DNA of 40,565 nucleotides from Chloroflexota bacterium (GTDB lineage: Bacteria; Chloroflexota; Limnocylindria; Limnocylindrales; CSP1-4): positions 1-40,565 of the forward strand of contig JACDFU010000004.1 in NCBI GenBank assembly GCA_013815585.1. Reading direction: 5' to 3'. Position 1 is the first letter of the stretch. Each line of letters starts with the position of its first letter. Below the pieces are notes generated by a model that searched no databases, had not been told where the DNA came from, and was given only the letters and a program-made list of their open reading frames with translations. The translations under genes and the position numbers were made by a program. Below, in pieces: positions 1-40,565 of the stretch.

Positions 1-1120
1 GGCTCGCGTCGGGCGCTCCATGGCCGCAACCGCCGACCTGCTGCCAAGCTCGCGCGCCGCGGCAATCGCCGGCGACCGGGTGGCGCGGGGCAGCGCGAGT
101 CACGCCTGGCTGCCGATCATCTATGGCTGCGACAAGACCTGCACCTATTGCATCGTTCCGTTCAGCCGCGGCCCGGAGCGGAGCCGGCCCTTCGATGACG
201 TCATCGACGAGGCACGGGGGCTGGCCGCCGCCGGCTACCAGGAGGTCACGCTCCTCGGGCAGAATGTCAATTCCTACGGGCACGACCTGCCCGTAGAGGG
301 GCGCTTTCGCGAGATCCGTGGGGGCCGCGAGCTCGGCCGGCGCCTCGACCTGGCTGGGCGGCCGGACATGGCCTCGCTGCTCCGAGCCATCGACGGGCTG
401 CGGACCGCCGACGGTGCTCCGGCCATCCCAAGGCTGCGCTTCGTGACGAGCCATCCCTGGGACCTAGGCGAGCGCCTGATCGGGGCAATGGCGACCTGTC
501 CGTCGGTCTGCGAGCACCTCCACCTGCCCGTACAGTCGGGAGATGACACGGTGCTACGCCGCATGGGCCGGCAATACGGCGCCGAGGCATATCTGCGCCT
601 GGTCGAGCGCCTCCGGGCGGCCGTCCCCGAGATCAGCCTCAGCACCGATGTGATCGTCGGGTTCTGCGGCGAGACCGACGCGCAGTTCGAGCGGACGCTG
701 GCCCTGCTTCGTGAGGTCGGCTTCGACCAGGTCTTCGCCGCTGCCTTCTCGCCGCGACCCGGTACACCCGCCGCCAGGGTCGCTGACGACGTCAGCCCGG
801 CCGAGAAGAAAGCCCGGCTGCAGACGCTGCTGAATTTCCAGGAGGAGATTGGGCTCGCCCGAAATCAGGATTGGCTCGGCAGGGTCACCGAGGTCCTCGC
901 CGACGAGGTCCGGCCGGCCCGAATGCACGACCACGAAGGCTCCCCGGGCGGACCGCTGCAGGTTGGCGTTGGGGAAGAACCCGTGGTTCGACTGGCAGGG
1001 CGCAATCGCCAGAACCGGCTGGTCCACTTCGACGGCCCGGCACGACTGCTCGGCAGGCCGGTCGACGTTCAGATCGAGCGCGCGGGCCCCTACGCGCTGT
1101 CGGGGAAGCTGGCGAGCTGA
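1..1120 (+). CDS. miaB: tRNA-2-methylthio-N6-dimethylallyladenosine synthase MiaB (5' part lies outside the window)
   Basis: Radical SAM motif GCDKTCTYCIVP, VTLLGQNVNSYG, RLRFVTSHP, HLPVQSG, DVIVGFCGET and a C-terminal TRAM-like domain; lies directly upstream of miaA. The N-terminal MTTase domain is absent, so the gene starts before position 1. Confidence 0.95.
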   Translation, partial: ARVGRSMAATADLLPSSRAAAIAGDRVARGSASHAWLPIIYGCDKTCTYCIVPFSRGPERSRPFDDVIDEARGLAAAGYQEVTLLGQNVNSYGHDLPVEGRFREIRGGRELGRRLDLAGRPDMASLLRAIDGLRTADGAPAIPRLRFVTSHPWDLGERLIGAMATCPSVCEHLHLPVQSGDDTVLRRMGRQYGAEAYLRLVERLRAAVPEISLSTDVIVGFCGETDAQFERTLALLREVGFDQVFAAAFSPRPGTPAARVADDVSPAEKKARLQTLLNFQEEIGLARNQDWLGRVTEVLADEVRPARMHDHEGSPGGPLQVGVGEEPVVRLAGRNRQNRLVHFDGPARLLGRPVDVQIERAGPYALSGKLAS

Positions 1121-2040
1121 CCGAGCGGGTCCTTCCGCCGCTCCTGGTGATCTGCGGGGCGACGGCCACCGGCAAGACGCGACTCTCGCTCGAACTTGCG
1201 GGCACGCAGGACGGCGTCGAGATCGTCAGCGCGGACTCGCGCCAGGTCTACAGGGGCATGGACATCGGTACGGACAAGGTCGCCCTCGAGGATCGGCTGC
1301 GCATCCCCCATCACGGTCTCGATCTGGTCGACCCGGACGAGCGCTTCAGCGTGGCGGCCTACCAGCGCGCTGCCGTGAGCGCGCTCGCAGAGATCGCGGC
1401 CCGGGGACGGCTGGCCATCCTTGTCGGCGGGACGGGTCTCTATCTCCGGGCCGTGGCCCGGGGCGTGACTTTTGAGCACGCCACGAGTGATCCGGTTGTT
1501 CGAGCGGAGATCGAGCAGCGCCTGGCCGACGAGGGGCTCGCCGTGCTAGCCGCTGAGCTCAAGGAGCGGGCGCCCAGCATGGCGGCGGCAACCGATCTGG
1601 CCAACCCACGGCGCGTCGTGCGAGCGCTCGAGCGGACGCATCTGGAGGGCGATCGCCTCCCACCGTCACCGGCCGGCTATCCGGCGCCGGTGAGATGGCT
1701 GGGACTCCACCAGGACCCGGAGGTGCATCGAGCAGCCATCCTCCATCGAGCCGCTGCACAGTTCGAGGGAGGCCTCCTCGACGAGGCACGTGCCCTCGCC
1801 GAGCGCTTTCCGGTCGATACCCCTGCCTTCAGCGCGTTCGGCTATCGGGAGGCGTTCGAGGTATTGGCCGGCCGGCATTCGATGGCCGAGGCGATCGCCG
1901 AGACCGCACGACGAACCTGGGCCTATGCCCGGCGGCAGCGCACCTGGTTTCGGTCGGAGCCCGGGATCACCTGGCTGGAGGCTTCGAACGCCCACGAGCG
2001 GGCGGAGGCGGAGCTTCAGGCTTTCGCCGCGGCGATGTGA
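1117..2040 (+). CDS. miaA: tRNA dimethylallyltransferase MiaA
   Basis: GATATGKT P-loop, IVSADSRQVYRGMDIGTDK, VGGTGLY, YARRQRTWF. Start placed at CTG 1117 (CTGA overlap with the miaB stop, GGGGAAG upstream); GTG 1147 is an alternative. Confidence 0.95.
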   Translation: MTERVLPPLLVICGATATGKTRLSLELAGTQDGVEIVSADSRQVYRGMDIGTDKVALEDRLRIPHHGLDLVDPDERFSVAAYQRAAVSALAEIAARGRLAILVGGTGLYLRAVARGVTFEHATSDPVVRAEIEQRLADEGLAVLAAELKERAPSMAAATDLANPRRVVRALERTHLEGDRLPPSPAGYPAPVRWLGLHQDPEVHRAAILHRAAAQFEGGLLDEARALAERFPVDTPAFSAFGYREAFEVLAGRHSMAEAIAETARRTWAYARRQRTWFRSEPGITWLEASNAHERAEAELQAFAAAM

Positions 2041-2063
2041 CCTTGACCTGGTAACTCGGTATT

Positions 2064-2092
2064 GGAACCCCGAGGGCGAGCAGAAGGTCTGA
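2064..2092 (+). promoter_or_regulatory. Putative ECF-sigma promoter GGAACC-N16-GGTCTGA
   Basis: Resembles the sigmaE/AlgU-type GAAC...TCTGA consensus and sits upstream of the exported protein gene at 2214. Confidence 0.4.
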
Positions 2093-2213
2093 ACAGAGTC
2101 CGGGCGCCTGCAGACGCCGTACGCATGCCTGCCTGCAACATCAGGTCGAGCGTGGCGTCTTAACGAACACACGACGGCCCGCTGGGACGTCTTTGACCGC
2201 CTGGAGAGGACCG

Positions 2214-2795
2214 ATGACGTCAGCGATTCAAAGCCACCGGCGCGCGGGCCTCGCGCTCATCGTGCTGACCGCAGGGGGTTGCGTCGCGCCTCTGGCATCT
2301 CCGTCCGCCAGCCCGCTTGCCAGTGCGACCGTTCTGCCGTCCGCAAGCCTGCTTGCCAGTGCGACCGTTCCGCCGCTTGCAAGTGCGACCGTTCCCCCGC
2401 CGGTTCGGCTTCAGTACGTAAATGAAGGCGGGACGACGATGACCTTTACCATTGACATCCATGATCAGTCCGGGCTGCTGGTCGAGGCCACCGACGGCGA
2501 GGCGTTCTCGACCGAGGATCCAGGAGCCGAGGACCTTCCCGTCCTTGGACCTCACTACGTTGTCTTCTTGAACGATGCCTCCGACGAATCGGTTCTGCGC
2601 GTCGTATGGGCGGCCGGAGGCGGCTGTGCTGCGAGCTACGCGATGACGATCGATCCGACGGCCCGCAAGCTTCGGATCGAAGGACCCCCCGCCCCCACCA
2701 GCGGTGATTCCGTCGGCGGCAGTTGTGGCGTCACCCTGAGGTTCTCCGAGCCGGTTCCCGCCGAAGAAGTCGAGGGAGTCCTGGAACCGGGGTGA
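2214..2795 (+). CDS. Hypothetical exported protein / lipoprotein with Pro-Ser-Ala repeat linker
   Basis: GGAGAGG RBS before ATG 2214; basic N-terminus, hydrophobic stretch and AGGC lipobox-like motif; LASATV repeats; C-terminal beta-rich domain with a Cys pair. Confidence 0.7.
   Translation: MTSAIQSHRRAGLALIVLTAGGCVAPLASPSASPLASATVLPSASLLASATVPPLASATVPPPVRLQYVNEGGTTMTFTIDIHDQSGLLVEATDGEAFSTEDPGAEDLPVLGPHYVVFLNDASDESVLRVVWAAGGGCAASYAMTIDPTARKLRIEGPPAPTSGDSVGGSCGVTLRFSEPVPAEEVEGVLEPG
2315..2394 (+). repeat. Three intragenic copies of GCTTGC(C/A)AGTGCGACCGTTC
   Basis: Copies at 2315-2334, 2351-2370 and 2375-2394, in frame, encoding LASATV repeats. Confidence 0.85.
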
Positions 2796-3176
2796 CGCGC
2801 GACCCCCTTAGTCCGAGGCTTGGCGGCCGCCGGCCCGTCCGCCCTCGATCACGGCTCGGGCCGCCCAGAGGAGCGCCGGGCCGCGGGGGACCGTTCTGCT
2901 GGCCGACTTAGCTCGTTGGTCGCGACCTTGCACGCGTCACCGCTCTTCGCTGGCGAGGCTGCGCATCTTCTGGTCAGGGCTTGAAGGCAAGGAGCAGGTA
3001 TCACGCGGAACTCCTGCCAGTCAGATTGGTAGACGCTTCCGGGTTGAGGGTGTATGACACGTTAGGTCGACATCGCGGGCCAGGGAGGGACGATATGAGC
3101 TAGCGCGACCGGGACGGCAATACCAGCGCCCGGTGGTTGACCAAGCGGAGCCTCATTGAGTGAAAGGGAAGCTGTC

Positions 3177-3617
3177 ATGGCAAGAGTGGAAGTCAGCACG
3201 ACGATCAAGCGACCCGTCGAGGACGTCTGGGCGGTGATCAGCAACGTCGAGAACAACCCGAAGTGGTCCTCGTTCGCTCTCGAGGCCAAACAGACTTCAC
3301 CCGGCCCCATCGGCGTCGGCACAACGGCCCGCGTCGTGGGCAAGTTCCTCGGCCGGCGTATGGAAAGCGAATCGGTAATCACCGAGTTCGAGCCCAACCG
3401 GAAATACACTTGGGAGAGCAAGTCGGGACCCTTCCCCCTCAAGGGTTCAACTGCCCTGGAGCAGATCGACGGCGGCACCCGAGTGACCGGGACCATCGAG
3501 GCCGAGCCAGGCGGCTTCTTCAAGCTGGCCGAACCGCTCGTGGTCAGCATGGCGAAGCGGTCGGTTCAGGGCGATCTCGACAACCTGAAGGACTTGATGG
3601 AAGCCAACGCGCTGTAA
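3177..3617 (+). CDS. SRPBCC (polyketide cyclase/dehydrase-like) family protein
   Basis: STTIKRPVEDVWAVISNVENNPKW, GPIGVGT, DLDNLKDLME are typical of SRPBCC proteins; ATG 3177 follows AGGGAAG. Confidence 0.85.
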   Translation: MARVEVSTTIKRPVEDVWAVISNVENNPKWSSFALEAKQTSPGPIGVGTTARVVGKFLGRRMESESVITEFEPNRKYTWESKSGPFPLKGSTALEQIDGGTRVTGTIEAEPGGFFKLAEPLVVSMAKRSVQGDLDNLKDLMEANAL

Positions 3618-3627
3618 TCAGGTCGGC

Positions 3628-3666
3628 GGCTGAGTGGGCCGGAGCAATGCTCGCGGCCCTCTCGGC
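3628..3666. terminator. Imperfect hairpin between convergent genes
   Basis: GGCTGAGTGGGCCGGAGC-AAT-GCTCGCGGCCCTCTCGGC can pair imperfectly; it lies between two stop codons. Confidence 0.35.
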
Positions 3667-3667
3667 A

Positions 3668-3988
3668 TCAACCGCCCGGTGGCCGATAGCTGGGCGAGAG
3701 CTTCGTTGCGGCGTCCACTTCCTCGGGAGTCAGGAGCACGATCGTCCGCGTGCCGATAGCGCCGGACGCAGCCGCCGTGAGCGCACCCGCCGCCGCGGCG
3801 GCATTGCCGGGCAAGTCTGCAATCAGGTAGAAGTCGTCGCTTCCGAACGCGAAGTAGTACGCCTCGACCGTGCCGCCCAGGGACGCCACCAACTTCTCGG
3901 TCGCCTCCCGTCGTCCGCTGCCGCCCTCCTTGAGGACGCCGCGGGCACCCTCTGCGGTGTAGCTGCCGGTGATCAAGTACTTGGGCAT
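3668..3988 (-). CDS. GYD domain-containing protein
   Basis: MPKYLITGSYTAEGARG...SLGGTVEAYYFAFGSDDFYLIADLP...YRPPG matches the GYD family pattern; GGAGG RBS. Confidence 0.85.
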   Translation of the reverse strand: MPKYLITGSYTAEGARGVLKEGGSGRREATEKLVASLGGTVEAYYFAFGSDDFYLIADLPGNAAAAAGALTAAASGAIGTRTIVLLTPEEVDAATKLSPSYRPPGG

Positions 3989-4271
3989 GGCCGCCTCCGT
4001 CCGCGGGACATCCGACGGGACGCACTTGGGCCGCGGGATCGCTTGAGCCTATTCCGGCATGTGCCGATGTTCAAGCCCAGACCTGCTCGTCCAAACCAGC
4101 GACCGTCGGATGCGCCCGTCGGCGTAAACGTTCACGGGGCGCAATGACCGCATCACCGCCCCACGTCCACCTTGATGTCCAGATACCTTTCCCTTGATGT
4201 GCCGCAACGCCTTCGGGAGGCGCATGATCTGCCGGAACGCGGAGTGAAGGAGTGATTCGCTGGCGGTTTAT

Positions 4272-7200
4272 GTGACCTGTCTGCGATGCGGCAAAGAGAA
4301 CCCCGAAGGCGCCAGGTTCTGCCTGCAGTGCGGGAATCCGCTGACCGAGGCACCGCTTCAGGCCCGCGAGGAGCGGAAGGTTCTCACCGTCCTCTTCGCT
4401 GATCTGGTCGGCTTCACCTCTCAGGCAGAGCAGCTGGATCCCGAGGAGGTGCGGGCGATCCTGCAGCCATACCACGCGAGCGTCAGGGCCGACTTGGAGC
4501 GCTACGGTGGAACAGTCGAGAAGTTCATCGGCGATGCGGTCATGGCGCTCTTCGGGGCGCCGGTGGCCCACGAGGACGACCCGGAGCGGGCCGTCCGCGC
4601 AGGCCTGGCCATTCGCGAAACGCTCGCGAGCGATGGACGGCTCCACGTGCGGATCGGCATCACCACGGGTGAGGCGCTCGTAGCTCTGGAGGCCAGGCCG
4701 GAGACAGGAGAGGGAATGGCCGCCGGCGACGTCGTCAACACGGCGGCTCGGCTGCAGGGCGCGGCACCGGTGGACGGGATCCTGGTCGATGAGACGACGT
4801 ACCGGGCGAGCGCGCGAGCGATCGAGTACCGCGACCATGAACCGGTCACCGTCAAGGGCAAGAGCGAGTCGATCCGGGTGCACGAGGCCACTTCTGCAAG
4901 GGCGCGCTTCGGCGTTGACGTTCGCCAGGTCGGCCAGGCTCCCCTGGTCGGTCGGGCGCGTGAGATCGATCTGCTTGCGAGCGCCCGCGCCCGCGCCCGA
5001 GGTGAACGGGAGCCTCAGCTCGTGACGCTCGTTGGGGTGCCGGGGATCGGCAAGAGCCGCCTCGTCTGGGAGCTGTTCCAGCAGATCGATGCAGGATCCG
5101 AGCTGGTGTCGTGGCGCCAGGGGCGGTCGCTTCCCTACGCCGAAGGCATCTCGTTCTGGGCGCTGGGGGAGATCGTCAAGGCGGAGGCCGGGGTTCTTGA
5201 AACCGATCCGCCTGATGAGGCAGCGGCCAAGCTCTCGCGGGTGGTTGCCACCCTCGGCGTTGAAGTCTCTGATGCCGAGTGGATCGAGCGTCACCTGCGT
5301 CCGCTGGTGGGCCTGGAGGCCGGCACCGAGCTTCGAGGCGACCATCGGGGTGAGGCGTTCGCGGCCTGGACGCGGTTCCTCGAGGCGCTCGCGGACCAGC
5401 GCCCGCTCGTGCTCATCTTCGAGGATCTCCACTGGGCCGACGACGGGTTGCTGGACTTCATCGACTACCTCGTCGAGTGGGCGACGGGCGTGCCGCTGCT
5501 CATCGTGGCCACGAGCCGGCCCGAGCTCCTGTCGCGACGGCCGGGATGGGGCGGCGGCAAACCCAACGCGTTGACTGTCTCGCTCTCCCCACTCTCTGAG
5601 ACGGAGGCCGGACAGCTGGTGGCCGGCCTGGTCGAGCGAGCGGTCATCCCCGAGCGTGTGCGAGAGGCGGTGCTCGAGCGGGCCCAGGGCAATCCCCTTT
5701 ACGCGGAGGAGTTTGCCCGGCTGGTCTCGGAGGGCGGCGGGCTCGATGACCTGCCCGAGAGCGTCCAGGGCATCATCGCGGCCCGTCTCGACGCGCTGCC
5801 TCGCGAGGAAAAGCAGCTGCTTCAGGACGCCGCGGTCGTCGGGAAGGTGTTCTGGAGCGGTTCCCTTGCGCAGATGGCTGGCCGCTCGCGCACCGAATTG
5901 GAACAGCCGCTTCACCTGCTCGAGCGGAAGGAGTTCGCACGGCGTGAGCGACGATCGTCGGTGGCCGGCGAAACGGAGTACGCCTTCCGCCACATCCTCG
6001 TCCGGGACGTGGCCTACGGCCAGATCCCGCGCGGCGAACGCGCCGCACGGCATGCCGCGGCAGCGGAGTGGGTCGAGTCGCTGGGCCGCCCGGCAGATCA
6101 CGCCGAGCTGCTGGCCCAGCACTACCTCTCCGCGATCGAGCTCGCCCGAGCCGCGGGCCGACCGACCGACGCCTACGCGGTCCGCGCCCGTGTCGCGCTT
6201 CGGGAAGCAGGCGACCGCGCGCTCACGCTGAATGCCTTTGCCTCAGCGGCGCGCTATTACCGCGCGGCACTCGACCTGACGCCGCTCGACGATCCGGACC
6301 GATCCACCGTCCTCTTCCGGTTCGGCAAGGCGCTGCGGATCTCAGAGGAATCGGGTGCCGAGGTCCTGGCCGAGGCTGAGAAAGGGCTTCGGACCGCTGG
6401 CGATCACGAGTCGGCCGCCGAAGCCGCGGTGCTCCAGGCCGAGCTGGCCTGGTTCGGCGGAGATGGCACGCGGACCTGGCAGCACCTGGCCCGCGCGGCC
6501 GAGCTGGTCGACGGGCTTCCCGCCTCGGCCTCCAAGGCGTTCGTGCTGAGTGATCTCTCCCGGTTCCACATGCTGGCCGGACGTTCGGAGGAGGCGATCA
6601 CGGTTGGGACGCAGGCCTTGGAGATGGCGGAGGCACTGGGGCTCGATGAGGTCCGGGCCCACGCGCTCAACAACATCGGCACGGCGCACGTGAATCTGGG
6701 CGTGCACGAGCGGGGCATCGGGGAGCTGGAGTCGGCGCTCGAGATCGCGACCGCGATCAACACGCCGGAGTCAGCCCGGGTCATGAACAACCTGGCCAGC
6801 GTGCTCGCGACGCTCGGGGAGATGAAGCGAGCGCGATCCCTGTGGCGCCAGGCCCTGGCCCGTGCCCGGGAACTGGGGCATGCCTCGGTCGAGCGCTTCG
6901 GTCGGGCGATCATCCCCGGGATCGACTACCGCGAGGGGAACTGGGACCAGGCCCTGCGGTCACTGGATGAATACATCGCGGAGACGGAGGCCGCCGGCGG
7001 GCACGTGACGGAAACGACGTGCCGGGTCGATCGGGGACGGATCCGCTTCGCACGGGGCGACCTGCCGGGCGCGCTCGAGGATGCGGAGCGCGGACTGGTC
7101 GCGGCTCGCCGCTCCGGGGACCCGCAGTCCCTGGTGCCCGCGCTCGACTTCATGGCCTCACTGATGCTGCGGACGGGCCGGTACGCCGAGAGCGACACGC

Positions 7201-7652
7201 TGTTGGACGAGTTCCTCGGGCTGACCGACGTCCCGGAGGATCTCAGCGTCGATCTCGCCATCGCTCTCATCGAAAGCGGGAGGCGAGCAAAGCTGGAGCG
7301 TCGCGTGGCGCAGATGGGCGTGACGCGATGGAAGGAGCTGTTCGGGTTGATCGCCGCGGGCGGGGCCGAAGAGGCCGCGGACCAGTTCGAGGAGTTCGAC
7401 AGCCTACCGGACGCGGCTCTTCTCCGGCTTCACGTGGCCCAGCGCCTGGCGAACGAGGGGAGGGCTGCCGAGGCGCGAGCGCAATTGGACAAAGCTCTCG
7501 CGTTCTGGCGGTCGGTGGGGGCGCGCCCCTACCTCGAGGGGGCGGAAGGGCTGCTCGCCAGCCTGCAGCCAGCGGGCGCCGAGAGCCGGCGCCGCCGATC
7601 GCGCGCCGCTACTCCAGCGCGCGAACGTCCAGCTCGTCGCGAACCTCGATGA
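4272..7652 (+). CDS. Class III adenylate/guanylate cyclase fused to a STAND (AAA_16-like) ATPase and TPR-like repeats, with an N-terminal zinc ribbon
   Basis: CLRC..FCLQC zinc ribbon; VLFADLVGFT, KFIGDAVMA and GDVVNTAARLQ cyclase motifs; Walker A GVPGIGKS; Walker B LIFEDLHWAD; GNPLYAEE; helical repeat C-terminus. Confidence 0.9.
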   Translation: MTCLRCGKENPEGARFCLQCGNPLTEAPLQAREERKVLTVLFADLVGFTSQAEQLDPEEVRAILQPYHASVRADLERYGGTVEKFIGDAVMALFGAPVAHEDDPERAVRAGLAIRETLASDGRLHVRIGITTGEALVALEARPETGEGMAAGDVVNTAARLQGAAPVDGILVDETTYRASARAIEYRDHEPVTVKGKSESIRVHEATSARARFGVDVRQVGQAPLVGRAREIDLLASARARARGEREPQLVTLVGVPGIGKSRLVWELFQQIDAGSELVSWRQGRSLPYAEGISFWALGEIVKAEAGVLETDPPDEAAAKLSRVVATLGVEVSDAEWIERHLRPLVGLEAGTELRGDHRGEAFAAWTRFLEALADQRPLVLIFEDLHWADDGLLDFIDYLVEWATGVPLLIVATSRPELLSRRPGWGGGKPNALTVSLSPLSETEAGQLVAGLVERAVIPERVREAVLERAQGNPLYAEEFARLVSEGGGLDDLPESVQGIIAARLDALPREEKQLLQDAAVVGKVFWSGSLAQMAGRSRTELEQPLHLLERKEFARRERRSSVAGETEYAFRHILVRDVAYGQIPRGERAARHAAAAEWVESLGRPADHAELLAQHYLSAIELARAAGRPTDAYAVRARVALREAGDRALTLNAFASAARYYRAALDLTPLDDPDRSTVLFRFGKALRISEESGAEVLAEAEKGLRTAGDHESAAEAAVLQAELAWFGGDGTRTWQHLARAAELVDGLPASASKAFVLSDLSRFHMLAGRSEEAITVGTQALEMAEALGLDEVRAHALNNIGTAHVNLGVHERGIGELESALEIATAINTPESARVMNNLASVLATLGEMKRARSLWRQALARARELGHASVERFGRAIIPGIDYREGNWDQALRSLDEYIAETEAAGGHVTETTCRVDRGRIRFARGDLPGALEDAERGLVAARRSGDPQSLVPALDFMASLMLRTGRYAESDTLLDEFLGLTDVPEDLSVDLAIALIESGRRAKLERRVAQMGVTRWKELFGLIAAGGAEEAADQFEEFDSLPDAALLRLHVAQRLANEGRAAEARAQLDKALAFWRSVGARPYLEGAEGLLASLQPAGAESRRRRSRAATPARERPARREPR

Positions 7653-8271
7653 CGCCCTCGACATAGTTCGCCACGGCCGCGAGATCGTCGCCGTCGTCGA
7701 TGTCGTCGACCATGCCGCGCAGTACGACGAGGCCGCCGCGCGTGCCGATCACGACCTGGTCGGCATAGCGGCTGGTGCTGGCGTCGGCACGAAGTGCATC
7801 GCGGACTCGCTCGGCCAGATCGGACTCAGCGGAGAGCCCCGATGACGCGTGGTCGCCGTCGTACGGCTCGTCAAGCGAGCTGGTCCCGAAACCGCTGGCG
7901 ACCTCGATGCCCTGGTCGTCATCCGAGGGCACGACGGGCGGGTCGATCGGCGGTACATAGGTGAGACCCTCCTCGGCGGCCACGTAGGCGTCGCCGGTCT
8001 CCCCCGAACGCAGCTCGAGCTCGGTGAGCGCCTCCAGGTTCCCCGATCCCGAGCCTTCAGCCCCGCTCTCGCTCGGACCGGCTTCCAGCTCGCCTTCGTA
8101 GACCTCCGTGTCAGTCAGCTCGCCGCGTGAGTCGATATCACTGGCATCGACGTAGGCCGCCTGGTCCTCCCTGGGTCGGGCGCCGGCCATGCCGATGAGG
8201 TCCTCTTCCAGCGAGCCCGCGGGGGCGTCCGCCGTCGCCTGGTCAGTCGTGTCGTCCGTCCGGTCGGTCAT
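7609..8271 (-). CDS. BON domain protein with a long acidic N-terminal region
   Basis: C-terminal LAERVRDALRADAST...GGLVVLRGMVD...VEGVIEVRDELDV is BON-like; GAGGA RBS upstream; N-terminus very Asp/Glu-rich. Confidence 0.8.
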   Translation of the reverse strand: MTDRTDDTTDQATADAPAGSLEEDLIGMAGARPREDQAAYVDASDIDSRGELTDTEVYEGELEAGPSESGAEGSGSGNLEALTELELRSGETGDAYVAAEEGLTYVPPIDPPVVPSDDDQGIEVASGFGTSSLDEPYDGDHASSGLSAESDLAERVRDALRADASTSRYADQVVIGTRGGLVVLRGMVDDIDDGDDLAAVANYVEGVIEVRDELDVRALE

Positions 8272-8339
8272 GTGAGTTCCTCTTCAAAATCTGGGCCCCG
8301 AGGGGCGGGGGAGGGGAGCGGCTATGCTGTCGCTCGATT

Positions 8340-9659
8340 ATGGCCCCGGCTCAGCTGATCAATCTCATTCCGCTCGTCGAAAAGGCGTTTCTGATCGCCG
8401 TCGACACCGGGCGCGACGGCGGCTGGAGTGCCGAGGAGTCGCTCCGTGAGCTGGCGGCGCTCGCCGATACGGCCGGGGCCGAGGTGGTCGGTGCGGAGTG
8501 GCAGAACCGCCGGCACATCGATCCCAACTGGTACGTGGGCAAGGGCAAGGCGCAAGAACTTCAGCAGGCCCGCGCCGAGACCGGCTTCACCATGGTCGTG
8601 GCCGACGACGAGCTCAGCCCCAACCAGCAAAAGGCCCTCGAGTCGCTCCTCAACGTCAAGATCCTGGACCGCAGTGGGCTGATCCTCGACATCTTCGCCC
8701 AGCATGCCCGGACCCACGAAGGCCGCCTCCAGGTGGAGCTGGCTCAGCTGGAGTACCAGTTGCCCCGCCTGACGCGGCTCTGGACGCACCTTTCGCGCAC
8801 CGGCGGTGGGATCGGCACGAGGGGGCCCGGCGAGACCCAGCTCGAGACGGACCGCCGGGTCATCAGGGAGCGGATCAAGAAACTACGAGAGCGCGTCGAC
8901 GCGGTCCGCCGCCAGCGCGAAACGGCCGCTCGATCCCGCGATCGACGGCTGGTGCCGACCGTGGCGATCGTGGGGTACACGAACGCCGGCAAGTCGACCC
9001 TGCTCAACACGCTCGTCGGCAGCGAGGAAGCCCGCGCCGAGGACCGCCTCTTCGCCACGCTCGATCCGACGAGTCGCGCAGTCAAGCTGGGCGATGGCCA
9101 GTCGGTGGTCGTCACGGACACGGTTGGCTTCATCCACAAGCTGCCGCACCAGCTGGTGGACGCCTTTCGCGGCACGCTCGAGGAGGTCAACCGGGCCGAT
9201 GTCCTGCTCGAGGTGGTCGACGCCTCCGACCCGCATGCGACGGAACACCGACAGACCGTGCAGCAGGTGCTCGGCGAGCTCGGGGCCGGGGACAAGCCGC
9301 GCCTGGTCGCCTACAACAAGGCCGACCTGATCAGGCCCGCGGCCGGGAACGGGGAGACGCCGGCGCCTGTGATCGCCGACGCTGTCTCCGTGTCGGCGCT
9401 GACCGGCTACGGACTCGAGAGCCTCAGGGCAGCGCTCAGCGGCCTGCTCTCCGACCTGTGGGTCGACGTCGACGTGGCGCTGCCGTACACCGCCGGTGAG
9501 CTGCTCTCGCGCGTGCGGGAGCGGGGCACGGTGGAGCTGAGCTATCGCAACCGGGATGTGCGCGTACGAGGCCGGGTGGCTCCGACGCTCGCCGCGGAGC
9601 TTGAGGCGGCGACAGGCAAGACTGCGCCCGCCGGCAACGGGTCGGAGCCGGCGGCCTGA
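8340..9659 (+). CDS. hflX: Ribosome-splitting GTPase HflX
   Basis: LILDIFAQHARTHEGRLQVELAQLEY, GGGIGTRGPGETQLETDRR, G1 GYTNAGKST, LFATLDPT, DTVGF, NKAD. Confidence 0.97.
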   Translation: MAPAQLINLIPLVEKAFLIAVDTGRDGGWSAEESLRELAALADTAGAEVVGAEWQNRRHIDPNWYVGKGKAQELQQARAETGFTMVVADDELSPNQQKALESLLNVKILDRSGLILDIFAQHARTHEGRLQVELAQLEYQLPRLTRLWTHLSRTGGGIGTRGPGETQLETDRRVIRERIKKLRERVDAVRRQRETAARSRDRRLVPTVAIVGYTNAGKSTLLNTLVGSEEARAEDRLFATLDPTSRAVKLGDGQSVVVTDTVGFIHKLPHQLVDAFRGTLEEVNRADVLLEVVDASDPHATEHRQTVQQVLGELGAGDKPRLVAYNKADLIRPAAGNGETPAPVIADAVSVSALTGYGLESLRAALSGLLSDLWVDVDVALPYTAGELLSRVRERGTVELSYRNRDVRVRGRVAPTLAAELEAATGKTAPAGNGSEPAA

Positions 9660-9973
9660 AGGCAGGAACGACGATCGAGGTTGACAGCCAGCCCGCTCTG
9701 GACGGGACGCGTTGTGATGTCCGCGTTGCCGATGCCCTGGGCGAGACCCGTCACAGGGTCTGGATCAGCCAGGCGGACCTGGAGCACCTGGCGCCGCCCG
9801 GAACCGATGCCGATGCGCTGATTAGTGCCTCGTTCGCGTTTCTGCTGGAGCGTGAGCCAAAGGAATCGATCCTCAGCGAGTTCCGAATCGGCGAGATCAG
9901 CCGCTACTTTCCGGAGTACGACACCGAGATCCGGGCCGGGTTGGGTCCGCCCGATCCGCCGGGGACCTCCTAG
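9656..9973 (+). CDS. Small hypothetical protein (105 aa, CTG start; not in the ORF track)
   Basis: Open frame from CTG 9656 (CTGA overlap with the hflX stop, GGAG 8 nt upstream) to TAG 9973: LKAGTTIEVDSQ...ETRHRVWISQADLEHL...LISASFAFLLEREPKESILSEFRIGEISRYFPEYDTEIR. It fills the intergenic gap exactly, and the SFxFLLEREPKESIL..F....I.RYFPEY motif resembles a conserved hypothetical family as I recall it. Confidence 0.8.
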   Translation: MKAGTTIEVDSQPALDGTRCDVRVADALGETRHRVWISQADLEHLAPPGTDADALISASFAFLLEREPKESILSEFRIGEISRYFPEYDTEIRAGLGPPDPPGTS

Positions 9974-10722
9974 GGCGACCCTCCCGGCGACGGGGAGGCA
10001 TCCGGTACGGGCGAGGCGGAGGCACCAGGCCGTTGTGGGATCACGAGTCGCTGGCCGATCTCCAGGAGGTCGGGGTCCGCGATGTCGTTTGCCTCGACCA
10101 GGGCCTCGACGGTCACGCCGTAGCGCTCGGCAATCTCGCTGAGCGTCTCTCCCTCGACCACGACGTAGAGCGTCTCAGAGGCAGAGGGACTGGCGTCGTG
10201 GGAGGCAGAGGAACTGGCGTCGGGGAAGGCAGACGCAGGGCTCCCAGTCAGCGTTGGCGAGCTCGGACTGGGAGAGATGTCGAGCAGCTCGTGCTCCGGC
10301 GGTTGCTCCGGTGTCCCGGACACGAACCGAATGACCTCGGACGCACCCGTTGCGGCAACCGTCACCCCGGCCGCGAGGAACAACGCCACCACGACCGCCA
10401 GGGCAATCGACTGCAGGCGCACCATCAGCGGAACATCCGGCTCGAAGGCGGATCGCAGCGTCGCTCGATAGGAGGCGACCATGTCTGTCCAGGAGCGCGA
10501 CGCCACGGCGCGGGCGAAGGACCGAGCCGGCGTCGGGCGCGGCTCGCGGTCAATGACCGCATACGCCCGGTCGAGCAGTCCAGGCGGGACCTGTGGGGCA
10601 TTCTCCTGTGCGTGCGACCGGAGCGACTCGTCGACCAGCTCGAGCCCCTCGGGAAGCTCGCGAGCACCGGGCTCGACGTCATCAAGCCTGCGGTCGCCGT
10701 TCGGGCCGTTCACGCGCGTCAT
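9970..10722 (-). CDS. Putative anti-sigma factor: cytoplasmic N-terminus, one TM helix, Ser/Pro linker, C-terminal LysM domain
   Basis: YVVVEGETLSEIAERYGVTVEALVEANDIADPDLLEIGQRLVIP is a canonical LysM; TM IALAVVVALFLAAGVTVA; ATGA overlap with the ECF stop. Confidence 0.8.
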   Translation of the reverse strand: MTRVNGPNGDRRLDDVEPGARELPEGLELVDESLRSHAQENAPQVPPGLLDRAYAVIDREPRPTPARSFARAVASRSWTDMVASYRATLRSAFEPDVPLMVRLQSIALAVVVALFLAAGVTVAATGASEVIRFVSGTPEQPPEHELLDISPSPSSPTLTGSPASAFPDASSSASHDASPSASETLYVVVEGETLSEIAERYGVTVEALVEANDIADPDLLEIGQRLVIPQRPGASASPVPDASPSPGGSP

Positions 10723-11321
10723 CCCTCACCCTCGGAGACCGGTCCCGATGAGCCGGCCGAGCCCCGCAGGCGCTCGAGCCCGCGATGCAGGTGCGTCTTG
10801 ACCGTTCCCAAAGGCCGCCCGGTCGCAGCCGCGATCTCGCTCAGCGACAGCTCAGCGAAGTAGCTGAGCGTGATGACCTCGCGCTGCTGATCGGGAAGGT
10901 CCGCGACCTCGCGCAGCAGCGCCTGCCGCCTCTCCGCCGTGAGCGCGGCGTCGACCGGATCGGCCTGCGCACGATCAGGAAGCTCGCTGACGGCCTCGAG
11001 CGGAACTGCGTCGCGTCGGCGCGCACGGCGAGCCAGGGAGCGCCGCGAGGCGATGCGTGAGAGCCATCCCCGCAGCGTCCCTTCCCCTCGGAACGTGTTA
11101 AGTGACCGGTAGGCCGTCAAGAAGGTCTCCTGGGTGGCGTCCTCCGCCTCCTGGGGGTCCGTGAGCACTCGATAACAGACGCGATACACGATCTCGGCGT
11201 GGCGTTCCATCAGGATCCGGAAGGCCTCGCGATCCCCCTGGGCGGCGGCTCGGACCGTCGCCCCTTCGTCGTACGGCTCCGCCTCTCCGTCCCCGACAAG
11301 GTCGCTTCTCTGGTGGCTCAC
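10719..11321 (-). CDS. ECF (sigma-70 group 4) RNA polymerase sigma factor
   Basis: GDREAFRILMERH, EAEDATQETFLTAY, WLSRIA, LPDQQREVITLSYFAELSLSEIA, GTVKTHLHRG. Confidence 0.93.
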   Translation of the reverse strand: MSHQRSDLVGDGEAEPYDEGATVRAAAQGDREAFRILMERHAEIVYRVCYRVLTDPQEAEDATQETFLTAYRSLNTFRGEGTLRGWLSRIASRRSLARRARRRDAVPLEAVSELPDRAQADPVDAALTAERRQALLREVADLPDQQREVITLSYFAELSLSEIAAATGRPLGTVKTHLHRGLERLRGSAGSSGPVSEGEG

Positions 11322-11365
11322 CCGCTCATGGTGCCCGATCTATCTACATCGAGCCTGTACTACAT

Positions 11366-11392
11366 GAGGGCGCCGGACGGGCAATCGGTTTC
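11366..11392 (-). promoter_or_regulatory. Putative autoregulatory ECF promoter GAAACC-N16-CCCTC
   Basis: Minus strand GAAACC GATTGCCCGTCCGGCG CCCTC ATG, ~45 nt upstream of the ECF start; same motif and spacing at 14909-14935 and 38372-38398. Confidence 0.6.
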
Positions 11393-11449
11393 GTTGCAAG
11401 AGAAATTAGTTCCGGTGACACCCACTTGCAAGGCGAGGGGTTGTCGAAG

Positions 11450-11977
11450 CTACTCCTGGGCTGCGCCCCCGGGCACGAACAGCGAGACGTCCACCGTGAT
11501 CGTCACCGCCTTCAGCTCCGCGAGGTCGATGCAGGCCTGGTCGGCCGCAGCGGCCCTCGCACCCTCGAGGACGGTCACAGTGAAGCCGCCCTCATCGTTG
11601 CGGTCGATCGAGGCGTCGGCAAGGCCGTAGCAGTCCTCGACGCCACCGTAGTAGTAGATCGTCGCCGTACGACCGTCCGCGGCGATCGAGACATGGTCGA
11701 AGGTGTGCGGGATGGGATTGATGATGCCGGGCTCCGGCACCACGACTCGTGCGCCGCCGTCGAGCCCCACGCCGGCCCCGGGATCCACGCCCGCCCCGGG
11801 ATCCACCGGATCGGCCGGTTTGCCGACGACGCCGCCGTTCGGATCGCCCGTACCAGGGTCGGAACCTCCGCCGGTGGGCTCACTGGCCACCACGGCAGCC
11901 GAACACGCGGTGGCCAGGATGAGGACCGCGCAGAGCGACAGGAGGCGAGCGGCAGGTCGAAGTACCACGTCGAACAT
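11450..11977 (-). CDS. Hypothetical lipoprotein
   Basis: ATG 11977; signal peptide ending LILATAC (lipobox-like); Gly/Pro linker with DPGAGV repeat; C-terminal beta-rich domain with two Cys (GGVEDC...QACIDLA). Confidence 0.75.
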   Translation of the reverse strand: MFDVVLRPAARLLSLCAVLILATACSAAVVASEPTGGGSDPGTGDPNGGVVGKPADPVDPGAGVDPGAGVGLDGGARVVVPEPGIINPIPHTFDHVSIAADGRTATIYYYGGVEDCYGLADASIDRNDEGGFTVTVLEGARAAAADQACIDLAELKAVTITVDVSLFVPGGAAQE

Positions 11978-12043
11978 GAGAAACCTCGGGTATGTACCTG
12001 GCCGACCCACTCCCCGGTGGTGAGCGAGCAGCTGGTGACCCGA

Positions 12044-12070
12044 TGACGGCCGCACTGTTGACTCGGTTCC
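12044..12070 (-). promoter_or_regulatory. Putative ECF promoter GGAACC-N16-CGTCA
   Basis: Classic ECF -35 AAC / -10 CGTC pattern in the intergenic region upstream of the lipoprotein gene. Confidence 0.45.
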
Positions 12071-12117
12071 CACCCCATTCGATCGTGAGCAGGCTCGCTG
12101 GGACGGACCAAGCTCGG

Positions 12118-13968
12118 TCAGCGGGGAGTGCCGACTCCCTCGGTGCAGGCTCCGCCGCGCTCCGGAGCTGTTGCGGCCAGGCGGAAAGCCTGGATGAATT
12201 GGCGGAGTCGAGGATCGTCGGGCCCATCCACGGCCAGCTGGCGGCCCCATGCCGTTGTCACCACGGGCGCACTCAGACCGTCATATGGGCTGACCAGGAT
12301 GTGAATCTGGCTGTAGGCGATCGAGCGCAGCCGAGCCTTCTGGTCGTCCGGCAACTCGGGCCGGTAGGCGATCCAGACAGCGCCGTGCTCGAGGGAGTGG
12401 ACGACATTCTCGTCAGCGATCGGCGCGTCGTAGAATCCGCAGTTCTGCCAGATCGGGGCGTGGTCACCTCCGACCGGCGGTCTCTGTTCGTAGGCGACCG
12501 AGCCCTGCACGTGACTTCGACCGGCGACCGCAACGGTCTGCACGTCACCGGGGGCCGAGGCAAGAAACGGTAGCTGCGGGATCCACAGGATGCCCAGGAC
12601 GGCTGCAGCTCCCACCCCGGTCAGGCCAGCGGTCAGCGCGCGTCGCGGGTTAACCCGCCCCCATCCGACCAGGCCGGCAAGAAGCCTACGTCCGACCAGG
12701 ACGATGAGATAGACAGTGACCGCCAGCGGCAGGACTGCCAGGGCGAGCTGAAGGAGGGCCAGGGCAATCCCATCGGCGCGTCCCTGTTCCCGTGCCTCGG
12801 CGAGCTGCCCTAGCTGATGGAGCGTCGCATCCGAGGCCGCCGCAACGAGCGCCGGTACCCCGCCCACAACCAGGACGATGAGAACCGCGAGCGCCGGGAT
12901 CGTGAGCGCCAGGAAGACCAGAAAAGTGACACGAGGTGCACGGCGAAGCTCAGGCAGCCGTTCCCCCGCTCCCCCACGTGAGCCGAGGAGACTTCGGATG
13001 AAGGGGCCCGCCTGGGAGAAAAGGTCCGGCACACCTGCGAGGTCGGTCAAAACCCAGTAGCCGTCGAGTCTCAGGAACGGAATTAGCTGGCGCACGATCT
13101 CGACGTCGATCAGCAGAACGCCGAGCAGCAGGAATGGCTGACCGGTGAGCAGGTAGAGCCCGATGATCCCCAGCGCCGCAAGGAGGTGGAAGTAGATGCC
13201 GCCGAGATCGGTGCGCAACCTTCCGGCACGTGACAGGCGATAGCTGTCGGTGACATCGGTGAAGAGCGCGGGGTAGACGAGAAAGAGGCCGACCCCCATC
13301 GCGCCGACGCGCCCGCCCCCGTAGACGAGGGCTGCAGCGTGACCCAGCTCGTGCACGATGCCCGCCAGGACGAGCAGGAGGAGCAGAACGAGGATGAGAG
13401 CGGGCGCGTACAGCAGCTGGAGCACGCTGTCGGAGATCCCACGCGCTGCGAACAGCCAGGCATGGCTGGCACCGATCAGAGCAACCAGAACCACGACGAG
13501 CGGCGGCCAGAACAGCCACCGAAGGGGTTTCGCCAGCGCATTCACGGTCGACTCCGGGACCACCCCCAGCCGGGTATGAAGTCCGAGCGCTGACCCGGCG
13601 GCGGGGAGCGTCGACGCTGCTCCACCTCCTTCGGCCACGATCAGCCCCAGCGGTGTCAGCTTCTTGTCGATGAGAAGGGCAACCTGCTCGGCACTGACCA
13701 GCCAGGGGCTCGACCTGCTGACGACAGCCGCGATCTCCTCGACGGTCCGGCGGCCATCGATGACTTCTGCAACCCGATACAGGAGCTCCGTGAGCTGAAC
13801 GAACCGGCCTTCGCGGCGGACCAGCCACTGCTCCTGCGCGAAGCCACTCCCCTGCAGCTTGCCGACCAGCTCAACGCCGTTCGTCAATGAGGGTGGCTTC
13901 TCGAGGGCGGGCACGTTGCCCTGGACACGCAGGCTTGCGCGACGGTCGTCCATCTCGATGAGCATCAA
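12118..13968 (-). CDS. M50 (site-2-protease-like) intramembrane zinc metalloprotease with N-terminal PqqD/RRE-like domain and C-terminal DUF3105 domain
   Basis: HExxH motif VHELGH in a TM segment and QLIPFLRLDGY (variant of NxxPxxxLDG); N-terminal WLVRREGRFVQLTELLYRVAEVIDGRRTVEEIA resembles the PqqD winged-helix pattern; C-terminal PPVGGDH..WQNCGFY...VHSLEHGAVWIAY is DUF3105-like. Start TTG 13968 or ATG 13965. Confidence 0.85.
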   Translation of the reverse strand: MMLIEMDDRRASLRVQGNVPALEKPPSLTNGVELVGKLQGSGFAQEQWLVRREGRFVQLTELLYRVAEVIDGRRTVEEIAAVVSRSSPWLVSAEQVALLIDKKLTPLGLIVAEGGGAASTLPAAGSALGLHTRLGVVPESTVNALAKPLRWLFWPPLVVVLVALIGASHAWLFAARGISDSVLQLLYAPALILVLLLLLVLAGIVHELGHAAALVYGGGRVGAMGVGLFLVYPALFTDVTDSYRLSRAGRLRTDLGGIYFHLLAALGIIGLYLLTGQPFLLLGVLLIDVEIVRQLIPFLRLDGYWVLTDLAGVPDLFSQAGPFIRSLLGSRGGAGERLPELRRAPRVTFLVFLALTIPALAVLIVLVVGGVPALVAAASDATLHQLGQLAEAREQGRADGIALALLQLALAVLPLAVTVYLIVLVGRRLLAGLVGWGRVNPRRALTAGLTGVGAAAVLGILWIPQLPFLASAPGDVQTVAVAGRSHVQGSVAYEQRPPVGGDHAPIWQNCGFYDAPIADENVVHSLEHGAVWIAYRPELPDDQKARLRSIAYSQIHILVSPYDGLSAPVVTTAWGRQLAVDGPDDPRLRQFIQAFRLAATAPERGGACTEGVGTPR

Positions 13969-14510
13969 CGAAGGAGCTCGCCGGCGATCGAGTCCTGGAC
14001 GAGCTGAGCCGTGGCGTCCGTGTCGGCGCTCACGAGCCAGTTTGGTCCCGCGACGCGGGGGACGCTTTCGACGCCCGCCTCGCCAAGCAGTGCCCCTATG
14101 CTGGCAAGGTACCGATTTCGGGCACCTGGATCTTGGAAGACCCGGATGACGACATCATCGGCGCCGATCTTGCAGCGGCCGGCGTCCAGCTCGCCGGACC
14201 CCGCGGGTCGACTCTCGAGCCCCTCACAGGTGACACCCCGGTCGGCCAGCGCCTGTACCAGGCTCGTCGCGCTATCGAAGGTTGGACCCTGTGTTCCAAG
14301 ACTGGCATAGGCCGCAGCGTCTCCCTCCCCCGACAGCCCGAAGCCTTGCCCTCGCTGGTCCGTGGTGAGGCTAAACAGGACGATGACACCGGCCAGGACC
14401 AGCAGGGCTGTGAGGATGACACCGAGTTGGGCTCGGCGCCCTCCGAACAGCCTTGGCCGCCCGTTCACCCGCGCTCCCGCGGCGGCGTGATCAACCGACG
14501 CTTCCTTCAT
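13965..14510 (-). CDS. Hypothetical single-pass membrane protein with extracytoplasmic two-Cys domain
   Basis: TM LGVILTALLVLAGVIVLFSL; LADRGVTC...GRCKIG...VAGPNWLV; GAGGGAG RBS; stop overlaps the protease start. Confidence 0.75.
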   Translation of the reverse strand: MKEASVDHAAAGARVNGRPRLFGGRRAQLGVILTALLVLAGVIVLFSLTTDQRGQGFGLSGEGDAAAYASLGTQGPTFDSATSLVQALADRGVTCEGLESRPAGSGELDAGRCKIGADDVVIRVFQDPGARNRYLASIGALLGEAGVESVPRVAGPNWLVSADTDATAQLVQDSIAGELLR

Positions 14511-14546
14511 GCTCCCTCATCCGGCGGGGAGCCATTGTGGCCCACC

Positions 14547-14577
14547 AACAGAAAGCGGGCCGGTCGAGCCGGCCCGC
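14547..14577 (-). terminator. Intrinsic terminator/attenuator-like hairpin after the peptide gene
   Basis: Perfect 9-bp stem GCGGGCCGG-CTCGA-CCGGCCCGC followed by TTTCTGTT on the minus strand. Confidence 0.65.
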
Positions 14578-14614
14578 CATGGTTACCGGACCCCATCGAG
14601 GGGTCGCGGGGTTC

Positions 14615-14851
14615 CTACTGCTTCTGCTCGATTGTGCAGGTTAGCGGGGTGCTCAGCCAGGTGCTGAGTGCGGTCACGACTGCGCAGACTTGCACAGCGA
14701 CGTTGTTGTTTTTCACCTCGAGCTTCAGATCATTCAGGATGTTCACGCTGCCGATCACGATGGTCACGAGCATCGTCTCGCGCGCCGGGAGCTCGAAGCC
14801 GGCCTGGGACTCGAGATCGGCAGTCGTTAATGCGGTCTTGGTAAGCGACAT
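14615..14851 (-). CDS. Small precursor-like protein (78 aa): acidic leader ending ELPARETM plus a hydrophobic beta-rich core with two Cys
   Basis: Strong AAGGAGG RBS before ATG 14851; MSLTKTALTTADLESQAGFELPARETM-LVTIVIGSVNILNDLKLEVKNNNVAVQVCAVVTALSTWLSTPLTCTIEQKQ; first gene of the cluster containing the RRE-M50 protease. Confidence 0.8.
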   Translation of the reverse strand: MSLTKTALTTADLESQAGFELPARETMLVTIVIGSVNILNDLKLEVKNNNVAVQVCAVVTALSTWLSTPLTCTIEQKQ

Positions 14852-14908
14852 GAATAAGCCTCCTTGGGCTCTGGGGCGCCTCGTGGGTTGCGGCGCGTCA
14901 CTGGTAAA

Positions 14909-14935
14909 GAGGGGCACGAGGCCCCGAACGGTTTC
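14909..14935 (-). promoter_or_regulatory. Putative ECF promoter GAAACC-N16-CCCTC upstream of the peptide gene
   Basis: Minus strand TGAAACC GTTCGGGGCCTCGTGC CCCTC TTT; same boxes and spacing as upstream of the ECF gene. Confidence 0.6.
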
Positions 14936-14944
14936 ACGGATCCT

Positions 14945-14960
14945 CTACGGGAATCCGCAG
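14945..14960. promoter_or_regulatory. LuxR-type palindromic operator candidate CTACGG-GAAT-CCGCAG
   Basis: Near-perfect 16-bp palindrome 9 nt upstream of the -35 box, between the peptide gene and the divergent LuxR-family regulator; 13/16 match to the PimM-type consensus CTVGGGAWWTCCCBAG. Confidence 0.4.
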
Positions 14961-15048
14961 ACTCTCAGCAAACCCGCAACGCCCGATTTACGGGAACAGG
15001 TGGGTATGCGCTCGTCCCTAAGACGGCGACATCCATACCATCCGGTGC

Positions 15049-17844
15049 GTGTCAGCGATCGTTGCCCGGAGCGCCGAGCTGGCGCAGGTGCAGGAATTCC
15101 TGGACGAAGTCCTCGCGGGCCCCGCCGCGATGGTGCTGGAAGGCGAGACCGGCGCAGGCAAGACGACCATCTGGAAGGCCGCTCTCGAGGCGGCACTTGC
15201 CCGGGGATACCGCGTCCTCTCCTGTCGCCCTGTCGAGGCCGAGTCGTCGCTGGCGTTCGCGGCGCTTGGCGACCTGTTTGATGGCGTGCTGGAAGAACTG
15301 GATCCACCGCTGCCTGGACCCCAGCAGCACGCACTCGAAGTTGCGATTCTCGTCGCCAATCCCGAGGGTCCACCGCCAGACCAGCGCGCCGTTTCAGTGG
15401 CTTCACTGGGCGTTCTTCGGTCGCTCTCGGCGCGCTCACCCGTACTCGTGGGCGTCGATGACCTCCACTCGATGGACATCGCATCCGCTCGGGTCCTCGA
15501 GTTCGTGCTTCGGCGTCTCGAGGTCGACCGCGTGGGCTTCGTCGCGGGACTGCGCAGCGGAGATACGGCCCCACTGTCGATGGACCAGACCTATCCGGAG
15601 GCACGCCTTCACCGGCTGGCGGTCGGCCCGCTCGACGGCGACGCACTGGACGAGCTGTTCCGCTCGCGCCTGGGCGGAAGCTTCCCCAGACCCGTGCTGC
15701 GGCAGATCGAAGCGGCATCTGGGGGCAACCCGCTGTTTGCACTGGAGATCGCCAAAGGCATCCTCCGCGGAGACGTCAGTGCTGAGCCCGGGGAACACCT
15801 TCCTGTCCCCGACACGCTCCAGGAACTCATTCGCGACCGGCTGGGAGCGTTGTCAGCTGACGTGCGGGATGTCCTTTCAGCGGCCGCCGCATTGTCCGAT
15901 CCAACGCTTGAGATGCTGGAGCGTGCCGCCCCGACCGAAATGCCGACGCTCCGCGCGGTGGAGGAGGCGATCGAAGCCGGAATTGTCGAACTGAGCGGGC
16001 AGAGCCTTCAGTTCAGCCACCCCCTGTTCGCCTCGACGCTATACCACCAGATCACTCCCAAACGCAGGCGCGCGCTGCATCGTCGACTGGCTGACCTCGT
16101 GTCCACCCCGGAGGAGCGGGCACTTCACCTCGCACTTGCCGCGGCCGGTCCCGACGCCGCCGTGGCTGCCGCGCTGGACCAGGCGGCTCGAAGGGCCGCC
16201 GCGCGCGGCGCCCCGGACGCTGGCGCCGACCTCTCCGAGCAAGCGTACCGACTGACCCCCGCGAGAAGTGCCGGGGAGGCAACTCGCCGGCGAGTCGAGG
16301 CAGCGGAGTATCACTTCGCGGCGGGCGACACTGGGAGGGCACGTCGCCTGCTGGAGGAAGTCGCATCAGCCGCGGAGCCGGGGCCGGTCCGCGCGGGCAT
16401 CCTCCGCCGCCTGGCCAAGGTGCGCTACCGTAGCGACAGTTGCTCCGTAGCCGCGGAGCTTCTCAACCGAGCCCTCCAGGAGACGGGCGACAACCCCTCG
16501 GCGCGAGCCGAGATCCAGCGCGATCTCGCCTGGGCTGTGACGTTGTGTGGTGACGTACCGAACGCGGCGGAATACGCGCAGGCTGCGCTCCAGGCGGTTC
16601 AGGGCGAGACGGCTGAGCAGATGGTGCCGGAGCTCCTCGCGGCTTCCGCAATGGCCGAGTTCCTCCTGGGGCGCGGGATCCCCAGGGATCTCATGCGCCG
16701 CGCTGTAGAGCTCGAACGACCCAGTCCCGACGTTCCGATCGAGTGGCGCCCCAGCATGGTGCTGGGCATGATGCTCAAGTGGTCCGGCGACCTCATCGGC
16801 GCCCGAACGCGCTTCGAGAATTTGCACCGGCAGGTGCTTCAGGCGGGGGAGGAAACGTCCCTCGCATTTCTGCTTTCCCAGATGAGCGAGGGCGCAACGC
16901 TCGAGGGCGATTGGAGCACGGCGCTTCGGCAGGCGGACGAGGCCGACAAATTCGCCCTGCAAACTGGTCAGGACCTGGTTCGGGCCGGCGTGCTCTATGC
17001 CAAGAGCCTCGTCCAGGCGCACATGGGCCACGCGGATGAGGCGCGTGAAACCGCCCGTGCGGGCCTGGCCCTTTCGGAGCGGGTCGGCTCGGTGCTGACC
17101 ATGATGCTCAACCAGACCGTGTTGGGGTTCGTGGAGCACTCGCTCGAGAAACCAGCCGCCGCGCACGGCTACCTGGCACCGTTAGTCGCCTGGCTCGACA
17201 TCGTCGGAATTCGGGAGCCGGGTATCTTCCGGTTCGTCCCGGACGAGGTGGAGGCCCTGATCGCCCTCGGCGATCTTGACAAGGCACAGGCACTGCTTGC
17301 GCCCTACGAGGAGGACGTCGCGCGGCTCGACCGACCGTCACCGCTCCTGGCGGCCGCCCGCTGCCGCGCGCTGCATACCGGTGCGGTGGGCGATTCCTCG
17401 GCCGCGGCGTCATTGCTCGAACGTGGCTTGAGCGACCACGGAGAGCTTGCCCAGCCCTTTGAGCGTGCCCGTGCCTGGCTTGTGATGGGTACGATCCAGC
17501 GTCGTACCCGGCAGCGGCGAGCCGCTCGAGCGTCGCTTCAACAGGCGTTGGAGATCTTCGACCACCTGGGTGCCAAGTTATGGTCATTGCGGGCGCGGCG
17601 TGCGCTAGGCATACGAATGGAGCGGGGATCGACAGGCGGGGCCGTGCTCACGCCGGCCGAGCGGCGCGTAGCCGAGCTGGTCGCCTCGGGTGGTACGAAT
17701 CGCGAGGTCGCCGACCGCCTGTTCGTGAGCGTGAGAGCCGTCGAGCTCCACCTCACGAGTATCTACCGTAAGCTCGGCATCAGGTCTCGCACTGAGCTTG
17801 CGCTAAAGATCGTGCGTGACGACGCAGCGGTCGCTCGGATGTGA
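15049..17844 (+). CDS. LAL/MalT-like regulator: N-terminal STAND ATPase and C-terminal LuxR HTH
   Basis: Walker A GETGAGKT, Walker B VGVDDLH, GGNPLFALE, FSHPL; C-terminal LTPAERRVAELVASGGTNREVADRLFVSVRAVELHLTSIYRKLG. Confidence 0.92.
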   Translation: MSAIVARSAELAQVQEFLDEVLAGPAAMVLEGETGAGKTTIWKAALEAALARGYRVLSCRPVEAESSLAFAALGDLFDGVLEELDPPLPGPQQHALEVAILVANPEGPPPDQRAVSVASLGVLRSLSARSPVLVGVDDLHSMDIASARVLEFVLRRLEVDRVGFVAGLRSGDTAPLSMDQTYPEARLHRLAVGPLDGDALDELFRSRLGGSFPRPVLRQIEAASGGNPLFALEIAKGILRGDVSAEPGEHLPVPDTLQELIRDRLGALSADVRDVLSAAAALSDPTLEMLERAAPTEMPTLRAVEEAIEAGIVELSGQSLQFSHPLFASTLYHQITPKRRRALHRRLADLVSTPEERALHLALAAAGPDAAVAAALDQAARRAAARGAPDAGADLSEQAYRLTPARSAGEATRRRVEAAEYHFAAGDTGRARRLLEEVASAAEPGPVRAGILRRLAKVRYRSDSCSVAAELLNRALQETGDNPSARAEIQRDLAWAVTLCGDVPNAAEYAQAALQAVQGETAEQMVPELLAASAMAEFLLGRGIPRDLMRRAVELERPSPDVPIEWRPSMVLGMMLKWSGDLIGARTRFENLHRQVLQAGEETSLAFLLSQMSEGATLEGDWSTALRQADEADKFALQTGQDLVRAGVLYAKSLVQAHMGHADEARETARAGLALSERVGSVLTMMLNQTVLGFVEHSLEKPAAAHGYLAPLVAWLDIVGIREPGIFRFVPDEVEALIALGDLDKAQALLAPYEEDVARLDRPSPLLAAARCRALHTGAVGDSSAAASLLERGLSDHGELAQPFERARAWLVMGTIQRRTRQRRAARASLQQALEIFDHLGAKLWSLRARRALGIRMERGSTGGAVLTPAERRVAELVASGGTNREVADRLFVSVRAVELHLTSIYRKLGIRSRTELALKIVRDDAAVARM

Positions 17845-17890
17845 AACGCTGTCGCACGCTCCACGTGCCGTGACGAGGAAGGAAGGAACT

Positions 17891-18796
17891 ATGGAGGAGC
17901 AAGACGGTCGCGCAGGTCCCGCCGTCGCCCAGGGACCGGACATCGATGCCGAGCTGCTGCGCGAGCTGGTGGCGCATCTGAGGCACCACCGGACGCGGCT
18001 TCGGGAGGAGTGGGCCCGGCGCATTACCGACGCTCAGCTGCTGAGTGTCATGACGGCCGGCGAGATCTTTTCCGAGGTCACGGCGGTCTACGACAACTAC
18101 GTCGACGCTCTCGAGACGGGGAGCATCGAGGCCCTCGAGGCCTACGCGAGGAGCCTCTCCGAGCGAATCATCCCCCGCGGCGTGGAAACCCACGAGGTAC
18201 TCGGCGTCGTGCTCCTGCTGCGCGACGTGCTGGCGCGTTCCCTGTTCGAGAAGTACGTCGAGGACTCGGACCTGCTCAATCGTGTGCTCGACGCGTACGA
18301 GCCGGCTGCAAACCGGATCGCAGTGACGGTCGGTGTGAGCTTCGTTCAGGAGCGAGAGCGCGTCATTCGCCAGCAACAGTTGGCGATCCGAGAGCTCTCA
18401 ACCCCGGTCCTCAAAGTGCGCGAGCAGCTGCTCATTCTCCCGATCATCGGCGCGCTCGACACCGCGAGGGCCCGCCAGCTGACCGAGCAACTGCTGCGTG
18501 GGATCCGCGACAACCGCGCGAAGGTAGTGGTCATCGACATCACCGGTGTACCGGCGATTGATGTCGAAGTCGCAAACCATCTTGTCCAGGCCGTTCGCGC
18601 GTCACGGCTGATGGGCGCCCACGTCATCATCAGCGGTCTCTCGGCCGAGATCGCCCAGACGCTCGTGAACCTCAGGGTCGACTTGAGCATGATGCAGAGC
18701 GTGGGCGACCTCCAAGGTGGGATCGAGGAGGGCGAACGTCAGTTGAGCTACGCCGTGACGAGGATCGATGGAGTCGGGGCGGAAGGGGAAGGATAG
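17891..18796 (+). CDS. rsbR: RsbR-like stressosome sensor (RsbRD_N-like N-terminus + STAS domain)
   Basis: QQLAIRELSTPV, LILPIIGALDTARA, VVVIDITGVPAID, IISGLSAEIAQTLV; ATG 17891 after GGAAGGA. Confidence 0.85.
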   Translation: MEEQDGRAGPAVAQGPDIDAELLRELVAHLRHHRTRLREEWARRITDAQLLSVMTAGEIFSEVTAVYDNYVDALETGSIEALEAYARSLSERIIPRGVETHEVLGVVLLLRDVLARSLFEKYVEDSDLLNRVLDAYEPAANRIAVTVGVSFVQERERVIRQQQLAIRELSTPVLKVREQLLILPIIGALDTARARQLTEQLLRGIRDNRAKVVVIDITGVPAIDVEVANHLVQAVRASRLMGAHVIISGLSAEIAQTLVNLRVDLSMMQSVGDLQGGIEEGERQLSYAVTRIDGVGAEGEG

Positions 18797-18807
18797 ACCC
18801 CGCCTCC

Positions 18808-19152
18808 ATGCCCGTCTCGATTCTGAAGCAGCGCCACTACCTGATCGCCTCGGTTCAGTCCGCGCTCACCGATACCGAGGTCCTGGAATTGCGCGACGCG
18901 CTGCTCGCGGAGCTGGCCAAGCATCGCTCTCGCGGAATCATCATCGATGTGGCGGCGCTGGACGTGATCGATTCCTTCGTTTCGCGGTCGCTGACGACCG
19001 TCGCACGCACCGGCACGCTGCGCGGAGCAAGGACCGTGATCGTCGGCATCCAGCCTGAGGTGGCCGTCGCGATGAGCCATTTCGGCCTTGGGTTGGAGGC
19101 CGTGGATACTGCTCTCGATCTCGAAGCCGGCATTGAGCTGCTCGATCGCTGA
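18808..19152 (+). CDS. rsbS: RsbS-like STAS protein
   Basis: MPVSILKQ, LIASVQSALTD, GIIIDVAALDVIDSF (phospho-Ser motif), VIVGIQPEVA, TALDLE. Confidence 0.88.
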   Translation: MPVSILKQRHYLIASVQSALTDTEVLELRDALLAELAKHRSRGIIIDVAALDVIDSFVSRSLTTVARTGTLRGARTVIVGIQPEVAVAMSHFGLGLEAVDTALDLEAGIELLDR

Positions 19153-19162
19153 CTCGCCCATC

Positions 19163-19696
19163 GTGTCCGAAGAGATCCGCGTGACCGTGGCCGCTGATGC
19201 GGACACGGTGGTAGCGCGCCAGAAGGGGAGGGAACTGGCGCTGCGGCTTGGGTTCACGCGAACCGACGCGACATTCATTGCGACCGCGATCTCCGAGATT
19301 GGCCGGAACATCTGGACCCACGCCGGGGAGGGCGAGATCGTGCTGTGCGGTCTCAGCGAAGACGGCCGCGAGGGCATCATCGTCATCGCCCGCGACAAGG
19401 GCCCCGGAATCGCCGATGTGGATGCGGTGATGCGCGACCAACTCAGCTCTGACAAAGGTCTCGGGATGGGCTTGTGGGGCGCAAGGAAGCTCATGGATGA
19501 GGTCACGATCGTCTCCGAGCGCGGCAAGGGCACGACAGTGACGATGAAGAAGTGGCGCGGTTTCGCCTTCGACGAGGTGCGCCAGCTCCTGGGCGAGGGA
19601 GGCGCGGAGCAGCGCGCTCCGAGGCTCGGTCTACGGATCGACGTCTCGAATGTGGCAGAGGCGCTCGAGCAGCTGGAGGACACACCCAGGCGCTGA
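19163..19696 (+). CDS. rsbT: RsbT-like serine/threonine kinase (HATPase_c) with an atypical ~45-aa C-terminal extension
   Basis: VVARQKGR, IATAISEIGRNI, ARDKGPGIAD, GLGMGLWGARKLMDE, GKGTTVTMKKW; GTG 19163 is the likely start. Confidence 0.85.
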   Translation: MSEEIRVTVAADADTVVARQKGRELALRLGFTRTDATFIATAISEIGRNIWTHAGEGEIVLCGLSEDGREGIIVIARDKGPGIADVDAVMRDQLSSDKGLGMGLWGARKLMDEVTIVSERGKGTTVTMKKWRGFAFDEVRQLLGEGGAEQRAPRLGLRIDVSNVAEALEQLEDTPRR

Positions 19697-19797
19697 TGCT
19701 GCTCGACGTGAACCTGCTGCTCTATGCGGTGGACGCGTCGGGACTCGCAACCGCCTGGCGCTCCAGCCGCCCGAGATGTTGTAGTATCGTGCGATGA
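19696..19797 (+). pseudogene. Truncated VapC/PIN toxin (N-terminal remnant)
   Basis: MLLDVNLLLYAVD is a typical VapC N-terminus; TGATG overlap with the upstream stop; the frame ends after 33 codons. Confidence 0.65.
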
Positions 19798-20039
19798 TCA
19801 CTGTTCCAGAGGCAGCGAGGCGGACAGGCCGGGATGCCGAGACCATCCGCCGCTGGATCCGGACAGGGAGGCTCCAGGCGCAGAAGGTCGGTACCCAGCA
19901 CCTTATCGACGAAGCGGACCTCGACGTTCTGGTGGGAGACGAGCAGCTGCCTTTGCCGGCTGAGTGGTCACGCCTGCCCGACGGACGCCCGATGCCCAAT
20001 GTAGTTCGGGCTGTCCGACTCTCGCGGGCCGGCCGTTGA
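19794..20039 (+). CDS. Excisionase-like HTH (HTH_17/MerR-type) protein, putative antitoxin
   Basis: MITVPEAARRTGRDAETIRRWIRTGRLQAQKVG; coupled to the downstream PIN gene. Confidence 0.8.
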   Translation: MITVPEAARRTGRDAETIRRWIRTGRLQAQKVGTQHLIDEADLDVLVGDEQLPLPAEWSRLPDGRPMPNVVRAVRLSRAGR

Positions 20040-20431
20040 GCTATGTCATCGACACGAGCGTCATCGTCCCCGCGTCATTGACCGGCCGATGGCCCCGTTC
20101 GCTGGCTCGCTTCGCGCTGGCAGCACCCACGCTCCTCTGGTCGGAAGCGGCGTCTGCGCTCAAGCAGCTGGAATGGCGAGGCGAGATCGATGCCGATCAG
20201 GCCGAGCGAGCCGTCAGCTGGCTGCAGAAAGCAGGTGTCGAATCGCACGACTCCCGCGAGCTCATCCTGTCGGCCTGGCAGGTGGCAAAGGCGCTGGGAT
20301 GGGCGAAAACGTACGACGCTGAGTACATCGTTCTCGCACAGGGCCTCAGCGTGCCGCTCCTGACCTTCGATGCGCGGCTCCAGCGCGCCGCGGGCCACCT
20401 GGTGGAGATCCGAGGGCCGACTGAAGCCTGA
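20036..20431 (+). CDS. vapC: VapC/PIN-domain toxin
   Basis: YVIDTSV, APTLLWSEAAS, TYDAEYIVLA, LLTFDARL; TTG start overlapping the upstream stop. Confidence 0.85.
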   Translation: MSYVIDTSVIVPASLTGRWPRSLARFALAAPTLLWSEAASALKQLEWRGEIDADQAERAVSWLQKAGVESHDSRELILSAWQVAKALGWAKTYDAEYIVLAQGLSVPLLTFDARLQRAAGHLVEIRGPTEA

Positions 20432-20458
20432 ATGGTCGCTGGCCCCAGCGCGAGCGGA

Positions 20459-20860
20459 TCAGGCGAGCCAGTTCTCGAGGCGGAGGTCCGGCACCCGCTC
20501 GAAGTGACGTTGGTTGCCGGAAACCAAGGTCAAATCGAAGGCGAGCGCGATCGCGGCGATCCGGAGATCCGGCTCAGCCAGAGGAGTACCAAGGCGTTCG
20601 AGGTGAGCCTTCAGACGGCCGAAGATCTCTGCGCCCTTCTCGTCGAACGGCAGAACCGGCAGGGCGTCCGTGAGCTGCTCGAATCGCTCCATGAGGTCCT
20701 CGCGGTTTCGGCGGACAGCACCAAAGACCAGTTCGCCAAGGCTGATCGCGGACATGAACTGTTCCTCGGCCGCGACCGTGGCCAAGCGCCGGACAACTCG
20801 GACGTCGGGATTTCGGCGCAGGGTCGCGGAAAGTGTGTCGGTGTCGAGCAGATAGCTCAT
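20459..20860 (-). CDS. vapC: VapC/PIN-domain toxin
   Basis: YLLDTD, SAISLGELVFG, DLRIAAIALA, LVSGNQRHFERVPDLRLENW. Confidence 0.92.
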   Translation of the reverse strand: MSYLLDTDTLSATLRRNPDVRVVRRLATVAAEEQFMSAISLGELVFGAVRRNREDLMERFEQLTDALPVLPFDEKGAEIFGRLKAHLERLGTPLAEPDLRIAAIALAFDLTLVSGNQRHFERVPDLRLENWLA

Positions 20861-21144
20861 TCGAGCTCGGGGAGCGGGCGATCAGCGGCCGCCTGGCGAC
20901 CGGCAACGACGTCGGCCATGACAGACTCAAAGTCATCCCAGTCAGCCAGCAGCCCTGTAACAGACAGGAGCCCGCCTGCGCGCTCTGCCCGGGGGTGCTC
21001 AGGGTCGGACGTACCCACATACGGGACGACACGCGCGACCGGCCGGTCCCGCCTGACCACAACCGTCGCTTCGCCCCGTTCGGCGGCATCGAGGACCCGG
21101 CGAAAGTCACGCTTTAGCTCGCCCACCGCTAGTTGCCGTGTCAT
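20857..21144 (-). CDS. Phd/YefM-family antitoxin
   Basis: VGELKRDFRRVLDAAERGEATVVVRRDRPVARVVP; ATG 21144; TGACAC repeats and a TTGACA box upstream. Confidence 0.85.
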   Translation of the reverse strand: MTRQLAVGELKRDFRRVLDAAERGEATVVVRRDRPVARVVPYVGTSDPEHPRAERAGGLLSVTGLLADWDDFESVMADVVAGRQAAADRPLPELE

Positions 21145-21364
21145 AGTGTCAGAGTGACTACCGACAGCAGTCGTGTCAAGCAGGGCGGTCCGAAGGCCTG
21201 GGCCCCTCACTACCACCAGAACGGATCACTGCCGATAAGCGAAGTTATGTAACAAGCACAGGAACCGCGGAACTTCTGGTGCCGTGCAGGGGTGCCCGAC
21301 AGGGCCTCGACGACCTGACGGCAGGACGCATGTCCGTCGAGGGGGTGCTCGTGCTGTCCGCGCG

Positions 21365-21476
21365 TCAGCGCTTGAGCGTCCGCCAGAATCGATTGCCCGG
21401 CCAGGCGAAAATGGTGGCCCGTCGCGCCCGACCACAGCCCGGGATCGATGCCCACGAACAGGACGCGCCAGCCGGA
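21365..21476 (-). pseudogene. Remnant of a mismatch-specific uracil-DNA glycosylase (Mug/TDG family)
   Basis: RVLFVGIDPGLWSGATGHHF and then, after a one-base frameshift, AWPGNRFWRTL, matching the Mug motif LFxGINPG...GHHFAxPGNRFW; no start and no C-terminal part. Confidence 0.65.
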
Positions 21477-21513
21477 ACGCTTGGTGGAGCTGATTCGTGA
21501 CTTCCTGACCAGC

Positions 21514-22686
21514 TCAGGAAACGACAGCCTCGACGATGCGTAGCGGCCCAGAGGTGTGGATCAGAGTGCTCTCGGTGAAGCCAGCGGCCTCCAGGAGCTT
21601 GGCGAACTGCTCGCCCGTTCTCTCGCGCCCGCCGGTGATCGCAAGCATGATCACGTCCAGCGTGTGGCCTCGCAGGTCGGCGGCGACGTCCACGAGAACG
21701 TTCTCGATGATGAGCACTCGCGCACCTGGCGAGGCCGCCCGGCGTACGGCGCTCAGGATGGCGGCGGTCTCCGCGTCCGGCCAGTCGTGGAGCACCTCCA
21801 TGAGGACGTACGCGTCCGCAGTGGGCAGCGGGTCGACGAAGAAGTCGCCGGCGTTGGCGGTCAGCCGGTCCCGGTCTATCTCGAGTGAGGCGATGACGTC
21901 CGGTAGGTCGAACAGAATCCCTTCGGCTGTGGGCACGGCGTCGAGCATTGCGCGGAGCAGGTGACCGCGACCTCCTCCGATGTCGGCGATCGTGTCGAAG
22001 CGGCTGAAGTCGTAGGCACTGAGGACGGCGGCCGTGTCGGCGGCAGCTTTCCCCGTCATCGCCTGGCCGAAGATCTCCCGTTCCTCAGGATGCTGCAGGA
22101 GGTATGCCCAGAGTCCGCCGTCGTCGGCCAGTTCGATGGACGGGGACCCGGTTCGGATCGAGTGGTCGAGCCGGCCGAAGGACGCGCGCATGACCGGTAG
22201 GCCGATCATCCGGGAGTACGCGCGCATTGACATCGGGTGGTCGCTGTGCAGCAGCCGCGATGCGTCCGTGTGACCGTACCCGTCGTCCTGACGCTCGAAG
22301 ATTCCGTTCGCCGCCAGCAGGCACAGAACTCGATCGAGCGCACCAGGGTCAACGGTGCATGCGGCCGCCAGCTGCTTGATGCTCACGGGTTCGTCGTCGA
22401 TGTGGTCGGCCACGCCGAGCTCCGCCACGGCATGCAGGGCCGAAGAGGCCACGACGGCATTGGTCAGCATCCAGATTGTCTCGTGCGGTTGCGGTCGTCG
22501 CCTCGCTCGGCGCTCCGGGATGCTGTCAAGCCTCGCGTAGGTCTCGGCGCTTTCGAATTCGAAGGCGACGACGGGCTCATCGCCGACCACCCATGCATCG
22601 TGGCCAGGTTCGATGACATAGGCGTCGTCCGGTCCGGCTTCTCCCTCGGTGCCATCGGTGTGTGCGACGTGCAGGCGGCCCTCCAT
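21514..22686 (-). CDS. SAM-dependent O-methyltransferase (Methyltransf_2 with dimerisation domain), in frame with an upstream cupin fragment
   Basis: LHAVAELGVADHI, IADIGGGRG, LFDLPDV, GDFF, VLHDWPD, GGRERT; the first ~50 aa (GRLHVAHTDGTEGEAGPDDAYVIEPGHDAWVVGDEP) are the second half of a cupin. True start uncertain (22686 or 22470). Confidence 0.8.
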   Translation of the reverse strand: MEGRLHVAHTDGTEGEAGPDDAYVIEPGHDAWVVGDEPVVAFEFESAETYARLDSIPERRARRRPQPHETIWMLTNAVVASSALHAVAELGVADHIDDEPVSIKQLAAACTVDPGALDRVLCLLAANGIFERQDDGYGHTDASRLLHSDHPMSMRAYSRMIGLPVMRASFGRLDHSIRTGSPSIELADDGGLWAYLLQHPEEREIFGQAMTGKAAADTAAVLSAYDFSRFDTIADIGGGRGHLLRAMLDAVPTAEGILFDLPDVIASLEIDRDRLTANAGDFFVDPLPTADAYVLMEVLHDWPDAETAAILSAVRRAASPGARVLIIENVLVDVAADLRGHTLDVIMLAITGGRERTGEQFAKLLEAAGFTESTLIHTSGPLRIVEAVVS

Positions 22687-22843
22687 TGTCGAACTGTTCT
22701 CCCGACGCACAGGGATGCCAACAGCCTGGTCGATAGATGACCGGGGAGAATAAGCCGCTCGAGATCAGCGAGCTGCAGGTACTGGGCGAGCGTTTCCGGT
22801 GGCGCGAATCGATCACGACCCTCCACCGACCGACAATGAACCT

Positions 22844-23242
22844 TCAGTAGCTCCCGCCCCGGCGCATCCGGTCGAGCTCCCGACGAAGCCGCTTGCTCGG
22901 ACGGACCGCGCCGCGCGCCCACTCCAGGCCCTCGGGCATGGTCTCCGTCGGAGGCGGCGGACTATGGTCGATGTAGCAGGTCGCAGCGACCGGAGCGCCG
23001 ACCCTGGACTCGATGACGCGAACGACCTCGACGACGCGCTGGCGGCCTCCGATCAGAGCATCGACCCGATCACCGATCCTAACCCTGGTCGACGCCTTCG
23101 CGGTGTTGCCGTTGATCCGGACATGGCCGCCCTCGCACAGCTCGGTCCCAATGGGACGCGTTTTCACAAGCCGGACCGCGCACAGCCAGCGATCGATCCT
23201 GGTTTCCTCGAGACCCGGGCTCCATCTCCCCTCGTCTGTCAA
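22844..23242 (-). CDS. S4 RNA-binding domain protein (Hsp15/HslR-like)
   Basis: TRIDRWLCAVRLVKTR, GGHVRING..AKAS..VRIGD, RPSKRLRRELDR. Confidence 0.88.
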   Translation of the reverse strand: MTDEGRWSPGLEETRIDRWLCAVRLVKTRPIGTELCEGGHVRINGNTAKASTRVRIGDRVDALIGGRQRVVEVVRVIESRVGAPVAATCYIDHSPPPPTETMPEGLEWARGAVRPSKRLRRELDRMRRGGSY

Positions 23243-23296
23243 GCGTCGGCGCGGTCCGCTAATGGCTTCTGGAGGAGGACTGGGTCCGTCACTAGC

Positions 23297-23578
23297 TCAG
23301 CGTCCCTTCGCCGCGTAGTCAGCCAGCAGGTTGCGAACGACTTCGCTCACCGTTCGACCTTCCTTGGCGGCGCGATCAGCGACGCCTCGATGCAGCGTGC
23401 GAGGAACACGGACAGCAATGCGCGGGGAAGGCTCCGTGGCGGCGCTGTCAAGGGATGGCCTACCGCGCCGTGGCGCCCAGCTCGACAGGTCAACCCCCTG
23501 CTCTGCCTTGGCTGCCAAACGGTCCAGGTCGGCATCAGATAGGACGCGCCCGCCTCTTGTTCTTACCTTTCCTGACAC
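23297..23578 (-). CDS. Ribbon-helix-helix (CopG-like) antitoxin
   Basis: RRGRPSL...SPRIAVRVPRTLHRGVADRAAKEGRTVSEVVRNLLADY; GTG 23578 after GGAG. Confidence 0.75.
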   Translation of the reverse strand: MSGKVRTRGGRVLSDADLDRLAAKAEQGVDLSSWAPRRGRPSLDSAATEPSPRIAVRVPRTLHRGVADRAAKEGRTVSEVVRNLLADYAAKGR

Positions 23579-23741
23579 TCCACCACCCTCCGGTAGGCCT
23601 GTCCGGCCCGAGGAATACGACAAGATCCTCGTCACCGGGATCAGAGCTGTAGAGCGGACAGGCGCAGTTTTCCACGGCGTCGCGCGACCGCTCGTGGATG
23701 ACTCCATGACGAGTTGCGGAGCGGCTATAGCGAATCGCCAT
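23535..23741 (-). pseudogene. Truncated BrnT/RelE-like toxin upstream of the RHH antitoxin
   Basis: MAIRYSRSATRHGV...DLVVFLGPDR resembles the SARKHG...IGPD toxin family, but the expected LEV...VIHAM C-terminal half is absent. Confidence 0.5.
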
Positions 23742-23835
23742 GTCACCAGGTCCATTGTGTCCCTCGGTTGTCAAATGCGCCGACGGCTAGCCCCGACGAG
23801 TCTCCAAGAGTCGTCCACCTCGCGCCGGCATTGCG

Positions 23836-24125
23836 TTATCTCGCAAGGGCTTCGAGGACGGCCTCTGAGACTGCTCGGGGGCTTCGCGTCATCGGATGCA
23901 CGGCGATGACGTATCTGCGGACCCACCCCATCTGGCATCCGTTGACGGTCCCCTCCCCCGTCTGACGTGCGACGCGCGCCAAGGGTCGCTGCATCGACCG
24001 GCGTAGCGACGTCCCACCTGTCGATCCAGCCGTTCACTGCTCTGCCGATCACGAGGAGGTCGCCGTCGTACTTCGCGCCGACCTTTGGCCAGAACAGCGC
24101 CAGCTCGTGAGGCTGGATCCCGGGC
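23836..24125 (-). pseudogene. Degraded gene fragment, possibly uracil-DNA glycosylase-like superfamily
   Basis: LFWPKVGAKYDGDLLVIGRAVNGW and, after a frameshift near 23975, MGWVRRYVIAVHPMTRSPRAVSEAVLEALAR-stop; N- and C-terminal motifs are close together, suggesting an internal deletion. Confidence 0.3.
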
Positions 24126-24191
24126 GTCGATGCGACCCGGGCGAGACGCCGAGGTTGACGCCGATATTGATGTGAGAATAGGCTTCGCTTC

Positions 24192-24437
24192 ATGAGAACA
24201 ACGACCATCTCAAAGGGCGGTCAACTCTCGATCCCTGCCGACGTCCGCCATCGCTGGGGCACCCGGCAGGTCGTGATCGAGGACCGCGGCGGGATGCTCC
24301 TCGTGCGACCGGTCCCTGTCGACCCGATCGCGGCGGCGATTGGCTCCCTCGCCGGACGACGGCCGGACACCGACGAGTCGCGAGCGCTGCTGCGCGAAGA
24401 GGCCGCGGCCGACGACGTGAAGCGGTCCCGTCGCTGA
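24192..24437 (+). CDS. AbrB/MazE/SpoVT-family antitoxin
   Basis: TTISKGGQLSIPADVRHRWG...VVIEDRGGMLLVRP. Confidence 0.88.
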   Translation: MRTTTISKGGQLSIPADVRHRWGTRQVVIEDRGGMLLVRPVPVDPIAAAIGSLAGRRPDTDESRALLREEAAADDVKRSRR

Positions 24438-24871
24438 CGGTCCTCGATGCCCAGGCGGTTGTCGCGGCGCTCACCGGCGAGCCCGCCGCGGCCGAAGTCG
24501 AGGCGCTCCTGCGCGACATATCCGATCCACCCGCCATCAGCGCGGTCAACCTGGCGGAGGTCCTCGACGTGCTCGTCCGCCACCAGGGCTGGCCGGCGGA
24601 CGAGGTCGAGGAGAAGCTCCGCTGGCTCACCCTCGGCGGTCTCACGGTCGTCCCAGTCGACGAGGTAGTCGGTCTTGCGGCGGGGCGCCTGCACGCGGCG
24701 CACTATCACCGCACGCAGCGACCGATCTCGCTCGCCGACTGCGTCGCGCTGGCTATCGCGAGCGCGGTGGGGTCTCGCCTCGCCACCTCGGACCCCGCGC
24801 TGATCGCCACGGCGCGCGAGACCGGCTGCGCCGTGGTGCCGCTCCCGGATGCACGGGGTCGTCGCCCATAG
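24434..24871 (+). CDS. vapC: VapC/PIN-domain toxin (CTG start)
   Basis: LTVLDAQAVVAALTGEP, ISAVNLAEV, ISLADCVALA, LATSDPAL; the first catalytic Asp lies upstream of the track's GTG 24569; CTGA overlap with the antitoxin stop. Confidence 0.85.
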   Translation: MTVLDAQAVVAALTGEPAAAEVEALLRDISDPPAISAVNLAEVLDVLVRHQGWPADEVEEKLRWLTLGGLTVVPVDEVVGLAAGRLHAAHYHRTQRPISLADCVALAIASAVGSRLATSDPALIATARETGCAVVPLPDARGRRP

Positions 24872-24894
24872 GGCTTGGCCGTGTTTGTCCATTG

Positions 24895-25416
24895 TCAATC
24901 TCCCCGTTCGTCGGGAGGATCGCGCCGGAGTTCCTGGGCGACTCTCTCGAGCAGTTCCAGGTGGCCGGCGTCCTTCGGACGACCGGCGGTCCTGTTCATC
25001 GCGATCAAGTGATCCACGCTCGCGACCGGGTACGTGGCTGAGCCATGGATTGTTCGCGCACTTGCCGCGAGCGACGTGTAGGTCAGTCCGGGAGCCGGCT
25101 CGTCGAGGAGATCGAGTCGCCCAAACCTCGTCTTCAACGTCCAGACGCTTCCGCTTGCCAGCGACCGCTCGTCCAGCTTGACCGTTACGCCGGACGGTAG
25201 GCCGATGGGCTCGGCGTCCAGAGCCGCAAGCGCAGCCGCGAGGTGTGTGAGGTCTTGCCGGTCCCGGGCGTACACAAGATCGAGATCCGTCGTCAGCCAC
25301 ATGGCACCCTGTACGCCGGCGGCGATGCCGCCAATCACGACAAACCGCACTCGGTGTTCGTTCAGGACGCGGATGATCGCGATTGGATCGAAAACGCCGG
25401 CCGCGTCCTCGGTCAC
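24895..25416 (-). CDS. Nucleotidyltransferase-fold protein (MNT/DUF6036-like, TA-associated)
   Basis: VRFVVIGGIAA, TTDLDLV, GRLDLL, LIAMNRTAGRPKD. Confidence 0.8.
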   Translation of the reverse strand: MTEDAAGVFDPIAIIRVLNEHRVRFVVIGGIAAGVQGAMWLTTDLDLVYARDRQDLTHLAAALAALDAEPIGLPSGVTVKLDERSLASGSVWTLKTRFGRLDLLDEPAPGLTYTSLAASARTIHGSATYPVASVDHLIAMNRTAGRPKDAGHLELLERVAQELRRDPPDERGD

Positions 25417-28199
25417 TGACTGGTCTGCGCGTCGTCGATCATCCGAAGCATGTTCCGGTTCGAGGCGAGGTAGTAGGCCTCCCGTTCTTCATCGCTCATC
25501 CGCACGAGCCGGCCAATTTCGACCTGGTCCGCGTCCGCCTGCGCCTGGCCCGCGGTGCGCGACTCGCTGAAACCCGACGGACCGCTCGCCCGGTCCACGG
25601 TGAACACCTTCATGACCTCGTCGCCGTAGTGGTTGATGACCTTCACGGCGATCTTGCCGGTTGACGGGCGCGGGAATGGCCGGCTGACCGTCGAGTTGAT
25701 GCTGGCCCAGGCCTCGTCGCTGATGTCGGCCTTCAGGGCGCGGCGGAGCTTGTCGTAGGGATCGTTGGCGCCGGTGAAGTAGGCGTGGCGGACGAAGAAG
25801 GCATCGCCGTCGTAGCTCGTGTCCAGGAACCAGGCCGCGATGTCCTCGACCGACGATGAGCGGAGCACGCCGGTGGTCGGGTCGTAGACGTCGAGCCCGC
25901 GGACCTCGACCGTGAGCTGGTCGTCGCCAGCCGGCCGCACCTCGATGTCGGGCTCGCCGAAGACCATGAACAGGTTGCCCGAGCCGGTCTTCTTGAGCAG
26001 CTCGTCGCCCATCGCCAGGTCGGGGTTCATGCGCGCCTGGAGGATGGTCAGCCGGCCGAGGGTGGAGGCCTCCTCCCCTGCCAGCGGGTCGAAGGCGAAG
26101 CCGCACACGACGAGCAGGTCGGCGATCTTGACCGCTTCCTTGGCCGCCTCGCGGATGAGCTCGGGGCCGACGGTGCCGAACTCGGGCCCGATGGCGATCG
26201 CGACCGTCTTCGGATGGCTGTTTTCAGCGTACTCCCCGACCGCCTGGACGTAGACGCCCGGGTATGGGTCGAGTCGGCTGAACTGGAGGCGCTCCTTGCG
26301 CTTGGTGTTCTGCACGCCGGCTCGACGAAGGTTGTCGAGGATACTGGTCACGAACTGACCCGAGTCGGGCGACGATGGCGGAGGCTCGGCGGCGTTGTCC
26401 TCCGGCCCGGTGCGCAGGACTCGGTGGGGCGAGAGACTCTCGACCGTGAATGGGCCCGACACGCGGACGATCTTGCGGTCCTCGTAGGGGCGGTCGAAGA
26501 GCGTCTCGGTCTCGGCGTGACGGGCGATGGCGGCGTCGATCTCCTCGCGGGTCATGCCCTCGCGGATGTCGGGGTTCTGAGCGATTGACCTCAAGGTCAC
26601 GTGCGGCACGCGCTCGTAGACGAAGCCGCGCCGGACGTCGTTGGTAGTTGACGAGATCGGCGATGGAGGCGCGATGCCGGTCACCTCGGCCGCCTTGCGA
26701 ATGCCGGCCTCCGAGTCGGCCAATATGTAATACGGGTATTTGGCGGCCATCACGCGCGAGCGCGCGAGGGCGAGGGCGACGCGACTCGTGTCTATCGTGA
26801 TCCAGCGCCTCCCCCACTGCTCGGCCACGAATGCGGTCGTGCCCGAGCCGCAAGTCGGATCGAGCACGAGATCGCCTGGGTCGCTGGTCATCAGCATGCA
26901 TCGGGCGATAACTCGTATTCCCGTCTGCACTACGTACAGGCGTTCCTCGCCGTAGCCCGAGCGCATCGTGTCGTCCCACAAGTTCGTCACGCGCACAACT
27001 GGGAAGTCCTCGGCAAACCTCTTGTATGTCAGGGTTCGTCCGACACCTAGCAGCCGATCCGCATCGCGCAATCGGCTCATCCCATCGCGGTTCGTCTTCC
27101 AGTACCACTTCCCCGGAAGCATGTATTCGACTCCGTCGACGTGGACCGGGAATCGCGTCGTGTCTCCACCGCTCTCTGAAAATAGGCCATCAGCCTTGAA
27201 GCGCCTGGGAATTCGCGAGCCAGAGGCGAGTTCCGCTCTCGATATCCGCTCCACATGGCCGTCCGCCAACTGTCGCCAGGTGTATTGCTCTAGGAGCGTG
27301 TCGTCAGTCCTGTCAGAGTAGAGCTGTCGGAACTTCAAAGCTTGTTGTGCTCGCGCATACCACAAGAGAGAGTCATAGACGGCGTCTAACGCCGCCCCAG
27401 CCTTTCCACTGGTCTTTCGGAAGGCAATCTGAGCCACAAAGTTGTCTGGCCCGAAGATTTCATCGAGAACTGACCGGACGAGATGGACGTTCTCGTCGCC
27501 GATCTGGACGAAGATCGAGCCTGAGTCGGTCAGCAGCTCGCGGGCGACGGCCAGCCGATCGCGGAGGTAGCTGAGGTACGAGTGGATCCCGAGCTCCCAG
27601 GTGTCCCGATACGCGCGCACCTGCTCGGGCTGGCGCGTCAGGTCGGTGTCCTTGCCGTCGCGGACGTCGCGCTTGCGGGTCGAGACCTGCCAGTTGGAGC
27701 CGAACTTGATGCCGTAGGGCGGGTCGATGTAGATGGTCTGGACCTGGCCCTTGAGGCCTTCCTTCTCGGCGAGGCTGGTCATCACGAGCAACGAGTCGCC
27801 GAGGATCATGCGGTTCGCCCACTTGCCGGGGTGGCGATAGAAGTCGACTTTTTCCTCGAACGTCAGGTCCGTATAGGGCGCGAAGAAGCCGAGCTGCTGC
27901 TCTGAGCGGCGGCCCTCGCTCTCGGCGCGGAGCTCCTCGACCAGCGCGAGCGGGTCGATCGTCTCCTGGATGTAGATCGGGACGGCCGGAACCTGGAGGT
28001 CGTGGCTGTCCTGCTCGTCCTTGCCCTTCCAGACGAGCTGCGGGTCGAGGGTCGGGTCGCGGGGATAGCGCACGATCGCGGGCCTCTTCTCCTCTGGGCG
28101 GGCGAACGACTCCAGCTCGGCAGTCGGGATGTTCGAGCGGCTGTCCGACGGATGGGTGGTCGCACGCACGACCGTGCGGGGCTTGATCTTCTCAGCCAC
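25413..28199 (-). CDS. mod: Type III restriction-modification system adenine methyltransferase (Mod)
   Basis: NRMILGDSL, motif IV YIDPPY, motif I LVLDPTCGSGTT (beta-class order), C-terminal IAVKVINHYGDEV; co-oriented with a Res helicase-nuclease gene. Confidence 0.9.
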   Translation of the reverse strand: MAEKIKPRTVVRATTHPSDSRSNIPTAELESFARPEEKRPAIVRYPRDPTLDPQLVWKGKDEQDSHDLQVPAVPIYIQETIDPLALVEELRAESEGRRSEQQLGFFAPYTDLTFEEKVDFYRHPGKWANRMILGDSLLVMTSLAEKEGLKGQVQTIYIDPPYGIKFGSNWQVSTRKRDVRDGKDTDLTRQPEQVRAYRDTWELGIHSYLSYLRDRLAVARELLTDSGSIFVQIGDENVHLVRSVLDEIFGPDNFVAQIAFRKTSGKAGAALDAVYDSLLWYARAQQALKFRQLYSDRTDDTLLEQYTWRQLADGHVERISRAELASGSRIPRRFKADGLFSESGGDTTRFPVHVDGVEYMLPGKWYWKTNRDGMSRLRDADRLLGVGRTLTYKRFAEDFPVVRVTNLWDDTMRSGYGEERLYVVQTGIRVIARCMLMTSDPGDLVLDPTCGSGTTAFVAEQWGRRWITIDTSRVALALARSRVMAAKYPYYILADSEAGIRKAAEVTGIAPPSPISSTTNDVRRGFVYERVPHVTLRSIAQNPDIREGMTREEIDAAIARHAETETLFDRPYEDRKIVRVSGPFTVESLSPHRVLRTGPEDNAAEPPPSSPDSGQFVTSILDNLRRAGVQNTKRKERLQFSRLDPYPGVYVQAVGEYAENSHPKTVAIAIGPEFGTVGPELIREAAKEAVKIADLLVVCGFAFDPLAGEEASTLGRLTILQARMNPDLAMGDELLKKTGSGNLFMVFGEPDIEVRPAGDDQLTVEVRGLDVYDPTTGVLRSSSVEDIAAWFLDTSYDGDAFFVRHAYFTGANDPYDKLRRALKADISDEAWASINSTVSRPFPRPSTGKIAVKVINHYGDEVMKVFTVDRASGPSGFSESRTAGQAQADADQVEIGRLVRMSDEEREAYYLASNRNMLRMIDDAQTSQ

Positions 28200-28232
28200 G
28201 ACTTACCTCGCGCTCATCCGATCCGCCCACAT

Positions 28233-28258
28233 GCTACGACTGTAGCGGCAGTGCTACA
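28233..28258. promoter_or_regulatory. Putative TA autoregulatory operator (GCTAC/GTAGC inverted repeats)
   Basis: TGTAGC-GGCAGT-GCTACA inverted repeat plus an extra GCTAC, just upstream of the Phd antitoxin start. Confidence 0.55.
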
Positions 28259-28267
28259 TTGAGCGGC

Positions 28268-28522
28268 ATGACCGAGGTCGCTTCGCGTGAACTCCGCAAC
28301 AACACACGTGCGCTGCTCGATCGCGTCGCGGCCGGCGAGTCGGTGACGATCACGGTCGACGGGCGACCGGTCGCGGTCCTCGCCCCCGTCGGACGGCGCC
28401 CGCGCTGGATGCCCAAGGAGGAATTCCTGCGGATGCTGAGCGGGCGCCAGGCTGACCCCGGCCTCACAAAGGTGCTCAGAGAACTCGCTCCCGACACGAC
28501 CGACGACATCCCGCTGGCGTGA
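28268..28522 (+). CDS. Phd/YefM-family antitoxin (VapB)
   Basis: MTEVASRELRNNTRALLDRVAAGESVTITVDGRPVAVLAP. Confidence 0.9.
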   Translation: MTEVASRELRNNTRALLDRVAAGESVTITVDGRPVAVLAPVGRRPRWMPKEEFLRMLSGRQADPGLTKVLRELAPDTTDDIPLA

Positions 28523-28905
28523 CCGACGGTCTCGCCGACACGTCCATCTTCGTCGCCCGGGAGTCGGGCCGGCCGGTCCGGGCAGACGTGGTGCCCCAGC
28601 GACTCGCCGTGTCGGTAATCACGATCGGCGAGCTTCGCGCCGGAGTCCTCGCAGCCGAGGATCTCGAGACCAGGGATCGCCGTCTCGTCACGCTGACGCT
28701 CGCGCTGTCCCTCGATCCGGTACCCGTCGATGATCGCGTCGCGGAAGCGTGGGCACGCCTGCGGCTGGCCCTCGCCAAGGCGGGCCTCCGCATGCCGGTC
28801 AACGACTCCTGGATCGCCGCCACCGCGATGGCCCTCGGCGTCCCGGTCGTGACGCAGGACGACGATTACGTCGAGGTGCCGGGGCTCGCGGTCATCCACG
28901 CCTGA
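28519..28905 (+). CDS. vapC: VapC/PIN-domain toxin
   Basis: GLADTSIFVA, SVITIGELRAG, NDSWIAATA, VVTQDDDY. Confidence 0.92.
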   Translation: MTDGLADTSIFVARESGRPVRADVVPQRLAVSVITIGELRAGVLAAEDLETRDRRLVTLTLALSLDPVPVDDRVAEAWARLRLALAKAGLRMPVNDSWIAATAMALGVPVVTQDDDYVEVPGLAVIHA

Positions 28906-31900
28906 TCCTCACCGGGGCACCCGGGGACGGCTGAAGGAAGCGAGCTCGGATCAGGTTGCCGGCGTCCCACGGGTCGGTGACCTCGAGGAATGCCCAGCGG
29001 CCGAGGCCGCCCCAGTTGTTCACGGCCACCGTCCAGAGATGCTCCGCTGTTGCGACCTTCGCCTGCTTCTCCTTCTTGGCCTCGCCAGTGACCTCCAGGA
29101 CGAGCGTGAGCAGGTCGTCCGGGCCGGACGACGCCGGATGCCGCAGGCGGATGAGGAAGTCGGGCACGTAGTTCCCTGCCCTCCCCTCGTACGTATACGG
29201 GATCTTGAAGTTGAGGCCCTGGTTCTTGGCGTAGGTCACGACCTCCGGCATCGACTCCAGGACCTCGGCCAGCTTGCACTCCCAGCCGGAGTCCTGGACG
29301 ACCAGGTTGAGGTGACTCCTGGTCGCCTCGCAGCAGACCTTGGTCGTCTCGAACCAGACGTCGTCCGTGGAACCGATCGGCTCGTACGGCCGGAGATTCG
29401 GGAGGAGCCGCTTCTCGCCCCGCGTGCCGGCGTAGATGGCGTTGCGGATCCTGTCTGCCGCGGCGTGGCTGTACTCCGTGAAGAGGAGCATCTGCGGGAA
29501 CGTGTTGTCCTTGAGGTACGGAGTGACGCATTCGTCGATCCAGGCATTGGTGATCCGGACGAGCTGCGGGAAGAGCCACGGGCGCTGGCCGCCGTCCTCG
29601 TCTCGGAAGTGGTTGTCCAGCGTGCGCTTGGCGATGGCGAAGACGACCGTCTGCATCCGATGGTCTCGCAGGTCGACCTCGTGCACGTCCATCTCGCCGA
29701 CGATCGGATCGACCTCCGTCCGTAGCGCCACGTCGCGCGTCGAGAGTTCCAGGATCGACGAGGCGTCGAACCGCGCGTCCAGGCGGTCGGTCGGCATCTC
29801 GTAGCGGTAGCCGACGAGCTTGGGGAACTCGATCCGCAGGTCCGAGCGCTCGGGCAGCGCCCGAACGGTGAGCACGGGCTTGGAGCTCTTTGGCTTCCCC
29901 TTTCCGGCGACCGACAGGAAGCTGAACGGCACGCCGTAGACCTCGGCATATTCCGGCTCGAACATCCCGTCCGGCGTGGCGTCGTAGCTTGCTCGCCTGA
30001 GCGCGCGCCCGACGACCTGCTCGCACAGCAGCTGCGTCCCGAACGCGCGGATGCCGAGGATGTGCGTCACGGTGTTCGCGTCCCAGCCCTCCGTGAGCAT
30101 CGCGACCGAGACCACGCAGCGGACGTGCTCGCCCAGCCGGTCGCGCTTCCCGACGGTGTTCATCACCTCGCGGAGGATGTCCTCGTCGGTGATCTCGTCC
30201 GCGCTGCGGCCCGGGAAACGCGCTACGTACTCCTGCTTGAAGCGTTCGATCTCCGCGGCGGCCGCCTTGCGGAAGGTGGGGTCGAGGGCGTCGCCCCGGT
30301 CCAGCTGCGCGGAGTCGACGAGGATGGTGTTCGGGCGGTCGCGGAAGCGGCCGTCCTGCTCGTTGGAGAAGAGCGGCAGGTGCCCGGGAGCCACCACGGT
30401 GCCGCCATCCTCGAGCTTCACCTCCCAGCCGGCAATCCAGTCGGCGACGAGCTTGGAGGTCGCGGTGTTGGAGCAGACCACGATGAACACCGGCGGCACA
30501 CCGAGACCCGCCTTCTCCCAGGCGGCGAAGTCGCGCTCGTAGTCCCGGTAGAGCGAGAAGAGCGCGCCTTCCAGCTCCTTGGGGATCACCGGCTGCCCGT
30601 CGATCGGCGTGTCCCTGATCCCCTTCTTCGGGAGGGCGTCGCGCACCCGCAGCCACAGCTCGCGGTACATCGGGCCCTGGCCCGTCATCGAGTCGTCGCG
30701 GACGGGCACGCGCGGGATCTTCACGATTCCCGACTCGATCGCGTCCATCAGCCCGAAGTCGGAGACGACCCAGGGAAAGAGCGTTCCCTCCGCGTAGCCG
30801 GAGCCCTTGAGGAAGAAGGGCGTGGCGGAGAGGTCGTAGACCGCGCGAATGCCGAGCTTCTCCCTGACGGCCTGCAGCCCGGAGAGCCAGATGCGGGCCT
30901 CCTCCTGGTCCTTCTTCGCGAGGACTCGCTCGTCTGGATCGAGCGCGGCTTCCTCCGCCTGCTCCTTGGGCGCCGGCGCGTAGCAGTGGTGCGCCTCGTC
31001 GTTGATCACGACGAGGTTCTTCGCGTTGCCGAAGTCGCGGAGGACACGCCGGACCATCTCCGCCGGCGTCTCGCGGAACCGCCCGTCGTCACCGTGCGGA
31101 CCGACGAGCACCTTCTTCGTGAGGCTCGCGGCCTGGATCTTTTCGCGGCGGATGAAGGCGTGGAAGTTCGTGATCAGGATGTCGGCGGCCTGCAACCGGT
31201 CGAGCTGCTCCGGAGTGACGATCTCGAGCGCCCGGTAGAAGTTGTGGGGGTCGTTCGGAAGCAGCACTCGGAGCCGGTCGCGGATCGTGATGCCGGGGGC
31301 CACGATCAGGAAGCGGTCGGCGAACCGGCGGTCCTGCGGGCTGGCCTGCTTGTTGAGCGCCTGCCAGGCGATGAGCATCGCCATCAGGACCGTCTTGCCG
31401 GAGCCCGTCGCCATCTTGAACGCGACCCGTGGCAGCCCGCCGTTGAGGGCTTCGTTCTCGCTCCGGATGACGTTCAGCGCTTTTGTGTCACCCAGCTTCT
31501 CCGCAGCTTCCGTCAGGTAGATCGCCGTCTCGGCCGCCTCGATCTGGCAGAAGAAGAGCCGGCGCTCACGGTCCTCACCCTGCCAGTGCTGGAGGAGGTC
31601 GCGCGTGACCGACGTAATGTGCGGGTAGCCCAGCTGACGCCAGCTGGTGACGGACTGGCGGATCTCGTTGACGATCTCGTTCGGCTGCTGCCGCTGGGGC
31701 CCGCCGAACTGGTCCATCGACATCTGCCCGGACAGCTTCTTCGGGCGGGCGACCGGAACGAAGAACTCCGACGGCCGGCGACGCGGCGCGATCTCACCGG
31801 TGACCCTGCCGGCGGGGGACGTCACGAAGTGGCGCGCCGGCTCCACGAACGGCGAGTTGATGATCGGGTTCTCGATCGTGCCTGGCTGGGCGGTGCCCTC

Positions 31901-31930
31901 GCCCGGAACGACGGCCTCGACTGCCCCCAG
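28892..31930 (-). CDS. res: Type III restriction endonuclease Res subunit (SF2 helicase + C-terminal PD-(D/E)xK-like nuclease)
   Basis: Walker A KMATGSGKT, NDEAHH, LSATP, MLTEGWD, EQVVGRALRR, YVPDFL...LEVTG. The frame extends upstream of 31846 through IENPIINSPF to CTG 31930, preceded by GGAGGGGAGG. Confidence 0.9.
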   Translation of the reverse strand: MGAVEAVVPGEGTAQPGTIENPIINSPFVEPARHFVTSPAGRVTGEIAPRRRPSEFFVPVARPKKLSGQMSMDQFGGPQRQQPNEIVNEIRQSVTSWRQLGYPHITSVTRDLLQHWQGEDRERRLFFCQIEAAETAIYLTEAAEKLGDTKALNVIRSENEALNGGLPRVAFKMATGSGKTVLMAMLIAWQALNKQASPQDRRFADRFLIVAPGITIRDRLRVLLPNDPHNFYRALEIVTPEQLDRLQAADILITNFHAFIRREKIQAASLTKKVLVGPHGDDGRFRETPAEMVRRVLRDFGNAKNLVVINDEAHHCYAPAPKEQAEEAALDPDERVLAKKDQEEARIWLSGLQAVREKLGIRAVYDLSATPFFLKGSGYAEGTLFPWVVSDFGLMDAIESGIVKIPRVPVRDDSMTGQGPMYRELWLRVRDALPKKGIRDTPIDGQPVIPKELEGALFSLYRDYERDFAAWEKAGLGVPPVFIVVCSNTATSKLVADWIAGWEVKLEDGGTVVAPGHLPLFSNEQDGRFRDRPNTILVDSAQLDRGDALDPTFRKAAAAEIERFKQEYVARFPGRSADEITDEDILREVMNTVGKRDRLGEHVRCVVSVAMLTEGWDANTVTHILGIRAFGTQLLCEQVVGRALRRASYDATPDGMFEPEYAEVYGVPFSFLSVAGKGKPKSSKPVLTVRALPERSDLRIEFPKLVGYRYEMPTDRLDARFDASSILELSTRDVALRTEVDPIVGEMDVHEVDLRDHRMQTVVFAIAKRTLDNHFRDEDGGQRPWLFPQLVRITNAWIDECVTPYLKDNTFPQMLLFTEYSHAAADRIRNAIYAGTRGEKRLLPNLRPYEPIGSTDDVWFETTKVCCEATRSHLNLVVQDSGWECKLAEVLESMPEVVTYAKNQGLNFKIPYTYEGRAGNYVPDFLIRLRHPASSGPDDLLTLVLEVTGEAKKEKQAKVATAEHLWTVAVNNWGGLGRWAFLEVTDPWDAGNLIRARFLQPSPGAPVRIRRG

Positions 31931-32024
31931 AGTGCCCTCCCCTCCGCCGACCGCCTAGGTCGACTCCCCGTTGACTATAGCCCGTCGAACCTGGCGTCAC
32001 GCGAGGGGTGAGCCAGGGCCCCTG

Positions 32025-32801
32025 CTAGCGCGGCGTCATCTTCAGGAGGCCGAAGCTGGCGCCCTGCGGGTCGGTCACGATGGCGAAGCGGCCGCCGGGG
32101 AAGTCCTGGGGGGCAACCATCTCTCGACCACCCAGGTCGAGCACCTTCTGAAAGGCCGAGTCGACGTCGTCGACGTTGAAATAGATCTGCCAGTAGCTGG
32201 GCACCTCGGTCGGGATCATCTCGTTCATCTCCCAGGCGCCCGCGATGCTCTCCTCGTCCAGCAGGAACTCGGTGTAGGGCGGCTGCCCCTCCCCCATCGG
32301 GCTCTCCCGGGTGGCCCAGCCGAAGACCTGCTCGTAGAAGGGCAGCGCCTTCTCCTTCCCGCGTGCGTTCAGCTCCGCCCAGCCGTACGCGCCCGGCTTC
32401 TCGGTCTGGAAGCCGCCCATCCGGGTCCCCTGCCAGGCTGAGATGAAGGCTCCGCTGGGATCCTGGAAGACGGCCATCCGCCCCTGGTCACCGACGTCGA
32501 ACGGCTCGGCGATCACGTTTCCACCGGCTGCCTTGACTCGCTCGACCATGCCGCCGAGGTCGTCGGTGCCGATGTAGAGCGACCAGACGGTCGGCTGCTC
32601 GGGTGACTGCTTGGACCCGATGCCGGCGGCATCCTTGCCGTCGATCTTGGCGACGCCATAGCCGCCGTACTGTGGGTCAGGGTCGACCTCGACCTGCCAG
32701 CCCAGGAGCCTTGAGTAGAAGTCCCGCGACGCCTCGGCGTCGGGCGTGGCCAGGTCGACCCAGACCGGCCTGTTCGTGGCTGTCGCGCCTGCTTGTGCCA
32801 T
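32025..32801 (-). CDS. VOC/glyoxalase family protein (two-domain, CFP32-like)
   Basis: PVWVDLATPD...FYSRLLGW, GRMAVFQDPSGA, WAELN, GRFAIVTDPQGA; own GAGGAGG RBS before ATG 32801. Confidence 0.9.
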   Translation of the reverse strand: MAQAGATATNRPVWVDLATPDAEASRDFYSRLLGWQVEVDPDPQYGGYGVAKIDGKDAAGIGSKQSPEQPTVWSLYIGTDDLGGMVERVKAAGGNVIAEPFDVGDQGRMAVFQDPSGAFISAWQGTRMGGFQTEKPGAYGWAELNARGKEKALPFYEQVFGWATRESPMGEGQPPYTEFLLDEESIAGAWEMNEMIPTEVPSYWQIYFNVDDVDSAFQKVLDLGGREMVAPQDFPGGRFAIVTDPQGASFGLLKMTPR

Positions 32802-32849
32802 GTCGCCTCCTCGTGAGCTCGTCGACGGCCCAGCTTGGCACAACGAGCC

Positions 32850-33035
32850 GCGAACGCCCGGAATGAATCGAAATGTGGCCCAACGACCCTCGAGTGGGGC
32901 GCCGAGGCGGGGAAACATGGCCAGCGGCTCGAGTGAGCGCTTGATCCGTTCGCGGGTCGATGGAGGCGGACTGTGGGTTCGTATGAGCCGGTCCAGATCT
33001 TCGCGCGCCGTCGGCGTGACGAGGACCGTGGTCAC
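32850..33035 (-). pseudogene. Truncated RelE/ParE-like toxin fragment
   Basis: VTTVLVTPTAREDLDRLI...IKRSLEPLAMFPRLGAPLEGRW..RF resembles the N-terminal two thirds of ParE/RelE; the C-terminal strands are missing. Confidence 0.55.
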
Positions 33036-33059
33036 CCCGTTCTTCGTCGAGGATGACTT

Positions 33060-33662
33060 AATGCGCGTGGCATCCTCTACCGACGGCACGTCCACGTCAG
33101 ACGGGTACACCTGCTCCGCAAGATCCCAGAGCCGCTCCCGCCCGACTCGCCCACAGATAGCAACCTCGCCACGCATCATCAGGATTTCGAGCATCTGGGT
33201 GACGTTGCGGTCGTTCGTCCAGCCACTCGACGGCCACGGCACGACCGACGTATCGGGGATGGCGCGCGAGGTCAGTGGGCCCGAGTTCGCCAGCCGGCCG
33301 AGGACGTCGCGACGGAAGCGGTCGTTGTCGCGCAGCCACGCGCGAGGTTGCTGATAGGACGGCCGATCTGCGGCGCCGGCGAGGTACAGGCCGAGGTCGC
33401 GCATCGGCCGCACCACCGCGTCGAACTCGAACAGCGTCCGGTCCTGCTCCAGCGCCTGCTTGAGGTCGGCAGGCCGATACGAGGAGCCGAGGCGGCTCCA
33501 GGCTACGAGGTCCGCGCTCGGTGCGATCGCCGAGGTCGGGTCGATCTGGAGCAGCGTCAGGCGCTCCACGAGAGACACCAAGTCCGTCGGCCGAGCGGCG
33601 TCGAGCAATTGCGCACGCACAGCGATTCGCCGAGCCTCCACCTTGGTCAGCCGGTGCACCAT
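33060..33662 (-). pseudogene. N-terminal half of a YcaQ/AlkZ (HTH_42) interstrand-crosslink DNA glycosylase
   Basis: EARRIAVRAQLL, LQIDP (QxD motif), LVAWSRLG, GEVAICGRVGRERLWDLAE; only ~200 aa of a family that is typically about twice as long. Confidence 0.7.
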
Positions 33663-33709
33663 CGGAAGACACGTTAGCGGGCCGCGCGGCGAGCGACTCC
33701 AACTAGGAG

Positions 33710-34270
33710 CTACGAAGGAATGTACGACCTCAGCTCAACGCCCGAGGCGAAAGCGTGCTCCTCAACGAGACGGAGTCGCAGCTGCGCGTCGAGCTCGGGC
33801 CAGAACGGTGTGCCGGCCCCCAACACGACCGGATGGATGACGAGCCTGTACTCGTCCACGAGCCCGCGGCGCACGAACTGGCCGGCCAGGTTCGGTCCGC
33901 CGACGCCGAGATCGCCGTCGAACTCCCGGCGCAGTCCCTCGAGCACCGCTCCCACGTCGCCGCGCACCAGGCGGCTGTTGTGCTCGACGTGCGCGAGACT
34001 CGACGAGAAGACGATCTTCGGCATCCGCTTCCAGATGCGCGCGAACTCCCGCATCGCATCGGTCGCCGCTGGATCGTCCTCGCCGGTCGGCCAGTAATCG
34101 GCCATCAGCTCGTACAGCCGCCGTCCGTAGAGGGAGGCCTCCAGCGTTCGCGTCTGGTCGTTGAACCAGGTGTGCAGCTCGTCGTCGACGGTGGTCCAGT
34201 CGAGGCCGTGGTCCGTCGTCTCGACGAACCCGTCGAGCGACACGTTCAGGCTGTAGATCAGCTTGCCCAT
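33710..34270 (-). CDS. Dihydrofolate reductase-like (RibD C-terminal) family protein
   Basis: MGKLIYSLNVSLDGFV, LYGRRLYE, KIVFSSSL, GGPNLA, LVDEYRLVIHPVVLGAG. Confidence 0.9.
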   Translation of the reverse strand: MGKLIYSLNVSLDGFVETTDHGLDWTTVDDELHTWFNDQTRTLEASLYGRRLYELMADYWPTGEDDPAATDAMREFARIWKRMPKIVFSSSLAHVEHNSRLVRGDVGAVLEGLRREFDGDLGVGGPNLAGQFVRRGLVDEYRLVIHPVVLGAGTPFWPELDAQLRLRLVEEHAFASGVELRSYIPS

Positions 34271-34340
34271 GCGCGCTCGTCAGTCGACCTCGCCGAACTC
34301 CGGTCGCCCGGTCGGTCGATACACCGAGATCGTCACGCCC

Positions 34341-35228
34341 TCAGGCCTCGGTGAGAACCTGGCGCAGCTTGGCGGCGAAGGCCTCGGGCTCGCCCGTCTG
34401 GCCGTACTCGCCGCCGAGGAATCCGCCATGGCCGCTGGGGAAGACCACCGGCTCCGTGCCGAGCCGCTCGGCGACGGCGAATGCACCACGGCAGGCCATC
34501 TCGCCGTCCGATTCCCCGCCCGCCGCGATGACGATCCGGGTCGGGGCCGCCCGCAGGGCATCGAAGTCGGGCTCGTAATGGGTGCAGGTGATCATGTTCG
34601 AACCCAGCATCATGTCGGTGCGGGAGCCGTCGTCCTCCGTCGGCATCCCGAACATGGCGGGGTCCGGCGCGGGCTGCTGCGCGTAGTCGTCCGGAAATTC
34701 GCCCTTATGGCTCACGATTGCGATGAAGTGGGCCATGCCCGCGCCCCAACCGCTGCGCTGGTACGTCTCGTGGACCGCTCGGGCGGCCGCCATCGCGTTC
34801 TCGCGGTCGGGCAGGATCGAGGCGAGCGGCGGCTCGTGCGCCACGAGGATGCGGACGTCCTCGGGATTCGTCGCGACGAGGGCAAGCGCGTTCACCGCGC
34901 CTCCGCTGCTCGCGAAAAGGTCGACCGGTCCAGCGTCCAGCTCCTGAATGATCCGATGCAGGTCGTCAGCGTGGTCGTGGGGCGTCGAGGGGCTCAGCGG
35001 ATCGGCCTTCTGGCTGCGCTCGGCGCCGCGGGGGTCATACGTCACGACCGTCCGGTCGGGGAAGTGGCTCGCCAGCGTGGCGAAGCCGGCGGCGCCCATC
35101 GGCGAGCCGATCAGGAACAGGGCCGGCGCGGTGCTGGCGCCGTTGCGCCGGACGTCGTACGTCAGCACGGCCCCCGGAACGTCCAGGGTGTGCGTCGTCG
35201 GCTCGGTCATCGTGGTGGTCGCGGTCAT
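34341..35228 (-). CDS. Alpha/beta hydrolase
   Basis: VVTYDPRG, nucleophile elbow FASSGGA, LVAHEPP, FPSGHGGF. Confidence 0.9.
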   Translation of the reverse strand: MTATTTMTEPTTHTLDVPGAVLTYDVRRNGASTAPALFLIGSPMGAAGFATLASHFPDRTVVTYDPRGAERSQKADPLSPSTPHDHADDLHRIIQELDAGPVDLFASSGGAVNALALVATNPEDVRILVAHEPPLASILPDRENAMAAARAVHETYQRSGWGAGMAHFIAIVSHKGEFPDDYAQQPAPDPAMFGMPTEDDGSRTDMMLGSNMITCTHYEPDFDALRAAPTRIVIAAGGESDGEMACRGAFAVAERLGTEPVVFPSGHGGFLGGEYGQTGEPEAFAAKLRQVLTEA

Positions 35229-35324
35229 GGTGCCTCTCCTTTGCGGGGTGGTCTCGATCTCTCGTTGTACAGACCGACCGTGGCGGCCAATCTCATCGGC
35301 CGGACGCTCTCGTCCGTCTCGTCA

Positions 35325-35830
35325 TCAACTCTGGGGTACGGCGTCTTCGGCGAGGATGGCGTCGATCTGGCCGATCGCCTGGCTGAGACCCTCTTCCATG
35401 CCCATGGCGAGGAGTTGCTCCATCGCCTCGGTGCTCGGGAAGGTGCTGTCGATCGACATCCGCGTCCGCCCGTCGCCGATGGCCTCGATCCGCACGCGGC
35501 TTCCGTGCCCGGCAGATCGGTGTTCGGCGAGCCGTCGTCGTTCGCAAAACCATCGCGGAAGACGAGCCGATGCGGCGGCTCTGCCTCGACGATGTCCCAG
35601 TACCCGCGGGGCTGATCGCCCTCGGGACCGGTCATGTAGTACTCGACGCGAGCGCCGGGGCGCAGGTCGTGTGCGGTCACCGTAGCGGGGTACGTCGGCG
35701 GGCCCCACCAGCGCTCCAGCTGGCGTGGATCGGCCCACAGCTGCCATACCCGCTCCACAGAGGCGTCGAACTCGGCGGTCGCGGTCATGGTCAGCGCCTG
35801 GGGGTCCTTGCGGACGGCAGTCACGGTCAT
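35325..35830 (-). pseudogene. SRPBCC (AHSA1-like) domain protein with a single frameshift near 35499
   Basis: MTVTAVRKDPQALTMT...WADPRQLERWWGP...FRDGFANDDGSPNTDLP continues in another frame as RVRIEAIGDGRTRMSIDSTF...GMEEGLSQAIGQIDAIL; one added base restores the frame. Confidence 0.8.
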
Positions 35831-36162
35831 GCGTCGGTCTCCTTCTTGTCGGTGAGGAGCTCGGTCATTCGGCTGATCCGTCCGCGCCACAGCTCCTCGT
35901 ACTGGTCGAGCAGGCTCCGCGCCGCGCGCAGTCCCTCGACGTTGGTGTGGACGACCATTCGCCGCCCCGTGCGCTCCTTCGTGACCAGGCGGGCCCGCTC
36001 GAGCACCGCAACGTGCTTCTGCACGGCCGCGAAGCTCATGGGATAGTGCTCCGCCAGCTCGCCAATGCCCTCCCCTCCCCCGATCGCCCGGCGGACGATG
36101 TCACGCCTGGTGGCATCCGCCAGCGCGGCAAACACGCGGTCGACGTCGGGTGCGGTGGTCAT
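35827..36162 (-). CDS. ArsR/SmtB family transcriptional regulator
   Basis: VFAALADATRRDIV, MSFAAVQKHVAVLERARLV; first gene of the ArsR-SRPBCC-hydrolase cluster. Confidence 0.9.
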   Translation of the reverse strand: MTTAPDVDRVFAALADATRRDIVRRAIGGGEGIGELAEHYPMSFAAVQKHVAVLERARLVTKERTGRRMVVHTNVEGLRAARSLLDQYEELWRGRISRMTELLTDKKETDA

Positions 36163-36167
36163 TCATA

Positions 36168-36198
36168 CAACCATACGGTTGCATGTCAGCGGCGTCAA
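36168..36198 (-). promoter_or_regulatory. Sigma-70 promoter (TTGACG-N17-TATGGT) overlapped by a CAACC-N4-GGTTG operator; probably leaderless
   Basis: The -10 box ends 7 nt before the ArsR ATG and there is no RBS; palindrome at 36168-36181. Confidence 0.65.
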
Positions 36199-36240
36199 GC
36201 CGTGTCGACGGAATGAGTCGCCCGATGGCGGCGTGAGATC

Positions 36241-36723
36241 ATGCGAGCAGTGTCCGACACGGCCAAACGATCGCCGCGACTTCCCCCTCGTTGGGTCGTC
36301 GTCTCGGCCTGGGTGATTCACCGCGCGATCTATCGGCTTACCGGAGGCCGCAGGGGCCTCTGGCCGCCGAAGCCGAACCGGTGGGGGACGATGCGCCTCA
36401 CCACGGTGGGCCGCCGCTCAGGCAAGGAGCGCAGCGCGATCCTCGGCTACTACGAGGACGGCCCGAACCTGGTGACGATGGCGATGAACGGCTGGGCAGA
36501 GCCCGAGCCCGCCTGGTGGCTCAACCTCCAGGCGCAGCCGGACGCAACGGTCGAGCTTCCCGATGGCCAGCGCGCGATCCAGGGGCGTGCCGCACAGGGC
36601 GAGGAGCGAGAGCGCCTCTGGGCCCGATGGGGCGAGATGGGGGACGATGTCGATGGCTACGCGACTCGCCGCCCGTCCGGCACCGCCGTCGTCGTCCTTG
36701 AGCCGCGGTCCGCTTCCAGCTGA
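36241..36723 (+). CDS. Deazaflavin (F420)-dependent nitroreductase family protein (Ddn-like)
   Basis: LTTVGRRSGKER, AMNGW...PAWWLNLQAQP, YATRR...VVVLEP. Confidence 0.88.
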   Translation: MRAVSDTAKRSPRLPPRWVVVSAWVIHRAIYRLTGGRRGLWPPKPNRWGTMRLTTVGRRSGKERSAILGYYEDGPNLVTMAMNGWAEPEPAWWLNLQAQPDATVELPDGQRAIQGRAAQGEERERLWARWGEMGDDVDGYATRRPSGTAVVVLEPRSASS

Positions 36724-36803
36724 TCCGTTAGTCCTTGCCACGTTCGATCCGCTGCTTGGTGACCGGGCCGCCCGCTCGTTTGAGCACCGCACCCGGGGGC
36801 CAA

Positions 36804-36844
36804 GAGGTCGAGTGGTGATCGTACGGCGACCACCACTCGACCTC
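36804..36844. terminator. 14-bp perfect hairpin between convergent genes
   Basis: GAGGTCGAGTGGTG-N13-CACCACTCGACCTC. Confidence 0.6.
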
Positions 36845-36861
36845 AAAGGGACGCGGTCAGA

Positions 36862-37770
36862 TCACGGTTCGATCTGGATCGAGTCCACGACCGCCTGGAG
36901 CTCAGCACGGTTCTCTGCGGAACTGCCCGGGTAGTGCCTGGCGACGACCACCAGGCGGCTGCCGGCGACGTCGACGATGTACACGACGTCGGTGTTACCG
37001 GGGGGATTGCAACACAGCCCGCTAGTCATATCGGGGCCCGCACCCGGCCAGTAGCGGAGATTGCCATTCGTGCATGTCGTGACGTCCAGATCCGGGTCGA
37101 CGGTAAGCTCGATCCGCTTCGCCGGAAAGCCACCGAGCGTCACGTCGGTCGGTGCTGAGGCTTCGCGCCCCCTCTGGTCGGCTAGCGCGCTGGCAAGCTG
37201 GTCGACCGTTGTTCCGACGTCGACCAGCGCCCCCTCGTCCCACTGGCAGGCGTCGCTGAAGATGTGGGTGACTACCCAGGTGACGAGCAACACCTCACCG
37301 GGTTCCTCTCCCTCCTTGGTGAGGAAGCCGTTGTCGATCGTCCATCCGTCGGGCACCGTGAAGGTGAAGCGCTCAGCGTTGGTGATGGTCCGGTCGTCGA
37401 TGTAGTAGGCCGCCGCATTGAGCTCGCCGCTTGCCGGGACCTTGACGGCCGCAGCAGTCGGGGATGGCGACGGCGTCGGAGTCGGTGCGGCTGTGAGGCT
37501 CGCCGTCGGACCGGGACCAGGCCCCCCGAACTGCCCCGGCGGGGGTGTCAGGTTGAAGGCGACGGCGGCAACGACCAGGACGGCCGCCGCAGCGATCGCG
37601 AAAGGCGCGAACTTGGACATGTCAGGCTCCCTCCACGGGCCGATGACGGCCCGTTGACGTGTGTGGTCGATTTCAGCTCTGACCGCGTCATAGGAGCGGT
37701 CCGCCAGCTCGGTCGGGCCGTCGTCGAGGAAGGTCCGGATGAGGCGGTCGGGATCGCGGCGTGCGGTCAT
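36862..37770 (-). CDS. Putative anti-sigma factor / single-pass membrane protein
   Basis: Short cytoplasmic N-terminus, TM FAIAAAAVLVVAAVAF, Pro/Thr linker, extracytoplasmic domain with several Cys; ATGA-coupled to the ECF gene. Confidence 0.7.
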   Translation of the reverse strand: MTARRDPDRLIRTFLDDGPTELADRSYDAVRAEIDHTRQRAVIGPWREPDMSKFAPFAIAAAAVLVVAAVAFNLTPPPGQFGGPGPGPTASLTAAPTPTPSPSPTAAAVKVPASGELNAAAYYIDDRTITNAERFTFTVPDGWTIDNGFLTKEGEEPGEVLLVTWVVTHIFSDACQWDEGALVDVGTTVDQLASALADQRGREASAPTDVTLGGFPAKRIELTVDPDLDVTTCTNGNLRYWPGAGPDMTSGLCCNPPGNTDVVYIVDVAGSRLVVVARHYPGSSAENRAELQAVVDSIQIEP

Positions 37771-38321
37771 GCGAGTCGCTCCTGCGAACTGGATGGCGAC
37801 CGGGCGTCGGCCTCGAGGCTTGCCCGGAGCGCGCGGGTGGCGTGGTGGAGTCGGGACTTGGCGGTCCCAACAGGAATTCCCAGACGATCGGCCACCTCGG
37901 TGAGAGGCAAGCCGACGTAGTGGTGGAACACGAGCACCGACCGCTGCTCCAGGGTGAGCCTCCGGAAGGCTCGGTCCAGTTGGTCACGGTCGTTGACGGC
38001 CGAGATCTCACCTGACTCCAGCTGACCTGGCATGGGCAAGAGTCGGATTTGGGTCGACCAGCGCCTGCGACGCCTGGCCTCGGCGTAGCACTCGTTGGTC
38101 AGGATCCGATGCAGCCAGGGTTCGAAGCGTTCGGCGTCGCGCAGCGTGCGCAGCTCACGCCAGGCCATGATCAGCGCGGCTTGCACAGCGTCATCGGCCC
38201 GGTCGGCGTCGCGCAGGATCCGAAACGCGATCGCCATGCATCTGTCGCCGACCGTGCGGGCGAGGGCATCGAAGGCCTCTCGATCGCCCCGTTTCGCCTG
38301 GTCTACGAGTGCTCGCTGCAC
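37767..38321 (-). CDS. ECF RNA polymerase sigma factor
   Basis: AKRGDREAF, ADDAVQAAL, FEPWLHRIL, LTLEQRSVLV, GIPVGTAKSRLHHA; GTG 38321 after GGAGAG. Confidence 0.92.
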   Translation of the reverse strand: MQRALVDQAKRGDREAFDALARTVGDRCMAIAFRILRDADRADDAVQAALIMAWRELRTLRDAERFEPWLHRILTNECYAEARRRRRWSTQIRLLPMPGQLESGEISAVNDRDQLDRAFRRLTLEQRSVLVFHHYVGLPLTEVADRLGIPVGTAKSRLHHATRALRASLEADARSPSSSQERLA

Positions 38322-38371
38322 CCGACTCTCCTTCCCCTGGGATCGGTCCGAGTGGACGCGATCACCCTTGA

Positions 38372-38398
38372 GAGGGATCTCTGTGCCCGGAAGGTTCA
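38372..38398 (-). promoter_or_regulatory. Putative autoregulatory ECF promoter TGAACC-N16-CCCTC
   Basis: Minus strand TGAACC TTCCGGGCACAGAGAT CCCTC TCAA, ~50 nt upstream of the ECF start. Confidence 0.55.
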
Positions 38399-38549
38399 AT
38401 CTGGGTGTATCCCGGCTAGCCAGCCAGAAGGCGGACCGGCGTAGGGCAGGACTGCGATGGCGATGGCGATGGCGTCAGGTAGGAAGGATCGGGCGCGAAG
38501 CCATGTTCGAAACGCTGGCAATCAGTGCCCGTCGACTATCCGGAGTCTG

Positions 38550-38951
38550 TCATCCCGCGATTCGGTCCTGTCCGGGCGCCTGGACGGAAAGGCCCAGTAC
38601 CCTGGCGGCGGCCGCCTGGCGATCGTCGTAGGTCACGAACGCAGCGATCTCGCTGCCCAGGCGCTGGGCCGAAGCGAGATGGATGGCATCGAGTGCCCTG
38701 AGCGCGGCGCCGCCCGTCGCTGCGCCAATCCGGGCGAGTTCGGCATCCAGTTCTACGAAGGCGACGCGCGCCAGCACCGGCTGAGGGTCGGCGGTCGGAT
38801 TGGAGCGCGCCACGGCCTTGGCCACCTCGACCACGGCGACGCGACTCGAGACGAGGCTGCGACCCAGGACACGCTCCTGGAGAGCGCCGGTTTCTGCCTC
38901 GGCGATGACGAGCTTCGTGATGGCCGACGCGTCCAGGTAGAGGCTGCTCAG
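38550..38951 (-). CDS. vapC: VapC/PIN-domain toxin (CTG start)
   Basis: LSSLYLDASAITKLVIAEAET, LRALDAIHLASA, FVTYDDRQAAAA; CTGA overlap with the antitoxin stop and AGAGGAG RBS. Confidence 0.88.
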   Translation of the reverse strand: MSSLYLDASAITKLVIAEAETGALQERVLGRSLVSSRVAVVEVAKAVARSNPTADPQPVLARVAFVELDAELARIGAATGGAALRALDAIHLASAQRLGSEIAAFVTYDDRQAAAARVLGLSVQAPGQDRIAG

Positions 38952-39229
38952 CGTTGATCTCCTCTGCGCTCGGCGAGCAACGCAGCTGTGGCGCTGGTTC
39001 CAGTGCTCGGGGCAATTGCCGGCGGGAGGACGCTCGTGTCCGGGTTCAGCGGGGGCGTCAGGCGGCCCTCGGCCACCAGTTGCGAAAACGTCGGCCGCCC
39101 TCCGACCACGGGACGCAACTGCGCGACGGGACGGCCGAAGACGGTCACCTCGAATCCCTCTCCAGCCTCGACCCGAGCGAGGTATTCACGCAGCCGATGC
39201 CTCAACTCACGCATCCCGATCTGATCCAT
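38948..39229 (-). CDS. Phd/YefM-family antitoxin
   Basis: IGMRELRHRLREYLARVEAGEGFEVTVFGRPVAQLRP...LLAERR; TGT(G/A)ACACA repeats at 39229-39247 are a likely operator. Confidence 0.9.
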   Translation of the reverse strand: MDQIGMRELRHRLREYLARVEAGEGFEVTVFGRPVAQLRPVVGGRPTFSQLVAEGRLTPPLNPDTSVLPPAIAPSTGTSATAALLAERRGDQR

Positions 39230-39271
39230 GTGACACAATGTAACACAGCAGGCGCGCCGAGAACGCCAGAA

Positions 39272-39492
39272 GACCAGCCTGGAGGTTGCCCGCCGAGTGG
39301 AGGTCTCGGGCGCAGGTACGCGCTTCCTGCGAAGAAGCTCAGCCCGGAGCGGCTTCGCGACAAGGTCCGGGAGGCCATGGGGTGCGCGACGGCGCCCGAC
39401 GCATCGCCGCGGCTTTCGCGGCTGCCGGTGGTCCTGTCGCGGCGGCCGATGCCGTCGAGCGCCGACTCCTCAAGCTGGACCGTGCCGCTTGA
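39272..39492 (+). pseudogene. C-terminal remnant of a GT1/MGT-family glycosyltransferase
   Basis: Across frameshifts it reads DQ.EVARRVEVSGAGTR-LPAKKLSPERLRDKVREAM-RDGARRIAAAFAAAGGPVAAADAVE, the typical end of UDP-glycosyltransferases; the 5' part is missing. Confidence 0.6.
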
Positions 39493-39526
39493 ACCGAATT
39501 TCCGAGGGCGCCTCTTGGGTGCCCGG

Positions 39527-39946
39527 TTGAATCGCTTCGCCCGGTCGGTCCTGCTTTGGGCGATTGGTGTTTCGCTCGTGGCGTGCAGCCTGGTCGCCGA
39601 GGGCCCGATGCCGGCCGGTGGACGGCAGTTGCAGATTCCCGTGTCCAACGACAGTGACCGGCCGGCGGTGCTGGTCGTCGCCGAGGACGCCGGGACTATG
39701 GGCCCGCAAGTCGGTAGGTCGCAGCCGTCGGTTGTGCCGCCACGCACTCGCGTCAACGTCACGTTTACGGTTCCAGGCACGTCCAGCTGGGCCATCTTCG
39801 TGAACCCCGGAGACTCGGGCGTGGGCCCGCTGATCGTCGCCCGAGACGTGGCTCAGTGCGTCGGCGTCGTGCCCATTGAGATACAGGTGGACGACAGAGG
39901 TGACATCTTCTACTCAACTCCGCGCCAGTGGTGCGGGGATCCGTGA
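39527..39946 (+). CDS. Hypothetical lipoprotein
   Basis: TTG 39527; signal peptide ending SLVAC (lipobox); beta-rich domain; TGAACC-N15-CCTCTT ECF-like motif at 39490-39516. Confidence 0.6.
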   Translation: MNRFARSVLLWAIGVSLVACSLVAEGPMPAGGRQLQIPVSNDSDRPAVLVVAEDAGTMGPQVGRSQPSVVPPRTRVNVTFTVPGTSSWAIFVNPGDSGVGPLIVARDVAQCVGVVPIEIQVDDRGDIFYSTPRQWCGDP

Positions 39947-39985
39947 GCATGGGTTAGCCGCCACGAGCAGGGGTGGTCGAGTCGA

Positions 39986-40565
39986 TCAGATTTGAGCGCT
40001 GGGCGGCTTCTCCCAGACCGAGACGTGCTGGCGGCTGTCGCTCGTGAACGGCTCCTGCCTCCATCCTGACCAGCGGTCACGGAGCGCCATGCCGGCCAGC
40101 TGCGCCATCAGGTCCAGCTCGGCGGGCCAGACGTAGCGGAAGGGTATCGAGCGAAGTTCGACTTGTCCGTCGATGGTCCGAAAGTGATGCGAGACGAGCC
40201 CCTGTCTCGCGACGTCGTATTCGTCGATCCCCTGGTGGGCCTCGGTCCACTGGAAGACATGGAACGTTTCGCCGGGCGCCACGCGCTGAAGGTCGGGCAC
40301 ACCGACCTCGATGACGAAACACCCACCGGGCTCGAGGTGCGCCGCGACGTTCTGGAAGCACGCGACCTGAGCCTGCTGGGTGGTCAGGTTCATGATCGTG
40401 TTCCAAACGAGGTAGGCGAGGCTGAATGTCCCGTCGGCCTTCGCCGTCGCGAAATCGCCGATGGTGATGCCGATGCCATCTCCTCCCGGCTTGGCGCGCA
40501 GCCGCGCGGCCATCGCCCGCGACAATTCGATTCCATGCACTGGGACGCCGCGCGCAGCCAATGGC
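39986..40565 (-). CDS. Class I SAM-dependent methyltransferase (5' part outside the window)
   Basis: VHGIELSRAM, GDFAT, FSLAYLVWNT, HLEPGGCFVIE, RYVWPAELDLMAQLAG. Confidence 0.88.
   Translation of the reverse strand, partial: PLAARGVPVHGIELSRAMAARLRAKPGGDGIGITIGDFATAKADGTFSLAYLVWNTIMNLTTQQAQVACFQNVAAHLEPGGCFVIEVGVPDLQRVAPGETFHVFQWTEAHQGIDEYDVARQGLVSHHFRTIDGQVELRSIPFRYVWPAELDLMAQLAGMALRDRWSGWRQEPFTSDSRQHVSVWEKPPSAQI

What the first reader, a model, noticed from the sequence alone, without database searches (positions are those of the whole stretch)
9970..14960. Candidate undescribed system: ECF-controlled leader-peptide precursor processed by an RRE-M50-DUF3105 protease, with no tailoring enzymes
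Seen: six co-oriented minus-strand genes (78-aa peptide, single-pass membrane protein, PqqD-like/M50/DUF3105 fusion, lipoprotein, ECF sigma, LysM membrane protein). The peptide gene has a strong RBS and its own terminator-like hairpin, and it shares a promoter-like motif with the ECF gene. Established: PqqD-like RiPP recognition elements bind leader peptides, and intramembrane proteases remove leaders in some RiPP pathways (e.g. YydH in epipeptides, the daptide protease). Inference: the RRE captures the leader and the M50 domain cleaves near ELPARETM, releasing a ~51-aa core at the cell surface. With no modifying enzyme or ABC exporter nearby, the product may be an unmodified surface polymer (functional amyloid or fibre) or a signal/antimicrobial peptide made in response to a cell-wall signal sensed through LysM. 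I do not know of a characterised pathway with this architecture.
Basis: partly seen in the sequence, partly recalled or inferred. Interest (0 to 1): 0.85.

Follow-up and report, generated by a model that had tools for sequence, protein, structure and literature searches.

The report
Leader peptide with dedicated membrane protease
A small, strongly conserved peptide gene is almost always followed by a membrane protease that carries its own leader-binding domain, and it looks like a self-contained way to cut and release an apparently unmodified hydrophobic peptide at the cell surface.

Summary
The six minus-strand genes, the RBS and the hairpin after the peptide gene are real. It is the 78-aa peptide plus the 616-aa protease, sometimes with the 181-aa membrane protein between them.

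- **Co-occurrence:** of 50 metagenome loci found through the peptide with at least 300 bp downstream, 48 encode the protease next.
- **Protease:** the model shows a PqqD/RRE-like domain, a site-2 protease core with invariant HExxH and LDG, and an outward-facing DUF3105 domain. It is related to the daptide protease but scores below that family's cut-off.
- **Docking:** a complex model pairs the leader with the RRE strand and puts residues up to 30 at the active site. Score 0.73, best control 0.01.
- **Natural swap:** a sister subfamily carries the same core behind a twin-arginine signal peptide. The one such locus held has no protease.
- **Not conserved:** no tailoring enzyme recurs. The ECF sigma/LysM pair is found in no other locus, and the shared promoter motif is at chance level.

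New variant of a known kind; the product's function is unknown.

The parts
14615..14851 (-). Precursor peptide gene, 78 aa. Leader is about residues 1-27, with invariant L21, P22, R24 and near-invariant M27. Core is about residues 28-78, with invariant N48, V51-Q54, C56, A57, C72 and Q76.
   Evidence: ORF and RBS. 72 homologues, 71 besides the window's own protein. Alignment A1. Per-residue conservation.
14859..14865 (-). Shine-Dalgarno sequence AAGGAGG, 7 nt before the ATG.
   Evidence: Read from the sequence.
14554..14578 (-). G+C-rich hairpin with a T-rich tail after the peptide stop codon. Likely a partial terminator or an mRNA-stabilising stem.
   Evidence: In 43 of 56 related loci the 90 nt after the peptide stop fold with z below -2 against mononucleotide shuffles.
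13965..14510 (-). 181-aa single-pass membrane protein with an extracytoplasmic C-terminal domain holding two Cys. An optional accessory of the cassette.
   Evidence: Homologues lie between peptide and protease in 9 of 64 metagenome loci and in L002 and L003. No Pfam family. Only unnamed Atlas clusters.
12118..13968 (-). 616-aa leader peptidase: RRE, then a 7-TM site-2 protease core, then DUF3105.
13624..13917 (-). Cytoplasmic RRE / PqqD-like winged-helix domain, residues 18-115 (three strands then three helices).
   Evidence: Model secondary structure. VIA-align: TbiB1 Z 8.4 (rmsd 3.0, 83 aligned), PqqD Z 7.2, LynD/TruD Z 6.9-7.3. Profile hit to PqqD 3g2b at E 0.037. Leader residues 16-21 pair with strand residues 55-60 in the complex model.
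12559..13575 (-). Site-2 protease (M50-like) membrane core, residues 132-470, with H206-E207-x-x-H210 and D302 in an LDG motif.
   Evidence: These residues are invariant in 92 sequences. RseP orthologue Z 9.7, SpoIVFB Z 9.1, MjS2P Z 8.6. Seven hydrophobic spans, with K+R-rich loops on the RRE side.
12142..12513 (-). Extracytoplasmic DUF3105 domain, residues 486-609. Thioredoxin-like fold without CxxC. It carries an invariant His cluster that includes an HSLEH motif.
   Evidence: Pfam E 6.5e-44. Alignment A4. Model pLDDT 95.9. Best match thioredoxin f, Z 6.5, rmsd 3.2, 98 aligned, a middling score.
15049..17844 (+). Divergent 931-aa LuxR-family regulator with AAA_16, TPR and GerE domains. A candidate regulator of the cassette; uncertain.
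   Evidence: Pfam. The same divergent gene is present in the three closest loci L026-L028. GerE regulators lie upstream in 6 of 31 metagenome loci with at least 600 bp upstream and in L004.
11450..11977 (-). 175-aa lipoprotein-like gene directly after the protease. Its membership in the cassette is uncertain.
   Evidence: Signal and Cys read by eye. Unrelated small lipoprotein-like genes follow the protease in L052, L069 and L074. There are no sequence homologues of the window's copy in any locus.

Best explanation
The functional unit is a two-gene cassette, three-gene in some loci including this one. It encodes a 78-aa precursor and its own leader peptidase.

Proposed mechanism:
1. The peptidase is a site-2-type intramembrane zinc protease. 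Its N-terminal cytoplasmic RRE (PqqD-like) domain binds the leader by adding leader residues about 16-21 as an extra strand to the RRE sheet.
2. This feeds the invariant LPxRE(T)M segment and the start of the hydrophobic core into the HExxH/LDG site.
3. Cleavage at or next to M27/L28 frees a core of about 51 aa. The core is hydrophobic, rich in Asn and Val, and has two invariant Cys.
4. The core ends up on the outer face of the membrane, probably with a C56-C72 disulfide.
5. There the outward-facing C-terminal domain of the protease may receive it. That domain is DUF3105 here and LolA-like DUF2092 in Acidobacteriota.

No leader-dependent modification is needed. The cassette acts as a private cut-and-release route that does the job of a signal peptide plus signal peptidase.

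What is shown and what is inferred:
- Shown by computation: gene pairing, the folds, the catalytic motifs, the predicted docking and the signal-peptide swap.
- Inferred: the cleavage itself, its exact site, export, the disulfide and the role of the ectodomain.

The product's function is unknown. My ranking is a self-assembling surface or structural peptide (about 40%), a membrane-active antimicrobial (about 25%) or a signal (about 10%).

The ECF sigma/LysM pair is an unrelated neighbouring operon. If the cassette has a local regulator, it is more likely the divergent LuxR-family gene.
For: **Pairing**
- 48 of 50 peptide-found metagenome loci with at least 300 bp downstream have the protease next. 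The two exceptions are L026, whose contig ends in the intervening gene, and L088.
- In the reverse direction, 5 of the 7 protease-found genome loci that hold the M50 part have a clear peptide homologue directly upstream. L007 has three weak copies. L002 lacks upstream DNA.
- G433 has the same pair.

**Protease**
- H206, E207, H210 and D302 are invariant in 92 sequences.
- The model has pLDDT 83.8.
- RRE and site-2 protease fold matches appear.
- The NCBIfam daptide_HExxH hit has E 9e-33.

**Topology**
- The protein has seven hydrophobic spans.
- The three K+R-rich loops fall on the RRE side and the DUF3105 tail on the other side.

**Docking**
- ipSAE score 0.73, best of 3 controls 0.01.
- That mark was reached by 58 of 80 solved complexes and by 2 of 110 mismatched pairs.
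- The runs agree in at least 73% of contacts. The partner's pLDDT is at least 62.
- The interface joins peptide residues 5-8, 12-13 and 15-30 to protease residues 54-63, 84-107, 203-210, 229-243 and 300-302.

**Swap**
- 35 proteins of 95-119 aa carry the same core behind a different N-terminus.
- All 22 aligned members have a DRR motif, a hydrophobic stretch and an Ala-x-Ala-type site that ends exactly where the leader-type peptides have M27/L28.
- The one such locus held, L088, has no protease in 1.1 kb downstream.

**No tailoring genes**
- None recurs among the neighbour ORFs scanned.

**Precedent**
- The intramembrane M50 protease EpeP is thought to both cleave and export its epipeptide (PMC10885120, passages read).
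Against: - No experiment exists. Cleavage, export and the disulfide are all inferred.
- The docking pass may partly reflect memory of solved RRE-leader complexes and of the SpoIVFB-substrate complex. It also used my own unpaired alignments.
- Only one signal-peptide-type locus is held as DNA, and only 1.1 kb of it. The absence of a protease near that subfamily rests on n = 1.
- Leader and core are about equally conserved, with mean top-residue frequencies of 0.67 and 0.70. That is unlike most RiPP precursors and fits a protein with one fixed structure.
- How a 51-aa peptide crosses the membrane without a transporter is unexplained.
- Modification by enzymes encoded elsewhere, or by DUF3105, cannot be excluded.
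- No run on record as RNA is among the listed holders, so expression is untested.
Confidence: 0.7

Rival explanations
1. This is a six-gene, ECF-sigma-controlled system in which the LysM membrane protein senses a cell-wall signal and switches on the peptide gene.
For: - The genes are adjacent and co-oriented.
- The ECF and LysM genes overlap, as sigma/anti-sigma pairs do.
- A GAAACCG word occurs upstream of both the peptide gene and the ECF gene.
Against: - The ECF, LysM and lipoprotein genes have no counterpart in any of the 22 genome loci or 64 metagenome loci (tblastn at E 1e-3).
- No Sigma70_r2 hit appears in 72 neighbour ORFs from 12 long loci.
- A shared 7-mer is expected by chance: 1478 of 2000 shuffles reach it.
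- The word is not conserved in place in L027 and L028.
- A 128-nt gap precedes the ECF gene.
Confidence: 0.08
2. Processing is the same, but the product is a membrane-active antimicrobial peptide (an unmodified bacteriocin). The 181-aa membrane protein serves as the immunity factor.
For: - The closest characterised proteases mature antimicrobial peptides: daptides and epipeptides (10.1101/2023.03.08.531785 and PMC10885120, passages read).
- The core is hydrophobic, GRAVY 0.65.
- Distribution is patchy: 0 of 60 relatives and 1 of 400 other genomes of the phylum.
- Several loci carry tandem peptide copies.
Against: - The core is highly conserved across three phyla, with 14 invariant columns in 40 sequences. 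That is not the diversification usual for bacteriocins.
- The putative immunity gene is present in only 9 of 64 metagenome loci.
- No ABC immunity or export genes recur.
Confidence: 0.2
3. This is a cryptic RiPP. The core is chemically modified by the fused DUF3105 domain outside the cell, or by enzymes encoded elsewhere, so the apparent lack of tailoring enzymes is misleading.
For: - DUF3105 has an invariant His cluster (H34, H55, H59, with near-invariant H17 and E58) on a thioredoxin-like scaffold. That looks like a metal site.
- One preprint notes DUF3105 proteins in uncharacterised RiPP clusters and suggests an unknown modification (10.1101/2023.10.26.563470, one passage read).
- The peptide has two invariant Cys.
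Against: - The same peptide family is served by proteases whose C-terminal domain is DUF2092 or unassigned instead of DUF3105 (L004-L007, L043, L054).
- The signal-peptide subfamily lacks the leader altogether, so leader-guided modification is not required.
- The thioredoxin-like match is only Z 6.5.
Confidence: 0.15
4. This is regulated intramembrane proteolysis. The protease's real job is signalling, for example cleaving the LysM anti-sigma-like protein, and the small peptide is a tethered regulator or decoy rather than a product.
For: - Site-2 proteases classically cleave anti-sigma factors (established knowledge).
- An ECF/anti-sigma-like pair lies two genes downstream.
Against: - The protease co-occurs with the peptide, not with any sigma or anti-sigma pair.
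- The core, not the leader, is the part retained when the N-terminus is swapped for a signal peptide.
- The genome has a second M50-like gene on contig C100 that could serve housekeeping proteolysis.
Confidence: 0.04

Closest known systems
Daptide leader peptidase MpaP/DapP with its DapA precursors (10.1101/2023.03.08.531785)
   Same: - An RRE is fused N-terminally to an intramembrane site-2 protease.
- The protease gene lies next to small ORFs that have a conserved acidic N-terminal leader motif and a core rich in branched aliphatic residues.
- It is the best NCBIfam hit: NF041824, E 9e-33, covering residues 45-367.
   Different: - The score of 113.9 bits is far below the 300-bit equivalog cut-off.
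- The leader motif is LPxRE(T)M, not ELExMEAP.
- The core ends in Gln or Lys, not the invariant Thr.
- No DUF-RRE, oxidative decarboxylase, aminotransferase or methyltransferase genes recur.
- The protease carries an extra extracytoplasmic domain.
Epipeptide protease YydH/EpeP of Bacillus subtilis (M50)
   Same: - It is an intramembrane HExxH protease that removes a leader and is thought also to export the peptide (PMC10885120, passages read).
- NCBIfam NF058609 matches residues 188-311 at E 8e-14.
   Different: - The score of 51.9 bits is below the 225-bit cut-off.
- The match covers only residues 188-311, the catalytic core, and none of the RRE domain.
- No radical SAM epimerase or ABC transporter accompanies the cassette.
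Site-2 proteases RseP, SpoIVFB and MjS2P
   Same: - The catalytic core fold is shared: Z 9.7, 9.1 and 8.6.
- The HExxH and LDG motifs are present.
- The inferred substrate orientation is N-terminus in, C-terminus out.
   Different: - There are no PDZ or CBS domains.
- Substrate capture is by an RRE instead.
- The useful product is the outer fragment, not the cytoplasmic one.
Tat-exported small secreted proteins (the sister subfamily of this same core)
   Same: The core sequence is the same and so is the inferred mature N-terminus.
   Different: The sister subfamily uses a twin-arginine signal peptide and, presumably, signal peptidase in place of the leader plus RRE-protease. The window's peptide has no signal peptide.
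Chaplins (Pfam PF03777) and other functional-amyloid surface peptides
   Same: Analogy only, from recalled knowledge of chaplins: a mature size of about 50 aa, high hydrophobicity, two conserved Cys and an extracytoplasmic location.
   Different: - No sequence match: Pfam at E up to 10 gives no family for the peptide.
- Chaplins use Sec signals.
- No assembly data exist for this peptide.

Membership tests
Daptide system (DapA/DapP with DapB, C, D, M) | The protease reaches the NCBIfam NF041824 equivalog cut-off of 300 bits | tested here: not met
   113.9 bits, E 9.2e-33. The whole-genome search finds no hit over the cut-off.
Daptide system (DapA/DapP with DapB, C, D, M) | RRE fused N-terminally to an intramembrane site-2 protease | tested here: met
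   Model and fold matches. The feature is as described in 10.1101/2023.03.08.531785 (passages read).
Daptide system (DapA/DapP with DapB, C, D, M) | [quoted passage not shown] | tested here: not met
   Alignment A1 shows an LPxRE(T)M motif. The C-terminus is Gln, Lys, Gly, Arg or Ser, and no aligned sequence ends in Thr.
Daptide system (DapA/DapP with DapB, C, D, M) | Co-encoded oxidative decarboxylase, aminotransferase and methyltransferase | tested here: not met
   - None lies near the cassette in the window.
- None recurs in 72 and 50 neighbour ORFs of related loci.
- Isolated methyltransferases occur in L056, L057 and L059 only.
Epipeptide system (YydF, G, H, IJ) | YydH/LiaK equivalog score of 225 bits, plus a radical SAM epimerase and an ABC transporter | tested here: not met
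   - 51.9 bits.
- The only radical SAM gene in the window is at 2-1117, next to a tRNA isopentenyltransferase (IPPT) gene and 13 kb from the cassette.
Site-2 protease / peptidase M50 superfamily | HExxH in a membrane helix plus a downstream LDG-type Asp; shared core fold | tested here: met
   - H206, E207, H210 and D302 are invariant in 92 sequences.
- RseP orthologue Z 9.7 (rmsd 3.5, 126 aligned), SpoIVFB Z 9.1, MjS2P Z 8.6.
Site-2 protease / peptidase M50 superfamily | Pfam PF02163 gathering score (27.2 bits) | tested here: not met
   7.1 bits, E 4.1, for the window protein. The homologue in L004 reaches 25.4 bits.
RiPP recognition element (PqqD-like) | Winged-helix fold of three strands and three helices that binds a leader as an added strand | tested here: met
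   - Strands at residues 32-37, 48-52 and 55-59; helices at 61-69, 76-86 and 93-104.
- TbiB1 Z 8.4, PqqD Z 7.2. PqqD profile hit E 0.037.
- Predicted strand pairing, score 0.73 against a best control of 0.01.
- Binding itself is not measured.
DUF3105 (PF11303) | Pfam gathering score of 25 bits | tested here: met
   149.6 bits, residues 486-609.
RiPP (ribosomal peptide with post-translational modification) | The core is chemically modified beyond proteolysis | not testable with these tools
   No tailoring gene is conserved. A disulfide or a modification made in trans cannot be seen from sequence.
Chaplin (PF03777) | Match to the chaplin domain profile | tested here: not met
   - No Pfam family for the peptide at E up to 10.
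- A genome search for PF03777 gave nothing anywhere, controls included, so no chaplin set was available for a profile-profile test.
Twin-arginine (Tat) substrate, sister subfamily only | RR motif, moderately hydrophobic stretch, Ala-x-Ala cleavage site | tested here: met
   22 of 22 aligned signal-type members show DRR, then a Gly/Ala/Leu-rich stretch, then an AEA-type site. The judgement is by eye against the recalled consensus; no signal-peptide predictor was run. The window's own peptide lacks this signal.

The most novel reading that the evidence does not exclude
An RRE-guided site-2 protease is a complete, private export-and-maturation machine for an unmodified peptide. The leader plus protease replace a signal peptide plus signal peptidase, and evolution has swapped the two routes on the same core.

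The released 51-aa, disulfide-stapled, Asn/Val-rich beta peptide self-assembles on the cell surface as a chaplin-like functional amyloid or coat in soil bacteria of at least three phyla. The variable ectodomain (DUF3105 or LolA-like) acts as its receiving chaperone.

The wider family has 1070 representatives at E 1e-30 or better, carrying many different ectodomains. It would then be a general, unrecognised peptide secretion route.
Probability: 0.25. Interest if true: 0.8.

Novelty: new variant of a known kind. Interest (0 to 1): 0.62.

Why it matters
RRE domains are used as a marker for RiPP gene clusters, on the assumption that they recruit modifying enzymes. Here an RRE-protease appears to serve a peptide that needs no leader-guided modification. 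The same core is exported elsewhere with a twin-arginine signal peptide.

If true, three things follow:
- RRE-fused site-2 proteases are a stand-alone cut-and-release route, not only the last step of a RiPP pathway.
- This would explain many 'orphan' RRE-peptidase genes. The family has 4981 representatives at E 1e-10 or better.
- The peptide family itself has 207 protein clusters, is unnamed in every library searched, and is a new conserved extracytoplasmic peptide of soil bacteria to characterise.

Tried and rejected
- **Expression:** no RNA holder is listed among 17 runs.
- **Chaplin comparison:** a PF03777 search of 151 genomes of the phylum gave no match, and the 14 control genomes gave none either, so the search is uninformative. 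No chaplin set was obtained and no profile-profile comparison was run.
- **Shared ECF promoter:** rejected as at chance level.
- **Sigma-70 promoter scan of 9800-15100:** 0 sites found.
- **Pfam PqqD and M50 models:** they do not reach significance on the window protein. Those folds were established from the model instead.
- **Foldseek:** no match at E 0.001 or better for the whole model or for the DUF3105 model. VIA-align gave the domain matches.
- **PDB sequence search with the DUF3105 profile:** nothing below E 0.37.
- **ESM Atlas:** only unnamed clusters for the peptide and for the 181-aa protein.
- **The listing of cluster members:** returned only two source names, one Actinobacteria/Actinomycetota MAG hypothetical protein and one 'uncharacterized membrane protein'.
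- **The 181-aa protein and the lipoprotein as fixed parts of the system:** considered, then rejected as universal parts because most loci lack them.
- **Literature searches for prior description:**
  - 'daptide' + 'metalloprotease': 0 papers.
  - 'DUF3105': 1 paper.
  - 'RiPP recognition element' + 'site-2 protease' + 'leader peptide': 3 papers, all the daptide work.
  - 'M50' + 'RiPP' + 'precursor peptide' + 'RRE': 2 papers.
  - 'PqqD' + 'intramembrane' + 'metalloprotease' + 'peptide': 0 papers.
  - None describes this peptide family. Supplements were closed, and the RRE-family lists of the daptide paper may include these proteases.

Full report
**1. The observation**

The region holds six co-oriented minus-strand ORFs:
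- a 78-aa peptide (14615-14851)
- a 181-aa single-pass membrane protein (13965-14510)
- a 616-aa protein (12118-13968)
- a lipoprotein-like gene (11450-11977, by my choice of start)
- an ECF sigma factor (10719-11321)
- a 250-aa membrane protein with a C-terminal LysM domain (9970-10722)

Pfam confirms the sigma-70 r2/r4, LysM and DUF3105 domains. The peptide gene has AAGGAGG 7 nt before its ATG. It is followed by a 10-bp hairpin with 9 G-C pairs and a T-rich tail. That is the only terminator-like site in 9800-15100, and the stretch folds with z -2.8.

The 'promoter-like motif shared with the ECF gene' does not hold. The longest exact words shared by the two upstream regions are 7-mers, and 1478 of 2000 shuffles reach that length. 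The enrichment used a pattern built from the two sites themselves. The word is not in the same place in the related loci L027 and L028.

**2. The peptide is a real, conserved family**

A search of 5.8 billion protein clusters found 72 proteins of 74-86 aa at E 0.01 or better, including the window's own. Forty of them were aligned. They share invariant L21, P22, R24, L28, L39, N48, V51-Q54, C56, A57, C72 and Q76.

Leader (1-27) and core (28-78) are about equally conserved, with mean top-residue frequencies of 0.67 and 0.70. No Pfam or NCBIfam model matches, and the Atlas clusters are unnamed.

**3. What is conserved around it**

Starting from the protease, a scan of one genome per species gave 22 loci.
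- Seven of them (L001-L007) hold the membrane-protease part.
- In five (L001, L003-L006) a peptide homologue lies directly upstream, at E 1e-27 or better.
- L007 has three weak tandem copies.
- L002 has too little upstream DNA.
- By their record titles these loci are Chloroflexota and Acidobacteriota MAGs. Named relatives of the peptide are Actinomycetota MAGs.

Starting from the peptide, a metagenome scan gave 64 loci.
- Of the 50 with at least 300 bp after the last peptide copy, 48 encode the protease next.
- The exceptions are L026, whose contig ends inside the 181-aa gene, and L088 (section 6).
- The 181-aa gene sits between peptide and protease in 9 of the 64, and in L002 and L003.
- Six loci show two peptide hits. 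In one of them (L081) the two hits are pieces of a single interrupted copy.

The ECF, LysM and lipoprotein genes have no counterpart in any of the 86 loci by tblastn at E 1e-3.

I scanned neighbour ORFs with Pfam. The sets were 72 of 136 ORFs picked from 12 long loci and 50 of 82 ORFs upstream of the peptide in 31 loci. The rest were dropped because they were short, far from the cassette or already covered.
- No recurrent tailoring enzyme, ABC exporter or sigma factor appeared.
- LuxR-family (GerE) regulators lie upstream in 6 of those 31 loci. These include the three closest relatives L026-L028, which share the window's divergent 931-aa AAA-TPR-GerE gene. L004 has one as well.
- An HhH-GPD glycosylase gene is upstream in 7 of the 31, which looks like synteny within one lineage.

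In the window itself the other genes are housekeeping or unrelated.

The cassette is sporadic. The peptide was not found in 60 relatives of the same family and order. It was found in 1 of 400 other genomes sampled from the phylum (G433), where the protease again follows it.

**4. The protease**

NCBIfam's best hits are the daptide intramembrane metalloprotease (NF041824, E 9e-33, 113.9 bits against a cut-off of 300) and the YydH/LiaK epipeptide protease (E 8e-14, 51.9 against 225).

An exhaustive HMMER search found 1070 representatives at E 1e-30 or better and 4981 at E 1e-10 or better. Most align from about residue 20 to 470 and then diverge in length. In 92 aligned sequences H206, E207, H210 and D302 (in an LDG motif) are invariant.

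The AlphaFold model has pLDDT 83.8 and pTM 0.78. Its parts match as follows:
- Residues 18-115 form three strands followed by three helices. They match the lasso-peptide RRE TbiB1 (Z 8.4, rmsd 3.0, 83 aligned), PqqD (Z 7.2) and the RRE domains of LynD/TruD, TbtB and ThcOx (Z 6.8-7.3).
- Residues 132-414 match an RseP orthologue (Z 9.7), SpoIVFB (Z 9.1) and MjS2P (Z 8.6).
- The alignment profile also hits PqqD (3g2b) weakly, at E 0.037.

Hydropathy gives seven membrane spans. The K+R-rich loops (240-254, 300-343, 436-443) lie on the same side as the RRE, and the C-terminal domain lies on the other side. So the RRE is cytoplasmic and DUF3105 is outside.

**5. Docking**

A complex prediction used protease residues 15-470 and peptide residues 1-45.
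- It scored 0.73, with the best of 3 controls at 0.01.
- That mark was reached by 58 of 80 solved complexes and by 2 of 110 mismatched pairs.
- The runs agree in at least 73% of contacts, and the partner's pLDDT is at least 62.
- The tightest contacts pair peptide residues 16-21 with protease residues 55-60, the third RRE strand.
- The interface then runs through peptide residues 22-30 against protease residues 203, 206-207, 210, 229-243 and 300-302.

This supports binding but does not show it. Solved RRE-leader and SpoIVFB-substrate complexes exist, so part of the score may come from their likeness.

**6. A natural swap defines the product**

L088, the one locus with room but no protease, encodes a 96-aa protein. 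Its C-terminal half is the same core, but its N-terminus is different.

A search with it found 207 proteins at E 0.001 or better. Of the 120 listed, 35 (95-119 aa) match over the full length.

All 22 aligned members have a DRR motif, a Gly/Ala/Leu-rich hydrophobic stretch and an AEA-type site. I read this as a twin-arginine signal peptide, by eye against the recalled consensus. Similarity to the leader-type peptides begins exactly after that site, where the window peptide has M27/L28.

Four things follow:
- The core of about 51 aa is the functional unit.
- It acts outside the cytoplasm.
- It needs no leader-guided modification.
- The leader plus RRE-protease do the job that a signal peptide and signal peptidase do in the sister subfamily.

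The weak point is that only one such locus, with 1.1 kb downstream, is held as DNA.

**7. The C-terminal domain**

The same peptide family is served by proteases ending in one of three ways:
- DUF3105: the window, L001, L003, L052, L059, L069 and L074 by Pfam, and by tblastn also L048, L057, L062 and L067
- a weak DUF2092 (LolA-like) match: L005 and L054, Acidobacteriota-type
- no assigned domain: L004, L006, L007 and L043

Folded alone with 81 sequences, DUF3105 gives a confident model (pLDDT 95.9). Its matches are nearly all thioredoxin-fold proteins, but only at Z 6.5 or lower (rmsd 3.2, 98 aligned), which may reflect only a common arrangement.

It has no CxxC motif. It does have invariant H34, H55, H59, W38, N40 and Y44, and near-invariant H17, C41, E58 and C139 (domain numbering). 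That suggests a metal site and an internal disulfide. Its role is open, whether as receiver, chaperone or oxidant for the two-Cys peptide.

**8. Wider family**

More distant RRE-proteases also sit behind small tandem ORFs with related leaders.
- L007 has three peptides with an LPDREAM-type leader and different Ala/Asn/Val-rich cores.
- L021 has three peptides with a DRRELF-type leader and short Cys-rich cores.
- L019 has one.

So the leader/RRE-protease pair looks modular.

**9. Comparison and novelty**

An RRE fused to a site-2 protease is known from daptides (10.1101/2023.03.08.531785, passages read). Intramembrane M50 proteases mature epipeptides and pearlins, and EpeP is thought to both cleave and export (PMC10885120, passages read).

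This cassette fails the membership tests for both the daptide and the epipeptide systems: scores below cut-off, a different leader and C-terminus, and no partner enzymes. I found no description of the peptide family or of a tailoring-free RRE-protease cassette in the searches. Supplements were closed.

I rate it a new variant of a known kind.

**10. Verdict**

The ECF/LysM control layer is not supported. The product's function remains a guess.

Noticed in passing
L013:4920-6247, L016:3-1199, L020:5602-7051, L022:5767-7104: Stand-alone DUF3105 genes are followed directly by a ferritin-like gene in 4 of 9 stand-alone DUF3105 loci scanned, all Rubrobacterales-type records. Together with the invariant His cluster, this hints at a metal-related role for DUF3105.
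   Followed up: partly
L007:4693-5927: Three tandem peptide genes share the LPDREAM-type leader but have long Ala/Asn/Val-rich repetitive cores unlike the window's core. They lie upstream of a 726-aa RRE-protease.
   Followed up: partly
L021:602-1204; L019:5585-5779: Distant RRE-proteases (27-33% identity) are preceded by small ORFs with a DRRELF- or EDRLEF-type leader and short Cys-rich cores. L021 has three in tandem.
   Followed up: no
proteins P0357, P0366, P0368, P0372, P0373, P0375-P0377 (alignment A5): Some signal-peptide-type members carry a C-terminal Gly-rich stretch, ending in several of them in a Lys/Arg-rich tail. The leader-type peptides lack this.
   Followed up: no
L052:9024-9581, L069:2699-3106, L074:7854-8417: A small lipoprotein-like gene follows the protease in three loci. 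The three are homologous to each other but not to the window's lipoprotein.
   Followed up: partly
L004:7929-10457, L005:8025-10010, L006:7968-9560: In the Acidobacteriota-type loci a large co-oriented gene follows the protease. In L004 it has CarboxypepD_reg repeats. The L005 and L006 copies are homologous to each other.
   Followed up: no
L081:1013-3188: Both the peptide gene and the protease gene align in two pieces in different frames. These are possible frameshifts or sequencing errors.
   Followed up: no
window 25416-31846 (-): Three adjacent minus-strand ORFs: a DNA methylase (N6_N4_Mtase, 928 aa), a 221-aa ORF with no Pfam family, and a ResIII helicase-type protein (984 aa). It looks like a type III restriction-modification system.
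   Followed up: no
window 2-2037 and 8340-9659 (+): A radical SAM gene, a tRNA isopentenyltransferase (IPPT) gene and, further on, hflX. This looks like a housekeeping miaB-miaA-hflX arrangement, so the radical SAM gene is not a peptide-tailoring candidate.
   Followed up: partly
window 4272-7649 (+) and 37770-38399 (-): A 1126-aa adenylate/guanylate cyclase-AAA_16-TPR protein and a second ECF-type sigma factor lie elsewhere in the window.
   Followed up: no
G000:C100:2945-3364: A second, weak M50-like hit (E 5.6e-5, open frame 395 aa) in the same genome. It may be the housekeeping site-2 protease.
   Followed up: no
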